64,000 nt of DNA, from positions 64,741-128,740 of the forward strand of contig JBBTQS010000001.1 in assembly GCA_038065555.1 (NCBI GenBank), written 5' to 3'. Below are positions 1 through 64,000 of the stretch, piece after piece. Made by a program: the position numbers and the translations under genes. The stretch is from Patescibacteria group bacterium. GTDB taxonomy: Bacteria > Patescibacteriota > Patescibacteriia > Magasanikbacterales > JBBTQS01. A model generated the notes under the pieces. It did no database searches. It had not been told where the DNA came from and saw only the letters and a list, made by a program, of their open reading frames with translations. Numbering within the stretch: the first letter of the stretch is position 1; each line of letters starts with the position of its first letter.

Positions 1-183
1 TCTTCGTTGAATTTCTCATTGTAGCCCTCCAGGCTTTGCGTAGGGGATTGGCTACCCCATGAAAGGATCGATTGACTCGTACCATGCGAAATGCATGGCA
101 AATCAACGCCATACCATAGCACAAAAAATCAGTTTTGTCAATATTACGACGAATAACTGTAATTTTGGTATACTGCGTGTCAT

Positions 184-702
184 ATGAATTGGCGAACGCA
201 TGTGGTTGCAGGTGCAAATACGGTGTGGCTCATTCCTGCGTCGACAGAGAGTATTCTGCACTACGGTCCGGTACTCATGGGTGTGGCGGCGTTCTTCGCG
301 CTGTTGCCAGATATCGAAGCGCAGCATGCGAAGATCCATTCGATCCGCATCGCCGGTGCGCGCGTGTTCGACAATACGATTGTGCGTGGTGTTGTGAATC
401 ATCGTGGCCCCGTGCATTCTCTCCTTGCAATTGCGATTGTGGGAGGGCTCACTGCGTGGCTCTGTCGTGCATATGCACTCCCGTACGAACTCGCCTGGGC
501 AGCAACGCTTGGCTATGCTAGCCATCCGATCATCGACGGACTGAATTTCCCCGGCGTGCAATATCTCTACCCGTACAAGCGGCGGCTGCATCTTGTCCCC
601 AAGTTCATGCGGTTTCGCGTGAATAGCTTTCCAGACGAGCTGCTTTTTGTTGCGGGAATATTCGGCATACTCGCGTACGGATACACTTTCATTATTCGGT
701 AG
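184..702 (+). CDS. DUF457/YdjM-like membrane-bound metal-dependent hydrolase
   Basis: 172 aa, hydrophobic with His-rich segments (HSLLAIAIVG, SHPIIDGLN) typical of the DUF457 family. Confidence 0.5.
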   Translation: MNWRTHVVAGANTVWLIPASTESILHYGPVLMGVAAFFALLPDIEAQHAKIHSIRIAGARVFDNTIVRGVVNHRGPVHSLLAIAIVGGLTAWLCRAYALPYELAWAATLGYASHPIIDGLNFPGVQYLYPYKRRLHLVPKFMRFRVNSFPDELLFVAGIFGILAYGYTFIIR

Positions 703-759
703 CGGGGGTTGACAAAATCACACAAATCAGGTGAGATGGGGCCCAAGGAGGGGACGCTC

Positions 760-1662
760 ATGCAACATCTGCAATTGATCTGGTTCATTTTCGGGCTCAT
801 CGTCGTGGGAGCGATATTCGGCATCTGCGGCATCGGGATTATGCTCTTCGCGTGGCTCAAGCGAGCCACTGGGTGGCTCATCGGCAAGGACTCGGATCTG
901 TGGGAGCCATTCCCACGCGGTCCGAGATTCTGGAATTGGCTCATCTACGCGACGCTGCGAGCATTTCTTCCTGTGGAAGTACGCATCTCGGGGAAGAAAT
1001 CGCTGCAACGTCTTGATCCGCGTGGACGTGCTATCGTCTTCGCGAACCATCCAACGGAGATCGAATTTCCGCTCTGCTACCGGCTCATGTTCGAGCACAT
1101 TCCGCTGGCCATGCTATCGACGCAAGCTGGATGGAATCGGTATCTCATCATGGGACCGCTCTTCGATCTGGCGGGATCTGCGATTCTCTTGCGCCGAGCG
1201 AAGGATGGGTACAATGCAGGGGAAGGACGAACTGATCTGCGCGATGGTCTGCGCAAGCTCTTTGCACCGGGCAAATCACTGACAATCCATCCGGATTCCA
1301 GTCGACCTAGCCCTTCGCGCATTCAAGCGCGTAACGAGAAGTACCACACCGACTTCCGCTACATCGTGGCGCCGCGCATCGGCGGGGTGAAAACAATTCT
1401 TGATCATCTCGACGAGGAGGGTATTCGCAACGTTCCAATCGTACTGTACACATCGGGATTCGGATTCCGTGTGGAGACCAAGTCGGTCACACAGTGGTTC
1501 CGGGTTCGGGGCAAGGTGTTCTTCGCAGACTTCGATGTCGTCTCGAGCGATTCGTTGCCACGAGATGAGCAAGCGCTCGGTGTGTGGCTCGGTGCGTGGG
1601 CATCAGGCTGCGATTCCAAGCTCCACGGCGCAGCGATTCACAACGGATTTGCGCCAGAGTAG
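760..1662 (+). CDS. lysophospholipid acyltransferase (PlsC/LPLAT-like)
   Basis: N-terminal TM helix; acyltransferase-like blocks FANHPTEIEF (NHxxxxE), ILLRRAK, LTIHPDSSRPS; start chosen at ATG 760 preceded by AAGGAGG. Confidence 0.5.
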   Translation: MQHLQLIWFIFGLIVVGAIFGICGIGIMLFAWLKRATGWLIGKDSDLWEPFPRGPRFWNWLIYATLRAFLPVEVRISGKKSLQRLDPRGRAIVFANHPTEIEFPLCYRLMFEHIPLAMLSTQAGWNRYLIMGPLFDLAGSAILLRRAKDGYNAGEGRTDLRDGLRKLFAPGKSLTIHPDSSRPSPSRIQARNEKYHTDFRYIVAPRIGGVKTILDHLDEEGIRNVPIVLYTSGFGFRVETKSVTQWFRVRGKVFFADFDVVSSDSLPRDEQALGVWLGAWASGCDSKLHGAAIHNGFAPE

Positions 1663-1748
1663 TTCACAACTTCGCGCGCGCACAACAATTACAGAACCAA
1701 CAATGCCGACCCAGGAGGATCGGCATTGTCATTTTTTGTGTCGTTTTT

Positions 1749-2684
1749 TTAGACCTTTGGTTTGCGGCGCGCTTTGGCACAGGCTACGGCGTAATCGATG
1801 ATCGCGCCTGCAATATCTTTGCCAGTGGCTTGGGTGATGCCACGCAATCCAGGGTTGGAGTTGACCTCGAGAATCTTCGGACCAGACTTGGTGCGCAGGA
1901 GATCGACGCCTGCAATGTCGAGGTCGCATGCCTTTGCGGCCTTGATTGCAAGTGCCTTCTCCTTCGCAGTGAGTGTGGCCTCACGAACCGTTCCGCCGAG
2001 TGAGAAGTTGGAACGGAATTCATCGCGAATGATGGTGTTGCGCTCCATTGCAGCCACAACCTTGTCGCCAACAACGAAGATGCGAATATCCTTGCCGCTG
2101 CTCTCCTTCACGTATTCTTGGATGATGAGCGGGGATGAGTTCTCAGACTCGACAAGCATGTCGACGATAGATCGCAAACCGCGGCGGCTTTCAACAATTG
2201 CCACGCCAATTCCCTCGTTGCCACCAAATGCCTTGATCACAACAGGATAGGATCCGACGACCTTCATCACTTCCTCAATATATTTGGAAGCGCGAATGAC
2301 CAATGTCTTTGGCATTGGGATGCCGAATCGCTTGAGCACTTGCATGGTGCGAATCTTGTTCTTCGAGCGCATCACCGAGATGTGATTGTTGAGCACTGGG
2401 ATTCCGAGGAATTCGAACTGGTGAATGGTGCTCACGTGCAAGTCGAGCTCGGTGCCACGAAATGACGGACGAACAATAATAGCATCAAATCCTCTAAGAG
2501 GTTTGTTCTTGTAGAGGAGGCGTGGAGTCTTGATGAATTCGAGCTGACAATCCATCGCAGAGATCATCTCGAATTTGTGCCCGCGGCTCAGTGCTGCTTC
2601 ACGCAACATTTCGCCGCTGATTTTTGCATCAGCGTTGGCGCCGAGCTTTTCGTAATTGGTGAAGGTCAGTACTGCAATACGCAT
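1749..2684 (-). CDS. rimK: RimK-family ATP-grasp ligase (alpha-L-glutamate ligase-like)
   Basis: ATP-grasp signature across the full length (VIKAFGGNEGIGV, IQEYVKESSGKDIRIFVVGDKVVAAMER, LEVNSNPGLRGI). Confidence 0.75.
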   Translation of the reverse strand: MRIAVLTFTNYEKLGANADAKISGEMLREAALSRGHKFEMISAMDCQLEFIKTPRLLYKNKPLRGFDAIIVRPSFRGTELDLHVSTIHQFEFLGIPVLNNHISVMRSKNKIRTMQVLKRFGIPMPKTLVIRASKYIEEVMKVVGSYPVVIKAFGGNEGIGVAIVESRRGLRSIVDMLVESENSSPLIIQEYVKESSGKDIRIFVVGDKVVAAMERNTIIRDEFRSNFSLGGTVREATLTAKEKALAIKAAKACDLDIAGVDLLRTKSGPKILEVNSNPGLRGITQATGKDIAGAIIDYAVACAKARRKPKV

Positions 2685-2714
2685 ACTGGTCAATTCAGTG
2701 AGTGAGAATGTGTG

Positions 2715-2748
2715 GCAAAAAAGAATCCACCCCGACCACGAGGCCGGG
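2715..2748 (-). terminator. rho-independent terminator downstream of rplT
   Basis: GC hairpin ccccg...cgggg followed on the minus strand by a TTCTTTTTTGCC run. Confidence 0.4.
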
Positions 2749-2759
2749 GCAGGTAGAGA

Positions 2760-3104
2760 TTACTTAACGGATTCTACGATCTTCTTGAAAACCTCAGGCT
2801 TGGTGCGAGCGATCTCAGAGAGGACCTTGCGGTCGAGCTTCACAGCCTTCTTCTTGAGCGCGTTGATGAACACGCTGTAGGTAGTGCCGAGCTCGCGAAG
2901 TGCTGCGTTGAGGCGCACTGTCCAGAGCGCGCGATTGGTGCGCTTCTTGAGCTTGCGACCAATGTACGCCTGCATGCCGGCCTTGAGGACAGCAGTCTTT
3001 GCTTGCTTGGTGAGTTTCTTACGACCCCACTTGAAGCCCTTGGTTTGCTTGAGCAGTTTGGCACGCTTTGTCTGGCGTACGGTTCCGCGTTTGACTCTTG
3101 GCAT
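2760..3104 (-). CDS. rplT: 50S ribosomal protein L20
   Basis: MPRVKRGTVRQTKRAKLLKQTKGF... canonical L20 over its whole length. Confidence 0.95.
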   Translation of the reverse strand: MPRVKRGTVRQTKRAKLLKQTKGFKWGRKKLTKQAKTAVLKAGMQAYIGRKLKKRTNRALWTVRLNAALRELGTTYSVFINALKKKAVKLDRKVLSEIARTKPEVFKKIVESVK

Positions 3105-3114
3105 AGTAGTTCTT

Positions 3115-3360
3115 CTATTTTGCGGTTACGTCCGTTGCAGGCTTGCGCTTCGGTGCCTTGCCAGCAAGGTAGGGAAGAGCGCGCAAGATGGTCTTGCGCT
3201 TCGTCTCGCTCATACCATGATCGCGACGCTTCTTACGCGTCTGATTGCCGGTATCGCGGGAGTTGAAGTGGTCCTGACCCGCACTGCGATGGATAATTTT
3301 CTTGTTCTTGGTCACGCGCAGGCGCTTTGCGAATGCTTTGACCGTCTTGAGCTTGGGCAT
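3115..3360 (-). CDS. rpmI: 50S ribosomal protein L35
   Basis: MPKLKTVKAFAKRLRVTKNKKIIHRSAGQDHF canonical L35 N-terminus; internal start of the longer ORF chosen. Confidence 0.85.
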   Translation of the reverse strand: MPKLKTVKAFAKRLRVTKNKKIIHRSAGQDHFNSRDTGNQTRKKRRDHGMSETKRKTILRALPYLAGKAPKRKPATDVTAK

Positions 3361-3433
3361 ACAATTTGCTTGAAAACTTGCGCTACTATACCCGAATGGG
3401 GCAGAACACGCAAGAGGGGAAAACCCCAGTAAA

Positions 3434-4069
3434 TTAAGGGTTCTCGTTCGCTTCTTCGTCTGTTCCTGTATCCTCGTCCTCATCGTCGTCTTTGTCCTCT
3501 ACCACTACGTTGGCCTTCACGGTGCCTGCAACGAGTGCAGTAATCTTGTTTCCTTGGCGTTTGACCTCTTGTTCTACGATGAGATCTGCAGATTCACCCA
3601 AGGTCTTGATGAAGTCGTGCATAACACCTTCGGCAAGCTCGCGGTGGGCCTGTTCACGACCGCGCAAGATCATTTCGATCTTCACTTTGTCGCCACGCTT
3701 GAGGAATCGCAAGGATTGCTGAATACGAATGGCAGTATCGTGGCCACCGATGCGCGCACTGATACGAATACCTTTGACCTCGATTGCCTTCTGCTTTTGC
3801 TTCTTGAGACGCTCTTCCTTGTCCTTCTGGTACTTGAACTGACCGTAATCAACGATTTTGCAGATTGGTGGGTTGCTTTTTGGGTTGATTTCTACCAAAT
3901 CGTGTCCTTCGCGGCGAGCGAGTGATACCGCCTCTTCGAGTGTGATGTCGCCCAAATGTTCGCCATTGAACCCAATCACGCGTACGCGAGGTACACGAAT
4001 GTGGTCATTGAATCGATACACCGGTGCGGTATCAACGGGAGCGTAGCGGCGTTTGCGGGAAATGCGCAT
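3434..4069 (-). CDS. infC: translation initiation factor IF-3
   Basis: IF3 N and C domains (VRVIGFNGEHLG..., KIEMILRGREQAH...); acidic C-terminal tail; start uncertain because IF3 often uses a non-ATG start. Confidence 0.85.
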   Translation of the reverse strand: MRISRKRRYAPVDTAPVYRFNDHIRVPRVRVIGFNGEHLGDITLEEAVSLARREGHDLVEINPKSNPPICKIVDYGQFKYQKDKEERLKKQKQKAIEVKGIRISARIGGHDTAIRIQQSLRFLKRGDKVKIEMILRGREQAHRELAEGVMHDFIKTLGESADLIVEQEVKRQGNKITALVAGTVKANVVVEDKDDDEDEDTGTDEEANENP

Positions 4070-4182
4070 TGCGATGGACTTAGAATATGTGGGCAGTATA
4101 AGGAAGAACGGCAAAACTGTCAATAAAATCAATGACCGGACGAGCAGTGCTGCTGCGTCCGGTCTTCGAAGTCACGTGCGAG

Positions 4183-5127
4183 TTACATCTCGACGAGGGC
4201 GTCGAGGAACCAGTCCACTCCTGCGAGATTGGGTGCAACGAGTCCGCATCCCGATTCTCTGACGAAATCCTTCTCCCATTCGGGGGTGAACTCAGTTGCG
4301 AGATGAATGTACGTCATCTCGAGTTCCATGGGGAGTAGTCCGTCGCAGTGGAGACTGTCACCTGCGACGTAGGCTCTGCGGTCTGTATTGTAGCGGGACT
4401 GCAGATCCATGAGAACGCGGTAGTAGAAGCCGCGCTGTGGGTACGCGTCATATCCTGCTCCAGGGAAGGGGAAGGATACACGCGTTTGCTCCCACATGGG
4501 TTCGAATGCGGCCTGTTCTTCTGCGGACCATGTGTCGCTGCGCATGGTCAGTAGGTGCTTGCCAGCATTGCCTACGACAAAGCCAGGTTCGACCTCATGG
4601 CCTAGGAGGATTTGCATCTTTCCCTCTACAGGCTTTGTGTCCGAGCCTGTCACTATGTGCAGGCCGACGTCTGGATGCGCGCGCCACTTTTGCACGAGTT
4701 CCTTGGCCCCTTCTCGGAAGATGGGCTTGGGATCGTAGCACTTCTTGTGTACGGCGTGCAGCATCTCTTCGCGTTCTCGCTCCGAACCGTAGCGCCTTTC
4801 ACATGCGTCGAGGGTGAGTCCAGCGAGCACGCGCATGTACACGTATGCATCCATGAACGTCGGCGCGACGGTGCGACCACTCAGATCGCGCATGCCGTAC
4901 GCGTTCGAGTTGGCCCTGACTTGGTCGGCTGCGTGTTTGAGCTGTTCCTGAACTACTTGCTCTGGAATGCCTGTTGCTGCTGCGAGCTCTGACGGGTAGC
5001 GCTCGATGAATTTCTCGCCTTCCTCCCAGCCCTTGGTGAGGAAGTTGTCACAGTCGAAGACTATGAGTCTTTTGTTGCTTCGTTCGTTCACGGTTGCTCC
5101 TTTGTGTGCCGTGATTGGCGCGTGCAT
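4183..5127 (-). CDS. HAD-superfamily hydrolase, paralog A
   Basis: DxD motif LIVFDCDNF, HIVTGSDTKP and VAGDSLHCD blocks; the N-terminal 79 aa of the ORF is treated as read-through. Confidence 0.5.
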   Translation of the reverse strand: MHAPITAHKGATVNERSNKRLIVFDCDNFLTKGWEEGEKFIERYPSELAAATGIPEQVVQEQLKHAADQVRANSNAYGMRDLSGRTVAPTFMDAYVYMRVLAGLTLDACERRYGSEREREEMLHAVHKKCYDPKPIFREGAKELVQKWRAHPDVGLHIVTGSDTKPVEGKMQILLGHEVEPGFVVGNAGKHLLTMRSDTWSAEEQAAFEPMWEQTRVSFPFPGAGYDAYPQRGFYYRVLMDLQSRYNTDRRAYVAGDSLHCDGLLPMELEMTYIHLATEFTPEWEKDFVRESGCGLVAPNLAGVDWFLDALVEM

Positions 5128-5152
5128 GCTAGCAAGTGCGGTGGATTTGTCA

Positions 5153-5197
5153 ATGGAAAAAGGAAAGACCAGCACGAGTGTGTTCGTGCTGGTCTTT
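5153..5197 (-). terminator. rho-independent terminator between the two HAD paralogs
   Basis: aaagaccagcacg / cgtgctggtcttt stem followed on the minus strand by CTTTCCTTTTTCC. Confidence 0.45.
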
Positions 5198-5219
5198 GCG
5201 TTGCCACGTGGGCAGCCAC

Positions 5220-6140
5220 TCACCAGGGCGTGTTCAGGATCTGAACCAGCTCGGCGATGGACGTGACCATGTGGGCGTTGGGCCGTGTGGGCAGCCACTG
5301 ATGCAGGTAGGGTGGTGTGTTCTCCGTCTCGAGGCAGATCACGCGAGCGCCCAGGTGTTGCCACATCGCGAGGTCCAGCTCCCAGATGTCGCCGGCGACG
5401 GTGATGCGCTCGATCGGCGTCTTGCGATTGTTGATGAGCTGGCTCACCAGCTTGCGGTACTTGCCTCGACGCAGGTACACCTCTCGTCTATGCATCCCCG
5501 GTACTTGGATCGAGATGGGGAAGTTGGATTCCCACGGGTACTGCGTGCCGTCGATGTCGAGTTCGAACTTGCCAGCTTGTCCCCAGACCAGGTCTGCGTT
5601 GACGAATCCGGAGACCTCTGAGATTCGCCCCGAGACATGTTCTGTCCTCGAGTTGGTCACGATGTGGATCGGACCGTCCTCGCGCAGGTCGTTGATCTCG
5701 CAGATCAGCTCCTCGGCGCCGGGGCGCAGTGGTGGTACGTACTTCAGGTAGTTGGCACCGTAGAGTTCGTTGAGCACTTCTGCGCGCCGCACGGGGTCGT
5801 GGAATCGATTCGCTCGAGTGAAGATCACTTCTGCAATTGATCTGCAGCGCAGATACGGGTCTGCCAGTCCCGGGGCAACGATGTGTCCTTCGAATCGCAT
5901 GCCGTGTTCCTCGGGATTGGCGCGGATGGCGGCTTCGATCTGACCCATGAGGCCACGCGTCCAATCACGAGGCTGGCCGATGTGTTCTGCCAGACTCGTT
6001 GCGTACGCCTCGACATACGGATGTTTGCCTTCCTCGTCGAGCGCTTCGCAGTCTGTGAAGAGTCCATCGAAGTCGAGGATCACCGCTTCGTTCTCCGGAA
6101 CCGTGAACTGGCACTCGAAGGCAGTATCAGATGTTGTCAT
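5220..6140 (-). CDS. HAD-superfamily hydrolase, paralog B
   Basis: ILDFDGLFTD, HIVTNSRTEH, VAGDIWELD; same architecture as paralog A. Confidence 0.55.
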   Translation of the reverse strand: MTTSDTAFECQFTVPENEAVILDFDGLFTDCEALDEEGKHPYVEAYATSLAEHIGQPRDWTRGLMGQIEAAIRANPEEHGMRFEGHIVAPGLADPYLRCRSIAEVIFTRANRFHDPVRRAEVLNELYGANYLKYVPPLRPGAEELICEINDLREDGPIHIVTNSRTEHVSGRISEVSGFVNADLVWGQAGKFELDIDGTQYPWESNFPISIQVPGMHRREVYLRRGKYRKLVSQLINNRKTPIERITVAGDIWELDLAMWQHLGARVICLETENTPPYLHQWLPTRPNAHMVTSIAELVQILNTPW

Positions 6141-6280
6141 GAATGAACTCCTGCCCGTTGTTGATTTGGGCGTCGAGAGTGTAGCATATGTGCTTTTTGC
6201 GTCAATACAAAAGAGAATCCCGCCACAAGATGCTCGTTGGCATTCATGGCGGGATACGGGAAGTCGACGCGCGCTGGGAC

Positions 6281-6493
6281 TCAGCGCGTGAGCTCGGATT
6301 CATGGTACAGACCCACGTCGCTGGAGTTGTGGTGTTGGACAAGCCACCAGCCATCGCTGTTGGCAGTGCAGATGATCTTGCCCAAGATTCCTGCGGTGCG
6401 AACAACATGATGACGATCGCTCACCGACGGACGGTGGAGGTTGCCGAGTGCGTGCACTCGGACAAGAACATCTTTTTCGAATGCTTGTGACAT
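6281..6493 (-). CDS. small hypothetical protein (70 aa)
   Basis: near-perfect Shine-Dalgarno (GAAGGAGGTGACACC-ATG) immediately upstream on the minus strand. Confidence 0.45.
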   Translation of the reverse strand: MSQAFEKDVLVRVHALGNLHRPSVSDRHHVVRTAGILGKIICTANSDGWWLVQHHNSSDVGLYHESELTR

Positions 6494-6611
6494 GGTGTCA
6501 CCTCCTTCATCTCGAGCCTATCAATCGGTGGCGCGTGCGTCAATATAAAAGTGAACGAGAGACTCGTGTAGGAGTCTCTCGTTGGTTGGTGCAGCGCAGG
6601 AACGCGCCGCG

Positions 6612-7046
6612 TCACAGGTTGTGGGAGACGAATTGCAGGAACAGCTCGGTGCAGGGCTCTGCATTCCAGCTGTGGATGCCGAGTTCTGCGAGCATGCAGC
6701 GAACCACGAGTATCGATCGTTTCGATAGCACATCGAATTTCACGATGCGGCCGTACGCGATGTGCGCACGTTCGTCTTGTGGCCACTGTACGGACATCTC
6801 GTGTTGGTGCGACGGGTGGAACATGAGTGCGTTACTCAGGACAGACACTTCGATGCGCGAAGGGAAGACCTCGGACTTCCGTTCAAACAGCGTCGCCTCC
6901 GTAACGAGTTCCCGACGTACGTTCCATTGCAGCTGGAGCGTACTCAGAAGCACATTCACCTGCTGCATAGTTGTTCTATTGTCGGAGCGCGTGACACGGA
7001 ATTCTTGACCGTTTACGACGGTCAAGTGGGATTCTGGAATGAGCAT
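6612..7046 (-). CDS. hypothetical protein
   Basis: 144 aa ORF co-oriented with and 25 nt downstream of the MOSC gene; AGAGGG RBS. Confidence 0.4.
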   Translation of the reverse strand: MLIPESHLTVVNGQEFRVTRSDNRTTMQQVNVLLSTLQLQWNVRRELVTEATLFERKSEVFPSRIEVSVLSNALMFHPSHQHEMSVQWPQDERAHIAYGRIVKFDVLSKRSILVVRCMLAELGIHSWNAEPCTELFLQFVSHNL

Positions 7047-7071
7047 TGCGACCCTCTTGTCTTGTGAGGCG

Positions 7072-7551
7072 CTATTGAGCAGGAGTTGCTCGCTTGCGCG
7101 GTGGTGGAGTCACGACGGAGCCGACGCGGATGATGCCACCTTTGATGACGGTGGCGACGAGGCCGCCAACATCGTGGAATGCATCGGCAAATCCTGGGAT
7201 GCCACACAGATTCGACGGACGATCACATGGATCGCAGTACTTCACACCCAGGAGTGTGACGCCGTCGACTGTGAATCGCTTGCCGATGAGGAGCATCAGC
7301 TCGAGGCCTGACACGCCGATGTTGCGGCGGGTTTGTTCGAGGGTGAACGGGGACTTGTCGACGAATAGCGTGTTGATGAGTGTGACTTGTCGATGCCCTG
7401 TGCCTTTCTTCTTGTTGAAGCTGCCTTTGCCTGTGCAGTACCGATCTGCTTCGAGGCCGCGGCTCCTGATTGCGCGGACCTGTTCGACAGATTCCATCGG
7501 TGCGCCAGGTTCCGCGCAGATGTAGATACCAGTAACAACGCCTTTCTTCAT
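7072..7551 (-). CDS. MOSC domain-containing protein (YiiM-like)
   Basis: MOSC beta-barrel features (GVSGLELMLLIGKRFTVDGVTLLGVKYCDPC); start at MKKGVVTGIYI. Confidence 0.65.
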   Translation of the reverse strand: MKKGVVTGIYICAEPGAPMESVEQVRAIRSRGLEADRYCTGKGSFNKKKGTGHRQVTLINTLFVDKSPFTLEQTRRNIGVSGLELMLLIGKRFTVDGVTLLGVKYCDPCDRPSNLCGIPGFADAFHDVGGLVATVIKGGIIRVGSVVTPPPRKRATPAQ

Positions 7552-7727
7552 GGATTTCACCTCCTGCGGGGTGGGTAACCGCAGGCAGATCCTACTAGAA
7601 TGAGGTAAAAATGAAAAGAGGAGGGTGGTGGTGTTCACGTATAGACAATGTGCGTGGGATTTGGTAGGCTCGGTGCGCTAACCAACTTGGTGAGCGAACT
7701 GTACTTCATAAGGAGGTGGAGAGCGTC

Positions 7728-8162
7728 ATGTCGATTCAAGCAGCGGTGGCTACGGAGATGCAGTCACAAGAGATCCTTCGCGCAACGTACAAGCGGATCG
7801 CTGAAGGGGATCTCGGAACGTTCATCAGCGCCATGCGCAGCGGTACACTCGATGCGCTGTTCTTGCCACTCACAGCGCTTCGTCTGAGCGATGAATGCTT
7901 GGTAGTGCTGGAGCAGGCTGGGATCGAGTACGTCGGCGAGATCGTTCGCCAGCAGCGGTCGTACTTCATGCGCATCGTCGAGATGCAGCCACACATGGAT
8001 GAGCTGCAATACGCCATGAAGAGCTGGGGACTGAGCTTCGGCTCGTTCTTCAGGGATCCTGTCAGCGGCTACTTGCAAAACGCGCTCACGCTGGCGCAAA
8101 GCAAGTCGACTGCCGAGGCCGCGACTGCGCTCATGGCAGCGTACACGCGCGGCTTGGACTGA
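7728..8162 (+). CDS. hypothetical protein with RNA polymerase alpha-CTD-like helix-hairpin-helix segment
   Basis: segment LPLTALRLSDECLVVLEQAGIEYVGEIV resembles the RpoA C-terminal domain fold. Confidence 0.4.
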   Translation: MSIQAAVATEMQSQEILRATYKRIAEGDLGTFISAMRSGTLDALFLPLTALRLSDECLVVLEQAGIEYVGEIVRQQRSYFMRIVEMQPHMDELQYAMKSWGLSFGSFFRDPVSGYLQNALTLAQSKSTAEAATALMAAYTRGLD

Positions 8163-8247
8163 AGGTCTCGCGCCAACACAAACAGAACGCCCCCGATCGG
8201 TAATCGATTCAGGGGCGTTATGCATTATGGGGCTGCCACTATATATA

Positions 8248-8322
8248 TGGTGGGTCGGGAGGGGATTGAACCCTCGACCGTTGGCTTAAAAGGCCACTGC
8301 TCTACCACTGAGCTACCGACCC
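8248..8322 (-). tRNA. tRNA-Lys (anticodon TTT), CCA encoded
   Basis: reverse complement folds as a cloverleaf GGGTCGG..CTTTTAA..GGTTCAATCC..CCGACCCACCA, close to E. coli tRNA-Lys. Confidence 0.9.
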
Positions 8323-8348
8323 GACGAGCCTATGGCTGTCGACAAATA

Positions 8349-8357
8349 TGCTATACT
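8349..8357 (+). promoter_or_regulatory. extended -10 promoter (TGCTATACT) for the P-type ATPase
   Basis: TGnTATACT about 30 nt upstream of ATG 8386. Confidence 0.3.
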
Positions 8358-8385
8358 ACCGCCAGTCAAAATACAAGTCCTGCGC

Positions 8386-11004
8386 ATGGCCATTCAACAT
8401 TTTCCTCAGGCGTATTACACCGCAGGTAAGCGGGTTCTGGAAGAACTCCGCACTTCTTTGCATTCTGGAATGACAGCGCGCGAGGCTGTGGAGCGTCAGA
8501 CGCGGTTGGGACCCAATTCTTTGCAGCAGGAACGCGCGCGCATCCGACGCATCCGCATTTTCTTCAGACAATGGAAGAGTCCGTTGTTGTATTTGCTCGC
8601 CATTGCTGGTGCTGTTGCATTTGCACTACACGAATATACAAATGCGATTGTGGTGTTGTTGACTGCGCTCATTAATGCGGCGATCGGGTATGCGCAGGAA
8701 TACAAAGTAGAGAAGTCACTCACCGAACTCTCTGAGTATGTGCCGCTCTACGCACATGTGACGCGCGCGGGCAAAACATTTGAGATTGCAGCAGTCGAAC
8801 TGGTTCCGGGGGACATCTTGCATCTTGCTGAAGGACAGCTGGTTCCTGCTGATGCGCGCATTCTCGTGTGTGATGGGCTCGTTGTTGATGAGCATGTGCT
8901 CACGGGCGAGTCTGAAGCTGTTGGCAAACACACTCGTGTGGTTGCGGCTGAGGCACAAGTAGGAGATCGCAAGAATATGGCGTGGAGCGGAACGTCAGTC
9001 GTGCAAGGGACAGCAACGGCAGTAGTTGTAGCAACAGGTGTCGCGACGCAAATGGGCAGCATTGCGCATTTGTTGGCGAAGACGGACGAACCACTCACAC
9101 CATTGCAACAACAGATCGCAGCGCTTGGTCGTTGGATTGTGATTCTTGTTGGGGTGATGACCGGTTTGATTCTCGTGGTTGGATTGTTACAAGGACGTGT
9201 GTGGAATGAGATTTTTTTGCTCGCAATTGCTGTGGGAGTTGCGGCAATTCCGGAGGGGTTGGTTGTGACACTGACGGTGTTGCTCACTATTGGTATGGAG
9301 CGCATGTTGCGTCAGAGTGCGCTGCCACGACGTCTTATTGCTGCGGAGACATTTGGATCGGTGAGTGTGGTGTGTGCGGACAAAACAGGAACCATCACCG
9401 AAGGGCGCATGCGTGTGGAAGAAGCTCGCACGCGTGCAGAGATCACTGGCAAAGAGTTGGATGAACAGTTGGCGCAGCGTGAGCTGATGCAGGTAATTAC
9501 TATTTTGTGTTCTGAGGCAGTGTGTCTGCCAGGTGCAACCGCTGCTGATCATTCATATCGCGGCGATTCTACAGAGACTGCGCTGTTGCGTCATGCAGTC
9601 GAGTCTGGAATGGATCCGGAGACGATTCTCTCTGGGTTCACACGTATCGCAACGTTGCCATTTGATACGAGCCGCAGGACAATGGCGACTATGCACACCA
9701 CGTCGGACAAGACACAGTTGTTGTGTGTGAAGGGTGCTCCTGAAGTATTGATCCCGCGATCAGATCGCGCGCTGCACGCTGCTGTTGCGCGGCTTGCGGC
9801 TGATGGCTTGCGAGTACTTGCCTGTGCATTTCTCCAGGTGCCTGCAGGAACAGAACTCACAGAATCATTGGTGCGTAGCGCGCGCGTTGTCGGGCTATTT
9901 GGTATTGCTGATCCTGTGCGCGAAGGTGTTGCTGAAGTCATTGCGCGTGCTGAGCACGCAGGTGTTCGGACTGTGATGATCACAGGGGATCATGTTGCAA
10001 CTGCACGTGCTATAGCACAAAAAATTGGATTGCCTACAGGCGATGGAATGGTGTGTACTGGCGCAGAGCTCGATGAGTTCACTGCGAAAGAACGTCACGC
10101 ACTGGTGCAGACGTGTCGCGTGTTCGCACGCGTTGAACCGCGTCACAAGATTCTCATTGTGCAAGAGCTGCAAGAAGCTGGTGAAGTTGTTGCGATGACA
10201 GGTGATGGCGTGAATGACGCGCCAGCGATCAAGGCGGCAGACATTGGTATTGCGCTGGGGTCTGGTGTTCCTGTAGCAAAGGACGTCGCTGATGTTGTAC
10301 TGCTCAATGATTCACTGCAAACCATTATCACTGGTATCGAGCAAGGTCGGTCAATATTCCAGAATATCCGCAAGGTGGTGCTGTATCTCATGAGCAACAT
10401 GTTTACTGCGGTGTTGCTCATTGCGGGGAGTTTGTTCCTTTTCCTTCCGTTGCCGCTGACCGCAGTGCAGATTATTTGGATTAATTTGATGACAGATGTG
10501 TTCCCGGCGATTGCTCTTGCATTTGATCCGAGCGATCCGTCGGTGATGGATCGTCCGCCACGCAAGCGACGCACGCCTATTCTGTCTGTGTCGATGAAGA
10601 CGATGATTTTCCTTGTGAGCATTTTTGCGGATGTGCTGTTGTTGCTGTTCTATGTGAGTATTCAGTCTACGAATTTGTCTGTGCCGTACATGCAGACCAT
10701 GATGTACGCATCGGTCTCACTGTCGAGTGCGTTCTATATTCTCGCAGTGCGACGATTGGAGCAGGCGAAGCCAATGGGATTCTGGCGCAATCGTGTGCTC
10801 ACAGTCGCGATGGTATGTGCGGTTCTTTCGACTGTCGTGTCCATTCATGTTCCATTCTTGCAGCCAATTCTCTCGACGGTTCCGCTTGAAGCGATGGAGT
10901 GGATTGTGGTGCTGATGCTCGCCCTTGTGAAGTACGTGCTCATGCGCGTGGTACAATATGGTTTTCACCTTTATGGCCGTCGACAACTACATTCAACTCA
11001 ATGA
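8386..11004 (+). CDS. P-type cation-transporting ATPase (P2-type, Ca2+/Mg2+-like)
   Basis: DKTGTITEG phosphorylation motif, MTGDGVNDAPA hinge, about 10 TM segments; start at ATG 8386 inferred from the conserved N-terminal spacing (ORF track starts at 8332). Confidence 0.9.
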   Translation: MAIQHFPQAYYTAGKRVLEELRTSLHSGMTAREAVERQTRLGPNSLQQERARIRRIRIFFRQWKSPLLYLLAIAGAVAFALHEYTNAIVVLLTALINAAIGYAQEYKVEKSLTELSEYVPLYAHVTRAGKTFEIAAVELVPGDILHLAEGQLVPADARILVCDGLVVDEHVLTGESEAVGKHTRVVAAEAQVGDRKNMAWSGTSVVQGTATAVVVATGVATQMGSIAHLLAKTDEPLTPLQQQIAALGRWIVILVGVMTGLILVVGLLQGRVWNEIFLLAIAVGVAAIPEGLVVTLTVLLTIGMERMLRQSALPRRLIAAETFGSVSVVCADKTGTITEGRMRVEEARTRAEITGKELDEQLAQRELMQVITILCSEAVCLPGATAADHSYRGDSTETALLRHAVESGMDPETILSGFTRIATLPFDTSRRTMATMHTTSDKTQLLCVKGAPEVLIPRSDRALHAAVARLAADGLRVLACAFLQVPAGTELTESLVRSARVVGLFGIADPVREGVAEVIARAEHAGVRTVMITGDHVATARAIAQKIGLPTGDGMVCTGAELDEFTAKERHALVQTCRVFARVEPRHKILIVQELQEAGEVVAMTGDGVNDAPAIKAADIGIALGSGVPVAKDVADVVLLNDSLQTIITGIEQGRSIFQNIRKVVLYLMSNMFTAVLLIAGSLFLFLPLPLTAVQIIWINLMTDVFPAIALAFDPSDPSVMDRPPRKRRTPILSVSMKTMIFLVSIFADVLLLLFYVSIQSTNLSVPYMQTMMYASVSLSSAFYILAVRRLEQAKPMGFWRNRVLTVAMVCAVLSTVVSIHVPFLQPILSTVPLEAMEWIVVLMLALVKYVLMRVVQYGFHLYGRRQLHSTQ

Positions 11005-11635
11005 TCATGAGAAAATAGTGCTCGTGGTGCGACGCTATCCGCTGACGTACGCTGGCGTACTCATCGGCATAGGGTTGCTTTTGCTCGGGCCGTTCTTCCT
11101 CCTTATTCCACTGCTCAAGCTTGGACTCTTTGGGAAGATTATTATTGGTACGTCGCTTGCGTTCGGCGTGTTCTATGCATCGAGATTGTGGTTCGTGCGC
11201 CAGCGCGATTGTCTCATTATTACGTCGCATCGTGTCATTGATATTCATCAGCAAGGATTCACGCAGCGGACAATCTCGGAGGCGGCGTATGAGCGTATTT
11301 CGGATGTGTCTCATGTGGTGCGAGGTGCGATGCGGATTCTCTTCAATTACGGAACCATTCGCGTGACGTGTGGTGATGGATCAGTTGTACTCACGATGGA
11401 TCAAGTGAAGGATCCCAAGGCAGTGCATCACACGATCAGTGAGATCATGGGTCGCTCGTTGCGCGGCATGATGCCGCGACATGGGGCCGTGGATCTCGAG
11501 CAGGAGTTGGAAAAGATGTCAGAAGTGGAGCTCCAGCGTGTTGCACAACAAATTATTGATCGATTGGGTGCGGTTGGCGCGGCGCGACGTGAGGAACCGG
11601 TGAGCAAGCCGCGCAAGCTGCGTGCACGAGAATAG
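10958..11635 (+). CDS. bacterial PH-domain (bPH_2/DUF304) membrane protein
   Basis: two N-terminal TM helices followed by a YdbT-like PH domain. Confidence 0.5.
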   Translation: MVFTFMAVDNYIQLNDHEKIVLVVRRYPLTYAGVLIGIGLLLLGPFFLLIPLLKLGLFGKIIIGTSLAFGVFYASRLWFVRQRDCLIITSHRVIDIHQQGFTQRTISEAAYERISDVSHVVRGAMRILFNYGTIRVTCGDGSVVLTMDQVKDPKAVHHTISEIMGRSLRGMMPRHGAVDLEQELEKMSEVELQRVAQQIIDRLGAVGAARREEPVSKPRKLRARE

Positions 11636-11638
11636 TCA

Positions 11639-11647
11639 TGGTATACT
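11639..11647 (+). promoter_or_regulatory. extended -10 box TGGTATACT, 6 nt before the ATG of the ftsB-like gene (leaderless)
   Basis: same 9-mer recurs at 17176 and 33358. Confidence 0.4.
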
Positions 11648-11653
11648 AGCCGC

Positions 11654-12043
11654 ATGAAACCTTCTGGACCTTCAACTCGACGACCGACGCAGTCGTTCTT
11701 TCGCTCCAAGATGCTCTTGATTCTGGCGTGCATTGTGCTCGTTTTGCTGGCTATTGCCTTTGGCCGCGCGTATATGCGAGAATATGCGAGCCGACAAGAG
11801 ATTGCACAATTGGAGGCTGAGGCAGCGCGCCTCAAGGGCGAGCAAGTGCAACTCCTCGAACTCTTGTCGTATGTGCAGACCGACGCGTATGTCGAAGAAA
11901 CAGCGCGGGAGAAGTTGCATCTCAAGAAACCAGGCGAGGAAGTTGTGGTATTCAGTGCGCCAACCAGCTCACTCAACTACCAGGTTCCAGAGCACAAACA
12001 TCCAATACAAAAGTGGGTTGAGTATTTCTTCAATCCATCGTAA
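11654..12043 (+). CDS. septum formation initiator (FtsB/DivIC-like)
   Basis: single TM helix followed by a coiled coil (EIAQLEAEAARLKGEQVQLLELL). Confidence 0.55.
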   Translation: MKPSGPSTRRPTQSFFRSKMLLILACIVLVLLAIAFGRAYMREYASRQEIAQLEAEAARLKGEQVQLLELLSYVQTDAYVEETAREKLHLKKPGEEVVVFSAPTSSLNYQVPEHKHPIQKWVEYFFNPS

Positions 12044-12052
12044 TGAAATTCT

Positions 12053-13066
12053 ATGGAAGACACACGCGATAACGAGAACACAGTAGAGAGTCAGGCAGGA
12101 GAAATGCAGGTGATGGAACACGAACCAGATGACGCAGGGCAGCCTGCACCTCGAACTCCAGTAGATACGCGCAGCATGCGTCGTGGATTGTGGAGCGCAC
12201 TTGGCGCAGTTGTTGTTGTGTTGTTGATTCTCTTCTTCTACGGCGTGTACGGACCTGGTTGGCAGTCGAGTGTGATCACCAAGCCTGCAACGATGTTGCG
12301 ATTGCCTGTGGCGTCTGTTGGTGATTCGTGGGTGACCTATGGTCGCTTGCGTGAATATATTGGTTTGATCGAAGGATTCAGAGCGATGGATATCAAGTCT
12401 GGCGCTGCGGCACCTGTGGCTGTGAATCGCGCACAGGACGTGGAGACAGCATTGCAGCGATTCCGTGAGATGGAAGTGCTCAATCAGTTGGCGCAACAGT
12501 ACAATGTGTCCGTAGAGCCAGGTTCTGCGTGGGCAGTGTATGAGTCTCGTGGCGTACCGTTGCCAACAGACGCCGATCTAGCATCGGTTGGGACCAATCG
12601 CGAACGATTCCAAGAGATTATTTTGACTCCCGTGTTGCTTGCGGAGAAGGTTGGTGCTGCGATCGCATCTGACGCAAGCTATATTTCGTCTGTTACCAAC
12701 GAAGCAACAGCAGTACATGAGCGTGTAACGACAAAGAAAGAAGATTTTGCTGTGGTTGCCAAAGAGGTGAGTGATGATACTGGCTCTGCGGTCAATGGCG
12801 GTGATCTCGACTGGTTCGGTAAGGGTGCGATGGTTCCAGAATTTGAGGCTGCAGCATTTGCACTCAAGAAGGGCGAGATCAGCAAGCCAGTACAGACGCA
12901 GTATGGTCAGCACATTATCCAAGTGACCGATATTCGCACCAATGCTGCAACAAAGGCGAAGGAAGTTCGTGCACGTCACATTCTCATCGCATTCCCATCG
13001 CTCAACGAAATCGCTTCTCAGAAGGAAGGAACAGTTGAGGTTGACTCGTACATTAATTGGCGCTAG
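12053..13066 (+). CDS. PpiC-type peptidyl-prolyl cis-trans isomerase (SurA/PrsA-like)
   Basis: N-terminal TM helix; parvulin domain ([43 protein letters not shown]). Confidence 0.7.
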
Positions 13067-13109
13067 AACAGTGTAGATATTCTGGTACGCTAGATCTGAG
13101 CGTGCCACC

Positions 13110-13183
13110 GCGGGATTAGTACAATGGTAGTATGCTTGCTTCCCAAGCAAGAGACGCGAGTCCGATTCTCGTATCCCGCTCCA
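13110..13183 (+). tRNA. tRNA-Gly (anticodon CCC), CCA encoded
   Basis: GCGGGAT..CTTGCTTCCCAAGCAAG..GAGTCCGATTCTCGT ATCCCGC T CCA. Confidence 0.85.
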
Positions 13184-13335
13184 TTTTTCTTTCTTTGTTT
13201 CAGGAGTACAACGTCGCTCGCCCTCCGGGACTCGCGCGTCTCTATCTCGATTTGCCGGATGTGTATCAACGCCTCGCGGCGTTTTTGGTTGGCCGGCAAA
13301 TCTGCGATGGCCTCCTGAAACAAAGAAAGAAAAAG
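13184..13335. repeat. about 150 bp element bounded by perfect 23 bp inverted repeats, with a nested inner 10 bp inverted repeat, immediately 3' of tRNA-Gly
   Basis: left arm ttttctttctttgtttcaggag and right arm ctcctgaaacaaagaaagaaaa are exact reverse complements; inner gatttgccgg / ccggcaaatc. Confidence 0.5.
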
Positions 13336-13410
13336 AGTATCGGTAGTTGCCCATCATGTGTATAGTGAGTAGGCTAGAGTAGTAAAGTGGTCATCGTTTT
13401 TATTACGTGT

Positions 13411-13863
13411 ATGCAAACCAAACAGTTTTTCGCGCAGAAGGCATTTATTGTTCATGATGGGTCAGTCCTACTCGTGCGCAAAAGTGCTGATGATCCGAGT
13501 CAGGCGGGGAAGTGGGAGGTGCCTGGTGGGCGTATGGAATTCGGTGAAGAGGTGGATGCGCATTTGCAACGTGAAGTGCGTGAGGAAGTGGGGCTCTCAA
13601 TTACTCCAGGCGAACCATTTGCGATCTGGCAGTGGCAGATGAAGCGCGCAGATGCCAGTGGGGAGGAAACATATATGCAAGTCGTTGCTGTTGCGCGCAT
13701 CTGTACCACGTCGGACCCGACGGCGCTTGATGACTCACAGCGCGTTGCCGAAGATTATCTTGCGGAGACTGCGTGGGTGCCATTTGCTGAACTGTTGTCG
13801 TACGATTTGATTCCCAACATGCGAGGTGTCGTAGAAAAGTTTTTGTATTTGCAACGATCTTGA
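13411..13863 (+). CDS. NUDIX hydrolase
   Basis: Nudix box GKWEVPGGRMEFGEEVDAHLQREVREEVGL. Confidence 0.8.
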   Translation: MQTKQFFAQKAFIVHDGSVLLVRKSADDPSQAGKWEVPGGRMEFGEEVDAHLQREVREEVGLSITPGEPFAIWQWQMKRADASGEETYMQVVAVARICTTSDPTALDDSQRVAEDYLAETAWVPFAELLSYDLIPNMRGVVEKFLYLQRS

Positions 13864-13908
13864 CTGTCGGTGTGCCTCTGAGTACTGTTGTAGCTGGGAG
13901 GGCTGAAC

Positions 13909-14256
13909 ATGAGAGCATTCACACGTAAAGAGCTCAAGAAACTACTCCTTGAGGCAGTCCATGCTCACTCCGAGGATCGAATGCGATTTCTCAACGTCTT
14001 GAGTTCCATTCCGGAAACGTCTCTGGAGCACGCAAGCCTCTATCTCTTGCCAGCGGTGGCTATACTGGGGCGGCTGCAGCCGGTAGCTATTCGGCGCGTA
14101 TTTTCACCAGAAGAACGGAGCGAAGGGCTCCTCGCGATGGAGATTTTCCACAGATTTAGTTTGGTTCCGCACGACGGGAGACACGCTGCAGGTGACACGA
14201 CCTTTCCTGCGTTGGTGAGTCGCTTGAAGACGGCACTCGAACAGTCAGAAAACTAA
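13909..14256 (+). CDS. hypothetical protein
   Basis: 115 aa ORF with no recognised motif. Confidence 0.3.
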   Translation: MRAFTRKELKKLLLEAVHAHSEDRMRFLNVLSSIPETSLEHASLYLLPAVAILGRLQPVAIRRVFSPEERSEGLLAMEIFHRFSLVPHDGRHAAGDTTFPALVSRLKTALEQSEN

Positions 14257-14351
14257 CGCGCATATACGCCCCTGGGTAAAACACCTGGGGCCGTGTTGTT
14301 TTTACTACTGTCCTTGCGACGCGCGCATGAATCCCGTAGGGTGAGAGTACT

Positions 14352-14975
14352 ATGTTTACTGGCATTATTCGCGGCAAAGCAACTGTAACTTCAGTGAGTA
14401 GTACGGCGTCGATTCTGCATCTCACGCTCGTGTTTCCAGACAGCGTCACTGAGGGATTGCAGCGTGGTGCAAGTGTGTCGATCGGTGGAGTCTGTCTCAC
14501 AGCAGTCGAGATTGACGGCGCGCAAGTGCAGTTCGATCTCATGAGCGAGACGTTGGAGAAGACTACGCTTGGGACAGCAGCGCCAGGTGTGCAGTACAAT
14601 TTCGAACGGGCGGCAACGTTCGGTGACGAGATTGGTGGGCATCTTCTCTCTGGTCATGTGATGGGAACCGGTGAAGTGACGGCGGTCGAAGACGCGGATG
14701 CGCGATATGTTCTGGCGATTCGCGTGGAGCCAAGTCTCTTTGGGTATATTTTTGCAAAAGGATACATTGCTATTGATGGTGCAAGTCTCACCATTGTTGA
14801 AGCTGATGTTGCAACCAGTGTATTTACGGTGCATCTCATTCCCGAAACATTGCGTATCACCACGCTCGCACGTCTTCGTGTGGGGGACCGCGTGAACATC
14901 GAAGTAGATACTATGACACAGGCAATTGTTGAGACAGTCCAGCGGATGCAACTGGCTACTCGGAGTATCGTTTGA
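14352..14975 (+). CDS. ribE: riboflavin synthase alpha subunit
   Basis: MFTGII start and duplicated lumazine-binding half-domains. Confidence 0.85.
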   Translation: MFTGIIRGKATVTSVSSTASILHLTLVFPDSVTEGLQRGASVSIGGVCLTAVEIDGAQVQFDLMSETLEKTTLGTAAPGVQYNFERAATFGDEIGGHLLSGHVMGTGEVTAVEDADARYVLAIRVEPSLFGYIFAKGYIAIDGASLTIVEADVATSVFTVHLIPETLRITTLARLRVGDRVNIEVDTMTQAIVETVQRMQLATRSIV

Positions 14976-15028
14976 TTGGCCTTTGGCATACGTTCGTGCT
15001 ACAATCGCCATAGTATTTTTCATTCTGT

Positions 15029-15487
15029 ATGCCTGAAATCGTACCGAGTTCTCCTGCTGCGGCTCCTAAAACCGTTCGACCGCGTGTGGTGACATTTATG
15101 TCTATCCTTTTGCTGATTCTTGGGCTCATGCTCATTGCATTCATCATTGGTATTTTTGTGACGGCTCCCGAGGCGCTGGAGCAAACCATCCGCAAACTTC
15201 TCCAGGAAGACAACAAGGCCATTGATCCTGCGGTGTTGTCAGCTGGTGTGCAACAGATTCGCATCTTTTCTCTATTCCTCCTTCCAAATGCGCTGTTGCA
15301 TCTTGCAGCGGGAATCGGGCTCTGGCGCATGCGCAAGTGGGGTATGTATTGCTTCTTTGTACTCTTTGCATGGTCTGCACTTTCCTTTGCTCGCGGTGGG
15401 TACTCATTGTGGGTTGCATGGGTGGTGGTATTGCTCGAAGGAGCAGGTGCTGCGTACCTCTACACCAACAAAACTTCGCTTCGTTGA
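15029..15487 (+). CDS. hypothetical membrane protein
   Basis: four predicted TM helices. Confidence 0.35.
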   Translation: MPEIVPSSPAAAPKTVRPRVVTFMSILLLILGLMLIAFIIGIFVTAPEALEQTIRKLLQEDNKAIDPAVLSAGVQQIRIFSLFLLPNALLHLAAGIGLWRMRKWGMYCFFVLFAWSALSFARGGYSLWVAWVVVLLEGAGAAYLYTNKTSLR

Positions 15488-15590
15488 CAGGGGGAGAGTG
15501 CGTGCGGTAGAATGGCGCACAGTTGTTTTTTCTTCGACACAAATTGAGCGTAGTGAATGGGGCTTCCGGTGAGTGTTTTGCTGGGAGTAC

Positions 15591-15667
15591 GCCACTTTTG
15601 CACCTCGGCTTCGCCTCGGGGCTAAAGTGGCTCCGTTCGGGAATGCTCGACCGAAGGTCGGCATTCC
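15591..15667 (+). other. tRNA-Thr 5' leader carrying a copy of the tRNA-Thr acceptor stem (GCCACTT...AAGTGGCTCC minihelix) plus a nested GC hairpin
   Basis: the minihelix uses the identical 7 bp acceptor stem plus TCC as the downstream tRNA; second hairpin ggaatgc[tcgaccgaaggtcg]gcattcc. Confidence 0.4.
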
Positions 15668-15675
15668 GCTCACTC

Positions 15676-15752
15676 CGCCACTTTAGCTCAGCTGGTAGAG
15701 CAATGCTTTCGTAAAGCAGAGGTCCCGAGTTCGATTCTCGGAAGTGGCTCCA
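15676..15752 (+). tRNA. tRNA-Thr (anticodon CGT), CCA encoded
   Basis: GCCACTT TA GCTCAGCTGGTAGAGC..TTCGTAA..GGTCCCGAGTTCGATTCTCGG AAGTGGC T CCA. Confidence 0.85.
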
Positions 15753-15765
15753 AGAAATGTGCACA

Positions 15766-15805
15766 ATACAGTAGACCCCCGAATTTCCGTTTTGGAAGTT
15801 CGGGG
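15766..15805. terminator. bidirectional hairpin between tRNA-Thr and the convergent gene
   Basis: agacccccgaa / ttcgggggtct 11 bp perfect stem with a small nested stem. Confidence 0.4.
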
Positions 15806-15825
15806 GTCTCTGGTTGTTGGGGGAG

Positions 15826-16791
15826 TCATCTCACCATGCACGCATGAAGTTCGCGAGGTGAGAGATTGACCTCCTGCTCCATCGCTAGATCTGGTGGTGC
15901 GTCTAGGTGGAATCTGGTGACGTAGCTTTGATTCGGACCAGTCACGTTGCGTTGATGGTACGGTCGCAGCTGGGGTTCGCTGCGATGGTCGGCTTCGGTG
16001 GGTAGAAGTTGAACTGTTGTTGGAACGATGACTTTGGCCCACACACGTGCCTTGTTGTCCGGCGTCTCGTCTATGAGGTGGATCGTGGGGTACGCATTGG
16101 TTTTAGGCGGGAAGGAGATTGTCTCGGTGGCTTTGATTACCATCCATCCAACCGCTTCGAGAAGATTGTTCTTCAGGAACTCCGCGTACTTTTGCCCGAA
16201 TGCCAGTGTTTTCGGATAGCTAACCAGGGTTGCCCCGAAGAGGACCCAGCGATAGAGGACTGGTGCGAGTTTTGCGCCGTTTTGTTCGTTGCGCTGTACT
16301 CGCGTCAGCAATCGCTTGCAGATCGCATCTCTGGTTGCATCGCTCATGCTGGGGTGGTGCGCGAGAACAAACCCGATGAGCACACACCCGCGCCAGTCTG
16401 GATAGTGGACTCTGGCGGCATGACACAGATTGTCGTGCCTGAGTTCGAGAGCGTGAAACAGTGCACGATTGGAATCGAAGTGGAGATTGTGTTGTCCCAC
16501 CGCTCGGATCATGAGGTGTCGTGCGGCCTTCATGCCGAGTGATCGAATCGTATTGTATGCCTCGCTGAACTCGGGCTGCGATTCGTCGAGCTCGAGGAAG
16601 AGTAGGACGAGATCGGGGTCGCAGTACGTTCCGATGTGGAACTCGATCTGCTCACGCATGTGGAGAACCGTCCCAGGTTCGAGCGTGAGCATGTAGTCGA
16701 TGAAAAGAATGAATTCAGACTGGATGCCGAAAACATTCCAGGATACCGGATTGGTGAGTTCGGGTTCCTGACTTGCGACTGCGCTGACCAT
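15826..16791 (-). CDS. hypothetical protein (321 aa), weak nucleotidyltransferase-like GTYCDPDLVLL motif
   Basis: long ORF abutting tRNA-Thr; no clear family recognised. Confidence 0.45.
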   Translation of the reverse strand: MVSAVASQEPELTNPVSWNVFGIQSEFILFIDYMLTLEPGTVLHMREQIEFHIGTYCDPDLVLLFLELDESQPEFSEAYNTIRSLGMKAARHLMIRAVGQHNLHFDSNRALFHALELRHDNLCHAARVHYPDWRGCVLIGFVLAHHPSMSDATRDAICKRLLTRVQRNEQNGAKLAPVLYRWVLFGATLVSYPKTLAFGQKYAEFLKNNLLEAVGWMVIKATETISFPPKTNAYPTIHLIDETPDNKARVWAKVIVPTTVQLLPTEADHRSEPQLRPYHQRNVTGPNQSYVTRFHLDAPPDLAMEQEVNLSPRELHACMVR

Positions 16792-17175
16792 GGGGCTACC
16801 TCCATTTGCCGTCAGTGGTTCTGGATTCCATAGCGGAGATCCATTGCTGTCTATCCTAAATCAACAACCAACAATTGACAACGGGCCTTGGTGGAGTGGG
16901 TGGTGAGGCGTGCTATAGTATGTTGTGCAAGGTATGCATTCATTCAACAATTTCTATGGACCAAACGTGGACAATACGAGCAGACAAAACATCGGATCCG
17001 ATTCAGGTTCGGTATGACGAGGCGCGCCATGGGTATGTCATTACGCAAGACCGTATCCATGTGATTTCGGGTGTGACGCATGTTGTTGATGCTGATGTTG
17101 AAGTTGCATTTGTTCCAGAGACACTTGATGCAACGAAGCAGGAGATCGATGCACGATGCTGCGCAAATCAACCTG

Positions 17176-17184
17176 TGGTATACT
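17176..17184 (+). promoter_or_regulatory. extended -10 box TGGTATACT, 6 nt before the ftsE ATG (leaderless)
   Basis: recurring 9-mer. Confidence 0.4.
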
Positions 17185-17190
17185 AGGTGC

Positions 17191-17871
17191 ATGATTCAAT
17201 TGCGCAATGTCAGTAAGACGTACCCTGGCGGCACGGTTGGTGTTCGCGATGTGCATTTGGCGGTGAAGCCGGGAGAGTTCGTGTCCATTGTAGGTATGAG
17301 TGGTACAGGCAAGAGTACGCTCATCCGTCTTATTATTGCTGAGGAGAAGCCGACGCGCGGGCAGGTGATTATTGGTGGTTGGGATATTACGAATATCAAG
17401 CAGCGCGAGATTCCGCTTCTGCGTCGTCAGATCGGCGTTATTTTCCAAGATTTCAAATTGTTGCCGAAGAAGACGGTGTACGAAAATGTGTCATTTGCAC
17501 TCGAAGTTGCAGGTGCGCCGTCGCATCGTATTCGTGAAGTGGTTCCGCAGGTGCTTGCTGTTGTGGGACTGGATAATCAAATGCACCGCTATCCGCATCA
17601 GATCTCTGGTGGTGAGGCGCAGCGTGTGGCAATTGCACGAGCGCTCGTGCATCGTCCGAAGATTCTCGTTGCAGATGAGCCTACAGGTAACCTCGATACG
17701 CTCAACACTGCTGATGTGATCGAGATTCTCAAGAAGATTAATGAATTTGGTACAACGATTCTCCTCGTGACGCATAACCGCGAGGTTGTGAACCGTCTCA
17801 AGCGTCGTGTAATCACTATTGATAACGGAACCATCGTGAGTGACCAGAAATCTGGTAAATACGTTCTCTAA
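17191..17871 (+). CDS. ftsE: cell division ATP-binding protein FtsE
   Basis: Walker [13 protein letters not shown] signature ISGGEAQR, Walker B ILVADEP; followed 3 nt later by ftsX. Confidence 0.85.
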
Positions 17872-17874
17872 CCT

Positions 17875-18786
17875 ATGACCGCGTTCCTTCGTGCGATCAA
17901 ATTCGGACTCCAAAATGTGTGGCGCAATTTCGGGCTCTCAGTAACCACGATTTCGATTCTGGTGGTGATGCTCATGAGCGTGAATTTGATTTTTGCGATT
18001 TCGGCGATGACGGGTGCTGCGATTTCGTCCGTGAAGGATCAAGTGGATGTGTCCGTGTTCTTCACCCCTGATGCACCGCAATCCCGTATTGATGAAGTGC
18101 AAAAGGTTGTTGGTGGATTCTCATCAGTGAAGGAAGCGCAGCTCAAGTCGCCAGAGCAGGTGTTGGCAGAGTTCACCACGCGTCATGCAGACAGCGAAGC
18201 GATTCAGTATTCGCTCAAGGAATTGGGGAAGAATCCGCTGGGTGCGACGCTCATCATTCGTACGTACGAGCCTGGGCAATATCGTGACATTGTGAAGGCG
18301 CTCAATATTCCGGAGTACGAAGGTGTGATCGAGTCGCGAACGTTCGATGATACGACGGACATTGTTTCGCGTATTGCCATCATTACAGACCGTGCGCAGA
18401 TGATCGCGTGGGTGGTGACCATTATATTTGCAGTGATCGCCTTCATGATTGTGGCATCGTCGATCCGCGTGGCCATCTTCACCCAGCGCGAGGAGATCAG
18501 TATTCAGAAGCTCGTGGGCGCCGGGAACTGGTTCATTCGCGCGCCGTTTTTCGTCGAAGTGCTGCTCTATTGCACCCTTGCCATGATTCTCGCCATCGTG
18601 ATACTGTATTTCGGCATCACGGTGACTGACCCGTACATCCGGACGCTCTTCGGAACGTACCAGTTCAGCCTGATGGGATACTTCATGACCCAGGGCCCGC
18701 TCCTCTTCGGCGCGCAATTCGCTTCGCTGATTGTGCTGTGCTCGCTCAGTGGGTTCATGTCGATGCGTCGGTTCTTGCGCGTGTAG
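17875..18786 (+). CDS. ftsX: cell division permease-like protein FtsX
   Basis: N-terminal TM helix, periplasmic domain, three C-terminal TM helices; downstream of ftsE. Confidence 0.8.
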   Translation: MTAFLRAIKFGLQNVWRNFGLSVTTISILVVMLMSVNLIFAISAMTGAAISSVKDQVDVSVFFTPDAPQSRIDEVQKVVGGFSSVKEAQLKSPEQVLAEFTTRHADSEAIQYSLKELGKNPLGATLIIRTYEPGQYRDIVKALNIPEYEGVIESRTFDDTTDIVSRIAIITDRAQMIAWVVTIIFAVIAFMIVASSIRVAIFTQREEISIQKLVGAGNWFIRAPFFVEVLLYCTLAMILAIVILYFGITVTDPYIRTLFGTYQFSLMGYFMTQGPLLFGAQFASLIVLCSLSGFMSMRRFLRV

Positions 18787-18836
18787 CGCGGGAAAGCGGT
18801 GGCGCCTCTGGCGCGCATCGTAGCAGCACCAGAAAT

Positions 18837-18907
18837 TCCGGGATCGTCTAATGGTAGGACATCGCCCTTTGGAGGCGAGTATCTTGGTTCGAATCCAAGT
18901 CCCGGAG
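18837..18907 (+). tRNA. tRNA-Gln (anticodon TTG), CCA not encoded
   Basis: TCCGGGA..TCGCCCTTTGGAGGCGA..GGTTCGAATCCAAG TCCCGGA G; U1:A72 as in bacterial tRNA-Gln. Confidence 0.85.
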
Positions 18908-18947
18908 CACATTCGAGATAAGCTTGAGTCTGAAACACAAAATTTCT

Positions 18948-19493
18948 ATGAAAATAGTTGTTGGATCAGCAAGCAAGCGAAAAATTAGCATTGTTGAGAA
19001 AATTGCTCAGCAAATATTCAAGGACGCTGTAATTGATGTGGTTGGGTACGCTGCAAAGTCTGGCGTGCCAGATACTCCGTATGGTAGGGAGACTTTCGAA
19101 GGTGCAAAGAATAGAGTGCTAGACGCTCAGATCAAAATGTTGGGTGCTGATTGTTATGTAGGCTTGGAAAGCGGCTTGGTAGAACGGTATACACACGTGT
19201 TTGAAGAAGCTTGGTGTGTACTCTTGTTACAAGGTAGAGAGTATTACGGGTATTCGAGTGGTTTGAAGGTTCCGGATTGTATACTTAAGAAAATGGATGA
19301 ACTAGGCAAGCCGCACTCGGAGGTAATGAGATTGATTGAAGAGCAGCACGATAAAACATCAAATGATACGTGGGGTACGTACTCAGGCGGTCTTATTGTT
19401 AGAGAAGTTAGCCTGGGGGAAGCTGTACGCAATGCGTTTATTCAGGGCGTTGAATCCGAGAATTCATTGTTTTGTGAAGTATCTAAAACTTAG
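18948..19493 (+). CDS. inosine/xanthosine triphosphatase (YjjX/Maf-Ham1-like non-canonical NTPase)
   Basis: MKIVVGSASKRKI, SGVPDTPYGRETFEGAKNRVLDA; in the low-GC islet. Confidence 0.55.
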   Translation: MKIVVGSASKRKISIVEKIAQQIFKDAVIDVVGYAAKSGVPDTPYGRETFEGAKNRVLDAQIKMLGADCYVGLESGLVERYTHVFEEAWCVLLLQGREYYGYSSGLKVPDCILKKMDELGKPHSEVMRLIEEQHDKTSNDTWGTYSGGLIVREVSLGEAVRNAFIQGVESENSLFCEVSKT

Positions 19494-19514
19494 AGATGTT
19501 GATAGGGGGTGATT

Positions 19515-19523
19515 TGGTACAAT
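19515..19523 (+). promoter_or_regulatory. extended -10 box TGGTACAAT upstream of the ASCH gene
   Basis: TGnTACAAT about 24 nt before ATG 19547. Confidence 0.3.
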
Positions 19524-19546
19524 CAAATCGTAGACCAAATCGATAT

Positions 19547-19873
19547 ATGAAAACACTAAAATTCAGTGACACTCTCGTCCCTCTCGTTCTCTCAGGAGCA
19601 AAAGACTCAACCTGGAGACTTTTTGACGATAAGGATTTGCGGAAAGGAGATGAACTCTCACTCGTCAACAAAGACACAGGGGAGCAATTCGCAAAGGCGC
19701 ATATTGTTTTTGTGCAAGAAAAGCAGCTCAACAAACTTGATGACACTGATCAAGACGGCCACGAGCTATATGAAAGTGAGGAGAAGATGCTCGAGGATTT
19801 TCGGAAGTATTATGGTGATCGCGTCACACTTGAAAGTATGGTGAAGGTCATCAAATTCAAGCTCGCTGAGTAA
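19547..19873 (+). CDS. ASCH domain protein
   Basis: MKTLKFSDTLVPLVLSGAKDSTWRL ASCH beta-barrel start. Confidence 0.5.
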   Translation: MKTLKFSDTLVPLVLSGAKDSTWRLFDDKDLRKGDELSLVNKDTGEQFAKAHIVFVQEKQLNKLDDTDQDGHELYESEEKMLEDFRKYYGDRVTLESMVKVIKFKLAE

Positions 19874-19879
19874 CAAACT

Positions 19880-20239
19880 ATGAAATCATACACAACCATT
19901 AGTGCCTATCTCAAAGGCGCGCCCAAGTATGCGCAACCCAAGCTCCAAGAAATGAGAGCACTGTGTCAGGAACATGTTCCCGATGCAGAAGAAGTCATCC
20001 GCTACGGCATGCCCACCATCCAACTTCGGGGCAAGAATTTCGTGCACTTCGCCGCAATGAAAGGCCATCTCGGATTCTATCCAACACCTTCGGGCGTCAC
20101 AGCATTCGAAGAGCAACTCAAGAAGCAGGAGATCAGCTACTCGAAGGGGTGTATCCGATTCGCATATGACAAGCCGCTTCCCGTGGCGTTTATCAAAAAG
20201 ATTATTATCTTCAGGTTAAAGGAAGAACGGAGCCGCTAG
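19880..20239 (+). CDS. DUF1801/YdhG-family protein
   Basis: YdhG-like block RYGMPTIQLRGKNFVHFAAMKGHLGFYP. Confidence 0.55.
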   Translation: MKSYTTISAYLKGAPKYAQPKLQEMRALCQEHVPDAEEVIRYGMPTIQLRGKNFVHFAAMKGHLGFYPTPSGVTAFEEQLKKQEISYSKGCIRFAYDKPLPVAFIKKIIIFRLKEERSR

Positions 20240-20323
20240 TATAGACGTTTTTACAAAGAGTTTATGAACCACACCTTCTGGCTCGCAAGGAAAGATAGCG
20301 TTGAGTATTGAAAGGTAAAACGA

Positions 20324-20362
20324 AGACCCACACCGATCGTACGAAGGGTGTGGGTCTTTGTT
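20324..20362. terminator. bidirectional rho-independent terminator
   Basis: agacccacacc / ggtgtgggtct stem flanked by a T-run. Confidence 0.6.
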
Positions 20363-20374
20363 GTGTTGATGCCG

Positions 20375-21670
20375 TTACGCGTTCTTCTTGGCTCGAGAGG
20401 TCTCCTTGTGCCCATCGACAAGTTTCTGGAACTCGTCGATGGGGAAGTGGATACCGTGGCGACCGCAGAATTCTGAGAGGAGATCTTCTGGGATCCCCAG
20501 CTCAGATTTCAAGGTGAAGGCATGGGTGGCGCTGATCTCCTGTGCCGCAGCGATCTTGTCGAGGTGTTTCTTGCTGCGTTGCAGCACACGCACGAAGCTG
20601 TCGCGTTCCGATTGGATCCAGCCGTTGACAGCTGATTCGTGACGGAGCGTGAGTTCGCGATTGTCGATTGCGACGCAGAGCGAATGCACCCAGCCTGTGA
20701 GAGCCGTGAGCTCGACTCCGTGGAGTTGTGCTCCGATCATCGTTCGTCTGAGAGCTCTGCGAAGCAGATACCCCTCCCGAACGTTGCTTGGAACCACCCC
20801 TTCCCGGATCATCAGGATTGCCGTCTTCAGATGATCGAGGATGATTCGGCTCCACCTCGTGTCACCAACGCTCTCCTGGATGAGTCGGAAGGAGGTGGAG
20901 TACTGATCGATTTCGTGGATCGACGCGCGATCCTGCAGGATCATCGAGAATCGTTCCATCCCCGCGCCCGTGTCTACGCACTTCATGGGGAGATTGGTGA
21001 TAGCACCGTTCTCGTCCTTGAAGTATTGCATGAAGACGCCAGCGTTCCAGATCTCGATGTGTCGACCGGGAACGAGCACATCATCCGTTTCTTTCTCGGC
21101 GAAGGATTCGCCTCGATCGAAGAAGACTTCGGTGCACGGACCGCACGGACCGCTCGTTCCGGCGGGTCCCCAGAAGTTGTCCTCCGGAGGGCGGCCGATG
21201 ATGTGGTCGCGAGGGAGGAAGCGTTCCCAGATGCGTGCGGACTCTTCGTCGCTGGGCACACCAGGGAGGCTGTCGTCGGCATTGAACACGGTCGCGTACA
21301 AGCGATCCGCAGGAATGCCGAACTCTCCAGTGATGAGCTCGAATGCGAGTTCGATCGCTCGCTCCTTGAAGTAGTCACCGAATGACCACGAACCCATCAT
21401 TCGGAAACTCGTACCATGGTAGGAGTCTCCGACACTCTCGAAGTCCACGAAGCGGATGCAATCCTGGACGTTGGTGAGGCGTGGGTAGGGTGGTGTGGCC
21501 TGCCCTGTGAAGTAGGGCTTCATAGGGGCCATGCCGGAGTTGATGAACATCAGGGTAGGATCGTCCTTCGGCATGATGCCAGAGGGCGATATATACCGGT
21601 GTTCGCGATTAAGGAAATGCTCCAGGAAGGTCTGGCGCACCTCCTCGGCCGTTTTGTATGGTAATTTCAA
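20375..21670 (-). CDS. alaS: alanine--tRNA ligase N-terminal fragment (aminoacylation and tRNA-recognition domains only; no editing or C-Ala domain)
   Basis: AlaRS signatures TAEEVRQTFLEHF, DPTLMFINSGM, SFRMMGSWSFGDYFK, FWGPAGTSGPCGPCTEVFFD, EIWNAGVFMQYF, VDTGAGMERF, GVVPSNVREGYLLRRALRR; start chosen at TTG 21670 with a GAGGAGG RBS (ORF track extends to 21736). Confidence 0.8.
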   Translation of the reverse strand: MKLPYKTAEEVRQTFLEHFLNREHRYISPSGIMPKDDPTLMFINSGMAPMKPYFTGQATPPYPRLTNVQDCIRFVDFESVGDSYHGTSFRMMGSWSFGDYFKERAIELAFELITGEFGIPADRLYATVFNADDSLPGVPSDEESARIWERFLPRDHIIGRPPEDNFWGPAGTSGPCGPCTEVFFDRGESFAEKETDDVLVPGRHIEIWNAGVFMQYFKDENGAITNLPMKCVDTGAGMERFSMILQDRASIHEIDQYSTSFRLIQESVGDTRWSRIILDHLKTAILMIREGVVPSNVREGYLLRRALRRTMIGAQLHGVELTALTGWVHSLCVAIDNRELTLRHESAVNGWIQSERDSFVRVLQRSKKHLDKIAAAQEISATHAFTLKSELGIPEDLLSEFCGRHGIHFPIDEFQKLVDGHKETSRAKKNA

Positions 21671-21743
21671 AGAAGCCTCCTCTTTGAGGGGTTGAAGAGC
21701 GTGAGGAACGATATAGTATTTTTTGTTTTTTGGCAAGAGGTTG

Positions 21744-21772
21744 TTGACGTTGTTACTCTTCTGCGCTAGATT
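21744..21772 (+). promoter_or_regulatory. sigma70-like promoter TTGACG-17-TAGATT for the AKR-rSAM-alaS2 operon
   Basis: -35/-10 pair with 17 nt spacer in the AT-rich divergent intergenic region; AGGAGG RBS before ATG 21816. Confidence 0.4.
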
Positions 21773-21815
21773 TTATTGGGTTCGTTCGTTAAAAATACAA
21801 GATTTAGGAGGGGGT

Positions 21816-22556
21816 ATGGAATGGTTTGAAAGGCTCTACTTTGGCACGTGGCAGCTGGGTGGGGGTCAGTTTAGAGCGTTGTCGGAGTATCAGAAGGAGA
21901 GACTCCTGAGTGCTGCAATCATTGCGGGTATCTGTCGCTTTGACACCGCTGCTGTGTATGGAGGAGGGGCCGTGGAGGAACTCCTTGGTCGCCATCTGCA
22001 ACAGCAAGCGGTGATTGTGACTAAGATTCCTGCAATTAGAAAGCCAAATCCGGAAAAGCAGGAGCCCATTAACGAGTTCTACCCGACCGATCACATGCGT
22101 CGGTGTGTCATGAATTCGTTGGATCGACTGAGGAGGGCGCAAGTAGACACCATCTTGTTGCATAATTGGTCGCCATCATGGGCGGTCGGTGCACAAGATG
22201 TGTTGGATTGCCTGAACAGCATGAAGCAGGAAGGCCTCACACGGAGAATTGGCATTTCGTTGCCCAATGACTTTGGATTCCAATCGGGCGCGCGCCTCTT
22301 TCCGTGGATGGATGTGGTAGAGATGCCATATAACCCGGAACAGGCATGGGCACGAAAGCTACTTCCTGCGATGCAAGGATGTGGTGTAGAAGTCTTGCTG
22401 AGAAGTCTGTTTGGGCAAGGGCGCTTTCTTACGACTGACACCGCTGAATCGTTGATCGCGAATGCAGGTGAACTTGGAACGTCTGTGGTCATCGGTATGA
22501 CCACAGAGGAGCAGATCAAACGAAACATCAACTGTCTCAAAAGAGGTGCGCAATGA
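21816..22556 (+). CDS. aldo/keto reductase
   Basis: AKR N-terminus (LYFGTWQLGGG...FDTAAVYGGG); stop overlaps the rSAM start (ATGA). Confidence 0.7.
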   Translation: MEWFERLYFGTWQLGGGQFRALSEYQKERLLSAAIIAGICRFDTAAVYGGGAVEELLGRHLQQQAVIVTKIPAIRKPNPEKQEPINEFYPTDHMRRCVMNSLDRLRRAQVDTILLHNWSPSWAVGAQDVLDCLNSMKQEGLTRRIGISLPNDFGFQSGARLFPWMDVVEMPYNPEQAWARKLLPAMQGCGVEVLLRSLFGQGRFLTTDTAESLIANAGELGTSVVIGMTTEEQIKRNINCLKRGAQ

Positions 22557-23764
22557 ACTATTTCGACGCTGCAAACACAGAAACATTCGTCACTGTGCCT
22601 GGAATGACGACTGGTCGAGAATTCGCACTGCGGGAATACTCGTATGGAGTGCTGGTACCTGACAAGAACCATCCGCTCTCCTGTGTGAGTGTTTCGAACA
22701 GCTCGCTCAGTATAGATCTCTGGGTCGGTTGTGCGTGGCAGTGTCGCTATTGCCATGTGCAGGGTACGAACCAAGACCTGGCTGAGCAAGGAACAATGCC
22801 TCGTAGACCCCGTCTACGCACTGCATTCACGATCGGGCAGATCGTCGATGCGTTGGTGGAGCATCCGTTCTTCGTGGCGGATGTCTCTGTCATCAGTATC
22901 GGAACCGCCAGTACTGAACCGTTCGCACCGGCGATTGTAGACAGTACATTCGACATCATGAACGAGTTCGTGCGACGTGGACTGCGCAATCCATTCTGGA
23001 TCGTGACCAAAGGCGGGATTCCGAAGGGGAGAAAGGTGGATTTCGCCCGCATCGTAAGTGCATCACGCGGACTCATGATCTCACTCTGTTGGGCTGGTAA
23101 CCCAAAGGAGATCGAGCCGATGCGCAATAACCGCTTCCTCAACGTTGAGGAAGCAAAGGAGGCTGGTGCGACAATCGCCTGGTACCTCCGGCCAATCGTG
23201 CCGGAGTGGTCTGGGAGTTCGGAACACATTGACATGATGATGCTGTGGGTCAAACAACACTACAGCGGCATCATTGATATGATCGTTCCGGGCGGACTTC
23301 GGTGGACTGAGGGTATCGAGAATGGCCTGGTGGAGATTCACAAACTCGCCATGCCAGACATTTCTCGTGGAGATAACGAGAAATCACTGCCTCAGGAGCT
23401 GGTGGATTCCATCTTCGCACTGAGTGGTCAGTACTTCCCGGGCGTCCCCGTGTACCTCAAGTCTTCCTGTGCGCTCACACATATGCTCAAGATTCCGAGC
23501 ATTACATCAGTGCACGCGTTCGCGAGAGCTGAGTGTGAAGCATCGCGATGTCCAGCCGAACAGCGCAGGATCTGCGCAAAGGGTGCTGCCTACGATATGA
23601 CGGTTGAGAAAGCTCAGGACATTCTCCGTCGTCTCGGTGTACCTGCTCGTGTGCTGGGGTGGGATGGTACGGGTGGTCTCATCACATCCCCGGCACTGAG
23701 CGAGTTCGCGTACGCTATCAGGCAGACGATCTTCAAAAGCTTGGCTGAAGGAGGTGCCGCATGA
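22553..23764 (+). CDS. radical SAM protein (SPL/COG1533-like)
   Basis: CxxxCxxC cluster GCAWQCRYCHV at residues 60-67; 4-nt ATGA overlaps at both ends. Confidence 0.7.
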   Translation: MNYFDAANTETFVTVPGMTTGREFALREYSYGVLVPDKNHPLSCVSVSNSSLSIDLWVGCAWQCRYCHVQGTNQDLAEQGTMPRRPRLRTAFTIGQIVDALVEHPFFVADVSVISIGTASTEPFAPAIVDSTFDIMNEFVRRGLRNPFWIVTKGGIPKGRKVDFARIVSASRGLMISLCWAGNPKEIEPMRNNRFLNVEEAKEAGATIAWYLRPIVPEWSGSSEHIDMMMLWVKQHYSGIIDMIVPGGLRWTEGIENGLVEIHKLAMPDISRGDNEKSLPQELVDSIFALSGQYFPGVPVYLKSSCALTHMLKIPSITSVHAFARAECEASRCPAEQRRICAKGAAYDMTVEKAQDILRRLGVPARVLGWDGTGGLITSPALSEFAYAIRQTIFKSLAEGGAA

Positions 23765-24885
23765 TCAACCGTGAGCAGATCAAGCGCTTTTTCGAACATC
23801 ACGGCTTCGTGTGGCGAGAAGGTGCTTCGATCACGAGCAGCAACTATAAATTGCTGTTCAACATTTCGGGCGGTGTGGTGTATGAGAGGATTATCTCGGG
23901 CAGAGAACGACCCGAAGTATCCAGAGTTGCATCCGTGCAAACCTGTCTAAGAACAGATGGGTGGAATCGGATCGGTCATTCTGGAAAGCATCACCTCGCC
24001 TTTGAAATGCTCGGTCATTTCTCTTTCTACGAAGGCAATGAAGCCGATGTGAAAGAGAGGATGATCGGAAGTGCGTGGCGATATCTGACAGAATGTCTAG
24101 GTATCAACCAAGACACACTGTTCGCAACAGTGCATCCGCAAGACAGTACGTCGCAACGGATTTGGAGTAATTTGGGGGTAGAGACAAGTGAAAACGCTTG
24201 TAATACCACCTATACTCCATGCAAAAACCGATGTGGTGTGCGAACAGAAATCGTCTGGCGAAATCCAACTACAGGGAACATCGTGGAGCTCTGGAACTTG
24301 GTTTTCACTGAGTTCCAGGGTCAAACGCTCTTCGAATTTCCCTTGGACAGGATAGCTGCCGACTCTGGCGCGAGTATCGATCGGCTCGTTACTGCCGTTG
24401 AAGGTAAGTCGAGCGATTACGATAACTCAAATTGGGTCGACATCATCGGCTCTATCGAGGCGCAGTCGAATGCTCCGGACCGGATATTGGTGTGTCGACT
24501 GGCAGATATGGGTAAGGCGTCGGTACTTCTCGTGGAGCAAGGCCTTCGGCCGGGGAACAAGGCTGCGGAGTATGTGCTTCGGAGGATCATCCGAGAAGCA
24601 TATCTTCTTTGCAAGCAGGTACAGATTCCCTTCGAGGTATTTGTCAAACTTGCGAGCAGTCGCTGGTGTCCAACCCCAGCAATGTCAGAGGTTTTTGTGC
24701 AGGAAGCAACTAGATTCGATTCTGCACTGCGGCGCGGCATGGCAGAATACCGAAAAACAGTTCTCCGTGCACAAGGACCTTTGTCTCACGAAACCATCAA
24801 GCAACTCTCGGCAACGTTTGGGCTTCCGGAAGCACTCATTGTAGTGGAGGAGTCCAAGCGTGCTATACGAGGTGACCATGAGTAG
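23761..24885 (+). CDS. divergent AlaRS catalytic-domain paralog (374 aa)
   Basis: collinear with AlaRS motifs but drifted: EQIKRFFEHHGF, KHHLAFEMLGHFSFYEG, PCKNRCGVRTEIVW, ELWNLVFTEFQ, EYVLRRIIREA. Confidence 0.65.
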   Translation: MINREQIKRFFEHHGFVWREGASITSSNYKLLFNISGGVVYERIISGRERPEVSRVASVQTCLRTDGWNRIGHSGKHHLAFEMLGHFSFYEGNEADVKERMIGSAWRYLTECLGINQDTLFATVHPQDSTSQRIWSNLGVETSENACNTTYTPCKNRCGVRTEIVWRNPTTGNIVELWNLVFTEFQGQTLFEFPLDRIAADSGASIDRLVTAVEGKSSDYDNSNWVDIIGSIEAQSNAPDRILVCRLADMGKASVLLVEQGLRPGNKAAEYVLRRIIREAYLLCKQVQIPFEVFVKLASSRWCPTPAMSEVFVQEATRFDSALRRGMAEYRKTVLRAQGPLSHETIKQLSATFGLPEALIVVEESKRAIRGDHE

Positions 24886-25633
24886 TATTGCTCATGAAAT
24901 AACCCGTGTTTTGCAGCCCCTCGCAGGCTTGAACGCGGTGTTGCATGTTGGCCTGGATCGGAACGTATCACATGGTAGGGTTGATCTCTTAGCAGGTTGT
25001 GTTGACGGCGATATCAAACGGTACGCAATCGATATAATTTGTCTGCTAAAGAGCTGGGACCCATCCGGAGAGTTTTCTGTCTGCGATGACAGTGTACGGT
25101 TTGATACATCGGCTGGGACAGGTGGGGTCGCGGTGTGCGATCCAATTGCCCTTGTTGAAGGTATCAGCGGCTGGATCGAAGGAAGAATGCTCAGTGGGCA
25201 AAGACGTTCGTGGGCCGTCGGGTATTGGTTACCTGAAGCATTGTGCGGGGACCTGGCTACAGCCAGTGTGCTTCATGATGCTACGGGTATAGCAGATCGG
25301 GTTTGTCAACTCGTATCACCATATCCAGAGAAGCTCTCGAATAGTATTGTTCAGTGGTGTTCTGAAGAGATCAGGTTGAAGTTAGTAACACTTCGTTCAC
25401 TGTCACAAGCAGTAGCGTTGGTGGAACACCGGCTTTGCCTGGCGGACATTGCTGCGGCACTCGTGAGGTTGGCATTCGCTCGGGGACGACGCTACCTGCG
25501 TGGATTTCGGTCTCTCGAACAACAAGTTGTGTTCCTGTCACCAGCCGATCGGGCAGTCTATGATCTGGCATCTGAGCTCTTGCTCGGATCGACGGCAGAA
25601 TCGACGATTGAACGGGTCAGGAGCGTGATTTAG
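24860..25633 (+). CDS. hypothetical protein (last gene of the operon)
   Basis: overlaps the preceding gene by 26 nt; no clear family. Confidence 0.4.
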   Translation: MLYEVTMSSIAHEITRVLQPLAGLNAVLHVGLDRNVSHGRVDLLAGCVDGDIKRYAIDIICLLKSWDPSGEFSVCDDSVRFDTSAGTGGVAVCDPIALVEGISGWIEGRMLSGQRRSWAVGYWLPEALCGDLATASVLHDATGIADRVCQLVSPYPEKLSNSIVQWCSEEIRLKLVTLRSLSQAVALVEHRLCLADIAAALVRLAFARGRRYLRGFRSLEQQVVFLSPADRAVYDLASELLLGSTAESTIERVRSVI

Positions 25634-25663
25634 AACTGGAGTATGTGAACACATGCTCCAGTT

Positions 25664-26269
25664 TTATTTTAGGAGTGTTTTTCCGTTCGCATCAATAATG
25701 ATCGCTTCTGAATTTCGTATACGATCAATAACCACATTGTGTTTTAGTTCAAATGCGCGAGCAGCGTCCTCAAGTGCGGGGGTGTAATGTGGAAGCGGTG
25801 TGTTTGGGATGATACAAAGCCCTGTAAAGTCAGTAAGGTTCATCTCGATGGGGTCTGAGAGTATTTCACCGGCAACTGCAATCGATGGTCCGAGGATGAT
25901 ACTTCCAGCACTTACACCTATATACATTCCACCACGATCTAGAAGTGATACGATCGATGTGCGGAAATTTGATGACCGTGCAAAAGCGAGTAGTCGGTAG
26001 GTATTTCCACCGCTTACATAAATAACATCGTAGTTTGTGAGGTCTGCTACTGGTTCGGATGCAAGATCGACAAAATCAACAGTACAAAATTTGAGCGATT
26101 GAAATTGTGACTTTGCTCGCTCAGAGTATTTACCATGGTCTGGCCCTTCTGCAGTTGTTATGATTGCAACAGAGGGGGTTTGATGGTTGGAAAACGTGTG
26201 TTGAACCGCAAAAAAAGTATGACCCTGCGTCAGTCCTGTCGAAGTGAGTATGATCTTTCCGTGGTTCAT
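25664..26269 (-). CDS. peptidase S51 (dipeptidase E/cyanophycinase-like)
   Basis: VIYVSGGNTYRLL and IGVSAGSII serine-nucleophile block. Confidence 0.6.
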   Translation of the reverse strand: MNHGKIILTSTGLTQGHTFFAVQHTFSNHQTPSVAIITTAEGPDHGKYSERAKSQFQSLKFCTVDFVDLASEPVADLTNYDVIYVSGGNTYRLLAFARSSNFRTSIVSLLDRGGMYIGVSAGSIILGPSIAVAGEILSDPIEMNLTDFTGLCIIPNTPLPHYTPALEDAARAFELKHNVVIDRIRNSEAIIIDANGKTLLK

Positions 26270-26360
26270 GTGGAGATGGTAGCATAGAGATCAGACTGTG
26301 TCAGTAACCAATAAATATTCTGTGTACTATTTTGGTTGCAGCTCCTAATTTTATACTGCT

Positions 26361-26852
26361 ATGAACCGCACCACCTACCTCGCCGGCGGCTGCTTCTGGG
26401 GCCTCGAAGAGCTCATGCGAACACAAAAGGGTGTTATCGATACCACCGCAGGCTACACAGGTGGTGACAATGACAATCCGACCTACGAGAACCACCCCGG
26501 CCACGCCGAAGCACTCGAGATCGTCTACGACGACACACAGACAGATTTCTGGCATTTGCTCGATTTCTTTTTTCAGATTCACAACCCAACAACGCGCAAC
26601 CGACAAGGGAATGATGTTGGTACATCGTATCGCTCTGCGATTTTCTATCAGAACGACACGGAGCGCGAACAGGCGCAGCAATTCATCGAACTTGTCGACG
26701 CATCAGGACGGTGGCCGTCACCAGTGGTGACCACACTCGAGCCATTCACGAAATTCTACAGCGCCGAATCCCACCACCAAGACTATCTCCAGAAATACCC
26801 AGATGGCTACACCTGCCATCGCATCCACTTTGGTAGTTATCTGGCGAAGTGA
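26361..26852 (+). CDS. msrA: peptide methionine sulfoxide reductase MsrA
   Basis: GGCFWG active-site motif near the N-terminus. Confidence 0.9.
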
Positions 26853-26878
26853 GGTACAATGGGACATATACCACCCTT

Positions 26879-27652
26879 ATGACCACGTACTTCCTTACGC
26901 TCGCGATCGTGCTGTTCGTGTACATGAACTTCTGGTTCGTACTCTCGCTCATCAAGAAGCGCAATGACGTAGCTGATGTTGCGTGGGGACTTGGGTTCGT
27001 GTTGCTCACGTGGGTCTCGTTCTTCATGGCGAACACGACGCAGTTGATGGCACTCCTTGTGGCAGCACTCGTCACAGTGTGGGGACTGCGTCTCGCCTGG
27101 CACATCCACGCGCGCAACAAGGGCAAAGCAGAAGATTATCGCTATCTCGAATGGCGCAAGGCGTGGGGTAAGTGGTTCTACCTGCGCTCCTACGCACAGG
27201 TGTACTTGTTGCAAGGGCTTTTCCTCTATCTCATTGTCACTCCAGTACTCGTGATCAATAGCGCGCAGCAAAATCTCGTGAGCGTGTTGAGCATCATCGG
27301 CATCGCGGTGTGGGCGATCGGATTTTTCTTTGAATCGGTCGGCGACCGACAGCTCGCGCAATTCATTCGCAATCCTGCCAACAAAGGCAAGCTCATGACC
27401 TCTGGTCTCTGGGCCTACACGCGCCACCCGAATTATTTCGGCGAGGTGACGCAGTGGTGGGGGATTTGGCTCGTGGCTCTCGCAGTCCCAACCTTTGGTC
27501 TCATCTCGATCATTGGCCCACTTACGATCACGGTGCTCATCCTCAAAGTCTCCGGTGTACCGATGCTCGAAAAGAAAATGGAACAGCACCCAGACTTCGC
27601 CGCGTACAAGCGACGCGTGAGCGTGTTCTTCCCGCTCCCACCTAAGTCCTAA
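26879..27652 (+). CDS. DUF1295/ICMT-like membrane protein (steroid 5-alpha-reductase-like methyltransferase family)
   Basis: multiple TM helices, C-terminal WAYTRHPNYFGE motif. Confidence 0.55.
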   Translation: MTTYFLTLAIVLFVYMNFWFVLSLIKKRNDVADVAWGLGFVLLTWVSFFMANTTQLMALLVAALVTVWGLRLAWHIHARNKGKAEDYRYLEWRKAWGKWFYLRSYAQVYLLQGLFLYLIVTPVLVINSAQQNLVSVLSIIGIAVWAIGFFFESVGDRQLAQFIRNPANKGKLMTSGLWAYTRHPNYFGEVTQWWGIWLVALAVPTFGLISIIGPLTITVLILKVSGVPMLEKKMEQHPDFAAYKRRVSVFFPLPPKS

Positions 27653-27661
27653 TCGTTCCAT

Positions 27662-28111
27662 ATGTCTTTAGACATTGTCGGACTTTTCCTGCTCTTCGCT
27701 GGCTATGTGATCGGACTTGGTGCGGTGACAGTGATCGACATCCACGGATTTCTCGGCAGGAAGTCTAGTTACTGGACCGAGGCTACAACGCGCACACACA
27801 AAGTAACCAAGCCCATGATCTGGGCGGGGATCGGGCTCGCAATCATCGGCGGAGCTATTTTCTTTCGTAACGAATCATTTGTTGGTGTGCCGTTTGCGCT
27901 GGTGTGTGTCGCAGCAGTGCTCATCCTCAACGGCATCTTCTTGTCACTGCGCGTGAGTCCGTATCTCTTGGCTCGTGAGCAAGCTGGCCGCGCTGGAGAA
28001 CTGTTGCCGATTTCCTGGCAGCGCAAGATCACAGTGAGTCTCATTTTCTCCGATGTCGGCTGGTGGGGATCGCTCGCGCTGCTTTCTTGCTATCTCGTAA
28101 CACGCGTATGA
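27662..28111 (+). CDS. hypothetical membrane protein
   Basis: four TM helices. Confidence 0.35.
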   Translation: MSLDIVGLFLLFAGYVIGLGAVTVIDIHGFLGRKSSYWTEATTRTHKVTKPMIWAGIGLAIIGGAIFFRNESFVGVPFALVCVAAVLILNGIFLSLRVSPYLLAREQAGRAGELLPISWQRKITVSLIFSDVGWWGSLALLSCYLVTRV

Positions 28112-28584
28112 ACAACACTACAAAATTAATCATTTCGATTGCTACATGTGAAGCGGTCGGAATTCTTGGTTCGATCTTCACTGCGTCATCAGTAGACACG
28201 TGGTACAGCACACTGGCAAGACCCGCATTTGCACCACCCAACTGGATCTTCGGACCAGTGTGGACAACACTTTTTGCGCTCATGGGCATCGCAGCATTTC
28301 TCGTGTGGCGTGAGGGAATGCATCGTCGTGCGGTTCGTGTTGCGTTAGGTGTTGGTGCAGTACATTTGCTGCTCAACTTCTTGTGGTCGCTGATATTCTT
28401 TGGTCTACGCAATCCCGGCCTCGCATTCATTGAGATTATTATCTTGTGGTTGGCAATTCTTGCAACCATGATTGCTTTTGCGCGCGTGTCTCGCGCAGCG
28501 GCGTGGCTCCTCGTGCCCTACATTGTGTGGGTGAGTTTCGCAGCATACCTCAACTATAGTATTTGGATTGCTAACATTGTATGA
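28108..28584 (+). CDS. tspO: TspO/MBR tryptophan-rich sensory protein
   Basis: WYSTLARPAFAPPNWIFGPVWTTLFALMG and a five-TM layout. Confidence 0.8.
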   Translation: MNNTTKLIISIATCEAVGILGSIFTASSVDTWYSTLARPAFAPPNWIFGPVWTTLFALMGIAAFLVWREGMHRRAVRVALGVGAVHLLLNFLWSLIFFGLRNPGLAFIEIIILWLAILATMIAFARVSRAAAWLLVPYIVWVSFAAYLNYSIWIANIV

Positions 28585-29105
28585 GTCGCCGCACAGCCGT
28601 GAAGGTAGTAGTGCGAGACACGATGCAGCGCGACTACACCTACGAACTCACCGAACCAGTTGGCAAGAATTTCGACCCAAGATTCCGTCCAGATCTCACA
28701 CCCAAGCAGATGCTCGAGCTCGGCGTCTTCGGTGGTGTGTACATGCGCGATTGCATCAAGGAATTTCCTGCAGACTGGTTCGCACAGGCGAAGTTCCAGC
28801 GCAAGGGGACGCGCATCGCTGATCCCAAACTCAATTTCTTTCGCGTGCGCGCATCGCAACCGTTGGATGTGTGGCGCAAGAAAGGATGGATTCATGAGCA
28901 AGATCCTCGCGGGTGGTTCCAGTGGTATTGCCGCTATTACATGGGACGACGCAGTGCAGATGACGAGCGCCAAATCAAACGCTGGATCGCCATGCGACGA
29001 CACATTTCACAAATTCTCAATAGCTGTAGACCAGGGGATCATGATTGCCACCGTAAGCAACGCCAAGCAGTATTGCACTGGGCGTATGACAGTAGACGCA
29101 TGTGA
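28581..29105 (+). CDS. conserved hypothetical protein (Trp/Arg-rich; KGWIHEQDPRGWFQWYCRYYMGRR...DDERQIKRW)
   Basis: 4-nt overlap with tspO; family not confidently recognised. Confidence 0.4.
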   Translation: MSRRTAVKVVVRDTMQRDYTYELTEPVGKNFDPRFRPDLTPKQMLELGVFGGVYMRDCIKEFPADWFAQAKFQRKGTRIADPKLNFFRVRASQPLDVWRKKGWIHEQDPRGWFQWYCRYYMGRRSADDERQIKRWIAMRRHISQILNSCRPGDHDCHRKQRQAVLHWAYDSRRM

Positions 29106-29112
29106 ACGCGTA

Positions 29113-29442
29113 TTACGCGCTGACAGTAGGAAGTCCAGCTGCTGCCCACGCGGCAATTCCGCCTTCAACATTGCAGAAGACCGTTGCACCTTCGTGCAGT
29201 GACGCAAGTAATGTTGCGGCATGGCGACTACGCACACCAGATCGACAGTGGATATACACTGTCTTTTTGTTTGCGAGCTCGGCGCGTCGCGTCAGGAGCT
29301 GATCCAGTGGAATATTCGTGACGCCTTCAATATGTTCCTCACGATACTCATCCGGAGTACGTACATCAATGAAGGCAACAGATGGATCATGTGGTGCCTG
29401 TTGCAGTGCTGCATGAAATTCGCTCATTGAGATGGTTTGCAT
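29113..29442 (-). CDS. rhodanese-domain sulfurtransferase
   Basis: IDVRTPDEYREEHIEGVTNIP and active-site loop IHCRSGVRS. Confidence 0.75.
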   Translation of the reverse strand: MQTISMSEFHAALQQAPHDPSVAFIDVRTPDEYREEHIEGVTNIPLDQLLTRRAELANKKTVYIHCRSGVRSRHAATLLASLHEGATVFCNVEGGIAAWAAAGLPTVSA

Positions 29443-29599
29443 GGGATTGGTGAGTAGATGTGTGTATCCGCAGTATACGGGTTGATCCAAATAGTTCAAC
29501 AACACCCGTTGACGCCTAGTCACCAGAGTGCTACAACATTCCAACGCAGCCACACACCGGCCTGCGGCAACCCAACGCTCTTCACTTGCAGGAGGCAGC

Positions 29600-30262
29600 A
29601 TGACCCAACCACTTGGTTCTGATTGTTCACGTCGTGGCAACAGACAGATCGTTCCGTTCAACTACCAAATCACCATCAGCGGTGCAAGCGGTGTCGGTAC
29701 TACAACAACGCTCAAGAAGCTGCAAGCGATCTACGGAATGGGCTGGCGCTACGTGAGCGCTGGCAGCATGATGCGCGAGTTCGCCGCCAGAGACGGGATG
29801 ACGATCGAAGCATTCGTAGAGGCATGTCGTGATGGCACGCTCGATGGAGAGCATTACGATGTAGTCCTCCACAACAGAATGCGCGAGTTCGCGCGACAGA
29901 ACAACACTGTACTCGAAGGCCGCCTCGCACATCTGTACGCGCCACTCGCGTTCCACGTACTGATCACCTGTCCGTTGGACGTACGTGCAGCGCGCCGCCA
30001 GCGAGATACCGAGCACGTGTCATTGATGGAAATGATGCGTCGGATCATGGACCGTGATGCAGCCGACGAGGTGCGCCTCAACAGCATGTACCCAGGCTGG
30101 CAATGGCCGGAAGAATCGTTCGACTTCGTCTTCGACACATCGGTGCCCATGATCCACGATTCTGTTGGAGCAGCCATCGTCGATGCGCACAGTGCGTGGA
30201 TGCACAGTAGGTCGAGCACTACCAATGATGTGATGGTCGACGCGTTGCCCCTGTGGCAATGA
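29600..30262 (+). CDS. cytidylate-kinase-like P-loop protein with lysine-less Walker A
   Basis: ITISGASGVGTTTT in place of GxxxxGK[ST]; GGAGG RBS. Confidence 0.4.
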   Translation: MTQPLGSDCSRRGNRQIVPFNYQITISGASGVGTTTTLKKLQAIYGMGWRYVSAGSMMREFAARDGMTIEAFVEACRDGTLDGEHYDVVLHNRMREFARQNNTVLEGRLAHLYAPLAFHVLITCPLDVRAARRQRDTEHVSLMEMMRRIMDRDAADEVRLNSMYPGWQWPEESFDFVFDTSVPMIHDSVGAAIVDAHSAWMHSRSSTTNDVMVDALPLWQ

Positions 30263-30395
30263 TCGACCTGACCGTCCCCGCGTACGCCGGAAGCGTACCT
30301 ACAACCAACCCCGCTACGAAATGGATCGTAGCGGGGTTGTCGTTTGCTTTTCTCCAGAGCTCCGTGCAAGATGAAGGCAAAGAATAATCAACACT

Positions 30396-30821
30396 ATGCA
30401 ATCCGTTACTATCAGTACAACCATCAACGCGCCAATCGCTGCTGTCTGGACGCGCTGGACACAGCCAGAGCATATAACTCAGTGGACATTTGCGTCTGAC
30501 GATTGGGAATCACCAACTGCCTCAAATGACCTGCGTGTGGGTGGCGCATTCACGACGCGTATGCAGGCAAAGGATGGCAGCTTCGGTTTTGATTTCGGCG
30601 GTACGTACACCGCAGTAGAGGAGCCGACGCATATCGCGTACGACATGGCCGACGGCCGTCATGTTGATGTGCGCTTCGAGTTGGTAGATGGCGGCGTGCG
30701 AGTTACCGAGACCTTCGACCTTGAAACTGAGAACTCCGCAGACATGCAGCGTGCAGGTTGGCAGGCGATTCTGGAGAATTTCAAGAAGTACGTGGAAGCT
30801 GGAAGAAAAAGTGCGGTTTAA
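30396..30821 (+). CDS. SRPBCC/AHSA1-domain protein
   Basis: INAPIAAVWTRWTQPEHITQW... Aha1/BPI-like domain. Confidence 0.65.
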   Translation: MQSVTISTTINAPIAAVWTRWTQPEHITQWTFASDDWESPTASNDLRVGGAFTTRMQAKDGSFGFDFGGTYTAVEEPTHIAYDMADGRHVDVRFELVDGGVRVTETFDLETENSADMQRAGWQAILENFKKYVEAGRKSAV

Positions 30822-30929
30822 TCGTAAAAAAATGTCACCCCCGCACGCGAATGCATGCGGGGGTGGAGGTCGGGGGTGCGCGTAACGCGCGTGGGACGGT
30901 GTTGGAGCGCTGCGTATCGCAGTGCTACA

Positions 30930-31634
30930 TCACGCGTGCCGGAAGTCGAGGCGAAGATCTGGGCGTGTCTTGATGAACGCACGGACCTTCGCGGAGATTT
31001 CGCCGTTGCTGAGCGTCGTGTCGCGCGCGCTGCGATGCGGCGACGTTGCGCCGTAGTGCTTGCGTCGCGGCGGGCGCTCGAGCTGCTCGGTGCCGGGGAT
31101 GATGATCTCCCGGTGTTTGAGCCTGCGGCGGAACTCGTCGTGGAGCGTGCTGACGGTCGTGGCGCGCCAGTAGGTGCCGTACCGGCTCTGGTAGCGGTCA
31201 CCGTCGGTGAGATGGCGCATCACGAACTGGTAGAACCGCCGGTAGTACTCCATCGCGGGGTACTGCGGATCGTACTTCGAGTGGTGCTTGCCGAGCTGGT
31301 GGTGCACCATCGAGGTCGGCGTCATCGTCAGCACGCCGCCGACGAAGCACGTCGTTTGCTTGCAGTGGATGAAGCCCTTGCGCGGCTGGTGCCGCACACG
31401 GAAGTTCGGAACGAACCCTCCAGCCACCTCGTCATATCTGAGGATGCGGCGGCACACGGCGTTGCCACCACTGCGCGGGATGAACTGGAAGTCGAGCTCG
31501 AGATGCTGGCCGACGAAGACCAGTGCCTCCTTTTGCGCTCCGACACTCACCACGGCGCCGCACGTGAGCGTACCAGATTCCAGCAGCTGGCGGCCGGCCT
31601 CGCTGCGGAGCGTTTCGCGGATTTCGCGATGCAT
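30930..31634 (-). CDS. hypothetical protein
   Basis: AAGAGG RBS before ATG 31634; basic, His/Arg-rich; family unknown. Confidence 0.4.
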   Translation of the reverse strand: MHREIRETLRSEAGRQLLESGTLTCGAVVSVGAQKEALVFVGQHLELDFQFIPRSGGNAVCRRILRYDEVAGGFVPNFRVRHQPRKGFIHCKQTTCFVGGVLTMTPTSMVHHQLGKHHSKYDPQYPAMEYYRRFYQFVMRHLTDGDRYQSRYGTYWRATTVSTLHDEFRRRLKHREIIIPGTEQLERPPRRKHYGATSPHRSARDTTLSNGEISAKVRAFIKTRPDLRLDFRHA

Positions 31635-31837
31635 CGTTACCTCTTTTTTCCCTCGCATACGCACCTGCGACATTGCAGGCTAGTAGGGAGAGACATGCAG
31701 AGTACTCCGAAGGCTATTTATTGTCAAGCTCATGTCTTGACCCGATACCTTCAGTTGACACACCACCGCACGCGCGGTAGAGTGATTCGTCTCGATCTTT
31801 ACAGCACCGCACCGACAGTGCGGGAAGGAGAGTGCGC

Positions 31838-32740
31838 ATGCGATATGGCATCATGAGTCTGTTCGTGGCAGTGGCTTCGTGCGGTTCGGACGAGAACGCG
31901 GTGGGACAGCCTTCGGACGTGGAGGAATCGTCGCGGGACAGCAACGCGTCTGTTGTGGACGTGTTCGACGATGGCGATGGGAACAACACGATCGTCGTGA
32001 CGCATGTCATTTCGCCGTGTGTGCTGCTCGACCCGGTGGATCTGTCTTTCGGAAGAGTGGCGTTTCATGACATCAAGATGTTGTGGTACACGGTGCAGAA
32101 CACCTGTGCGTACGACCTCAACATCGTCTTCGGTGATGTCGTGGACAAAGACAGCGACGAGGGTAGCGCAGACTTCCAGTTCGAGACCTCGACGAGTGAA
32201 CTCGTGCCGCCGGGAAACAGTGCGTTCATCGGCGTTCGATTTCAACCAGAACCCAACGAGCACGGCAACACCACGTCGCGATACGCGCGTGCGCAGTTCA
32301 GCATCGCTGAACAGAAGGAGCCTGAGAAGTTTCACTCGTGGGCGTATGGCAACGTGACGATTGCGCTGCAGGGTGTTGCATACAAGCCGGACCCGCCGGT
32401 CGCCGTGATCTACGCGTACCGAGATGCGGATTTCACGGATGAGATCAGCAGTGGCGACTCGGTTGTCATCAACACGACGATCTACTTCGACGGCCAACGT
32501 AGCTATTCGCCCGAAAAGCAAAATGGCACGTTCCACGGCATCAAGTGGTACAACTGGGAGCTAACAGCTCCAGCGAACCCTGCTGGGGTTGCTGCGCATC
32601 TCTTGCCCACGGACAAGGACCCGACTCCGCAACTGACACCAGATCGTTGCGGAACCTATGGTATCTCACTCGTGGTCGGGGATTGGCTCTGGTTCAATGA
32701 GCTGCCTGCAACGTTCGAGTTCCTCGTTCCGTGTGAATGA
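31838..32740 (+). CDS. putative lipoprotein
   Basis: signal peptide with lipobox MSLFVAVASC; GGAAGGAG RBS. Confidence 0.5.
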   Translation: MRYGIMSLFVAVASCGSDENAVGQPSDVEESSRDSNASVVDVFDDGDGNNTIVVTHVISPCVLLDPVDLSFGRVAFHDIKMLWYTVQNTCAYDLNIVFGDVVDKDSDEGSADFQFETSTSELVPPGNSAFIGVRFQPEPNEHGNTTSRYARAQFSIAEQKEPEKFHSWAYGNVTIALQGVAYKPDPPVAVIYAYRDADFTDEISSGDSVVINTTIYFDGQRSYSPEKQNGTFHGIKWYNWELTAPANPAGVAAHLLPTDKDPTPQLTPDRCGTYGISLVVGDWLWFNELPATFEFLVPCE

Positions 32741-32848
32741 CGGATCAACCAAACCCACCCACCCTTTGTCTAGTCTTGACAAAGGGGTGAAAATGTGGTA
32801 TTGTCCTGCGTCGACCTATAACGCCCACAAGGCATTGAGGAGGAGTCG

Positions 32849-33271
32849 ATGACATCGCGCATGATGGATCAGATAGAAGGAGTGGAAGAAGAGATTCGCG
32901 GACTCGTTCGCACTGCACGATCAGTGCGGATTGCAGAGGAGCGAATCAAGACTACGTTCTCCAACGCTCTCGTGTGGGTGCAGGCATGGGGCGAGCACAC
33001 GTTCGCTGTGCTCATCAAGACAGAGTCAGCGGTCAACAATGTGCAGGTCATCTGCCCACGCGAACGTGCCACAACGATTCGCGATTACCGTCGCGCATAC
33101 AGCATCGGACACCGACGACGTCGGTCGCGCTCGTTCTGGAAGCGCGATCACACATCGCCGCTTCCGCGCGACACGCAGTTCATCCGCGTCGTCGACTGCG
33201 AAGTCGTAGACGAGCACGATGGGCACCTGCGTTACACGGGACAGACGCGCGAGCGGTTCGATCTCGTTTGA
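32849..33271 (+). CDS. hypothetical protein
   Basis: strong GAGGAG RBS; no family recognised. Confidence 0.4.
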   Translation: MTSRMMDQIEGVEEEIRGLVRTARSVRIAEERIKTTFSNALVWVQAWGEHTFAVLIKTESAVNNVQVICPRERATTIRDYRRAYSIGHRRRRSRSFWKRDHTSPLPRDTQFIRVVDCEVVDEHDGHLRYTGQTRERFDLV

Positions 33272-33357
33272 TCGAGCGTCCATGTCCACGTTGCCGCCCA
33301 CAGAAGTCGAACACTTCGTGTGGGCGGCTTTTGTTTTGCTGCGCAGTCTTGCAACTT

Positions 33358-33366
33358 TGGTATACT
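33358..33366 (+). promoter_or_regulatory. extended -10 box TGGTATACT, 7 nt before the ATG of the DUF1905 gene (leaderless)
   Basis: recurring 9-mer. Confidence 0.4.
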
Positions 33367-33373
33367 ACGCATC

Positions 33374-33661
33374 ATGCACTACACCTTTCGTACACAACTC
33401 TGGCGCTACAAAGGCAAGGCGGCCTGGTATTTCTTGTCCATACCCGAGCATGAGGCTGCAACGATCAAACAAAATCATGCACGTATCCGACGCGGATGGG
33501 GATCGATCCCAGTTGTTGTGACCATTGGAAAGACAACGTGGAAGACGTCGATATTTCCTGATAGTAAATCTGGGACGTATTTGTTGCCGATCAAAGCAGC
33601 GATTCGCAAGAAGGAACATCTGGACGAGGATGCGCTTGTTCCGTATACTCTTTTCATATGA
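33374..33661 (+). CDS. DUF1905 domain protein
   Basis: WYFLSIPEHEA...GWGSIPVVVTIGKTTWKTSIFP...YLLPIK. Confidence 0.55.
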   Translation: MHYTFRTQLWRYKGKAAWYFLSIPEHEAATIKQNHARIRRGWGSIPVVVTIGKTTWKTSIFPDSKSGTYLLPIKAAIRKKEHLDEDALVPYTLFI

Positions 33662-34008
33662 AATACACAGGTGGATGCCATTGCAAAAAAGTGCGATTTG
33701 AGGTGGAGATCGATGATCTCAATGGAGCGATCGCGTGTAACTGTTCGATGTGCTCCAAGCGCGGGACACTCTTGAAATTTGTTCCAGAAGCGCAATTCAC
33801 GCTACTTGCAGGCGAAGACGCGCTTACGGATTATCAGTTCAACAAGCACATCATCCACCACACCTTTTGCTCGACGTGCGGCATTCTGTCCTTTGCCACA
33901 GGCGCTGGCCCAGACGGCGCACAGATGCGTGCGATCAATGTTCGCTGTCTGGATGACGTGGATGTGGACGAACTCACCACCGTGGATTTCGACGGCAAAA
34001 ATCTCTAA
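33658..34008 (+). CDS. GFA (CENP-V/glutathione-dependent formaldehyde-activating) family protein
   Basis: GGCHCKKVRFEV...CNCSMCSK...CSTCG zinc-cysteine pattern. Confidence 0.75.
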   Translation: MKYTGGCHCKKVRFEVEIDDLNGAIACNCSMCSKRGTLLKFVPEAQFTLLAGEDALTDYQFNKHIIHHTFCSTCGILSFATGAGPDGAQMRAINVRCLDDVDVDELTTVDFDGKNL

Positions 34009-34027
34009 ATAATTCTTTCTTATATAT

Positions 34028-34408
34028 ATGCGCAATCGCAAAGTGGTGCTGGTCGTTCGAGTGCTCTTCGGTCTTTTCATGCTCTTCAGTGGCGTGTCTG
34101 GATTCATGGCGTCTGTTGATGAGATGCAGGGCGTGCCTCAGGAGATGATCACAGCCACCAAGAATCTCCAGGATTCTGGACTCTTCCACATGATCAAGAT
34201 CACAGAGATTGTGGCAGGTCTCATGCTCATCGTTGGCTTCTTGCCAGCACTCGCATTGCTTTTCATTGCACCAATTGCAGTGGGTATTGTGGTGTTCAAC
34301 GCATTCATCGCACCAATGTATGTGATCAGCGGCATCATTGTCTGCGCATTCACCGCATTTCTCGGTTACGCATACTGGGACAAGTACCGCGCGATCTTCG
34401 CACGATAG
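34028..34408 (+). CDS. DoxX-family membrane protein (copy 1)
   Basis: four-TM DoxX-like layout. Confidence 0.55.
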   Translation: MRNRKVVLVVRVLFGLFMLFSGVSGFMASVDEMQGVPQEMITATKNLQDSGLFHMIKITEIVAGLMLIVGFLPALALLFIAPIAVGIVVFNAFIAPMYVISGIIVCAFTAFLGYAYWDKYRAIFAR

Positions 34409-34507
34409 GCTTGCCGAAAAATCAAAAAGCAAAGACGCCGGGCAGTAGCTCGGCGTCTTCTTGTTTGGCACGATTCGGCGGCAAGCGTCGACATGTGCCG
34501 GGTGTTG

Positions 34508-35089
34508 TCAGATCTGCAGGACGGCGACGCCGTCGTCGCCGCGCTCAGTGTTCCCTCGCTGAATCATGATGAAGAACTGCTTGAGTACCTCAGCACCGGC
34601 CTCGCCTAGCTGCGAGAAATCCGTGATCTGTGAGGTGTCGACCTCGAGACCATCAACGCCTCGTGTCAGAACCAGTGCACAGAGGATCTCACGATCAGTG
34701 GGTTCTTCCGGGAGGTAGAACCCTTCTGCTTGGTTGAGTGTCTCGATGCAGAACTCTCGCAGTGCATCAAGCGCGGAGTTGAGGTCGTTGTCCACGATGT
34801 AGTCGTCCTCGTCGAAATGGTTCGCGAAGAGCAGCATGGCTTTGACTTGCCTGGTTGTGACAGGTCCCTCAGTTGGGAGCTTCATGGGCGACCAATTTAG
34901 CTCATCGATTGTATCTTCATCGAATTCACCCGTTGGGTGGATGTGCTTGTTCAGCTGCCACGATGTCAAGGCCTTACGACTCATTTCACCCCATACCCCG
35001 TCACCGATGAGGTGCTCGTTGTCAATGTTGGGGCAGAGGATGAGGAACGCCTGGATATCGCGGATCGTATTGCGGTCGAACGTGTGCAT
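34508..35089 (-). CDS. hypothetical protein with peptidoglycan-binding-like LIGDGxWGxxSRxAL motif (paralog 1)
   Basis: paralogous to 37951-38391. Confidence 0.4.
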   Translation of the reverse strand: MHTFDRNTIRDIQAFLILCPNIDNEHLIGDGVWGEMSRKALTSWQLNKHIHPTGEFDEDTIDELNWSPMKLPTEGPVTTRQVKAMLLFANHFDEDDYIVDNDLNSALDALREFCIETLNQAEGFYLPEEPTDREILCALVLTRGVDGLEVDTSQITDFSQLGEAGAEVLKQFFIMIQRGNTERGDDGVAVLQI

Positions 35090-35262
35090 TCGCTGACTCC
35101 TGTGTGTGAACACTTGGTAATGGACAAGTGGTAGAAGACCACATCAGTTTGTAGCAGATTTTTGTCGAGCTGTCAACATCAATCACAAAAAAGAAGAAGA
35201 CGTCTGGTTGTTGCCGGACGTCTTCTTGGGTGCTGCGCGTGTCTGCGGCACAGCGGTTCTCC

Positions 35263-36213
35263 TCAGTCGATGTTGATGCTCGTGTGCTTGAGAAAGGACC
35301 TGTGGCGTTCCTCGATTTGCCGGAGAGTCACGTGCATCGTTCGCTCGATGCCGAACCCCTCGACACAAAACGATGCCATGATGCTGCCGATGTGCATGGC
35401 ACGCCGAAGCGTACCAGGGCTCATCTGCTCAGCATTTCGAGCGAGGTAGCCCAGGAATCCACCAGCGAACGAATCGCCGGCACCGGTGGGATCGATCACA
35501 TTCTCCAGCGGGTACGCAGCCGTGAAGAAGTGATCGATCTCCTTCTCCATCCTCGAAAAGAGGTGGGCGCCGTGCTCAGCATCTTTGACCACCACGAGTT
35601 TGGGGCCGTATTGGATCAGCGCAGGACCGATCTCCACGATTCGTCGTTTGCCGGTGATCGCCCTGCCCTCCTCCTTGCTCACGAAGAGCACCTGCACCTT
35701 GCTGATCACGTTGAGCACGTCATCGCGACGGGCTCCGTTGATCCAGTGGTCCATGGTGTCCATCGCCACAAGAACTGGGTCGCGCATCTGCTGCAGGACG
35801 TCGAGCTGGAGCGTCGGGTCGATGTTCCCGAGGAACACGATGCTCGAGCGCTCCCATCCATCAGGGAGAACAGGCCTGAACTTCTCGAACACATTGAGAT
35901 TGGTTTCGAGCGACTTCCTGGAGTCGAGATTCTCAGCGTAGCGGCCGCTCCAGTGGAAGGTCATGCCGCTCTTGTCTTGCTCGAGTCCAGTGACGTCGAT
36001 GTTGTGGCTGGTCAGCGTGTGGAGATCATTCGCTGTGAAGTCTTTGCCGACCACTGCGACCAGTCTCGTTCGTGCCATGGGCGATGCTGCCATCGCGAAG
36101 TGCGTGGCTGATCCTCCGAGAAGTCGCTTTCGCCGCTGGCCGTCTGGCATTTCGATGTCATCGAATGCGACAGAGCCAACGACGAGCAGCGACTGCGGTT
36201 CACCTTGCTTCAT
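35263..36213 (-). CDS. PfkB-family carbohydrate kinase
   Basis: N-terminal GG dipeptide region and C-terminal DPTGAGDSFAGGF ATP-binding motif. Confidence 0.8.
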   Translation of the reverse strand: MKQGEPQSLLVVGSVAFDDIEMPDGQRRKRLLGGSATHFAMAASPMARTRLVAVVGKDFTANDLHTLTSHNIDVTGLEQDKSGMTFHWSGRYAENLDSRKSLETNLNVFEKFRPVLPDGWERSSIVFLGNIDPTLQLDVLQQMRDPVLVAMDTMDHWINGARRDDVLNVISKVQVLFVSKEEGRAITGKRRIVEIGPALIQYGPKLVVVKDAEHGAHLFSRMEKEIDHFFTAAYPLENVIDPTGAGDSFAGGFLGYLARNAEQMSPGTLRRAMHIGSIMASFCVEGFGIERTMHVTLRQIEERHRSFLKHTSINID

Positions 36214-36493
36214 GGGGACTCTCCTGTACGTCAGTTGTGAATGCTAGGTACTGTCCTAGACGGATCCTGTTGTACCATGGGTATTCTTGTTCGTCAACGC
36301 AGTCGCGCGCTCAGTTGACGCTACAAAATCCGCACGGTACGATGGGCATATATGATCGCAAAACCATTTGCACGCACGATGGGTGCTTGGTGGCCTTCCG
36401 CTGAATAGGCGGAAGTGTGGTTGCCGATCTCACAAGAGATAGACGACAGCGCATCCGCCGATTCGGCGGATGTTTTCGTTATGGAGGATGTCC

Positions 36494-37087
36494 ATGGTAG
36501 ACACGATCTCGATTGTTCCTTCGACCACTCTCGATCTTCCGATCGCAACGCGACTCACTGCTGCGGGGTTCGCAGTGCCGGTGAGTGATGCGCTCGCACG
36601 CGATGTGCATGCGCATCTCAGAGCAGGGGAGCTCTGGACCGTGATGCAGGACACGACGTCGGTGGGTTACGCCATCGTTCGTCGCTACTTCGCAGACACG
36701 CTCTACATTGTCGGCATCATGCTCATGCCGCAGTGGCGCGGGCAGCGTGTGTGTGAGCGTGTGGTTGCTGCCACGCGCCAACCCACGGATCAGTTCCTCG
36801 CACTGCGCACCGCATCGCCCATCATGTGGGCTGCGGGCAATCGCATCTGCAATGGCGCGTGGCTGCCCAATCCTCGTTCGCTCAATGAGCAGGAGCTCGT
36901 CGAGCGGGGAATGCGACTCGCTCGAGAGATCGGCTGCTCGGGATTCCCGCATTCGCCGGGATTCTACGGCTCGCCGCTCTACGGCGTCGAACCGCGTCAT
37001 CGCGATGCAGATACTCAGGCGTGGTGGGCAACCCAGTGTGACTACCAACGTGCCGATGCTGTGGTGTGCATCGGGCGTCTTCCATAA
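36494..37087 (+). CDS. GNAT-like N-acetyltransferase (weak)
   Basis: QWRGQRVCERVV resembles GNAT motif A. Confidence 0.35.
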   Translation: MVDTISIVPSTTLDLPIATRLTAAGFAVPVSDALARDVHAHLRAGELWTVMQDTTSVGYAIVRRYFADTLYIVGIMLMPQWRGQRVCERVVAATRQPTDQFLALRTASPIMWAAGNRICNGAWLPNPRSLNEQELVERGMRLAREIGCSGFPHSPGFYGSPLYGVEPRHRDADTQAWWATQCDYQRADAVVCIGRLP

Positions 37088-37156
37088 CCGCTTCATCGGA
37101 GTGTGCGTGCACTAACATTGCACGCACACTCCGCCCTAACTCTTCATTGCATTACT

Positions 37157-37885
37157 ATGCGTATTCTCTTTGCATCAGGTCCTGCTCCAATCGGTACTAT
37201 TGTATGTAGCCAACATGGGGATGAGCGATTTGGGATCACAGTATTCGAGCGACTCCTGCGTGATACACAACGACGCCAATATCTCCATCTCATACTCGCC
37301 AACGAAGAAGCAATTGAGCGAAATACTCGCTACATCGCAACAGATCTCAATCGTTCGTATCCTGGATCGCTCACAGGATCACTCGAAGAGCAGATGGCGT
37401 ATGCGCTGTTACCTGTGGCACAAAGCACTCGCATCGTATTGGACATCCATACGACAACCGCGAATATTCAAATGGTGCCCATCGTTGCGAACCTGTCTGA
37501 TGAGGTCAAACAGATGCTTGCGCACACGAGCTCGTCGGAAGTGGCACTCATAGCCCCAGCAATGGCGTCTCACTCGCTCATTGGGAATGTGCGTGCTGGC
37601 ATCTCACTCGAGTTCAACGAGCACTATGCAACAACTGAAGCTGCGTATGATGATGTACTGCGCGTTATTGATGGAGTGATTGAGCACCGGACATTGAGTC
37701 CTAGAACACGTAACATATTCACCATTACAGGGGGGATCCCCGTTGATGTGGTGATTCCTGATCACGCACGTGATTATGAGTTCATTCCAGAGTTAGGTGT
37801 GTATCCATTTTTGCTCCACGAGCGCGCGTACGCAACGCACTATCATGCACTTGCTGCTACAAGTGTGGAGACTGTGGTCATTTGA
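37157..37885 (+). CDS. succinylglutamate desuccinylase/aspartoacylase-family zinc hydrolase
   Basis: HGDE...DLNRSYPG motif pair. Confidence 0.6.
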   Translation: MRILFASGPAPIGTIVCSQHGDERFGITVFERLLRDTQRRQYLHLILANEEAIERNTRYIATDLNRSYPGSLTGSLEEQMAYALLPVAQSTRIVLDIHTTTANIQMVPIVANLSDEVKQMLAHTSSSEVALIAPAMASHSLIGNVRAGISLEFNEHYATTEAAYDDVLRVIDGVIEHRTLSPRTRNIFTITGGIPVDVVIPDHARDYEFIPELGVYPFLLHERAYATHYHALAATSVETVVI

Positions 37886-37950
37886 TATTGATAGAATAGA
37901 AAAGACGCCAGGCAGGTAACCCAGCGTCTTCGCGACACGCGTGCCCCGGA

Positions 37951-38391
37951 TTACAGGTGCGTGATGTCGGCTCCTCCGATCTCTTGTAGCAGCGTGATGT
38001 ACGCGTTCGCGACAAGTCGGAGTGCCTCGTTGTTGCCTTCGCCGTCGAGAATGATGCTCTCCTTCTCTGCGTCGGTGAGCGTGCAGTTCAGGAAGGCAAT
38101 TGCCTTGATCTGCTGCATGGTGGGTTTCTCGGGGATGTCAAGCTCGAAAAAGTTGCCTTCGAAGTACTCGAGCGTCTCAGGATTGAGTTCGCCAGCAACT
38201 TCCAGCCCCACCATCTCTTGGTAGCGCTGGAGGGCTGCGCGGCTGTGCTGGCCCCACTCACCATCACCAATGAGCGGGATGGGCCAAAGCCCCTTCTCCT
38301 TTACGGCATGGTGTACGCCGTTGATGATGAGCAGCGCTTGAATGCGCTTGATGAACTTTGCATCGACGACAATCGTATCGCTCATGGACAT
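37951..38391 (-). CDS. hypothetical protein with peptidoglycan-binding-like motif (paralog 2)
   Basis: PLIGDGEWGQHSRAALQRYQ; paralog of 34508-35089. Confidence 0.4.
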   Translation of the reverse strand: MSMSDTIVVDAKFIKRIQALLIINGVHHAVKEKGLWPIPLIGDGEWGQHSRAALQRYQEMVGLEVAGELNPETLEYFEGNFFELDIPEKPTMQQIKAIAFLNCTLTDAEKESIILDGEGNNEALRLVANAYITLLQEIGGADITHL

Positions 38392-38512
38392 GTCTCCTTT
38401 GTGTGCATCAGATTGCGCTGATGTGTCCACGACACTTGTATCAGGTGTGGTGTGGTTCGTCAATGTGCTGTATCGCGTATTTCGCACATGCGTACCATAA
38501 CCATTTCGCATT

Positions 38513-38521
38513 TGCTATACT
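38513..38521 (+). promoter_or_regulatory. extended -10 box TGCTATACT, 8 nt before ATG 38530 (leaderless)
   Basis: recurring motif class. Confidence 0.3.
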
Positions 38522-38529
38522 CACTTCAT

Positions 38530-38799
38530 ATGTCGACAAAATTGTGGTTCAAGCGCAAGCGCTATGGTTGGGGATGGACACCTGCTACTTGGGAAGGGTG
38601 GGTGGTTATCGTTGGTTACATCGCGCTTGTGGCGTTGTTTGGTGCCACGATTGATCGTGATTCAGCGCCAATTGAAGTGTTGGCAACATTCGCACTTCCT
38701 GTGGTGTTGCTCACGCTGACACTCATTCGTATTTGTTATCGCAAAGGCGAGTCGCCGCGTTGGCAGTGGGGAAATGAAGACAATGACACGCAAAAGTAA
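38530..38799 (+). CDS. small membrane protein
   Basis: two TM helices. Confidence 0.35.
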   Translation: MSTKLWFKRKRYGWGWTPATWEGWVVIVGYIALVALFGATIDRDSAPIEVLATFALPVVLLTLTLIRICYRKGESPRWQWGNEDNDTQK

Positions 38800-39046
38800 G
38801 GTGTGGCATGTCTATATTGTGCGGTGTGCCGACGATACGCTCTATACAGGCGTAGCAGTTGATGTTGCAGCGCGTGTTGCACAGCACAGCGCAGGAACAG
38901 GTGCGAAATATACGCGTGCTCGCGCACCAGTGACGCTCGTGTGGTCCTCGCGTGCTCGCTCGCGATCAGCAGCATGCAAACGTGAATACGCCATCAAGCA
39001 GTTGTCACGTGCACGCAAGGAGCAACTTGTCATCAGTAGCAAGTAA
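38783..39046 (+). CDS. GIY-YIG nuclease-family protein (UPF0213-like)
   Basis: WHVYIVRCADDTLYTGVAVDVAARVAQH. Confidence 0.6.
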   Translation: MTRKSKVWHVYIVRCADDTLYTGVAVDVAARVAQHSAGTGAKYTRARAPVTLVWSSRARSRSAACKREYAIKQLSRARKEQLVISSK

Positions 39047-39128
39047 TTGCGCGTCCTATATACGGATCGGGAATAAGGGAGTACGGTACATACAGAGCGA
39101 ACCGTCCTAATTCACTAACGTTTTTCAT

Positions 39129-39458
39129 ATGGAAAACAGATTCAAGAAAGGATTATTGCTCGGAGCACTTCTTGCAGGCGTTGCAGTAGCTGGATTGCTC
39201 AGAACGCAGTCAGGTCAAGAGCTTGCAGAAGATCTCAAGGAAGATGCAAAGAAGATTGGCCGCAAGGTCAAGCGTCACCTCGCTGATCTCGAAGACGTCA
39301 CTCGTGACAAGTACGATGAGATCGTTGAGAACGTAGTCGAGGAGTACACGAAGACCAAAGAGTTGGCAGCAGATGCAAAGAAGCAACTCATTGGCGCGCT
39401 TCGCAAGAAGTGGGATGAAGTAGAAAAGGAATACCAAGACGCAAAAGACGACGAGTAA
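39129..39458 (+). CDS. YtxH-like (DUF948) general-stress protein
   Basis: N-terminal TM helix and charged coiled segment. Confidence 0.5.
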   Translation: MENRFKKGLLLGALLAGVAVAGLLRTQSGQELAEDLKEDAKKIGRKVKRHLADLEDVTRDKYDEIVENVVEEYTKTKELAADAKKQLIGALRKKWDEVEKEYQDAKDDE

Positions 39459-39462
39459 TACA

Positions 39463-39495
39463 AAAAGAGCGCACAGAGAGTGCGCTCTTTTTGTA
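39463..39495. terminator. bidirectional rho-independent terminator
   Basis: aaaaagagcgcac-agaga-gtgcgctcttttt. Confidence 0.7.
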
Positions 39496-39511
39496 TTGAG
39501 CAATGTGTGAT

Positions 39512-41257
39512 TTATGGCTGTTCCTTGTAGTCCACGAGTACGCGCAGCTGCATGCCACGGATGATGGTGATTACATCGTCGTTTGTTTTTTCTGCGATGA
39601 GGTGTGTTGGGATGACACGTACACGTAGATGCTCATTCTCTGCATCATATGTAGGACTGTCTGGATTTGGGAATTGTGTGAATGTGATGGAGAGCGGTGA
39701 CTTCTGGTCGCGTTGTACGGTGAGAGTATTGCCATCTGTACTGAATCGGATTGTCGCTGCAGAGAAGAACGAAGGCGACGGCCAGGAAGTTACATCGAAT
39801 ATTTCGTCATATCCTGTGACGGAGATTGCGTCGCTGTACCCCGTATAGTCTGCAACGATGGTTCCTGGTTGCTTGACGTTGCCATCATAGGATCGCCCTG
39901 TAGACGCCTGAATGGAATCGAGCACCGTCTCCTCAGAGCTTGTAGCTGGCAATCCTACCTGCGAGGCAATGTCTTGGAGTCCTCGGCGTTCGAGGAGGAG
40001 ATATGTCATGGATTCGATATGCTGCCGAGTGGCCATGTCGGTTGTGGACTGTGCTTGCACGAGCGTACCGTTTACGAGAATGCTCTTATTGGTGAGTGTA
40101 TTAATGAGGATAGCTTGCTGTGATCGGATGGTTGATGCAACAGCACCAACACCAGGGAGCGCTGCCACGAGGAACAAGAGCGAAAGTGTGATAGGAATCC
40201 AGCGCAATGTCAGCTCGCGACGATACAAGTACGCAGCGCATACACCGAGCAACCAAACACCAAAGCACACCGTGAGATATCGTGGCTCCGTCATTCCATA
40301 GATTCGAATACGATCAACGATGGCGAAGAAATAGAGAACGAGAAGTGGTAGGAACGAAATGAGAATACCTGTCTGCAATTTGCTAAATGTTGGATGCAGA
40401 TTGGCTCGACGCCATGGATCTACGAGTACAAACGTACACACACCAACAATGGTGTAGACGAGCACGGGGAGTACGACGCTCTCCTGCGGGAGTTCCCATT
40501 GAATGAGAATTTTGAAGAGGTATGCGTAGAGGATGAGGAAGTACGCGATGAGAATGGGGGTGAAAACAATCTGTACCAGACGGAGGAGAAGCGGAGAGAA
40601 TCCCGTTGCAGCATTACGCGAAATAGTTCGCACGTGCGAAATACTTGCGATGACGATGAGCGGTGCAATGCATGCGAACATGATGATGGCGATGGAAGCA
40701 TACACCTCATCTGGCATTTCGATTTGGAAAAGGTGGTGGATGGAGACTGCTGCGAGACTTGCTGCAAGATGACCGATCACCCCCACAGCTGCTGCGATAA
40801 TCGCAACACTGATCGTACGCAATCCGAACTGCCACAGTGTTGTTGATGTGCTATCGCGTCGCAATTCTGCAGAGCACAAGAGGAAGAATATACTGCTTGC
40901 AACAAGGAGTGCGAAGGTGATTCCTGTTGCAGCAGAGGACAGCCCATAGTAATTACCAAGGATGACGAAGTATGCCACAGGCACAGCACCGAGCAAGTAT
41001 CTGCCGGTGATGCGAGCTGGAGTGAACACACGATCCTGGTTGAGCAGTGCGACGCCACCGAAGATGAGGGTGCTGAGAATGCCAGCAAGGAATGAGAGTG
41101 TTTGCCACTCGCTTTCCCATGCATTGGTAACAGTCATGATAATACCCATGACTGTGGTGAAAAGCGTTGCGAGTGCAGGAACCCAATAGGTTTTGATAAT
41201 GTCTAGCCAGCTTGATCTGAGCATCTGCCACAAGGGTGTGTTGAAGAATCGAGACAT
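39512..41257 (-). CDS. large polytopic membrane protein with C-terminal extracytoplasmic domain
   Basis: about 12 TM segments followed by a roughly 200 aa soluble domain. Confidence 0.45.
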   Translation of the reverse strand: MSRFFNTPLWQMLRSSWLDIIKTYWVPALATLFTTVMGIIMTVTNAWESEWQTLSFLAGILSTLIFGGVALLNQDRVFTPARITGRYLLGAVPVAYFVILGNYYGLSSAATGITFALLVASSIFFLLCSAELRRDSTSTTLWQFGLRTISVAIIAAAVGVIGHLAASLAAVSIHHLFQIEMPDEVYASIAIIMFACIAPLIVIASISHVRTISRNAATGFSPLLLRLVQIVFTPILIAYFLILYAYLFKILIQWELPQESVVLPVLVYTIVGVCTFVLVDPWRRANLHPTFSKLQTGILISFLPLLVLYFFAIVDRIRIYGMTEPRYLTVCFGVWLLGVCAAYLYRRELTLRWIPITLSLLFLVAALPGVGAVASTIRSQQAILINTLTNKSILVNGTLVQAQSTTDMATRQHIESMTYLLLERRGLQDIASQVGLPATSSEETVLDSIQASTGRSYDGNVKQPGTIVADYTGYSDAISVTGYDEIFDVTSWPSPSFFSAATIRFSTDGNTLTVQRDQKSPLSITFTQFPNPDSPTYDAENEHLRVRVIPTHLIAEKTNDDVITIIRGMQLRVLVDYKEQP

Positions 41258-41317
41258 ATCATTTTTTGGCTATATATACCCACTGTGGCACGCCCAGCGA
41301 CAGGCGTCAATCATGCA

Positions 41318-41357
41318 AAAAAGAAGAAGGTGTCACATGTTGGATGTGCACACCTTC
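41318..41357 (-). terminator. rho-independent terminator
   Basis: gaaggtgtcacat/atgtgcacacctt imperfect stem followed on the minus strand by a TTCTTCTTTTTTGC run. Confidence 0.45.
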
Positions 41358-41390
41358 GGACTTTTGCTGCTCATTGGCAGCGTTGTGCGA

Positions 41391-42641
41391 TTACTGACTG
41401 AACCAGCGATCTGCCGCGTCTTCGATCGCGAGGACGCAATCGTTGGTGTTCTCTCCCTGCGCCCAGTGCATCTTGTTCCTGTTGCGTCCCAATGTCTCCT
41501 CGGGCCAGATTTGATGTACGACCGATTGGTCAGCCTTGCGTCGCGGAATTGCTGATGCAATGGCGTCGCGCAATTCGTTGTAGTTCTTCGCGATGCGAAT
41601 GCAGTCGTCTTCAGGGAAGAAGTTCCACAGGAGGAATGGGCTGTCGACTTCTTGTGTGAACGCAGTCATACCGCATCCTGGCGCGTAGTAGGAGAGAGCT
41701 TTTTTGCCCAGTGCTGCTGCGAGCAGGAGGACTGAAGATGTTGAACTGATCACCAGATCTGCTGCAAGCACTGCGTCCACAATCGTTGCGTTGAGCAGGT
41801 GGGGGTTCGCGGGTTTGCGAGCTGCGCCACCATAGGCAGTCTCCTTGCTCACCCTGCGCTGCTCTTCTTTCAGGATGTCTCGATGAAGTGTGGTGATGTC
41901 TTGCAGAACCGCTACGCCGTGCGTTGCGACGGATTGCAGAGATAGAACATCGGTCCAGAGTACGAGTTCTCGTTCGTTCATTCTCGGATGAGGGAGGATC
42001 GCGAGTACTCGCCGAATGGGATCGTCAGGCGTCACGACGTGGATCGAACGTAGTGCTGTGGTGACGTCCTGGAGAGGGCGAGCAGCCTCAGACTGTTGCG
42101 CGACGAAGAGGACAACGAAGTCATCGACGTTGATGCGCGTTTCGCTCGGTGATCGCAGTGCGCGCCGTCGTGCCGTACATTCTTCCATTGTCAATCGCAC
42201 GGCCGAGTCGAGTCGCGGCAGACCTACCTTGTAGCTGAGATGATTGTTCCTCACCACTCGTTCGTCGATGCACAGGAGTGCAACACACGAGTGTTCGAGA
42301 CTTTGCATCACCTTGGTGTACGACACCTTTCGCGCATCACTGAGGATGACGAAGTGTTTGATGTGTTCCTGCAACTGTGGCAACAGCTGCATGCCGCCTT
42401 TGGGGCATGGGCTGATGACTACTTCAGGAATGTTGCCCTGCTTGAATCGACTTGTGATCTCTTCCGCGGAATTCGCAATGTGCGCGTACGCGGGGACGAG
42501 ATCCTTGTTTGTGAGGCTTCCTCCAGCCTCTACAATGAAGGTGACTTCATGGAATCGTGCGAGCAGTGCTGCTCGCAGTGGCTCCAAGTCCGCCAGATCT
42601 GTGCGAGTCTTGCACAGCATCAGGAAATGTCGTGTGGTCAC
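41391..42641 (-). CDS. hypothetical protein, possibly capsule/glycosyltransferase-like
   Basis: C-terminal DLVISSTSSVLLLAAALGKKALSYY resembles glycosyltransferase C-terminal folds; weak. Confidence 0.4.
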   Translation of the reverse strand: MTTRHFLMLCKTRTDLADLEPLRAALLARFHEVTFIVEAGGSLTNKDLVPAYAHIANSAEEITSRFKQGNIPEVVISPCPKGGMQLLPQLQEHIKHFVILSDARKVSYTKVMQSLEHSCVALLCIDERVVRNNHLSYKVGLPRLDSAVRLTMEECTARRRALRSPSETRINVDDFVVLFVAQQSEAARPLQDVTTALRSIHVVTPDDPIRRVLAILPHPRMNERELVLWTDVLSLQSVATHGVAVLQDITTLHRDILKEEQRRVSKETAYGGAARKPANPHLLNATIVDAVLAADLVISSTSSVLLLAAALGKKALSYYAPGCGMTAFTQEVDSPFLLWNFFPEDDCIRIAKNYNELRDAIASAIPRRKADQSVVHQIWPEETLGRNRNKMHWAQGENTNDCVLAIEDAADRWFSQ

Positions 42642-42729
42642 GGCGTCTCTCCTCGTATGGTGTTGATAGCGCGAAATTGCGCCGGCGCAAGTCTATCAGG
42701 CGTTGACGTACTTGTCTATAAGAGGTAGC

Positions 42730-43737
42730 ATGCGCGCCATGACAACGCCTGTAGAACCGATTATTTCCAAACCATTTCGCTGGGCTGACCAAGCTCGGCC
42801 GATTTTGGCATTGTCGCCAATGGCGGACATGACAGACAGTCCTTTTTGTCTCGTTGCAAAGGAGCGTGGAGCGAAAATCATGTTCCGTGAAATGGTCTCT
42901 GCAGAGGCAGTGGTTCGCGGGAATGAGAAGACATTGGGGATGACGGCATTTGATGAGCGCGAGCGTCCGCTGATTCAGCAGATTTTTGGTGCAGAGCCGC
43001 ACACGATGGCAGAGGCTGCGCGTATCATCGAAGAGAAATATCATCCTGACGGCATTGATATCAACATGGGGTGCCCAGTGTACAAAATCGTACACAACTT
43101 CAATGGCGCATGCTTGATGAAGGATCATGTGCGTGCAGCTGCGATTATTCGTGCCATGAAAGCAGTTATCACGGTTCCACTCTCCGTGAAGATTCGTCTT
43201 GGCTGGTCGCGATCAGATGAAGCGCTTACATTTATTCAACATCTCGAAGCTGCTGGCGCTGATCTTGTTACGGTGCATGGACGCACGAAGGAACAGGGCT
43301 ATTCAGGCAAATCAGATTGGGAAATGATCGGACGAGTGGTCAAGCAAGTGCAGATTCCTGTGCTTGCAAATGGCGACGTGCATCAACCAGAACAGGTCCC
43401 GCAAATTCTTGACGTTACTGGTGCGGCTGGTGTGCTCATTGCACGCGGAGCACTCGGCAATCCGTGGTTCTTCCAACACGCAGAAGAAGTACTTGCAACA
43501 GGAAGTATCCAGACACCCGTGTCACTGCACGAACGATTGACGACAATGCTCCAGCATGCGCAGTTGCATATCGAACACTATGGCGAACGCGGGATCGTCA
43601 CGTTTCGCAAACACATCAGCTGGTATCTCAAAGGACTCGTAAATATCAAACCATTTCGCGAGCAAGCAATGAAGGTGCAGTCACTTGATGAACTTGTGGC
43701 ACTCACGGCGCACTTCTTGACGACGGTGGTGGAGTAG
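42730..43737 (+). CDS. dusB: tRNA-dihydrouridine synthase
   Basis: LSPMADMTDSPFCL, INMGCPV and the Dus TIM-barrel throughout. Confidence 0.85.
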   Translation: MRAMTTPVEPIISKPFRWADQARPILALSPMADMTDSPFCLVAKERGAKIMFREMVSAEAVVRGNEKTLGMTAFDERERPLIQQIFGAEPHTMAEAARIIEEKYHPDGIDINMGCPVYKIVHNFNGACLMKDHVRAAAIIRAMKAVITVPLSVKIRLGWSRSDEALTFIQHLEAAGADLVTVHGRTKEQGYSGKSDWEMIGRVVKQVQIPVLANGDVHQPEQVPQILDVTGAAGVLIARGALGNPWFFQHAEEVLATGSIQTPVSLHERLTTMLQHAQLHIEHYGERGIVTFRKHISWYLKGLVNIKPFREQAMKVQSLDELVALTAHFLTTVVE

Positions 43738-43788
43738 GGTTTACTGTCTGAGTCATGGCTTCCGCTTCGCGCGGAAAAGGAGTAACAC

Positions 43789-44247
43789 GTGCATACAAAG
43801 GTATACACCATGGAGCTGACCATTCGGGCTACTCCAGATCAATTCCGATTCCTGCGACGAATGGTGCGGGCACAGCGCGGACAGATCAGCGACCGATTCG
43901 AATTCACGCAGGTGCGTTATGCCTTCGGGGTAACGCTGCTTCGCGGACTCAAGTCGTACGGGATCTGTCAGTGGAACGGGTGGAAGCAAGGCAAGATCGA
44001 AATCAACGAAGCTCGACTCGATGTCTGCGAGATCCGCATCGATGGTGACCTCGCGCCCAAGCCGGGCGTGGAACCCATCGAGCTGCGGACGTATCGCGTG
44101 GAAGGGGATGACGCACATCCGCCACTGGAGGTCATCGAGCCTGAACGTGTGTACGTGTCTAGCTTCCTGGAGCGTATTACTGAACAGCTCATTCCGTCTG
44201 GCACATCGTGCATGCGTCGACAGGAATCGATGGCTTCGTACGGGTAG
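43789..44247 (+). CDS. hypothetical protein
   Basis: AAGGAG RBS before a GTG start. Confidence 0.35.
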   Translation: MHTKVYTMELTIRATPDQFRFLRRMVRAQRGQISDRFEFTQVRYAFGVTLLRGLKSYGICQWNGWKQGKIEINEARLDVCEIRIDGDLAPKPGVEPIELRTYRVEGDDAHPPLEVIEPERVYVSSFLERITEQLIPSGTSCMRRQESMASYG

Positions 44248-44273
44248 CGCGTTTGCGCGCAAAGGAGGCGAAC

Positions 44274-45314
44274 ATGTACAAGCCACCACGACAGAGGTCG
44301 TCCTTGTTGCATGTGGTCTCGGACACACCAGATGCAACAGGACTGCTCTACGACACCACGGCAGCTGATCGCGCTACTACGGTAGTGGGCGAAGAAGGTG
44401 AGACTGCGACGCCACGGTTTCTGTGGCTCGCGCCTGATCCACTTCGAACACTGCCACGTATGCGGGTGCATGTGCTGTGTCTCACGGTCCAGGAAGCGCT
44501 GAGCTTCCTGGACACATGGTTTCCTACAAGCGCACCTGTGGTGAGTGAACAAGATGAACAGCGTGTGAAACGGAGTCTTGGTGCACGATGGTACCGAGAG
44601 CTGCGGGCGTATGGGTATCTTCGTGTGAGAGTGAATCCGCACGGAATCAAAATGGTGCGACTCGATGAGACGCGGCTCGCTGTGACGTATCCTTACATCG
44701 TGGATTCTATTTCGCCACAGACACGGCTGCGCATGGTGCATCGTACTGATTCACCGTGGCGTCCAGTGCGTGGATTCTGGGCAGAACTGCTGCGGCGCGC
44801 GTATGACGACGCACACGATGGATCGTCCGGGACACGCGGGGAATGGGAGGTGGAACGATATAGACGACGTATTGCGCGTAAGCAAATCGACATGCAGCGC
44901 AGAGAGGCAAAATTACTCATCGGCCTGATTCCGTCGTACCACCTGTGCATCACACCAGCACATGCACTCGTGCTTACACAATTTCTCGCCATGAAGGTTC
45001 AGCAAGAGGATTTGAACAAGCGATCGGCTCTCCAGCTGGAGCTGGTCGTACAGAGGTTAAGCAGACCACTGGTCGCCGCACTCCTTCGCTACCATGCAAT
45101 CAGTAAGGTAGAGAAAGTAAAGGAGGAAGGCGACTGGATCGAGTTCGAGCTGGAGTTCTTCGATCGGTGTCACATAGAGATCGTTGCGCCACAAACTCCT
45201 GAGCGGCTGCGGCAGTTGCGCAACGTGGTAGAGCAGCTGCAGCTGCCGTGGCTCTATCATAATGCGCGCTTCCGACTCGCGCAGAGTCTGAGGCACTACA
45301 AGAACAACATGTAA
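44274..45314 (+). CDS. hypothetical Arg-rich protein
   Basis: AAGGAGG RBS before ATG 44274. Confidence 0.4.
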   Translation: MYKPPRQRSSLLHVVSDTPDATGLLYDTTAADRATTVVGEEGETATPRFLWLAPDPLRTLPRMRVHVLCLTVQEALSFLDTWFPTSAPVVSEQDEQRVKRSLGARWYRELRAYGYLRVRVNPHGIKMVRLDETRLAVTYPYIVDSISPQTRLRMVHRTDSPWRPVRGFWAELLRRAYDDAHDGSSGTRGEWEVERYRRRIARKQIDMQRREAKLLIGLIPSYHLCITPAHALVLTQFLAMKVQQEDLNKRSALQLELVVQRLSRPLVAALLRYHAISKVEKVKEEGDWIEFELEFFDRCHIEIVAPQTPERLRQLRNVVEQLQLPWLYHNARFRLAQSLRHYKNNM

Positions 45315-45371
45315 CAAGAAACGCCCGCCGTGAAGGAACTTCATCGGCGGGCGAATCTTTTTGTGTTTGTA

Positions 45372-46085
45372 CTACATCTCGTAGATCATGTCCTTGCGCT
45401 CCACAACAATTTTCCAGCCGCGCTTCTTTGCTTCGGCGTGCAATTCTTTGTTTGGGTTGAAGGCAATTGGTGTCTCCATCATTTCGAGGAATGCGACGTC
45501 GCCAACTGTGTCACCGATGCCGATCGATCCCTTGAGTGAAAAGTTGTTCTCGGCGCAGAACTGCGTGAGGATTTCTTTCTTCTTGAGATACGATGGGAAG
45601 ATGAGCTCGCCAGTGTATGACGATCCTTCGGTGCCGTAGATTGCGCCGTACGCGAGATCGAACTTCCATGCTTTGCAGAACTCCTGCACGATCTCGTTAG
45701 GCGATCCAGAAATGGCAAGGAGGAAGTATCCTTCCTTGCGCAATTTGTTGATGAGGTCACGTGTGTACACATACACGAGATCCTTCTTGTCGCGGATGAC
45801 GAATGAGCTCACTTCCTGGATGTCTTCCTGCATCTTGTTGCGCAGACGACGTGTGTATGCGTCGAGCAATGTCATTTCGAATTCCTTGAATGTGCCACGG
45901 CGATTGATCCAGTCTTCGTGGTACTCCTCAATTTCTTTGAGTACAATGCGTGGGAAGATCCCGTACTCCACGAGCCCGTAGAAGAGCTCGGTGTGAATCG
46001 AAGAGCGGAATACAGTTCCGTCAATATCGAAGACGGCGAGTTTTTTCTTTTTCGTCGTCTTCTTGTAGAACGATTTCATGTTCAT
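45372..46085 (-). CDS. HAD-IB family hydrolase (phosphoserine-phosphatase-like)
   Basis: LAVFDIDGTV DxDGT motif, ISGSP, GIGDTVGD. Confidence 0.6.
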   Translation of the reverse strand: MNMKSFYKKTTKKKKLAVFDIDGTVFRSSIHTELFYGLVEYGIFPRIVLKEIEEYHEDWINRRGTFKEFEMTLLDAYTRRLRNKMQEDIQEVSSFVIRDKKDLVYVYTRDLINKLRKEGYFLLAISGSPNEIVQEFCKAWKFDLAYGAIYGTEGSSYTGELIFPSYLKKKEILTQFCAENNFSLKGSIGIGDTVGDVAFLEMMETPIAFNPNKELHAEAKKRGWKIVVERKDMIYEM

Positions 46086-46196
46086 AACGCAAGAAGAGAA
46101 TAGTATGCGCGATATGGTACCACGGCTTTCCGCACGCGGCAAGGCCGTGGTAGAATCGCCGTGAACCAACTGCCGCCTGGCAGACCAACGAAATCT

Positions 46197-46745
46197 ATGC
46201 AACTCACCGTCATTCTCGGACCGATGAAAAGTGGCAAATCGTATGAGCTCATCAGCCATTTTGCGCCGTTGCGATACACCACGATTCCGCATGGTCTGTA
46301 TCAAAGCAGTCGCAATGTCCGGGACGCGCAGATTGAGAGTCGCATTGGGACTATTCTCGAGGCGCGCAAGGTGACGTCCCTTGCAGAGATTCTCCCGTTT
46401 GATCAGCAGATTGTTGGTATTGATGAGTTCCACATGTTTGCGCCTGAGGATGTGGTGCATGTGGAGTCGCTGTTGCGTCGTGGTACGCGTGTGGTGGTTT
46501 CGTCACTCGACACTGATTATCAGGGCCGACTCTTCGAATCCATCAAGAATCTCCTCGAGCTCGGCCCGCACGAAGTGAAGTTCAAACGTGCAGTCTGCGA
46601 GACATGCAAAAATCCTGAGGCAATTTATTCGCAGGTGTACCATAATGGGGAACCAGTACTCGACGGAATGCCGCCAGTGATCCCTGATGATGGGACATTT
46701 ACGTATGCGCCTGTGTGTCGTGGGTGCTTCGTGCGCCTGCGCTAG
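46197..46745 (+). CDS. tdk: thymidine kinase
   Basis: P-loop GPMKSGKS, VGIDEFHMF, C-terminal zinc ribbon CETC...CRGC. Confidence 0.85.
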   Translation: MQLTVILGPMKSGKSYELISHFAPLRYTTIPHGLYQSSRNVRDAQIESRIGTILEARKVTSLAEILPFDQQIVGIDEFHMFAPEDVVHVESLLRRGTRVVVSSLDTDYQGRLFESIKNLLELGPHEVKFKRAVCETCKNPEAIYSQVYHNGEPVLDGMPPVIPDDGTFTYAPVCRGCFVRLR

Positions 46746-46840
46746 AACTGTCCACTGATTACTTGACAGATTGTACCCCCTGCGTATACTGGGTACATCG
46801 CGCTGTTGTGTGGGGCGCCAACAAACATTCCGGAGGAAAA

Positions 46841-47143
46841 GTGAGAAAGATCGTAAGAAAAGGGATCCATGTCGTCGCACGACCTCGACGCACTCGAGGA
46901 CGCACGTCACTGGTCGGACTGGTCTGGTGGCAAATGATCGGTGCTGTGGTTCGGATCTGCGTCCGGATCGCGGACACGGTGCAGCGTGCGATCAAGGCGA
47001 GCACGCACGCTCATCTCGTGAGTGCGCTTGCTACGCTGCGTCGTCGTGGGTTCGTCACGCAGGAACAGACGGACGCGATCCTGTCCGAGCTGTCCACGAT
47101 GGGCGGCGAGCACTGGCAGGGAGTGCTTGCTGTTCCCGACTGA
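46841..47143 (+). CDS. small hypothetical protein
   Basis: GGAGGA RBS followed by a GTG start. Confidence 0.3.
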   Translation: MRKIVRKGIHVVARPRRTRGRTSLVGLVWWQMIGAVVRICVRIADTVQRAIKASTHAHLVSALATLRRRGFVTQEQTDAILSELSTMGGEHWQGVLAVPD

Positions 47144-47247
47144 TCACCTGTCAATTGGCAGTTGGTCATGAAGCGCTTGTGGGGGTCAACACCTTCGCAA
47201 GCGTTTTATATTTTGTGCTATACTTGGTTCATATTATTTCAACGGAT

Positions 47248-47715
47248 ATGGCACTCACGGTCGGATCGGCAGCACCAGATTTCTCATTGCGAGATCAGGC
47301 AGACGAAGAACACTCACTCGCGCAGTATCGCGGATCATGGGTTGTGCTCTATTTCTATCCGAAGGACGACACTCCTGGTTGTACGAAGGAGGCTTGCTCA
47401 TTTCGTGATGGATTTGCGCAGTATCGCAAGGCAGGTGTTGTCGTGCTCGGTGTGAGCAAAGATACCAGCAAGAGTCATGCGAAATTTGCAGACAAATATT
47501 CGCTTCCCTTTACCTTGCTCGCAGACCCTGATACCGTGGTTATTAAGAAATACGATTGCTGGGGCAAGAAGAAGTTCATGGGACGCGAATTCGAAGGAAC
47601 GCTCCGGTACACGTATCTCATTGATCCGGCAGGAAAGATCGCGGTGGTGTATACCGATGTAGATACTGCGACGCATGCTGCAACCGTGCTTGCGGATATT
47701 CGTGCACGGGCTTAA
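47248..47715 (+). CDS. bcp: thioredoxin-dependent peroxiredoxin Bcp
   Basis: FYPKDDTPGCTKEACSF active site. Confidence 0.85.
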   Translation: MALTVGSAAPDFSLRDQADEEHSLAQYRGSWVVLYFYPKDDTPGCTKEACSFRDGFAQYRKAGVVVLGVSKDTSKSHAKFADKYSLPFTLLADPDTVVIKKYDCWGKKKFMGREFEGTLRYTYLIDPAGKIAVVYTDVDTATHAATVLADIRARA

Positions 47716-47742
47716 CGATATTTATTCTTTTCATTTCTTTGT

Positions 47743-48135
47743 ATGATGAATGCAATGAAGAAGTGTCCAAACACTGGACTGTTTCTCATTCGCGTCGCGG
47801 TTGCGATGGTGTTCTTGTACGCTGGTATTAACAAGCTCATGGTGGGCGGTGAAGCCGGTGGTGCAATGTTCGCGTCCATGGGTATTACCATGGCTCCAAT
47901 GTTCTGGTTCTGGGTTGTAGCACTTGTTGAGACACTCGGTGGCGCAGCAATGCTCCTCGGTGTGTGGACACAGTGCGCTGGATATTTGCTCGCATTCATC
48001 ATGCTCGTTGCAATCATCCTCGTGCACTGGAGCGCAGGATACATGGGAATGCAGTACCCACTCGTGATGATGCTCGTGTCTCTTGGTATCGCAATGGTAG
48101 GGCCTGGAACTTGGGCACTGATGCGCGAGAAGTAA
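47743..48135 (+). CDS. DoxX-family membrane protein (copy 2)
   Basis: DoxX four-TM layout; immediately downstream of bcp. Confidence 0.55.
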   Translation: MMNAMKKCPNTGLFLIRVAVAMVFLYAGINKLMVGGEAGGAMFASMGITMAPMFWFWVVALVETLGGAAMLLGVWTQCAGYLLAFIMLVAIILVHWSAGYMGMQYPLVMMLVSLGIAMVGPGTWALMREK

Positions 48136-48159
48136 ACTCGTACTCACGTTGTAAGCAAC

Positions 48160-48238
48160 AAAACCCCACGATATTTCTTTTCCAAGCCCGGACCTCAGTT
48201 AACGGGGAGGACTTGGAAAAGAAATATCGTGGGGTTTT
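48160..48238. repeat. 27 bp perfect palindrome with 25 nt loop between convergent genes (terminator or REP-like)
   Basis: aaaaccccacgatatttcttttccaag ... cttggaaaagaaatatcgtggggtttt. Confidence 0.6.
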
Positions 48239-48254
48239 GGCGTTTGTAACCTGA

Positions 48255-48890
48255 CTACGAGTTGATGAGAGGGTAGAAGTCTGCGTGGGTGTCTATGTAG
48301 TAATCGGGGTTCACAGCTCGGAGTTGGGATTCCGACTGGTAGCCGGTTCCGATGGCTGCGGTTTTGTATCTTGCTTGTTTGGCGTAGTGCATGTCTTGGA
48401 TGGTGTCGCCGGTGTAGAGGGCTTGGGTGGAGGGATCGTCTACGTAGAGTTGTGCCATTTCGCGTAGGGCTGCGTCTTTTGCTCGGCAGTCGCCGATGAC
48501 GAAGTCGAAGTGCTCGCGCAGTCCGTAGCGTTCTGCTTCGGCTTCTAGATTTTTTTGCGGGTGCGCGCTGACGATGCCGACGATTTTGTTGGCGTTGCGC
48601 AGTGCGCGGATGAGCGCGGGGACTGCTTCGTACATGGTGGGCTCTGTGCCTTCGGCTAGTACTTCGTCGAAAAGTCGTTTGTAGTCAGACCAGATTTGCT
48701 CAGCGCTGAGACTTGGGTTGGCGATTTGGAAGAGCTCTACTACATTGCCAACAGATGTGCGCATCCAGTCCTCATAGGAGATCTGTTCGAGGCCGTATGC
48801 ATCGCGCATGCGCATGTTCGCTTGGTACACAGGTGGGCGGTCGTCACTGAGCGTTCCGCTCCAGTCGAATGCGAAGAGGGTGATGGGCAT
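48255..48890 (-). CDS. HAD-IA family hydrolase (phosphoglycolate-phosphatase-like)
   Basis: FAFDWSGTL and C-terminal GD motif. Confidence 0.6.
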   Translation of the reverse strand: MPITLFAFDWSGTLSDDRPPVYQANMRMRDAYGLEQISYEDWMRTSVGNVVELFQIANPSLSAEQIWSDYKRLFDEVLAEGTEPTMYEAVPALIRALRNANKIVGIVSAHPQKNLEAEAERYGLREHFDFVIGDCRAKDAALREMAQLYVDDPSTQALYTGDTIQDMHYAKQARYKTAAIGTGYQSESQLRAVNPDYYIDTHADFYPLINS

Positions 48891-48939
48891 AGCGTGACAA
48901 TTCGTGAATGCTCAGAGTATACTGGTCGTGACTTCTGCT

Positions 48940-49506
48940 ATGCAAGAAATACTCGGACAACTCCAGGGATGGATTGCAGGATTTGGACTGCTCGCGCCGC
49001 TATTGTTCATCGTGATTTTTGCGGTGGCGATGATGCTTTTCATGTTGTCCACGCCGTTTTTTGTGATGGCTGGTGTGCTTTTTGGTGCGATGCAGGGAAT
49101 TGCGTACGTGATGATAGGGGGCATGATCGCAGCGGTTGCATCCTTTCTCATCTCGCGTCGTTACGGTGCAGCAAGATTCGAACGGTTTCTGAAGAAACAC
49201 GAAACACGCCTGCTTGCACTCGAAACACGCCTTCTTGGCCGTTTTGGTTGGCTTACGATCATGATTTTGCGTGTGTTGCCACTCATTCCGTTCCCAGTGA
49301 TGAATTACGGACTTGGACTCACGCGTGTACGGTTCAACCAATATCTAGTCGGGACGTTCTTTGGTATTATTCCTGCGGTTGTAGTGTATACGGTGTTTGG
49401 TGGCGCGGTGTTCTCGTTTGGGTTGCTCGGTATGCTTGGGACCGTGGGAGCGCTTGTCGTATTTCTTTTTGGTATTTCTTATCTTGCAAAGCGGTATGAT
49501 GCATGA
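48940..49506 (+). CDS. DedA/TVP38-family membrane protein
   Basis: LPLIPFPVMNYGLGLTRVRFNQYLVGTFFGIIP. Confidence 0.6.
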   Translation: MQEILGQLQGWIAGFGLLAPLLFIVIFAVAMMLFMLSTPFFVMAGVLFGAMQGIAYVMIGGMIAAVASFLISRRYGAARFERFLKKHETRLLALETRLLGRFGWLTIMILRVLPLIPFPVMNYGLGLTRVRFNQYLVGTFFGIIPAVVVYTVFGGAVFSFGLLGMLGTVGALVVFLFGISYLAKRYDA

Positions 49507-50458
49507 AATTATTCGCGACTTTCCAGAGCAGTTCTCGTTCGAGCCAGTTGTAGTCCACGCAGATCAGTTGCACATGTTCAAGAAGTTTGTCGTGCTAGGG
49601 ATGGGTGGGTCGCAACAGCCGTCGACATTGCTGCATCGTATGGATCCAACAGTCGACATTGTGCATCATCGCGACTATGGCTTGCCACAAGGGGTTGATC
49701 TCTCGGATCGGCTCATCATTGCAAGTTCGTATTCAGGTAACACGGAGGAAACAGTCGACGGCGCACGCGAAGCGATTCGACGTGGATTGCCGCTTGCGAT
49801 TATCACAACAGGTGGTGAACTCCTGCGTATGGCGCAAGAGCAGCATATTCCGCATGTGGTGATTCCTGCTACTGGGATTCCGCCGCGCTGTGCGTTGGGG
49901 TACGCAGCTCGATCAGTTATGGCGGTGATGGGTCGTGCTGATTTGCTTGATGCTACGCGTGCACTCACAACACTTGATGCTACGCGTGCACAGACGCAAG
50001 GTACAACCATTGCGCAGTGGTGCGAGAATCGCGTACCTGTTGTCTACGCGTCTACACGCAACGAAGCCATCGCGTATATTTGGAAGATCAAGTTCAATGA
50101 GACTGGCAAGATCCCGGCATTTTGCAATGTTGTTCCTGAGCTCAATCACAATGAAATGAATGGCTATGATGTGGTTGATGCAACGCGTTCGCTCAGCGCT
50201 AACACGGTATTCATCTTTTTGCGCGATGTGACGGATGATGCACGCATCGTTCGACGTATGGATGTGCAGCGCGATTTGTTGCGCGCCCGTGGCCTCAACG
50301 TCCAGGAATTCCAAGTGACTGGCGCCACTGCATACGAACAGATTTTTTCGACGATTCTTGCCGCAGACTGGGCGTGCCTATCCATTGCACAGCGCTACGG
50401 GCTTGAGCCTGAGGCTGTGGAGATGGTGGAGGAGTTCAAGCAGGCGATTGCGAAGTAA
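49496..50458 (+). CDS. bifunctional phosphoglucose/phosphomannose isomerase (SIS-domain, archaeal-type PGI/PMI)
   Basis: SIS nucleotide-binding region VVLGMGGSQQ and a second SIS half. Confidence 0.65.
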   Translation: MMHEIIRDFPEQFSFEPVVVHADQLHMFKKFVVLGMGGSQQPSTLLHRMDPTVDIVHHRDYGLPQGVDLSDRLIIASSYSGNTEETVDGAREAIRRGLPLAIITTGGELLRMAQEQHIPHVVIPATGIPPRCALGYAARSVMAVMGRADLLDATRALTTLDATRAQTQGTTIAQWCENRVPVVYASTRNEAIAYIWKIKFNETGKIPAFCNVVPELNHNEMNGYDVVDATRSLSANTVFIFLRDVTDDARIVRRMDVQRDLLRARGLNVQEFQVTGATAYEQIFSTILAADWACLSIAQRYGLEPEAVEMVEEFKQAIAK

Positions 50459-50536
50459 TCCCGAACGGTTGACACTGAGGCGGGCTTTGTCATTTCTGGA
50501 TGTTTTGTTACACTAGTTGGGTATATCAACGCGCCT

Positions 50537-51940
50537 ATGCAACTTGTATTTATTGGATCTGGATTTGTTGGGACGACCACGGCTGCGGCCATGGCGTCAT
50601 TTGGCCACGACGTACTGCTGTACGACATTAACGAAGCGCGCGTAGCGAGCCTCTCGTCGCGTAATCGCAAGACGATTGATGCGTGCTTGTTCGAGAACGG
50701 ACTGGCTGATTTGTTGATTGAGCACTCAGATCGCATCACGTTCACCACTGACTACACACTCGTTGAGCAGACGCTCGAATCTGCCGAGGCTGTCTTCATC
50801 TGTGTGCCGACGCCGTCGCGCGAGGATGGGAGCACAGAGATGTCGTATTACCAGTCTGCCCTCAAGAAATTGGCTGGCGCACTTGCAAGTCGCAATAGTG
50901 GCAAGCAAAAGAATCGCGTGGTGATTATCAACAAGAGTACGGTTCCAGTAGATACTGCAAAGTATACTCAAGAACAACTCGACAAGGCGGGTGCGAAGAA
51001 CGTCGGCGTTGTGGCAAATCCTGAATTTCTTGTTGAAGGTCGTGCGATTGAGGGCAACTTGCAGCCAACGCGTATTGTTGTTGGTGCAACTTCACCCAAG
51101 GATTTTGCGATCATGCGTCGCATGTATGCGCATTTCGAGGGCAACAACGATATCCCGTATATTGAAGTGAATCCATTTGAGGCTGCGGCAGGCAAATTGC
51201 TTGCGAACTATTTGTTGTTCTCTCGTCTCATGCTCTGCTATGACGTGATGGGACGCGTGAGTGAGCAATTCAATGATGTGACGTTTGAGGCAGTACGCAA
51301 GATCGTGTGTTCTGATCCGCGCATTGGATTCTGGGGATTCTACGACAGTATTTATGCAGGTGGGTCGTGTCTGGAGAAGGATGCGAAGTCCCTTGCGCAT
51401 CAGCTCGAAGTAACAAAAGCAAATACAGATCTGGTTCGCGCAAGTATTGGGAGCAATCGTCGCCAGATTGAGCTCTTCCTCGCTCGTGTGAAGAAGGCGA
51501 TGCCACAAGGCGCAAAGGGCGCGAGCGTGGCAGTGCTCGGCCTTGCGTTCAAGCGCGACACGAATGATATTCGCAATTCTGCTGGCCCGATGGTAGTAGA
51601 TTGCATGCGTCGCCATGGCGCTGCAGAGGTTCGTGTATACGATCCTGGGGTGGATATGGTCTCACTTGAGGCGTATGCGAAAGAGACGAGCACCAAGCGC
51701 ACACGCGTCATCGCATGCCGCACTGCAGCAGACGCAGTTCGTGGCACGAGTACAAGTGTCATCACAACCGATTGGCCAGAGTTCCAAAAGCTGGCCTCAG
51801 TATTTGTGAAGGCTGCGCGTGCGCCGTATCTCATTGCTGATGGTCGCCGCATGATTGCAGCAGATTACCAAGCGCTCACGAAAAAAGGATTTACGGTGTT
51901 GGCTGTAGGATCCCCATTGTATCGTCCAACCAAAAAATAA
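50537..51940 (+). CDS. ugd: UDP-glucose 6-dehydrogenase
   Basis: N-terminal Rossmann IGSGFVGTTTAAAMA, catalytic-Cys region GGSCLEKD. Confidence 0.85.
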   Translation: MQLVFIGSGFVGTTTAAAMASFGHDVLLYDINEARVASLSSRNRKTIDACLFENGLADLLIEHSDRITFTTDYTLVEQTLESAEAVFICVPTPSREDGSTEMSYYQSALKKLAGALASRNSGKQKNRVVIINKSTVPVDTAKYTQEQLDKAGAKNVGVVANPEFLVEGRAIEGNLQPTRIVVGATSPKDFAIMRRMYAHFEGNNDIPYIEVNPFEAAAGKLLANYLLFSRLMLCYDVMGRVSEQFNDVTFEAVRKIVCSDPRIGFWGFYDSIYAGGSCLEKDAKSLAHQLEVTKANTDLVRASIGSNRRQIELFLARVKKAMPQGAKGASVAVLGLAFKRDTNDIRNSAGPMVVDCMRRHGAAEVRVYDPGVDMVSLEAYAKETSTKRTRVIACRTAADAVRGTSTSVITTDWPEFQKLASVFVKAARAPYLIADGRRMIAADYQALTKKGFTVLAVGSPLYRPTKK

Positions 51941-51941
51941 T

Positions 51942-52847
51942 ATGGCAGTATATCTTGTAACAGGTGGCGCAGGGTTCATTGGATCGCATCTCACAGAGGC
52001 GCTCATTGATGCGGGGCATACAGTGCGTATCATCGATAATTTTTTGACGAGTACGCGCGAGACTGTACATCCTCGTGCAGAGTTATTTGAGGTAGACGTA
52101 CGTGATCTCGCAGCGATTCGTCCGGCATTTGCTGGTGTGGATGGCGTGTTCCATATGGCTGCGCTTCCTCGTGTGCAGGAGTCGCTGGAGAATCCGATCG
52201 AGGCTCATGAGTACAATCTCAATGCGACGCTCAATGTCTTTGTGGCTGCAAAGGACGCGGGAGTCAAGCGCATCGTCTATTCTGCGAGCTGTGCAGTGTA
52301 TGGCGAAGATGCGCCGAAGCCTTCTCCGGAAGACGTGTTGCCTGCGCCAATGAGTCCATACGGAGTGCAGAAGTATGTCGGTGAGCTGTACGCACGAGTT
52401 TTTTCGCTTGCGTACCAGATTGAGACGGTGAGTCTGCGCTATTTCAATGTGTACGGGCCGCGTATGTCTGAGGTGGGCTCGTATGCGTCTGTGATGTCAG
52501 TGTTTGTGCGCCAGAAGCGTGCTGGCACGCCGCTCACCATTACAGGAGATGGCACACAGACTCGGGATTTCACATACGTGACCGATGTTGTGCGCGCCAA
52601 TATGTTGGCAATGACGAGTGACAAGGTGGGCAAAGGCGAGGTAATGAACGCCGCAGCAGGCCGCAACATTAGTATGAACGAGCTCGCCGAACTCTTCGGT
52701 GGTCCTGCTGAGCATATTCCTGCGCGCCTTGAGCCGCATGATGCATGGGCTGATAACACGCGTGCGATGGAACTCCTCGGATGGAAGGCGGAAGTCTCCG
52801 TTGAAGAGGGAATTGCCCGCGTCAAATCATTCTACGGAATTTCGTAA
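51942..52847 (+). CDS. NAD-dependent sugar-nucleotide epimerase (UDP-glucuronate/UDP-glucose 4-epimerase-like)
   Basis: VTGGAGFIGSHL and SDR YxxxK region (YGVQKYVGE). Confidence 0.75.
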   Translation: MAVYLVTGGAGFIGSHLTEALIDAGHTVRIIDNFLTSTRETVHPRAELFEVDVRDLAAIRPAFAGVDGVFHMAALPRVQESLENPIEAHEYNLNATLNVFVAAKDAGVKRIVYSASCAVYGEDAPKPSPEDVLPAPMSPYGVQKYVGELYARVFSLAYQIETVSLRYFNVYGPRMSEVGSYASVMSVFVRQKRAGTPLTITGDGTQTRDFTYVTDVVRANMLAMTSDKVGKGEVMNAAAGRNISMNELAELFGGPAEHIPARLEPHDAWADNTRAMELLGWKAEVSVEEGIARVKSFYGIS

Positions 52848-52857
52848 TTTCCCCCGT

Positions 52858-53574
52858 ATGGTACTTACTGCACGACTTGTTGCGAAGCTATCAGCACTTG
52901 GTGTCGTCATTGCGCTCATTGTTGGTGGATTCTTTGTGTATCGCAGTGATTGGAATCAAGGACGGGTATTCATGGAATTCGTTGCATCGCGTACAGCTGT
53001 AGATCGTGCTGGTATCGAACAGCTCATGACTACAGCACGTGAGTGGGAGCAAAAGGCAAATGCAGCAGTTGATTCCTCTGCACTTGTCGAAGCCGCACGG
53101 CATTGGAAGACCATGGGAGACGCGTATGCACTCGAGTATCCACGACAAAAGGCGATTGCGTTGTACGAGGAGGCTATTAATCGGTTTGGGGATAATCCAA
53201 CGATTTATGCAGCAATTGGTGACACGTACAAGGCACTCGCGAAGTACGAAGAAGCAGAGGAGAATTACCAGCGCGCAATCACGATTGAGCCGGGTCAGTA
53301 CACACACTACCAAAAGCTCGCAACGCTGTACCGATATCGAATGCAAGCAGCGCCTGACAAGGTGCTTGCGGTGTATGCTACAGCGCTTGAGCGTCTCATT
53401 ATTGGTTCACCTGAGATTTACAAGGAGCGCGCCAACTATTTTGAGGAGTTGGGGAGCTACAAAGCAGCTGCAGCAGATTGGCAAGCAGTAGTACAACTTG
53501 ATCCGACAAATACTGGTGCAAAATCTGAATACGACAGACTCACTGTGTTGGCTGCACAGCAGTCAGCCAAGTAG
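52858..53574 (+). CDS. TPR-repeat membrane-anchored protein
   Basis: N-terminal TM helix and three or four TPR units. Confidence 0.5.
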   Translation: MVLTARLVAKLSALGVVIALIVGGFFVYRSDWNQGRVFMEFVASRTAVDRAGIEQLMTTAREWEQKANAAVDSSALVEAARHWKTMGDAYALEYPRQKAIALYEEAINRFGDNPTIYAAIGDTYKALAKYEEAEENYQRAITIEPGQYTHYQKLATLYRYRMQAAPDKVLAVYATALERLIIGSPEIYKERANYFEELGSYKAAAADWQAVVQLDPTNTGAKSEYDRLTVLAAQQSAK

Positions 53575-53585
53575 CGTACGATGCG

Positions 53586-54971
53586 CTAGAGTCCTTTGCG
53601 ACGGATCATCACGTTAATGGTTTTGAGGAAAATCGCTACATCAATCATGATTGAGCGATTTTTGATGTAGTAGAGATCGTATTGGAGCTTGACCAACATT
53701 TCCTCGAATGACTTCGCGTATGGGTAGTTAATTTGTGCCCAACCAGTGAGTCCAGGACGAACAATGTGGCGCACGGTGAAGAACGGCATTGAGTCAGTAA
53801 TCTTTTCTACAAATTCTGGACGTTCTGGACGTGGTCCAATGAGCGCCATTTCTCCTTTGAGAATATTCCACGCTTGTGGGAACTCGTCGATGCGGAATTT
53901 GCGCAGATAATTACCAACGCGAGTAACGCGCGCGTCGCCTTCTTGCGCAAATGCAGCTGCGCCATCGAGCTCTGCAGAGCCATCAGCTGCGAGTGCTTTC
54001 ATGGTACGGAATTTTGCGATCGTGTAGCGTTTGCCATTCTTGCCAATTCGGATTTGACGGATGAAGAGTGGTCCAGGGCTCGAGCCACGAATGAGTAGCG
54101 CCAGAAATGGCGTCATAATCGCGGTGATCACAAGAAGGACGAGTGCGAATACCGTGTCGAAGCTGACACGAAATGCATCGTACATTCGATGACGCGTGTG
54201 GAGATTCTCGAGGAACCATGACTCCGAAAGTGATGCAATAGGTACGCGGCCAGTAATGTGCTCGTAGAGCGTTGCAATGTTGATGATATCGAGATTCCAG
54301 AAAATAAGCTCGTACAACTCTTGTGTGAGTGCGCGCTGCTCATGGATATCAATAGCGAGCACTACGGTGTCGATTTCGTGTGCGGTGACAATGGCGCGGA
54401 TGTGCTTGAGTGTGGTGTAGCGTTCGATGCCAGTAATAGGCCCACCGGCGTTCTCGGTCAGCTCAACCAGCGCAACAGGGAGATAGCCGAGTTGCGGATT
54501 GCGGTTGAAGACGCCAACGAGCTCCTCAACCTCGAGTGTTCGGCCAACGAACAATACACGACGGCGCAAGAGTCGCGGTGCAAGTACCTGGTTGTACAGC
54601 ATGCGCCAGAGTGTGAAGAGCAGGCCGTAGAATCCGACGGTGATCAAGAGGTTGGTCTTCGGTGCAATGCTGAAGAACGGCGAAATGTAGAAGACAGCAA
54701 TAGCAAGTGCCGTTGATGCAACAAGTGCCTCTAGGAAGTTGCGGAAGAAGAGTACGTTGTTCTTCGCACGTTGTACGTCGTAGAGTCCGGTAATGTAGAG
54801 AATGCCGATCCACAGAACAAAGATAATACTCAGTGGGAGGAGATGGATGTCCCACTGAACGCTCCATGCTTCTTGGCCATAGCGGACAAGGAGTGTGAGA
54901 GCGAGTGCGCTGTAGAGCATGACAATATCGCCTACGAGAAGGAGAAATTTCTTGAAAAGTGTTGCATGCAT
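53586..54971 (-). CDS. polyprenyl-phosphate hexose-1-phosphate transferase (WbaP/bacterial sugar transferase)
   Basis: C-terminal catalytic domain IGPRPE...LTGWAQINYPY...DLYYIKNRS. Confidence 0.8.
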   Translation of the reverse strand: MHATLFKKFLLLVGDIVMLYSALALTLLVRYGQEAWSVQWDIHLLPLSIIFVLWIGILYITGLYDVQRAKNNVLFFRNFLEALVASTALAIAVFYISPFFSIAPKTNLLITVGFYGLLFTLWRMLYNQVLAPRLLRRRVLFVGRTLEVEELVGVFNRNPQLGYLPVALVELTENAGGPITGIERYTTLKHIRAIVTAHEIDTVVLAIDIHEQRALTQELYELIFWNLDIINIATLYEHITGRVPIASLSESWFLENLHTRHRMYDAFRVSFDTVFALVLLVITAIMTPFLALLIRGSSPGPLFIRQIRIGKNGKRYTIAKFRTMKALAADGSAELDGAAAFAQEGDARVTRVGNYLRKFRIDEFPQAWNILKGEMALIGPRPERPEFVEKITDSMPFFTVRHIVRPGLTGWAQINYPYAKSFEEMLVKLQYDLYYIKNRSIMIDVAIFLKTINVMIRRKGL

Positions 54972-55028
54972 AGGGGTGGGACAGGGTTGTAGGTATACGG
55001 TATACTACCTACTGTATCTTTGCAGCCT

Positions 55029-57131
55029 ATGCTACCAAGCTTGCGTTACATATTCAAGGCGCTCGTGATTGCTGTACTCTTGGCCCCACAAACTGCCAGT
55101 GCAGCGTTGCCATCAGATCCGTTCTTCATGCGACTCCCGATTTGGCAGCAAATCGGTCTTGAGCGTGCGTGGGATATCACGACAGGATCACGCGAAGTGG
55201 TTGTAGCTGTCCTTGATAGTGGTATTGATCTCAACCATCCTGATCTGCGAGATAATATTTGGGTGAACACGCGTGAGGTTGCGGGGGATGGTATTGATAA
55301 TGACCAGAATGGATATGTTGATGATGTGCGGGGATGGGATTTCGTGGATAACGATTCGTCGCCTACACCGTATGTGCGAACCGGTGCTGCGTTTCGTGCA
55401 GGTGAGTTGCAGCACGGAACAATTATTGCCGGAATTATTGGCGCAGTAGGGAATAATAATCAGTTCAGTGCAGGCATTAACTGGCGAGTGCGGATTATGC
55501 CACTGCGCGTAATTGATGCAACAGCAGAAGATGGAACACAGTCGCACCAAGTGCCAACATCCAACATGAATGATGCCATAGCGTATGCGACGGCCAACGG
55601 CGCTGATGTGATCAGTGTGAGTCTCGTGATTGATGCCAATATCGAATCACTGCAAGACGCGATAGTTCGTGCCTACAACGCTGGAGTCACAACGGTAGTT
55701 TCTGCTGGCAACTACACGAATGAAGCGCGCACGAATCGTGATTTGCGAACCAAGCCGCTGTACCCCGTGTGTTTTGCAGCACCAGGGATTGGACCTGAGC
55801 TTGTGATTGGAGTGGCATCAGTGGATAGTCGCGATACGATTTCGACATTTAGTAATTATGGTGCGGGGTGTGTGGACATTGCAGCGCCTGGGGAAGAGGT
55901 GCCAAGCACGTTGTATCAGTCTGCCGAGCTCAATCAAATTCAACTGTACGGAGGTGCGTGGAATGGTACGTCATTTGCTTCACCGATGGTTGCAGGAGCT
56001 GTGGCGCTCATGAAGGCGGTATATCCCGCGCTCACACCAGTACAAGCACATTCGTATCTCACTCGTTCCGCAGATTCGATCACTGCACAAAATCCCGAGC
56101 TTGCCGCACAAGTGGGCGCAGGTCGACTCAATATTGCTGCTGCGCTCACACTGCTCACCACGGAGCATCCACCTGGCAGTGTGCAGCCCGTTGCACCAGT
56201 CGCCCCAGCACAGCCAACAGCGCCAATTGCCGTAACACCAACACCGGAAAAATATCGACTTGTTGTCGGACAAGACACGGGTATAGAGCATCTCGTTCGA
56301 GTGTTTGATTCTGTGGGTACGGTAGTGCACGAATTCCGCGCATTTGGAAACACGGGTGGATCTGGTAACTCACTCACAACAGGAGATACAGATGGAGATG
56401 GTTCTGAAGAAATTATTGTTGGCGCAGGACGTGGCGGCGCGGCGCTGGTTCGGATTTTTCGCCCAGATGGGACACTGGTGAAGGAATTTCTTGCGGGGGA
56501 GGCAACAGATCGTCGCGGTGTGCGTGTTGGCGTAATCGATTATGACAAGAATGGTCAGGTTGAGATTGTCACAGCACCACTTACTGGCGAATCACAGTTC
56601 ATTACGATTTATAGACCAGATGGTCGAGAGTTTTTGCGATTTTCTCCTGGGCAGCGACCGTATCCCTTTGGGTTGATTTTTGCTTCAGGTGTCGTCAATG
56701 GTGAGCCGCGTATTATTGTGAGTGAACAACGCAATGGTGGTCAGCATATCGAGGCATGGGCACCAGGCGGTGCGTATGTGAATGAGTGGTTTGTGCAAGA
56801 TGTCGCTTCACAACGCCCGACGCTTGCAATGGGGGATCTCACCGCAGATGGCGTCACTGATATTCTCATTGGTTCTGCTCCTGGTGTGAGTCCTGTAGTC
56901 ATCGCGCAGCCGTTTGTGTTTGCCGCAGCGCAATCCGTGTATACAGTGTTGTGGCCAGGGGCGACGACAGGGGTTTCGCTGGCCGTTGCGCCAGGTCGTA
57001 TGGCTGTTGCTACCGGTCGCAATACCGTGGGGATGGTAGAACTCTACACAGGGTCAGGGCAGATGATCCTGCAAGTCTATCCGTTTGGCTCATTCTATAG
57101 TGGTGGTGTGACGGTTGCGTTCCTGCGCTAA
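55029..57131 (+). CDS. secreted subtilisin-family (S8) protease fused to FG-GAP/VCBS-like repeats
   Basis: signal peptide; Asp/His/Ser triad blocks VAVLDSGID, HGTIIAGIIGA, GTSFASPMVAG; four repeats of the DxDGDG type. Confidence 0.8.
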   Translation: MLPSLRYIFKALVIAVLLAPQTASAALPSDPFFMRLPIWQQIGLERAWDITTGSREVVVAVLDSGIDLNHPDLRDNIWVNTREVAGDGIDNDQNGYVDDVRGWDFVDNDSSPTPYVRTGAAFRAGELQHGTIIAGIIGAVGNNNQFSAGINWRVRIMPLRVIDATAEDGTQSHQVPTSNMNDAIAYATANGADVISVSLVIDANIESLQDAIVRAYNAGVTTVVSAGNYTNEARTNRDLRTKPLYPVCFAAPGIGPELVIGVASVDSRDTISTFSNYGAGCVDIAAPGEEVPSTLYQSAELNQIQLYGGAWNGTSFASPMVAGAVALMKAVYPALTPVQAHSYLTRSADSITAQNPELAAQVGAGRLNIAAALTLLTTEHPPGSVQPVAPVAPAQPTAPIAVTPTPEKYRLVVGQDTGIEHLVRVFDSVGTVVHEFRAFGNTGGSGNSLTTGDTDGDGSEEIIVGAGRGGAALVRIFRPDGTLVKEFLAGEATDRRGVRVGVIDYDKNGQVEIVTAPLTGESQFITIYRPDGREFLRFSPGQRPYPFGLIFASGVVNGEPRIIVSEQRNGGQHIEAWAPGGAYVNEWFVQDVASQRPTLAMGDLTADGVTDILIGSAPGVSPVVIAQPFVFAAAQSVYTVLWPGATTGVSLAVAPGRMAVATGRNTVGMVELYTGSGQMILQVYPFGSFYSGGVTVAFLR

Positions 57132-57162
57132 TTTCACGTATACTAGGTGTAACTTATCTCCT

Positions 57163-58176
57163 ATGACAGACACGACAGGTTTTGAAAAAAAGAACGTTAT
57201 TGTATTTGGTGGTGCAGGATTTATCGGCTCCAATCTCTGCGAGCGACTCCTCAAGGATGCAAAAGTAATTTGTGTTGATGATCTCTCGGGCGCAACGAGC
57301 AAGAATATTGAGCATCTCATGCAGTTCGAGGATTTTGAATTCCTCAAGCATGATATTAATGAGCCACTTGATCTCACGCAATATCCAGAACTCGAGAAGT
57401 TCAAGGTCAAGTTCCAAGGCATCCAAGAAATCTATAATTTCGCATGTCCCACAAGTGCGAAGAATTTCGAGCAGTACAAGTTGCAGACATTGCGCACCAA
57501 TAGCGTCGGTGTGATCAACACACTCGAAGTAGCGCGTGCGTATAATGCAAAGTATGTGTATGCGTCATCGGCGGTAGTGTATGGACCTCGACGCGACGGA
57601 GATACAACGTGCGATGAGACTACAGAAGGCAGCATGGATCATTTGTCGGCTCGCGCGTGCTATGACGAAGGCAAGCGATTTGGCGAAACGTGCGTCACCA
57701 CGTATGCACAAGTCCACGGATTGGAAGCAAAGATTGCGCGCATCTTCCGTACCTATGGTCCGCGCGAGAAATTGTTTGATGCACAGATGGTGCCTGACTT
57801 CATTACCGCTGCGTTGGGAAATGAAGATATTGTGATTTATGGTGATGAGTCGTTCTCGTCGTCGCTGATTTATGTCTCTGATGTGGTTGATGGTGTGATG
57901 CGTCTCATGAAGGCGCCAGCGACCATTGGACCAGTGAACTTCGGTGGGGAAGAGGATCTCAAGATGGTTGATGTTGCCAACATGGTTATTGCGATGACGA
58001 ATTCTACGTCGGTGGTTCGGTATGAGCCGTCGCTCATCTTCACCAGTCCGTTGTGTCTTCCGTCGATCCAGAAGGCCAAGGAGCAGCTCGGCTGGTTGCC
58101 ACTGGTCCGATTGCAAGACGGATTGCTCAAGACCATTGACTACACCATTGCGCACAAGCAAATGATGGGACTCTAG
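57163..58176 (+). CDS. UDP-glucuronate decarboxylase (UDP-xylose synthase, UXS)
   Basis: FGGAGFIGSNL Rossmann and YDEGKR catalytic motif. Confidence 0.7.
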   Translation: MTDTTGFEKKNVIVFGGAGFIGSNLCERLLKDAKVICVDDLSGATSKNIEHLMQFEDFEFLKHDINEPLDLTQYPELEKFKVKFQGIQEIYNFACPTSAKNFEQYKLQTLRTNSVGVINTLEVARAYNAKYVYASSAVVYGPRRDGDTTCDETTEGSMDHLSARACYDEGKRFGETCVTTYAQVHGLEAKIARIFRTYGPREKLFDAQMVPDFITAALGNEDIVIYGDESFSSSLIYVSDVVDGVMRLMKAPATIGPVNFGGEEDLKMVDVANMVIAMTNSTSVVRYEPSLIFTSPLCLPSIQKAKEQLGWLPLVRLQDGLLKTIDYTIAHKQMMGL

Positions 58177-58180
58177 TACT

Positions 58181-58855
58181 ATGCACGAGGTATATGTTGT
58201 CATGCCATGTTACAACGAAGGGGCAGTCCTTGCCTCGGTGTTAGAGCACGTGACAACACACGTACCTGCAACGTCTGTGATCGTTGTTAATGACGGGAGT
58301 AGTGATACTTCGGCAGTCATTGCGCGCGAGTCAGGAGTGCATTTGGTTGAGCATCGTATTAATCGCGGACTTGGCGCGGCGCTCAAGACAGGTATTGATT
58401 TGGCGTTGGCATTGGGTGCGAAGGTTGTGGTGACATTTGACGCAGATGGACAACATCACGGCGAAGACATTGCGCGATTGGCAGATGCAGTTCGTCAGGG
58501 TGCTGATATGGTCATTGGGTCCCGTAATCTCGATCGTCAGAACATGCCTTGGTATCGTCGCGTGTACAACAATCTCGGCAATGTCGTCACTTGGGGGATG
58601 CACGGTGCATGGGTGAGCGATAGTCAGTCTGGTTTGCGCGCATTTCGTCGTGAAGCGATAGAGCAAATGCGTATTCGCGCCAACCGAATGGACGTGTCAT
58701 CTGAATTTGTGAAGGAAGCGCATCGTCTGCGCATGCAGTTAGTCGAAATCCCTGTGCGCCCGGTGTATACCGAGTATTCACTGAGCAAGGGCCAGAGCTT
58801 CGCAGGAGGTGTGAAGACACTTGTAACCATGGCTATTCGCCTGAACATGGATTGA
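58181..58855 (+). CDS. GT2 polyprenol-phosphate glycosyltransferase
   Basis: VVMPCYNE...VVNDGSSD GT-A DxD region. Confidence 0.75.
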   Translation: MHEVYVVMPCYNEGAVLASVLEHVTTHVPATSVIVVNDGSSDTSAVIARESGVHLVEHRINRGLGAALKTGIDLALALGAKVVVTFDADGQHHGEDIARLADAVRQGADMVIGSRNLDRQNMPWYRRVYNNLGNVVTWGMHGAWVSDSQSGLRAFRREAIEQMRIRANRMDVSSEFVKEAHRLRMQLVEIPVRPVYTEYSLSKGQSFAGGVKTLVTMAIRLNMD

Positions 58856-58856
58856 T

Positions 58857-59204
58857 ATGACTGTGGGATTAGTTCAAATACTTTTTACAATCATTGCGGT
58901 ACTCGCATTAGTGCGTATTGTGCGTCGGGGGACTGCGCGACATCTGTCGTTGCCGCTCACTGTCGTTGCTGCTGTGGTCTGGGTGTGCGTGTTAGTATTC
59001 ACCTGGGCGCCAACACTCTTGGATCGTGTGGCAGAAGTGGTAGGTGTGGGGCGTGGTGTTGATACTGCAGTTTATTTTTCGATACTGTTGTTGCTGTATC
59101 TTGTATTTCGCGTTTTTGTGCGCCTGGAGCACATGGAAGATCAGTTGACGCGGCTCACTCGCGAAGACGCCATTCACCAGTATCATGCCAAGAAAAAAGA
59201 ATAG
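58857..59204 (+). CDS. DUF2304 small membrane protein
   Basis: three TM helices; usual GT2 neighbour. Confidence 0.5.
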   Translation: MTVGLVQILFTIIAVLALVRIVRRGTARHLSLPLTVVAAVVWVCVLVFTWAPTLLDRVAEVVGVGRGVDTAVYFSILLLLYLVFRVFVRLEHMEDQLTRLTREDAIHQYHAKKKE

Positions 59205-60390
59205 TGTACGTCCGGACACTGTCGATGCATCGCGCTCGCTGCGAGTTGCAATTATTACCTGTGTGTATCCGCCATATCGTGGGGGAATGGGGGCTGTGGC
59301 TCATGCACACGCGCAGGAGCTAGCGCGGCGTGGGCATCAGGTTCGTGTGATAACGCCGCAGTATGATCGTGGGCAGCACAATCGTGTGGAGGATGGTGTG
59401 CGTGTTGAATACCGCGTGCCTGTTTTTTCGTACGGTAATTCGGGACGTATTCCGGTGGAAGATGTGTTCCAAGAGAGTGATGTAGTCCATCTCCATTTCC
59501 CGTTCTACTTCACTGCGGAGATGTGTGCGCAGTGGGCGAAGAAATATCCAGCAGTTCGGTTCGTGGTTACGTATCATATGGATCCGACTGCCAGCGGATT
59601 GAAAGGGTGGTATTTCCGTTGGTATCGCGCATGGATTACGCCGCGAGTATTGCGCGCCTCGTCTGCAATCTTTGTGAGTAGTCGTGCATATGCTGCATCC
59701 ACCAGTTCGGCAGCACTTTTCCAGGAGTTGGCTGATCGTGTGGTAGAGGCTCCTTTTGGTGTGGATCAAAAGCGGTTTCATCCACGCGATGGGGGAGAAG
59801 CGTCGTGGGCGTTGTTGGCATCTGTTGGATTGTCACCTGCAAAGTGTACGGTGCTCTTCGTGGGAGGTATGGACCACGCACATGCATTCAAGGGAGTGCC
59901 GGTCTTGCTGGAAGCAGTGCGATCGCTGCCAGATGGCGTGCAGCTTGTCCTGATTGGAGATGGTGCACTGCGCGCATCGTACGAACGCCTCGCTGCAAAG
60001 TGGCGTATTACTGATCGTGTTCGATTTGTGGGGAACCAGTCTGCAGATTCACTCGCGCAGTGGTATCGTGCAGTGCAAATACTTGTGCTTCCTTCGGTCT
60101 CGCGTGGCGAAGCATTTGGATTGGTGTTGTTAGAAGCAATGGCGAGTGATGTCGCGTGCATTGCAAGTGATCTCGCGGGTGTTCGCCAAGTACTTGATGA
60201 TGGACGTGCTGGCGTGATTGTTGCACCGCGTGACGCTCGAGCACTTGCAGCTGCTATTGGTCAGCTCTATCGTGATCCGAGTGCACGTGCGGCGCTTGTG
60301 GCACATGCATCGGCCCGTGTGCGACGGTTGTACACATGGGAGCGCATGGTGGATCTGTACATGATGTGGTATACTCGCAGCATCAGGTAA
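59185..60390 (+). CDS. GT4 glycosyltransferase
   Basis: C-terminal EAFGLVLLEAMAS motif. Confidence 0.75.
   Translation: MPRKKNSVRPDTVDASRSLRVAIITCVYPPYRGGMGAVAHAHAQELARRGHQVRVITPQYDRGQHNRVEDGVRVEYRVPVFSYGNSGRIPVEDVFQESDVVHLHFPFYFTAEMCAQWAKKYPAVRFVVTYHMDPTASGLKGWYFRWYRAWITPRVLRASSAIFVSSRAYAASTSSAALFQELADRVVEAPFGVDQKRFHPRDGGEASWALLASVGLSPAKCTVLFVGGMDHAHAFKGVPVLLEAVRSLPDGVQLVLIGDGALRASYERLAAKWRITDRVRFVGNQSADSLAQWYRAVQILVLPSVSRGEAFGLVLLEAMASDVACIASDLAGVRQVLDDGRAGVIVAPRDARALAAAIGQLYRDPSARAALVAHASARVRRLYTWERMVDLYMMWYTRSIR
60367..60375 (+). promoter_or_regulatory. extended -10 box TGGTATACT inside the GT4 3' end, upstream of DoxX copy 3
   Basis: recurring 9-mer about 37 nt before ATG 60412. Confidence 0.3.
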
Positions 60391-60411
60391 TATTTATTTA
60401 GTTCATTTTGT

Positions 60412-60819
60412 ATGCCAGAATTGTATGTGAGCGTTTCGCTCCTCATGGTACGTGTCATGTTGGGCATTATATTCATGGCTCATGGATACCCAAAGATTTT
60501 TGATCGCAAGTTCGCGCTCGCGACTGCGAAGTTTTTCAAAACATTGCGTGTTCCAGCTCCACGGTTCTTCACCTTCTTGGTAGGATTCATCGAGCTTTTC
60601 GGTGGTGTGATGCTCTTCATCGGACTTTTCGGTCAGGTCTGGGCATTCCTTCTCGCGATGATCATGGTGGTCGCCATTGCGCTCACTGGAAATCAGAAGG
60701 GGTTCAAGGGTGGATATGAATTCGAGTTGCTTATCTTCGTGTGTGGTCTCATGTTGTTCCTTCTCGGAGATGGCATGTACTCGCTCACGTTCCTTATCTC
60801 GCACTTCAACTTGTTCTAA
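60412..60819 (+). CDS. DoxX-family membrane protein (copy 3)
   Basis: DoxX four-TM layout. Confidence 0.55.
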   Translation: MPELYVSVSLLMVRVMLGIIFMAHGYPKIFDRKFALATAKFFKTLRVPAPRFFTFLVGFIELFGGVMLFIGLFGQVWAFLLAMIMVVAIALTGNQKGFKGGYEFELLIFVCGLMLFLLGDGMYSLTFLISHFNLF

Positions 60820-60825
60820 GTAGAG

Positions 60826-60862
60826 CACAAAAAACCGCACACTCGAGTGTGCGGTTTTTTGT
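60826..60862. terminator. bidirectional rho-independent terminator
   Basis: aaaaa-ccgcacac-tcga-gtgtgcgg-tttttt. Confidence 0.7.
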
Positions 60863-60874
60863 TATTCGACGAGA

Positions 60875-62182
60875 TTATTGTGTTGCGCGAAGAAGTTTGG
60901 TGAGCTCCTCTCGTACAACGGTGCGATCGTCCCATGGAGAAGATTTGCCGCCGATAACAATGGATTGCTCCGCGCCTTTTCCGGTGATGGCGACGAGATC
61001 GCCTGGCTGTGCGAGGGAGAGTGCTTTTGCAATACCGCTGCGGCGGTCTTCGATGACGAAGAGGTTTTGGTCTCGGACTTTGCCTGTAGCCTCAGCTGCG
61101 CGTGCGATGTCTTCACAAATAGGTGTTGGATCGTCTTCGTATGGATCGACGTTGCTTACTACAACATAATCAGCGAGACGTCCTACCTGTTCGCCCATGA
61201 TGGGTCGTTTTGTTTTGTCTCTTCCGCCGCCTTCGGCTCCGAGAAGGATAATGATGCGTTGATCTGCTGACGTGCGCATTGCGCGCAATGTCTCGAGCAG
61301 TCCGCCCATGGATTCTTTTTCGTGTGCGTAGTCTACCCACAGGGAGAATGATTGCTGCATGTCGATCTTCTCCATGCGTCCTGGGACGCCAGCAAGCGCC
61401 GCAATACCTGGCGCACATTGCTCGAGTGAGAGTCCGAGCGCGCGTCCGACAGCCACAGCGGCAACGGCATTGCTCACATTGAAAAATCCTGGGATTTGGA
61501 GAGTGAATGGTGTTGTGTTGATGCGAAATGTTCCTCCTGTTGCCGTCACCTGAATGTCAGCTGCAGCAAGATCTGCAGGGGCTCCAGTGGAATAGGTGAC
61601 ACGTCGCTGCGGGGATGCTGCAGCAAATGCTGCTACCTCTGGACTGTCATTATTGAGCACTGCACAGGGAGCAGATTTGCTCGAGCTCTTGAGCGCTTCG
61701 AACAATCGCAACTTCGCTGCACGATATTCGTCGAACGAATTGTTGTGGGACGGCAAATGCTCTGGCGTCAGATTGGTGAATGTGGCTACATCGAATTGGA
61801 TACCCGTGTGACGCCACTGCTTGAGCCCTTCAGAGGTAACTTCGATCACAGCGTGGGTGCATCCCTCTGTAACGGCGCGGCGGAGGAACTTTTGTATGAC
61901 CCATGCACCTGGCATGGAGAGGTGGTAAGGGTTGAGTGTCTCAACAGTGCCCAGACGAAAGTTGGCTGTTCCAGTGAGCGCTGTCTTCTTGCCGGAGGAT
62001 TGGAGTACAGACCAGATATAATTGCAGGTCGTGGATTTGCCCTTGGTGCCTGTGACACCGATTACGACCAATTGGCGCGAGGGATTGCCGTACCAGCTGC
62101 TTGCAATGGACGCGGAGAGTTGGTGGTAGCGTAGCAAGGCCGAAGACGGAATGATTTTGCGAATGGAAGATTTGAGTGACAT
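60875..62182 (-). CDS. Mur ligase family protein (MurE-like UDP-MurNAc-tripeptide ligase)
   Basis: VIGVTGTKGKSTT P-loop; FTNLTPEHL...FDEYRAAKLRLFE. Confidence 0.65.
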   Translation of the reverse strand: MSLKSSIRKIIPSSALLRYHQLSASIASSWYGNPSRQLVVIGVTGTKGKSTTCNYIWSVLQSSGKKTALTGTANFRLGTVETLNPYHLSMPGAWVIQKFLRRAVTEGCTHAVIEVTSEGLKQWRHTGIQFDVATFTNLTPEHLPSHNNSFDEYRAAKLRLFEALKSSSKSAPCAVLNNDSPEVAAFAAASPQRRVTYSTGAPADLAAADIQVTATGGTFRINTTPFTLQIPGFFNVSNAVAAVAVGRALGLSLEQCAPGIAALAGVPGRMEKIDMQQSFSLWVDYAHEKESMGGLLETLRAMRTSADQRIIILLGAEGGGRDKTKRPIMGEQVGRLADYVVVSNVDPYEDDPTPICEDIARAAEATGKVRDQNLFVIEDRRSGIAKALSLAQPGDLVAITGKGAEQSIVIGGKSSPWDDRTVVREELTKLLRATQ

Positions 62183-62212
62183 AGATACTCGTATGCTACG
62201 TGAGAGTCAGCG

Positions 62213-63994
62213 CTAGCGCAACTCACCAGGAGTGGTGATTGGGTAGACTGTGGCTGATGGCTCAGCGGCAATGACTTGCTTGCCAAGTGCCTCAATACTG
62301 CTCGATTCTGCAAGACGTGATCGGTAGAGGAGTCCGCCGAATCTCGTTCGAGTAACGCGATGCATTGCTGCAACGAATACTGCGTCGTTGGTTGTGGTTC
62401 GCGCAGGCACACGCCACAGTCGCAGCACCATTCGCTCGCGGGAGCGCCAGCGTTCAGGGAGTGCTTGTTCGTAACTCACTTCTTGTGGAGTATTGTTCCA
62501 GAAGAGATATCCAACAGGTGCGTGTTCGTAGCGCTCGCGGCGTACATGTGCTGCGCTCATGCGTGCAAGAGATGCAGAAGAAACGGTATCGCTGCGCATC
62601 CAGCCGAGTGTTCGAAGCGCGGTATCGATGTGCACTAATTCAGGCACAGTGAACACGAGTTGGATGGATCCACGAGCCTCTCCTAACAATGATTGGGTGA
62701 GCAGTGGATACTGTGTAGTGACAAAAGCGCGCGCGTTCTCGGCAGGAATGAAAATCTGTGATGGTCGCACATCAGCGAATGTGATCTCTGGGTGGTACCA
62801 AGATGCAAGAGTAGCAAATGACGCGATCCAGAAAATAACAATGACAGCACAGGTTGCATGCGCGTATCGAACAATTGGCTTTCCTCCCATCCGGTATGCT
62901 CCAAAAGTCTGAGCCCATGCGATCCCGAGCGTGAGCCAGAATCCGGCGATGAGATATCCAGCGAGTACATCACGTGTATAGTGAACGCCGAGGTACAATC
63001 GGCTGAATCCAACAAGGGCAACCAGGAGTGCTGCTCCTGCGATATGCTGCACCTTGCGCTGCCATGATGTGGTCTGGCTCACGAGAATGAATGCCAAGAA
63101 GCCGTAGATCGCGAGGATAATCGTGGAATGACCACTTGGAAACGAATACGTGGTCTCGAGATAGCTCGCGTGGAGTGATCGTGGACGTTCAATGAGATAT
63201 TTGAACAAGGTGCTCGTTGCAATCGCGCCAACGACGGTAATGAGAAATGGGATGATGTATCGACGGCGTTGGTAGAGAGCAAGGAGTGTGATGATTACTA
63301 GGATGGTGAGTGCAGCAAAAATATCCTTCCCAAGCATGGTGACGCCAACAAAAAATGTTGCAAGACGCGTATCTCGAAAAAGGAGCAGCAAATTCTCAAC
63401 GCGGTAATCAATAGAGCCAATGAACGACTGATGCATCACGCCGTACAAACACCAAGTGAACAATCCAGTACACGTGACGAGTATGCTCCAAAAAAGAACC
63501 TGTCGTGCCAGTGCACCATGTCGTTGTCCGTACGCATGCCAATACGGTGCGAGCGAATCGATCGCGCGAGCAAGTACGTGTGCTGCCCACAAGAACAACG
63601 CAACGAGTCCAATAAGTGAAAAGGTCAGCAATCCCGCGCGCGTAGTCCATGTGCCGAGCACACGCCAGAGATTCCCGAAGATGACGCCTGCAAAAATGAA
63701 TGACACAGCCCACGCAATGGCAGACACGACATTCCAAAACATGAACGTGCGCATCGGCATGCGCGTCATGCCAGCAAAAAACGGAACAATCGCGCGAACG
63801 ACTCCTACAAATCGCGCTGCGAGAATACTGATCGATCCGTATCGTTGCATGAAGACCTCGGCACGAGCAATGTGCTCTGGTTTGATGAGGCGTGCTAGGG
63901 CTGCAGTACTCGAGCGTTTGCCCAATGAGTAGCTGAGACTATCTCCTGCTATTGCGCCGATTACAGCCGCAAGAATGGTGAGCGTGGGGTCCAA
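62213..63994 (-). CDS. bifunctional DedA-family/PAP2-phosphatase fusion protein with extra C-terminal domain
   Basis: DedA N-terminal half (GDSLSYSLGKR...); PAP2 motifs (KxxxxxxRP-like, SFPSGHS, SRLYLGVHYTRD); about 200 aa C-terminal extension. Confidence 0.65.
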   Translation of the reverse strand: MDPTLTILAAVIGAIAGDSLSYSLGKRSSTAALARLIKPEHIARAEVFMQRYGSISILAARFVGVVRAIVPFFAGMTRMPMRTFMFWNVVSAIAWAVSFIFAGVIFGNLWRVLGTWTTRAGLLTFSLIGLVALFLWAAHVLARAIDSLAPYWHAYGQRHGALARQVLFWSILVTCTGLFTWCLYGVMHQSFIGSIDYRVENLLLLFRDTRLATFFVGVTMLGKDIFAALTILVIITLLALYQRRRYIIPFLITVVGAIATSTLFKYLIERPRSLHASYLETTYSFPSGHSTIILAIYGFLAFILVSQTTSWQRKVQHIAGAALLVALVGFSRLYLGVHYTRDVLAGYLIAGFWLTLGIAWAQTFGAYRMGGKPIVRYAHATCAVIVIFWIASFATLASWYHPEITFADVRPSQIFIPAENARAFVTTQYPLLTQSLLGEARGSIQLVFTVPELVHIDTALRTLGWMRSDTVSSASLARMSAAHVRRERYEHAPVGYLFWNNTPQEVSYEQALPERWRSRERMVLRLWRVPARTTTNDAVFVAAMHRVTRTRFGGLLYRSRLAESSSIEALGKQVIAAEPSATVYPITTPGELR

Positions 63995-64000
63995 GTATCC

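Follow-up and report, generated by a model that had tools for sequence, protein, structure and literature searches.

A naturally truncated, editing-less alanyl-tRNA synthetase paralog in a probable accessory gene cassette of Patescibacteria

Among the aminoacyl-tRNA synthetases (aaRS), alanyl-tRNA synthetase (AlaRS) is regarded as the most conserved in architecture and as hardly able to do without its editing function; to our knowledge, no cellular AlaRS lacks an editing domain. In Nanoarchaeum equitans the enzyme is split (alpha and beta), the catalytic part being a separate polypeptide of similar extent to the protein described here. Other aaRS paralogs are known to act on different substrates: GluQRS on queuosine, and EpmA/EpmB, a pairing of a LysRS paralog with a radical-SAM aminomutase, on EF-P. 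The ascamycin cluster of Streptomyces sp. carries an extra AlaRS (AcmD), a truncated Ala-tRNA-dependent transferase (AcmF) and a hydrolase (AcmE), together with radical-SAM genes, and its AlaRS both supplies Ala-tRNA-Ala and gives self-resistance (PMC12945691, PMC4257720). A mini-AlaRS of Tupanvirus (TuAlaRS) charges tRNA-Ala and supports growth with no more than an aminoacylation and a tRNA-recognition domain (PMC10036535).

The window, i.e. the whole 64-kb stretch of DNA analysed, contains an AlaRS-derived gene, here called L1, at 20375–21670. It lies on the minus strand, a point absent from the preliminary description of this DNA, and begins with a TTG at 21670, preceded at 5 nt by an AGGAGG Shine-Dalgarno sequence, and stops with a TAA at 20375–20377. 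The product has 431 residues, the 432 first reported being the number of codons with the stop included, and the public gene call is the identical protein (P0001, MEK7647483.1). L1 matches Pfam PF01411 over positions 1–433 of 552 (E 2e-101) and NCBIfam TIGR00344 (alaS) over positions 1–431 of 847, scoring 347 bits where the cutoff is 457; against NF002436 it reaches 314 of the 529 bits needed. Both of these equivalog cutoffs for the housekeeping alanine--tRNA ligase are thus missed. The closest solved structure is the N-terminal fragment of Aquifex aeolicus AlaRS (PDB 1riq; L1 residues 7–426 against 4–426), which, like 3hxu, aligns with L1 from end to end. The C-terminus corresponds to about residue 440 of E. 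coli AlaRS, where the crystallised 441-residue fragment ends. No PF07973 editing domain was found in L1 by the Pfam search, and a tblastn comparison of the 64-kb window with two small-AlaRS proteins, each with such a domain, found no editing-domain similarity. The first reading of the protein as one with all three of the AlaRS motifs it cited, truncated domain content, an end near that of the minimal catalytic fragment and no editing domain therefore stands. This is the architecture of a natural mini-AlaRS, with aminoacylation and tRNA-recognition domains only.

Every residue of the alanine pocket and the ATP site that was checked is kept in L1. M43, R69, W170, N212, V214, D235, G237 and the motif-3 arginine are conserved in all nine L1 representatives compared. 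The helical tRNA-recognition domain is present, and N303, which contacts the acceptor stem, is conserved. Position 400, an aspartate in AlaRS, is a serine in the L1 of the window; it varies across L1 proteins, and equally so in the small-AlaRS of the CPR (the ultra-small Patescibacteria). The identity of L1 to genuine AlaRS cores (37–43%) is within normal AlaRS divergence, and the monophyly of L1 is weak (9% bootstrap).

An intrinsic-terminator-like hairpin on the minus strand (20319–20362) lies 3' of L1, its outer pairs beginning 12 nt after the stop codon, as had been noted from the sequence. It has a 12-bp G+C-rich stem followed by the U-rich tail CGUUUUACCUUU, with a dG of -27.4 kcal/mol (z = -5.8 relative to shuffled sequences), and was missed by a consensus scan solely because its loop is long. 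Lying between convergent genes, it may terminate transcription of the plus-strand DUF1801 gene as well. The boundary in base composition reported for this region is also present, the GC content dropping from 0.54 to 0.44 downstream of L1.

On the other side, a divergent intergenic region of 145 bp (21671–21815), with a Shine-Dalgarno sequence on either side and promoter-like hexamers on both strands at 21708–21772, separates L1 from a plus-strand operon. Its first gene (21816–22556) codes for an aldo/keto reductase (AKR) of 246 aa (PF00248, E 8e-29), which is conserved in three other loci (L183, L005 and L004), the divergent L1/AKR layout recurring in L183. The start of the next gene, U403 (22553–23764, plus strand), overlaps the AKR stop (ATGA). 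U403 has a CxxxCxxC motif, the cysteines of which do not vary in alignment A2 and which recurs in every full-length homolog checked; a weak PF04055 match is seen in 19 of 24 family members. Its AF2 model (pLDDT 93) has PFL-AE, NifB, QueE and LipA as best Foldseek matches (10–15% identity), and all matches with E ≤ 0.001 are radical-SAM enzymes. Judged by the cluster motif and the partial TIM-barrel fold of the model, U403 belongs to the radical SAM superfamily, in an uncharacterised subfamily; it is 51% identical to the Saccharibacteria copy. Fusions tie two other proteins of the cassette to it. The AKR and the radical-SAM protein are joined in P0370, P0371, P0374 and P0378, while U257 (24860–25633, plus strand) is fused to the C-terminus of the radical-SAM protein in P0361 and P0364, both of which have a G-x10-DxD motif. 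U257 is conserved in the same three loci as the AKR and probably starts at the ATG at 24878, which gives about 251 aa. It belongs to no recognised family (no match in Pfam, NCBIfam or the PDB sequences), its AF2 model is poor (pLDDT 51), and it is possibly nucleotidyltransferase-like. Convergent with the operon is a gene for a peptidase of family S51 (PepE/cyanophycinase; 25664–26269, minus strand; PF03575, E 2e-26, with a weak NCBIfam PepE match), which adjoins the cassette in L183, L004 and L009 as well. No cassette protein matched the PADLOC defence models, and Rfam gave neither a T-box nor another leader close to the cassette.

The operon includes a second AlaRS-derived paralog, L2 (23761–24885, plus strand; 374 aa), the start of which overlaps the stop of U403; L1 and L2 flank the AKR and the radical-SAM gene. 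The preliminary description had mentioned neither this paralog, 2 kb from L1, nor the cassette, and both change the picture. L2 matches PF01411 over positions 8–401 of 552 (E 1e-42), is 25% identical to L1, and belongs to a family of about 370–390 aa that forms a separate clade (92–100% bootstrap). The L2 of the window (type A) retains R69, E209, N212, V214, D235, G237, the motif-3 arginine and N303, while M43 is replaced by G and W170 by T, and the GPCGPC motif is absent; in the type-C L2 (L009), E209 and N212 are changed. This pattern indicates that the catalytic chemistry is kept in L2 and that the amino-acid pocket is remodelled. NCBI (PGAP) names both L1 and L2 “alanine--tRNA ligase-related protein”.

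The two paralogs lie less than 10 kb apart in all eight independent genomes examined (the window, L004, L005/6, L007/8, L009, L183, L184 and L185), their homolog sets have 11 putative contigs in common, and they have overlapping reading frames in cassettes of type B. The six-gene cassette of the window (L1, AKR, radical-SAM enzyme, L2, U257 and S51 peptidase) occurs in unchanged order in a Paceibacterota contig and rearranged in Saccharibacteria. Elsewhere in the CPR, the L1/L2 pair is found with different accessory enzymes, which, depending on the cassette type, include an aminotransferase, a 2OG oxygenase, methyltransferases, an AdoMet decarboxylase and S51 or S66 peptidases; the radical-SAM enzyme is the best conserved of the accessory genes. 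The window and CP064996.1 have only the cassette genes in common, their flanks and GC content (53% vs 43%) being different. In ten L1-bearing loci, no gene for an editing or C-Ala part was found near L1, out to ±10 kb. A scan of viral contigs gave canonical-type alaS only (34–37% identity), so that L1 is not obviously phage-borne. Scans of reference genomes with the L1 alignment and of metagenomes with P0001 gave canonical alaS and no true L1 loci among the at least 600 matches listed for each.

As one of two AlaRS-derived genes at the core of a CPR cassette, L1 most likely codes for a specialised helper enzyme rather than for the cell's main alanine-charging enzyme. We favour, with a probability of about 60%, the explanation that L1 is an AlaRS paralog, truncated by nature but intact, which belongs to an accessory cassette and has no housekeeping role, and that the cassette works by a mechanism like that of AcmD/AcmF/AcmE. 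L1 would activate alanine and either charge tRNA-Ala or form Ala-AMP, giving the cassette its own supply of activated alanine, possibly one resistant to the cassette product. Editing may be dispensable for such an enzyme because its Ala-tRNA would not be primarily for translation. The altered pocket of L2 would accept another substrate, presumably the product of the AKR, the radical-SAM enzyme and U257; L2 would either adenylate this substrate or be the transferase that aminoacylates it. The S51 peptidase could then remove the aminoacyl cap, as a step of activation or of immunity.

As for the housekeeping enzyme, the annotated alanine--tRNA ligase in the CPR examples checked is a small-AlaRS of ~580–635 aa with an editing domain, as in CPR3 and other Patescibacteria. 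In Southlakia, which has no L1/L2 pair, the small-AlaRS is the sole PF01411 protein, and it is essential by Tn-seq (bioRxiv 10.1101/2023.05.29.542759). No editing-competent AlaRS was found in the 64-kb window or in the 8 kb past its right edge (~72 kb of the 881-kb genome), and comparison of the window with small-AlaRS loci showed no synteny; the small-AlaRS matches examined belong to other genomes, according to their NCBI accession ranges. Three long reading frames of the window were considered as AlaRS candidates and rejected: one of 890 aa (as full-length AlaRS) is a P-type ATPase, and those of 581 and 593 aa (as small-AlaRS) are a DUF4153 and a VTT/PAP2/LssY protein. A separate small-AlaRS with an editing domain is presumably encoded elsewhere in this genome.

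The short length of L1 would, taken alone, suggest that the gene is what remains of a full-length alaS (a pseudogene), or that a frameshift or an error of assembly has shortened it. However, there are at least 115 full-length homologs in CPR bacteria (415–445 aa, 40–76% identity) that end at the same place, which excludes a frameshift or assembly artefact, as had been argued from the terminator, and the identical 431-aa protein occurs on seven contigs from independent assemblies. With the terminator directly 3' of the stop, the next gene on the opposite strand and no remnant of an editing domain in the window, such an origin is ruled out, its residual probability being negligible. There is more to be said for a function in translation, in which L1, by itself or in a heterodimer with L2, would be the housekeeping AlaRS, without cis-editing and with proofreading either absent or provided by AlaX or DTD. 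L1 could still serve translation, since it has diverged no further than real AlaRS cores and has weak support for monophyly; its active site is fully conserved, N303 included, its extent is that of catalytic fragments known to be active, and a viral mini-AlaRS is able to replace yeast AlaRS. No other AlaRS is present in the ~72 kb, but this is just 8% of the genome. In CP064996.1, L1 is intact despite the fragmentation of neighbouring genes, but the fragmentation also hits other genes of the locus and may be long-read error. In addition, a housekeeping aaRS would not normally be tied, as L1 is, to a paralog such as L2 and to variable enzymes in differing neighbourhoods. The score of L1 falls short of the alaS equivalog cutoff, a small-AlaRS is the annotated ligase of CPR3 and other Patescibacteria, and Southlakia depends on its own without the pair. 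This function in translation is therefore quite unlikely. It is very unlikely that L1 and L2 form a two-subunit enzyme, free of editing and C-Ala domains, as the only alanyl-tRNA synthetase of the organism; a cellular AlaRS would then consist of two catalytic-domain paralogs and break the rule that editing is always kept. Of the two possibilities left by the preliminary description, a split or editing-less housekeeping AlaRS thus finds no support, there being no editing or C-Ala partner near L1 in any of the ten loci. The other, a specialised catalytic paralog, agrees with the nearby L2, the linkage of the pair within accessory-enzyme cassettes, the NCBI naming, and the use by the CPR otherwise of an editing-domain AlaRS of ~590–635 aa.

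A further alternative concerns the target of the cassette. An aaRS paralog and a radical-SAM enzyme might together put an unusual aminoacyl group on a macromolecule, either a tRNA nucleoside or a protein, a pairing for which EpmA/EpmB are a precedent. The acceptor-stem recognition domain and N303 are kept in both L1 and L2, and the prominence of the radical-SAM enzyme among the accessory genes also points this way. Nevertheless, this explanation is unlikely, as no target gene is linked and the accessory enzyme sets differ between cassette types; such variation is more like small-molecule tailoring with immunity than a fixed modification pathway.

What is new here is that editing-less AlaRS cores form a natural and widespread family in cellular organisms, paired with a remodelled paralog within variable sets of enzymes; new, too, is a radical-SAM subfamily (U403) with the AKR and U257 as fusion-supported partners. 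If the preferred explanation of an AcmD/AcmF-like cassette is true, aaRS-derived aminoacyl transfer extends from one antibiotic pathway in Streptomyces to the CPR. These bacteria are generally regarded as nearly devoid of secondary metabolism and as living on other microbes, so that a product of the cassette might play a part in their interaction with hosts. The L1/L2 paralogs will be miscounted wherever genome annotation or completeness estimates use AlaRS as a single-copy marker.

Among described systems, the closest precedent for the L1/L2 cassette appears to be AcmD/AcmF/AcmE, where two AlaRS-derived proteins and a hydrolase occur in one cluster, as do L1, L2 and the S51 peptidase. This comparison is with published descriptions, the AlaRS fold being the common ground. 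AcmF (370 aa) consists of aminoacylation and tRNA-recognition domains only and is close in size to L2 (374 aa), which likewise has an AlaRS-type protein and a hydrolase alongside, and L1 is predicted to be a catalytically intact AlaRS within its cluster, as AcmD is. In contrast to L1, with its 431 aa, AcmD is full-length (871 aa). The transferase analogy is imperfect, as N212 and D235 are kept in L2, while AcmF has lost activation residues (N219Q, D232E); L1 keeps all of them. The accessory enzymes are also unlike, the window having no sulfatase/sulfotransferase set, and the host here is a CPR bacterium. TuAlaRS is a natural AlaRS with the same two domains only as L1, but it is viral, akin to the AlaRS of its amoebal host, has no second paralog or cassette, and lacks the canonical residues that contact G3:U70, while L1 keeps N303. 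The small-AlaRS of CPR bacteria and spirochaetes (NF002436 type, ~580–635 aa) has a 4-residue deletion in the motif-2 loop in common with L1 and L2, and one from Saccharibacteria also has the EIWNAGVFMQY insertion of L1. They are 35–39% identical to L1 and keep the PF07973 editing domain, before which L1 ends. The constant partner of L1 is another catalytic-domain paralog, L2, which sets the pair apart from the split AlaRS of N. equitans. The N461 and 441-residue fragments of E. coli AlaRS and the N453 fragment of the A. aeolicus enzyme have the domain content and end point of L1, but these are laboratory truncations, whereas L1 represents a natural, conserved gene family.

The alaS-like gene L1 (20375–21670, minus strand) opens with a TTG codon at 21670, 5 nt downstream of an AGGAGG Shine-Dalgarno sequence read in the DNA, and closes with TAA at 20375–20377. 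Its product of 431 aa is identical to that of the public gene call (P0001, MEK7647483.1). The preliminary description of an alaS-like gene without an editing domain is confirmed by its domain content: the protein covers profile positions 1–433 of 552 in Pfam PF01411 (E 2e-101) and 1–431 of 847 in the NCBIfam alaS model TIGR00344 (347 bits, under the 457-bit cutoff). The best solved structure, the N-terminal fragment of A. aeolicus AlaRS (1riq), aligns end to end, and the C-terminus falls at about residue 440 of E. coli AlaRS, the end point of the crystallised catalytic fragment of 441 residues. No editing-domain similarity was found across the whole 64-kb window. The identical protein occurs on seven independently assembled contigs and all 115 homologs (40–76% identity) are 415–445 aa long, so the truncation is a conserved family trait, and an artefact or pseudogene is refuted.

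The strong terminator described after the gene is also present, as a hairpin at 20319–20362 with a 12-bp G+C-rich stem (dG −27.4 kcal/mol, z −5.8) followed by a U-rich tract. The GC content is lower downstream of L1. A lower-GC stretch (0.44 vs 0.53) at 18924–20239 on the plus strand, with genes for an NTPase (DUF84), an ASCH-domain protein and a DUF1801 protein, stops at the same hairpin, so the terminator may act in both directions. The window carries four tRNA genes, for Lys-UUU (8248–8322), Gly-CCC (13110–13183), Thr-CGU (15677–15752) and Gln-UUG (18837–18908), and none for tRNA-Ala. A cell-envelope polysaccharide locus lies at 50537–60390 (UDP-glucose dehydrogenase, epimerases, sugar transferase and glycosyltransferases) and includes a 703-aa subtilase with FG-GAP repeats (55020–57131).

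A second AlaRS-like gene, L2 (23761–24885, plus strand), lies 2 kb from L1 on the opposite strand and was overlooked in the first reading of the window. Its 374-aa product matches PF01411 (E 1e-42) and is 25% identical to L1. It belongs to a plus-strand operon, divergent from L1 and with overlapping stop and start codons, that runs from an aldo/keto reductase (AKR, 21816–22556) through the radical-SAM protein U403 (22553–23764) and L2 to U257 (24860 or 24878–25633); an S51 peptidase gene (25664–26269) follows in convergent orientation. All six genes recur in identical order on a 341-kb Paceibacterota contig, and in rearranged form in Saccharibacteria, with identities of 49% (L1), 51% (U403), 34% (L2), 33% (AKR) and 26% (U257). 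In the closed 943-kb genome CP064996.1 (525194–542486) L1 is intact while AKR, U403, U257, L2 and S51 are each split into fragments, as are several unrelated neighbours, which could reflect real decay or long-read frameshift errors. The cassette genes are the only ones common to this genome and the window; the flanks are unlike and the GC content differs (43% vs 53%), so the cassette is a discrete and probably mobile unit.

U403 belongs to the radical-SAM enzymes, outside every characterised subfamily. The cysteines of CxxxCxYC are conserved, PF04055 matches weakly in 19 of 24 family members, and the confident AlphaFold (AF2) model (pLDDT 93) has as nearest solved folds the radical-SAM enzymes PFL-AE, NifB, QueE and LipA, at just 10–15% identity. 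Searched at E ≤ 1e-3, 1.84 billion proteins yield 243 representatives, a small family. Natural fusions join an N-terminal AKR to U403 (P0370, P0371, P0374, P0378) or U403 to a C-terminal U257 (P0361, P0364), which argues that the three proteins act together. No family is detectable for U257. A G-x10-DxD...DD pattern in its fused homologs suggests a nucleotidyltransferase fold, a mere lead since the structure model is poor (pLDDT 51).

The finding thus exceeds one gene: across the CPR, a conserved pair of AlaRS-derived enzymes is the constant core of cassettes whose accessory genes vary in three sets, the window's cassette including a new radical-SAM subfamily. L1 and L2 lie less than 10 kb apart in all eight independent genomes examined, and their match lists have 11 contig-length fingerprints in common. 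Type A (the window, L183, L005/L006 and L004, the CP064996.1 locus) has AKR, U403, U257 and the S51 peptidase, the last not seen in L005/L006. Type B (L007/L008 from CPR3, 137–7767 in L007; L184, 5314–11278; L185, 7431–15463) recurs in other CPR in L2-L1 order, and the two reading frames overlap in L007/L008 and L185. It carries SAM-dependent methyltransferases, AdoMet decarboxylase, an S66 (LD-carboxypeptidase/MccF family) peptidase, an AsnA-like AsnRS catalytic core without anticodon-binding domain and, in L184 and L185, an AstE/AspA-type deacylase. In type C, seen in L009 (8001–15030 of that locus) from a Saccharibacteria-like contig of 469 kb, the genes between L1 and L2 encode a class-IV aminotransferase, an S51 peptidase, a WelO5-like protein (2OG oxygenase or halogenase), a GFO/IDH/MocA oxidoreductase and a YqcI/YcgG protein.

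Both proteins were aligned to E. coli AlaRS (mature-protein numbering). All nine L1 representatives compared keep M43, R69, W170, N212, V214, D235 and G237, together with Asn303, an acceptor-stem residue, and the arginine of motif-3 GxGxER; D400 is variable, equally so in the editing-competent small-AlaRS of CPR. L1 is 37–43% identical to genuine AlaRS cores, which share 42–46% among themselves. With these residues and this normal divergence, L1 would seem still able to activate alanine and bind the acceptor stem. Type A L2 retains R69, F90, E209, N212, V214, D235, G237, the motif-3 arginine and N303, but M43 is replaced by Gly and W170 by Thr, Phe, Ser or His (M43G and W170T in the window), and the GPCGPC segment is lost. 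This pattern points to retained adenylation chemistry with a remodelled amino-acid pocket; the type B and type C versions of L2 are more idiosyncratic. A 4-residue motif-2 loop deletion common to L1, L2 and small-AlaRS, and an EIWN-AG-VFMQY insertion common to L1 and one Saccharibacteria small-AlaRS, indicate that both arose within the AlaRS lineage of CPR type. A distance tree places L2 in a separate clade on a long branch (92–100% bootstrap); monophyly of L1 is weak (9%).

The intact active site and normal divergence of L1 would suit a housekeeping AlaRS, in mini or two-piece form. This is unlikely, as L1 is linked to the cassette, the pair is patchy, and CPR have small-AlaRS. The latter, known from CPR and DPANN, has catalytic, tRNA-latch and editing domains and no C-Ala (bioRxiv 10.1101/2023.05.29.542759). 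Our searches recovered such proteins with PF07973 at 561–635 aa, annotated as alanine--tRNA ligase in CPR3, Patescibacteria, Parcubacteria, Saccharibacteria and spirochaetes. Small-AlaRS genes of ∼590 aa, editing domain included and C-Ala absent, lie in a Saccharibacteria and a Woesearchaeota genome (L013, 9998–11767; L014, ∼9995–11760), and the annotated ligases of spirochaetes such as Rectinema, Entomospira and Marispirochaeta have a near-identical architecture. The cultivated Saccharibacterium Southlakia epibionticum lacks the L1/L2 pair; its sole PF01411 protein is a 635-aa small-AlaRS, essential by Tn-seq (ES in 3/3 essentiality calls of the table). The pair is therefore accessory and patchy in distribution, and an editing-competent AlaRS is present in the lineage, though none was found in the window or the 8 kb past its right edge. 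Of the alternatives in the preliminary description, the specialised catalytic paralog is the supported one. Modification of a macromolecule, as known for GluQRS or EpmA/EpmB, would agree with a radical-SAM partner and with tRNA-recognition domains that have been kept, but is unlikely given the variable tailoring and peptidase genes.

For the specialised L1/L2 cassette, ascamycin biosynthesis is the nearest parallel among characterised systems. There AcmD, an extra AlaRS of 871 aa, makes Ala-tRNA-Ala and is product-resistant; AcmF (370 aa), AlaRS-like with only aminoacylation and tRNA-recognition domains, moves alanine from Ala-tRNA to a sulfamate nucleoside; and the hydrolase AcmE takes the alanine off (PMC12945691, PMC4257720). 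From this analogy we infer every functional step. L1 would supply the cassette with activated alanine of its own (Ala-tRNA-Ala or Ala-AMP), which would make editing unnecessary, and may be insensitive to the cassette product. L2 would bind a cassette-specific substrate made by U403 together with AKR and U257, and adenylate or aminoacylate it. The aminoacyl cap would be removed by the S51 peptidase or, in type B, by the S66 or AstE-type enzymes. The parallel does not hold in full: unlike AcmD, L1 is truncated, and L2 retains N212 and D235, both missing from AcmF. In type B, the pairing of an MccF-like peptidase with aminopropyl-type chemistry is reminiscent of the aminoacyl-nucleotide logic of microcin C. 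The L1/L2 system is thus not without precedent, AcmD/AcmF being a recent one.

Follow-up and report, generated by a model that had tools for sequence, protein, structure and literature searches.

To our knowledge, the only characterised catalytic-domain paralogue of alanyl-tRNA synthetase (AlaRS) is AcmF, from one Streptomyces pathway. AlaRS is regarded as belonging to the aminoacyl-tRNA synthetase (aaRS) families in which paralogues are rarest (PMC5388404). In the ascamycin cluster of Streptomyces the genes acmD (871-aa AlaRS), acmE (hydrolase) and acmF (370-aa AlaRS-like protein) adjoin one another, and in vitro AcmF uses the Ala-tRNA produced by AcmD and moves its alanine onto a nucleoside sulfamate (PMC4257720, PMC12945691). 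An AlphaFold 3 model of AcmF was the basis for proposing that the equivalents of R69, E209, N212 and D235 keep both the nucleoside acceptor and the amine of the alanyl group in place; AcmF carries the substitutions N219Q and D232E, and most ATP-binding residues are reported absent (PMC12945691). In AlaRS, Trp170 and Val214 close the pocket around C-beta and are responsible for rejecting D-amino acids as well as larger side chains (PMC10123102). Aminoacyl-adenylate mimics are cleaved by MccF-type S66 enzymes, and MccF is an immunity enzyme (PMC8323819).

Here we describe AlaL, the AlaRS-like product of a gene carried by a Patescibacteria contig of 881 kb, of which a stretch of 64,000 nucleotides (the window) was analysed. 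What is new is a whole conserved family of AlaRS paralogues lying in a six-enzyme module, which spreads horizontally among ultra-small CPR/Patescibacteria and some low-GC gut MAGs. By analogy, the closest precedent for this module is the ascamycin trio AcmD/AcmE/AcmF. The features of the locus are listed in Table 1.

Table 1. Features of the AlaL locus (positions are those of the window)
Feature	Position	Strand	Description
22-nt inverted repeat (hairpin)	20319..20362		directly 3' of the AlaRS stop, between convergent genes
Truncated canonical-type AlaRS (first AlaRS)	20375..21670	-	431 aa from likely start TTG 21670; ORF reaches 21736
Divergent intergenic region	21671..21816		between the AlaRS gene and the AKR-radical-SAM-AlaL-NTase operon
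Aldo-keto reductase (AKR)	21817..22556	+	245 aa, ATG 21817; Pfam Aldo_ket_red E 7.7e-29
SPL-like radical-SAM enzyme	22553..23764	+	403 aa; CxxxCxxC at C60/C64/C67
AlaL	23761..24885	+	374 aa, ATG start; AlaRS-like paralogue
Nucleotidyltransferase-like protein (NTase)	24878..25633	+	251 aa; ANT(4')/LinB fold, DUF4037-like C-terminal domain
S51 serine peptidase	25664..26269	-	convergent with the operon; Pfam Peptidase_S51 E 1.6e-26

Homology of AlaL to AlaRS and conservation of its family

Profile searches revealed that AlaL matched Pfam PF01411 tRNA-synt_2c at 146.5 bits (E 1.3e-42, profile positions 8-401 of 552), exceeding the gathering threshold of 30.3 bits, while its match to TIGR00344 alaS (151.1 bits, profile positions 8-400 of 847) lay below the equivalog cut-off of 457 bits and placed it, by score, outside the canonical alanine--tRNA ligases. 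AlaRS catalytic fragments in the PDB were matched at E 2e-29 to 5e-22, and a profile-profile alignment with canonical AlaRS (hhalign) gave a probability of 100% and E 6e-65 over 368 collinear columns. The homology of AlaL to AlaRS is well past chance level. AlaL comprises an aminoacylation-like and a tRNA-recognition-like domain, without the editing (tRNA_SAD) and C-Ala (DHHA1) domains. The start codon overlaps the stop of the radical-SAM gene as ATGA and is preceded by GGAGG 8 nt upstream, and the stop overlaps the ATG of the next gene by 8 nt.

AlaL homologues formed about 95 clusters at 90% identity, drawn from the representatives of 20 GTDB species and from 30 metagenome loci, and a sharp score gap separated family members (206-517 bits) from canonical AlaRS (128 bits or less). 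The motifs PKLLFNISGGV, CLRTD, GxSGRHHxxFxMLGHF, RTEIxW, ELWNLVFTQF, ADSGASxxR and PGNKxxYxLRK were invariant or nearly so in the family despite an overall identity of 33-62%, and comparison of close orthologues gave dN/dS of 0.09-0.28. AlaL is intact and belongs to a family, so far undescribed, of shortened AlaRS look-alikes under purifying selection, and it is best explained as a functional AlaRS paralogue of ancient divergence.

The preliminary description had held AlaL to be collinear with the AlaRS catalytic core, intact, translationally coupled and neofunctionalised rather than decaying. All of this agrees with the results above, and the collinearity takes in the tRNA-recognition domain too. 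The altered blocks that it quoted (HHLAFEMLGHFSFYEG, PCKNRCGVRTEI and ELWNLVFTEFQ) are present in the translation, the dN/dS and profile-profile comparisons that it proposed gave the values above, and orthologues sharing the drifted motifs, whose absence it had named as the sign of decay, make up the whole set of about 95 clusters. Of the two outcomes that it suggested, activation of another amino acid or transfer to a non-tRNA acceptor, the latter would be in line with the gene context and has AcmF as an experimental precedent (PMC12945691). The conserved mobile module and the truncation of the first AlaRS, probably an accessory copy, go beyond that description. The view that AlaL is a functionless, decaying alaS duplicate could draw on its low alaS score, on the missing hallmark AlaRS motifs and on the homologue at locus L021, which is broken into two ORFs. 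This view is refuted by the intact and coupled ORF, by motifs fixed across the clusters, by a dN/dS of about 0.1, by conserved gene partners and by an identity of just 24% to the neighbouring AlaRS.

Because of this low identity, AlaL and the first AlaRS do not represent a recent duplication; a recent tandem duplicate was rejected, another AlaRS (P0116) being nearer to AlaL at 30% identity. The motif-2 loop of AlaL is shorter than that of the reference (RTDGWNRIG against RAGGKHNDLENVG), which is unremarkable since most of the canonical AlaRS aligned share that length.

Active site and tRNA-recognition domain of AlaL

Residue equivalences were assigned in E. coli numbering and checked on the coordinates of 3hxu. 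AlaL keeps R64 (R69 of E. coli), E176 (E209), N179 (N212), V181 (V214), D201 (D235), G203 (G237), the motif-3 arginine R208, H77, F81 and E163, and R64, E176, N179, V181, D201, G203 and R208 were invariant in 31 family members; E163 was likewise invariant in the family. The family retains the residues that bind the adenylate and the alanine backbone.

The opposite was found for the residues lining the pocket. Trp170, the GPCGP loop and the motif-1 AGM were 100% conserved in 28 canonical AlaRS sequences and none of them was kept in the AlaL family, where the Trp170 position is variable (T/F/S/H), AGM is switched to SGG, DTGxG has become DSGAS and the GPCGP loop is replaced with gain of a new basic residue. 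The FSFGDY and NEGRG of canonical AlaRS are lost or replaced in AlaL, and the family has fixed substitutions of its own besides the lost Trp170 and GPCGPC loop. The changes at Trp170, the GPCGP loop and AGM are big-to-small and open the pocket. Column by column, the alignment bears out the earlier claim that adenylate-binding features persist while specificity determinants are altered.

The tRNA-recognition domain keeps Asn266 (N303 of E. coli) and the PxN..Y.LR..R helix, and carries a net charge of +2. Relative to the catalytic domain, the tRNA domain is conserved at a ratio of 0.69 in the AlaL family and 0.77 in canonical AlaRS.

Because the equivalents of Asn212 and Asp235, the motif-3 Arg and both Glu are kept, AlaL could still form an adenylate itself, a point against an AcmF-like role. 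The main rival to that role, somewhat less likely, is that AlaL is an ATP-dependent adenylate-forming enzyme whose remodelled, enlarged pocket takes a substrate other than L-alanine. This could be an amino acid that is bulkier, of D configuration or non-proteinogenic, or else an acid that the radical-SAM enzyme and the AKR produce, and AlaL would pass it to a small molecule or, less likely, to tRNA. The family-wide invariance of R64, E163, E176, N179, D201, G203 and R208 argues for ATP-dependent activation, as does the clustering of changes in the pocket lining (Trp170, SGG, GPCGP loop, DSGAS), where Trp170 and Val214 normally discriminate against D-amino acids and bulkier side chains (PMC10123102). 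A non-tRNA acceptor, however, leaves the selection on the tRNA-recognition domain unexplained, and a tRNA acceptor is at odds with 22 loci in which neither a dedicated tRNA nor a transferase that would use the aminoacyl-tRNA was found.

Partner genes and mobility of the module

The first AlaRS consists of the catalytic and tRNA-recognition domains only (340 bits to Pfam tRNA-synt_2c, profile positions 1-433 of 552), and no editing domain was found elsewhere in the window. Its TTG start is preceded by a GAGGAGG Shine-Dalgarno sequence and its orthologues begin MKLPYKT. It retains the equivalents of R69, W170, N212, V214, D235 and G237, while FFEMLGNF is changed to SFRMMGSW and AG is inserted in IWN-VF. 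The clade of truncated AlaRS is tiny, and nearest to it are AlaRS of about 870 aa, not the forms of about 580-600 aa. The hairpin beyond its stop is likely the terminator and the module boundary. The intergenic region on its other side contains promoter-like hexamers on the + strand (21744-21772) and the - strand (21736-21708), whose count is not above chance, so that their positions alone are suggestive.

Read from the window, the first AlaRS is indirectly indicated to be an accessory copy, and by analogy it is probably either an Ala-tRNA supplier comparable to AcmD or a resistant copy. If AlaL were an ATP-dependent activating enzyme, the AlaRS beside it would be the resistant form guarding the host against an AlaRS-inhibiting product; the oddities of the CPR-type truncated AlaRS (SFRMMGSW, AG insertion) could confer such resistance, and immunity is a frequent role of aaRS copies within gene clusters (PMC8323819, PMC5388404). 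A resistance role is hard to square with the AlaRS partners of loci L019 and L110, whose motifs are fully canonical; that of L110 is full-length (895 aa, all three domains) and lies inside the operon.

The AKR start follows a GGAGGGGG Shine-Dalgarno sequence and was assigned from the sequence and from orthologue lengths; the AKR stop overlaps the radical-SAM start by 4 nt, and in low-GC gut MAGs the AKR is fused with an NTase-like domain. The radical-SAM enzyme and the NTase gave no PDB-sequence match in profile searches and merely weak Pfam matches (for the NTase, to DUF4037 and NTP_transf_2), and were assigned through their predicted folds. The radical-SAM enzyme has further invariant cysteines at 179, 306, 328, 333 and 341, and the closest fold to its predicted structure is spore photoproduct lyase. 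The NTase model (AF2, pLDDT 87.8) had as top Foldseek matches kanamycin nucleotidyltransferase (6nmk/1kan; E 8e-6, TM 0.54) and LinB. GSx10DxD is retained in the fused gut-type NTase, while in the CPR type the first Asp of DxD is missing, which speaks against an AcmF-like function. The S51 peptidase has Lmo0363 and PepE as PDB relatives. In gut-type modules its place is taken by a MccF-like S66 peptidase, which scored 135 bits against the B. anthracis MccF-like protein and 105 against E. coli MccF, compared with only 28-61 bits against murein LD-carboxypeptidases.

The radical-SAM fold bears on the idea that the module works on tRNA or nucleic acid, with AlaL as an acceptor-stem binding subunit that targets the radical-SAM enzyme and the NTase for modification or repair. 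Spore photoproduct lyase has DNA rather than small molecules as its substrate, and this match also sits uneasily with an AcmF-like role; the Pol-beta-type NTases include the tRNA CCA-adding enzymes, which were weak Foldseek matches; AlaL keeps its acceptor-stem helix with the Asn303 equivalent; and the operon frequently includes an AlaRS gene. Targeting of this kind is nevertheless unlikely, for the best NTase matches are small-molecule (aminoglycoside, lincosamide) nucleotidyltransferases and tRNA NTases score far lower, the MccF-like or S51 peptidase and the AKR have no obvious tRNA role, and invariant catalytic residues are unexpected in a pure targeting subunit.

Module genes were counted in 19 distinct loci flanked by 4 kb or more on either side. 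Near AlaL were found the radical-SAM gene in 18/19, the AKR and the NTase in 17/19 each, a peptidase (S51/S66, the S51 gene of L112 included) in 17/19 and an AlaRS in 12/19. In the other seven (7/19) no AlaRS lay within 8 kb, an observation counting against an AcmF-like role. The gene set persists across at least six gene orders, and the operons at L019, L022 and L110 start with the AlaRS gene. The hosts are CPR/Patescibacteria and some low-GC gut MAGs, and reduced sets occur in some of the latter, consisting of the S66 MccF-like peptidase and AlaL alone (L003/L020) or with a radical-SAM remnant (L016).

These reduced sets suit the proposal that AlaL has no catalytic role and serves as a decoy, in immunity or as a sensor by binding alanyl-adenylate mimics or uncharged tRNA-Ala, with the peptidase helping to detoxify an external aaRS inhibitor. 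In that case the module would be a resistance island and would not serve biosynthesis. MccF itself serves immunity (PMC8323819), ANT-type NTases are classic antibiotic modifiers and the module is mobile. We regard this as improbable, since the radical-SAM enzyme and the AKR, present in 17-18 of the 19 loci, are more typical of biosynthesis, and the invariant catalytic constellation suggests chemistry beyond binding.

No genes were common to the flanks of different loci. Module GC was 0.47-0.52 while flank GC ranged from 0.36 to 0.59, and AlaL was 90-92% identical between loci of very different flank GC (dS 0.16-0.34). From the lack of synteny in the flanks and a module GC that does not follow flank GC, we conclude that the module moves horizontally. 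Integration-site repeats around it were not convincing, and neither an exporter nor another typical antibiotic-cluster gene was conserved beside it, which tells against an AcmF-like role. An anti-phage defence system was rejected, as PADLOC matched no module protein.

ARAGORN revealed in 22 loci of the AlaL family ordinary, non-conserved tRNAs only and no conserved or dedicated one, and an Rfam scan of the window gave four tRNAs only. A Pyl-like cassette with a dedicated suppressor-type tRNA was rejected, those 22 loci showing just ordinary tRNAs. AlaRS recognises the acceptor stem of its tRNA and ignores the anticodon, so if AlaL were a true synthetase and charged tRNA with a non-proteinogenic amino acid that the radical-SAM enzyme, reductase and NTase synthesise, the module would amount to a pyrrolysine-like 'make it and charge it' cassette moving between CPR genomes. 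We give such charging very little credence; if real, it would mean either an expanded genetic code or a new way of modifying the cell envelope that depends on tRNA.

Proposed role of AlaL and comparison with known systems

Of the roles considered for AlaL, the likeliest is alanine transfer to a small nucleoside-like molecule, outside protein synthesis. By analogy with ascamycin biosynthesis, we tentatively favour for it an AcmF-like role, in which it would carry out the aminoacyl transfer within a six-gene module that moves horizontally. The editing-less first AlaRS would charge tRNA-Ala, AlaL would bind the acceptor end of the Ala-tRNA through its retained tRNA-recognition domain and hold a nucleoside- or nucleotide-like acceptor in its former ATP/adenylate pocket, and would pass the alanyl group to this acceptor as AcmF does. 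The acceptor would be built by the SPL-like radical-SAM enzyme, the AKR and the ANT-like NTase, and the S51 or MccF-like S66 peptidase would take the aminoacyl group off again for self-protection or activation. We infer here that the reaction depends on tRNA, what kind of acceptor it uses, what the partners do and that an aminoacyl-nucleoside is produced.

CPR bacteria are thought to be almost devoid of secondary metabolism. If the product is an aminoacyl-nucleoside, e.g. a Trojan-horse aaRS inhibitor, the module would count among the few bioactive-compound pathways predicted for these episymbiotic bacteria and would give a second, independent case of tRNA-dependent chemistry on an AlaRS scaffold.

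AcmF (370 aa) and AlaL (374 aa) both consist of aminoacylation-like and tRNA-recognition domains only, both keep the R69 and E209 equivalents, and both clusters contain radical-SAM genes and co-encode a canonical-type AlaRS and a hydrolase, AcmE or the S51/S66 peptidase, the latter predicted to remove the aminoacyl group (12/19 and 17/19 of the AlaL loci, respectively). On the contrary, AcmF has Gln/Glu at the N212/D235 positions and has lost the alanine-activation residues, whereas AlaL has Asn/Asp, keeps all ATP-binding residues and has N179, D201, R208, E163 and E176 invariant. AcmF is without both residues that read G3:U70, of which AlaL keeps the Asn. The motif-2 Arg and the stacking Phe are 11 residues apart in AcmF by published numbering and 17 apart in AlaL, and this difference in spacing suggests that the two arose independently. 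The acm partners are sulfate-activation and sulfatase genes, in contrast to the SPL-like radical-SAM enzyme, AKR, ANT-like NTase and S51/S66 peptidases of the AlaL module; AcmE is an alpha/beta-hydrolase while the AlaL module hydrolases are S51/S66; and the host is Streptomyces as opposed to CPR bacteria and low-GC gut MAGs.

The canonical AlaRS fragments (E. coli AlaRS441 and A. aeolicus AlaRS453; 3hxu, 1riq) have the same fold and domain order as AlaL, which carries equivalents of their R69, E209, N212, V214, D235, G237, motif-3 Arg and N303 and is only 23-30% identical to canonical AlaRS. SbzA, an IleRS-like aminoacyl-tRNA-dependent transferase, and AgnB2 and AbmK, Trojan-horse immunity aaRS, resemble AlaL in that an accessory gene cluster reuses an aaRS scaffold and has another aaRS copy close by (PMC12945691, PMC8323819). 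SbzA, AgnB2 and AbmK differ from AlaL in belonging to another aaRS class or family, and none is paired with the enzyme set of the AlaL module.

The AlaL family

The database record identical to AlaL, the 374-aa AlaRS-like protein of this Patescibacteria (CPR) chromosome, comes from an 881-kb contig and is annotated 'alanine--tRNA ligase-related protein'. The three altered motifs quoted in the preliminary description were all found in the translated ORF. AlaL matched Pfam tRNA-synt_2c (E 1.3e-42, profile positions 8-401 of 552) and catalytic fragments of AlaRS in the PDB (E 2e-29 to 5e-22), and a profile-profile comparison with canonical AlaRS bore out the proposed collinearity (probability 100%, E 6e-65, 368 collinear columns). 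The score against the alaS equivalog TIGR00344 was 151 bits (cut-off 457), and AlaL failed three of the four tests that define a canonical AlaRS. The match spans both the aminoacylation and the helical tRNA-recognition domain; the editing and C-Ala domains are absent from AlaL. Judged by sequence, AlaL clearly derives from AlaRS and is assigned to the PF01411 superfamily. Translational coupling was confirmed by overlaps on both sides: the AlaL start overlaps the stop of the upstream gene (ATGA; GGAGG 8 nt upstream), and its stop overlaps the ATG of the next gene by 8 nt.

A search of 5.8 billion proteins revealed about 95 AlaL clusters (350-395 aa, 33-62% identity, 206-517 bits); the next scores, 128 bits at best, belong to canonical AlaRS. 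Orthologues sharing the motifs described as drifted therefore exist, and these motifs (PKLLFNISGGV, SxQxCLRTD, GxSGRHHxxFxMLGHF, RTEIxW, ELWNLVFTQF, ADSGASxxR and PGNKxxYxLRK) are the most conserved segments of the family alignment. The dN/dS of AlaL among close orthologues was 0.09-0.28; for two of its neighbours, the radical-SAM and AlaRS genes, the ratio was 0.05-0.12 and 0.04-0.08, respectively. With fixed motifs and such ratios the earlier claim against decay holds, and decay of AlaL is extremely improbable. Signs of occasional decay were seen in two other fetched loci: AlaL is broken into two ORFs adjoining an intact S66 gene in L021, and the radical-SAM gene is a remnant in L016. AlaL is 24% identical to the neighbouring AlaRS, which rules out a recent duplicate of that gene, and 30% identical to another CPR AlaRS; its lineage is old.

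Columns at least 90% conserved among 28 canonical AlaRS were compared with 31 AlaL family members, using E. coli numbering (in brackets) checked on 3hxu coordinates. Invariant in the family are R64 (R69), H77, F81, E163, E176 (E209), W178, N179 (N212), V181 (V214), D201 (D235), G203 (G237) and R208 (motif-3 Arg), and the acceptor-stem reader N266 (N303) is 87% conserved. Fixed family-specific switches are AGM to SGG, FSFGDY to FSFY, DTGxG to DSGAS, Gln to Glu at 214, Asp to Ser at 223 and Arg to Lys at 275. Conservation was lost at Trp170, NEGRG and the GPCGP loop, whose position now bears Arg or Lys. In canonical AlaRS, Asp235 holds the alpha-amino group and Arg69 the carbonyl, and Val214 and Trp170 form a steric wall round C-beta (PMC10123102). 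The kept and relaxed columns thus show that the adenylate- and backbone-binding apparatus of AlaL is intact and that the pocket is opened on the side restricting what adjoins the alanyl carbon, in agreement with the view of retained adenylate features and altered specificity determinants. The shorter motif-2 loop, also listed as drift, occurs in most canonical AlaRS of the alignment and is therefore not part of it. Constraint on the tRNA-recognition relative to the catalytic domain was about equal in AlaL (0.69) and real AlaRS (0.77), and the AlaL domain is slightly basic.

Gene context of AlaL

The main finding on AlaL is its gene context. The order in the window is truncated AlaRS (-), aldo-keto reductase (AKR), radical-SAM (rSAM), AlaL and a 251-aa protein (all +), and S51 peptidase (-). 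AlaL loci were fetched from GTDB species representatives (20) and metagenomes (30), and their ORFs were searched with the window proteins. Nineteen distinct loci had 4 kb or more on either side of AlaL; among these, the rSAM gene occurred in 18, the AKR in 17, the 251-aa protein in 17, an S51 or S66 peptidase in 17 (16 by BLAST, L112 by Pfam) and an AlaRS partner in 12. This set persists in six or more arrangements of its genes: that of the window; AKR and AlaRS relocated downstream of S51 (L007, L088, L099); AlaRS on the plus strand, following S51 (L011); AlaL convergent with AlaRS-AKR-rSAM-NTase (L022-L024, Saccharibacteria); AlaL-S51-NTase-rSAM-AKR (L105, L112); and AlaRS / NTase::AKR fusion / rSAM / S66 / AlaL (L019, low-GC gut MAGs). 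In L003 and L020 only the pair of MccF-like S66 and AlaL is left. In L022 and L023 a Mur-ligase-family gene immediately adjoins the module AlaRS; it could serve ordinary cell-wall synthesis or supply the pathway with a further amino-acid ligase. Two long antisense ORFs overlap AlaRS and radical-SAM; their translations seem conserved elsewhere because the sense genes are strongly conserved, which gives no evidence of extra genes.

Coordinates of features in the window and in other AlaL loci
Feature	Locus	Position	Strand	Remarks
tRNA-Gln	window	18837-18908		just outside module
Truncated AlaRS	window	20375-21736	-	ORF; likely start TTG 21670; about 431 aa
Antisense ORF	window	20639-21385	+	overlaps AlaRS
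Antisense ORF	window	22747-23253	-	overlaps rSAM
AlaL	window	23761-24885	+	374 aa; AlaRS-derived
NTase-like protein	window	24878-25633	+	251 aa; true start ATG 24878
tRNA-Gln	L006	4193-4264		just outside module
tRNA-Arg	L009	6318-6392		just outside module
rSAM remnant	L016	6630-7070		146 aa
NTase::AKR fusion	L019	2205-3674		about 490 aa
Broken AlaL	L021	8091-9005		two ORFs
Mur-ligase-family gene	L022/L023	13123-14409		Saccharibacteria
AlaRS-headed operon	L110	415-6957		895-aa AlaRS
Module amid mobile-element-type genes	L112	5541-15835

The predicted structure of the 251-aa protein (pLDDT 87.8) matched kanamycin nucleotidyltransferase ANT(4') and lincosamide nucleotidyltransferase LinB (E 8e-6, TM 0.54). 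The GSx10DxD signature is retained in gut-type NTase-like proteins fused to AKR; in the CPR type the metal-binding DxD motif has Lys or Arg for its first Asp, and D36 and D70/D71 are invariant. The CPR-type enzyme may be inactive or have altered chemistry. The N-terminal fusion of the NTase-like domain to AKR (L012, L015, L017, L018, L019), found in low-GC gut MAGs labelled variously Bacilli, Clostridia or Muribaculaceae, argues for a substrate common to both. The gut-type S66 is MccF-like: its scores to B. anthracis MccF-like and E. coli MccF were 135 and 105 bits, whereas murein LD-carboxypeptidases reached only 28-61 bits. MccF itself is an enzyme that cleaves aminoacyl-adenylate mimics (PMC8323819).

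The likely start of the truncated AlaRS is preceded by a GAGGAGG Shine-Dalgarno sequence. Its otherwise invariant FFEMLGNF reads SFRMMGSW, the Glu becoming Arg, Asn or His among orthologues, and its IWN-VF carries a two-residue AG insertion. Close truncated representatives numbered only three in an exhaustive search (419-433 aa, 44-48% identity), followed by AlaRS of about 870 aa (39-45%); forms of about 580-600 aa, including the one CPR AlaRS compared, ranked lower. The clade is thus tiny and nearest to the 870-aa forms, and within a window covering 64 of 881 kb the truncated AlaRS seems to be a copy specific to the module and distinct from the general CPR enzyme.

Mobility of the module

No flanking gene was common to the window and any other fetched locus. 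The high-identity CPR-type loci had a module GC of 0.47-0.52, and L014, which is more divergent, one of 0.43; flank GC ranged from 0.36 to 0.59 (module versus flank: L005, 0.47 and 0.36; L008, 0.50 and 0.37; L009, 0.49 and 0.59). AlaL of L007, L008 and L009 is 90-92% identical (dS 0.16-0.34), in MAGs labelled as different candidate phyla. The steady module GC, unshared flanks and AlaL identity indicate that the whole module has been transferred horizontally in recent times (L005, L006, L008, L009, L024); it is accessory and mobile. The tRNA genes just outside it may be integration hot-spots; no direct repeats flanking the module were found in the window. In L112 the module lies amid genes for a NERD nuclease, an HTH-SocA/Panacea antitoxin and a PIF1-like helicase, and a peptidase-MA-like gene follows the AKR.

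Comparison with the ascamycin system

Our literature search found no published description of the AlaL family or module. Of the systems characterised by experiment, the closest is that of ascamycin biosynthesis, where acmD (871-aa AlaRS), acmE (hydrolase) and acmF (370-aa AlaRS-like) are clustered (PMC4257720). AcmF has only aminoacylation and tRNA-recognition domains and moves alanine from AcmD-made Ala-tRNA-Ala to the sulfamate nitrogen of a nucleoside. According to the published model, the former adenylate pocket takes up this nucleoside, which the equivalents of R69, E209 and N212 keep in place, and the alanyl amine is held by the D235 equivalent (PMC12945691). Compared with this published description, AlaL is alike in size and architecture, has partners of the same kinds, namely an AlaRS and a hydrolase that cleaves aminoacyl groups, and conserves the residues holding nucleoside and amine. 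These likenesses tentatively favour, at somewhat below even probability, an AcmF-like, Ala-tRNA-dependent alanyl transfer by AlaL to a nucleoside- or nucleotide-like acceptor, which the rSAM, AKR and NTase enzymes would build.

The loss of activation residues seen in AcmF does not extend to AlaL, in which Asn212, Asp235 and the motif-3 Arg are all retained. This favours the main rival, that AlaL still forms its own adenylate from a different, larger substrate, which we consider rather unlikely; the neighbouring AlaRS, whose CPR type has odd substitutions at invariant positions, could then be an immunity copy. Membership of AlaL in a tRNA-directed modification complex and a resistance or decoy role each have a low probability. 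AlaRS-scaffold transferases paired with an AlaRS are already known, and what is new in the AlaL family is the enzyme context and the host range. The closest architectural parallel to acmD/acmF is found in L110, where a full-length AlaRS with catalytic, editing (tRNA_SAD) and C-Ala (DHHA1) domains heads the operon and is followed directly, on its own strand and after a gap of 23 bp, by AKR-rSAM-AlaL-NTase.
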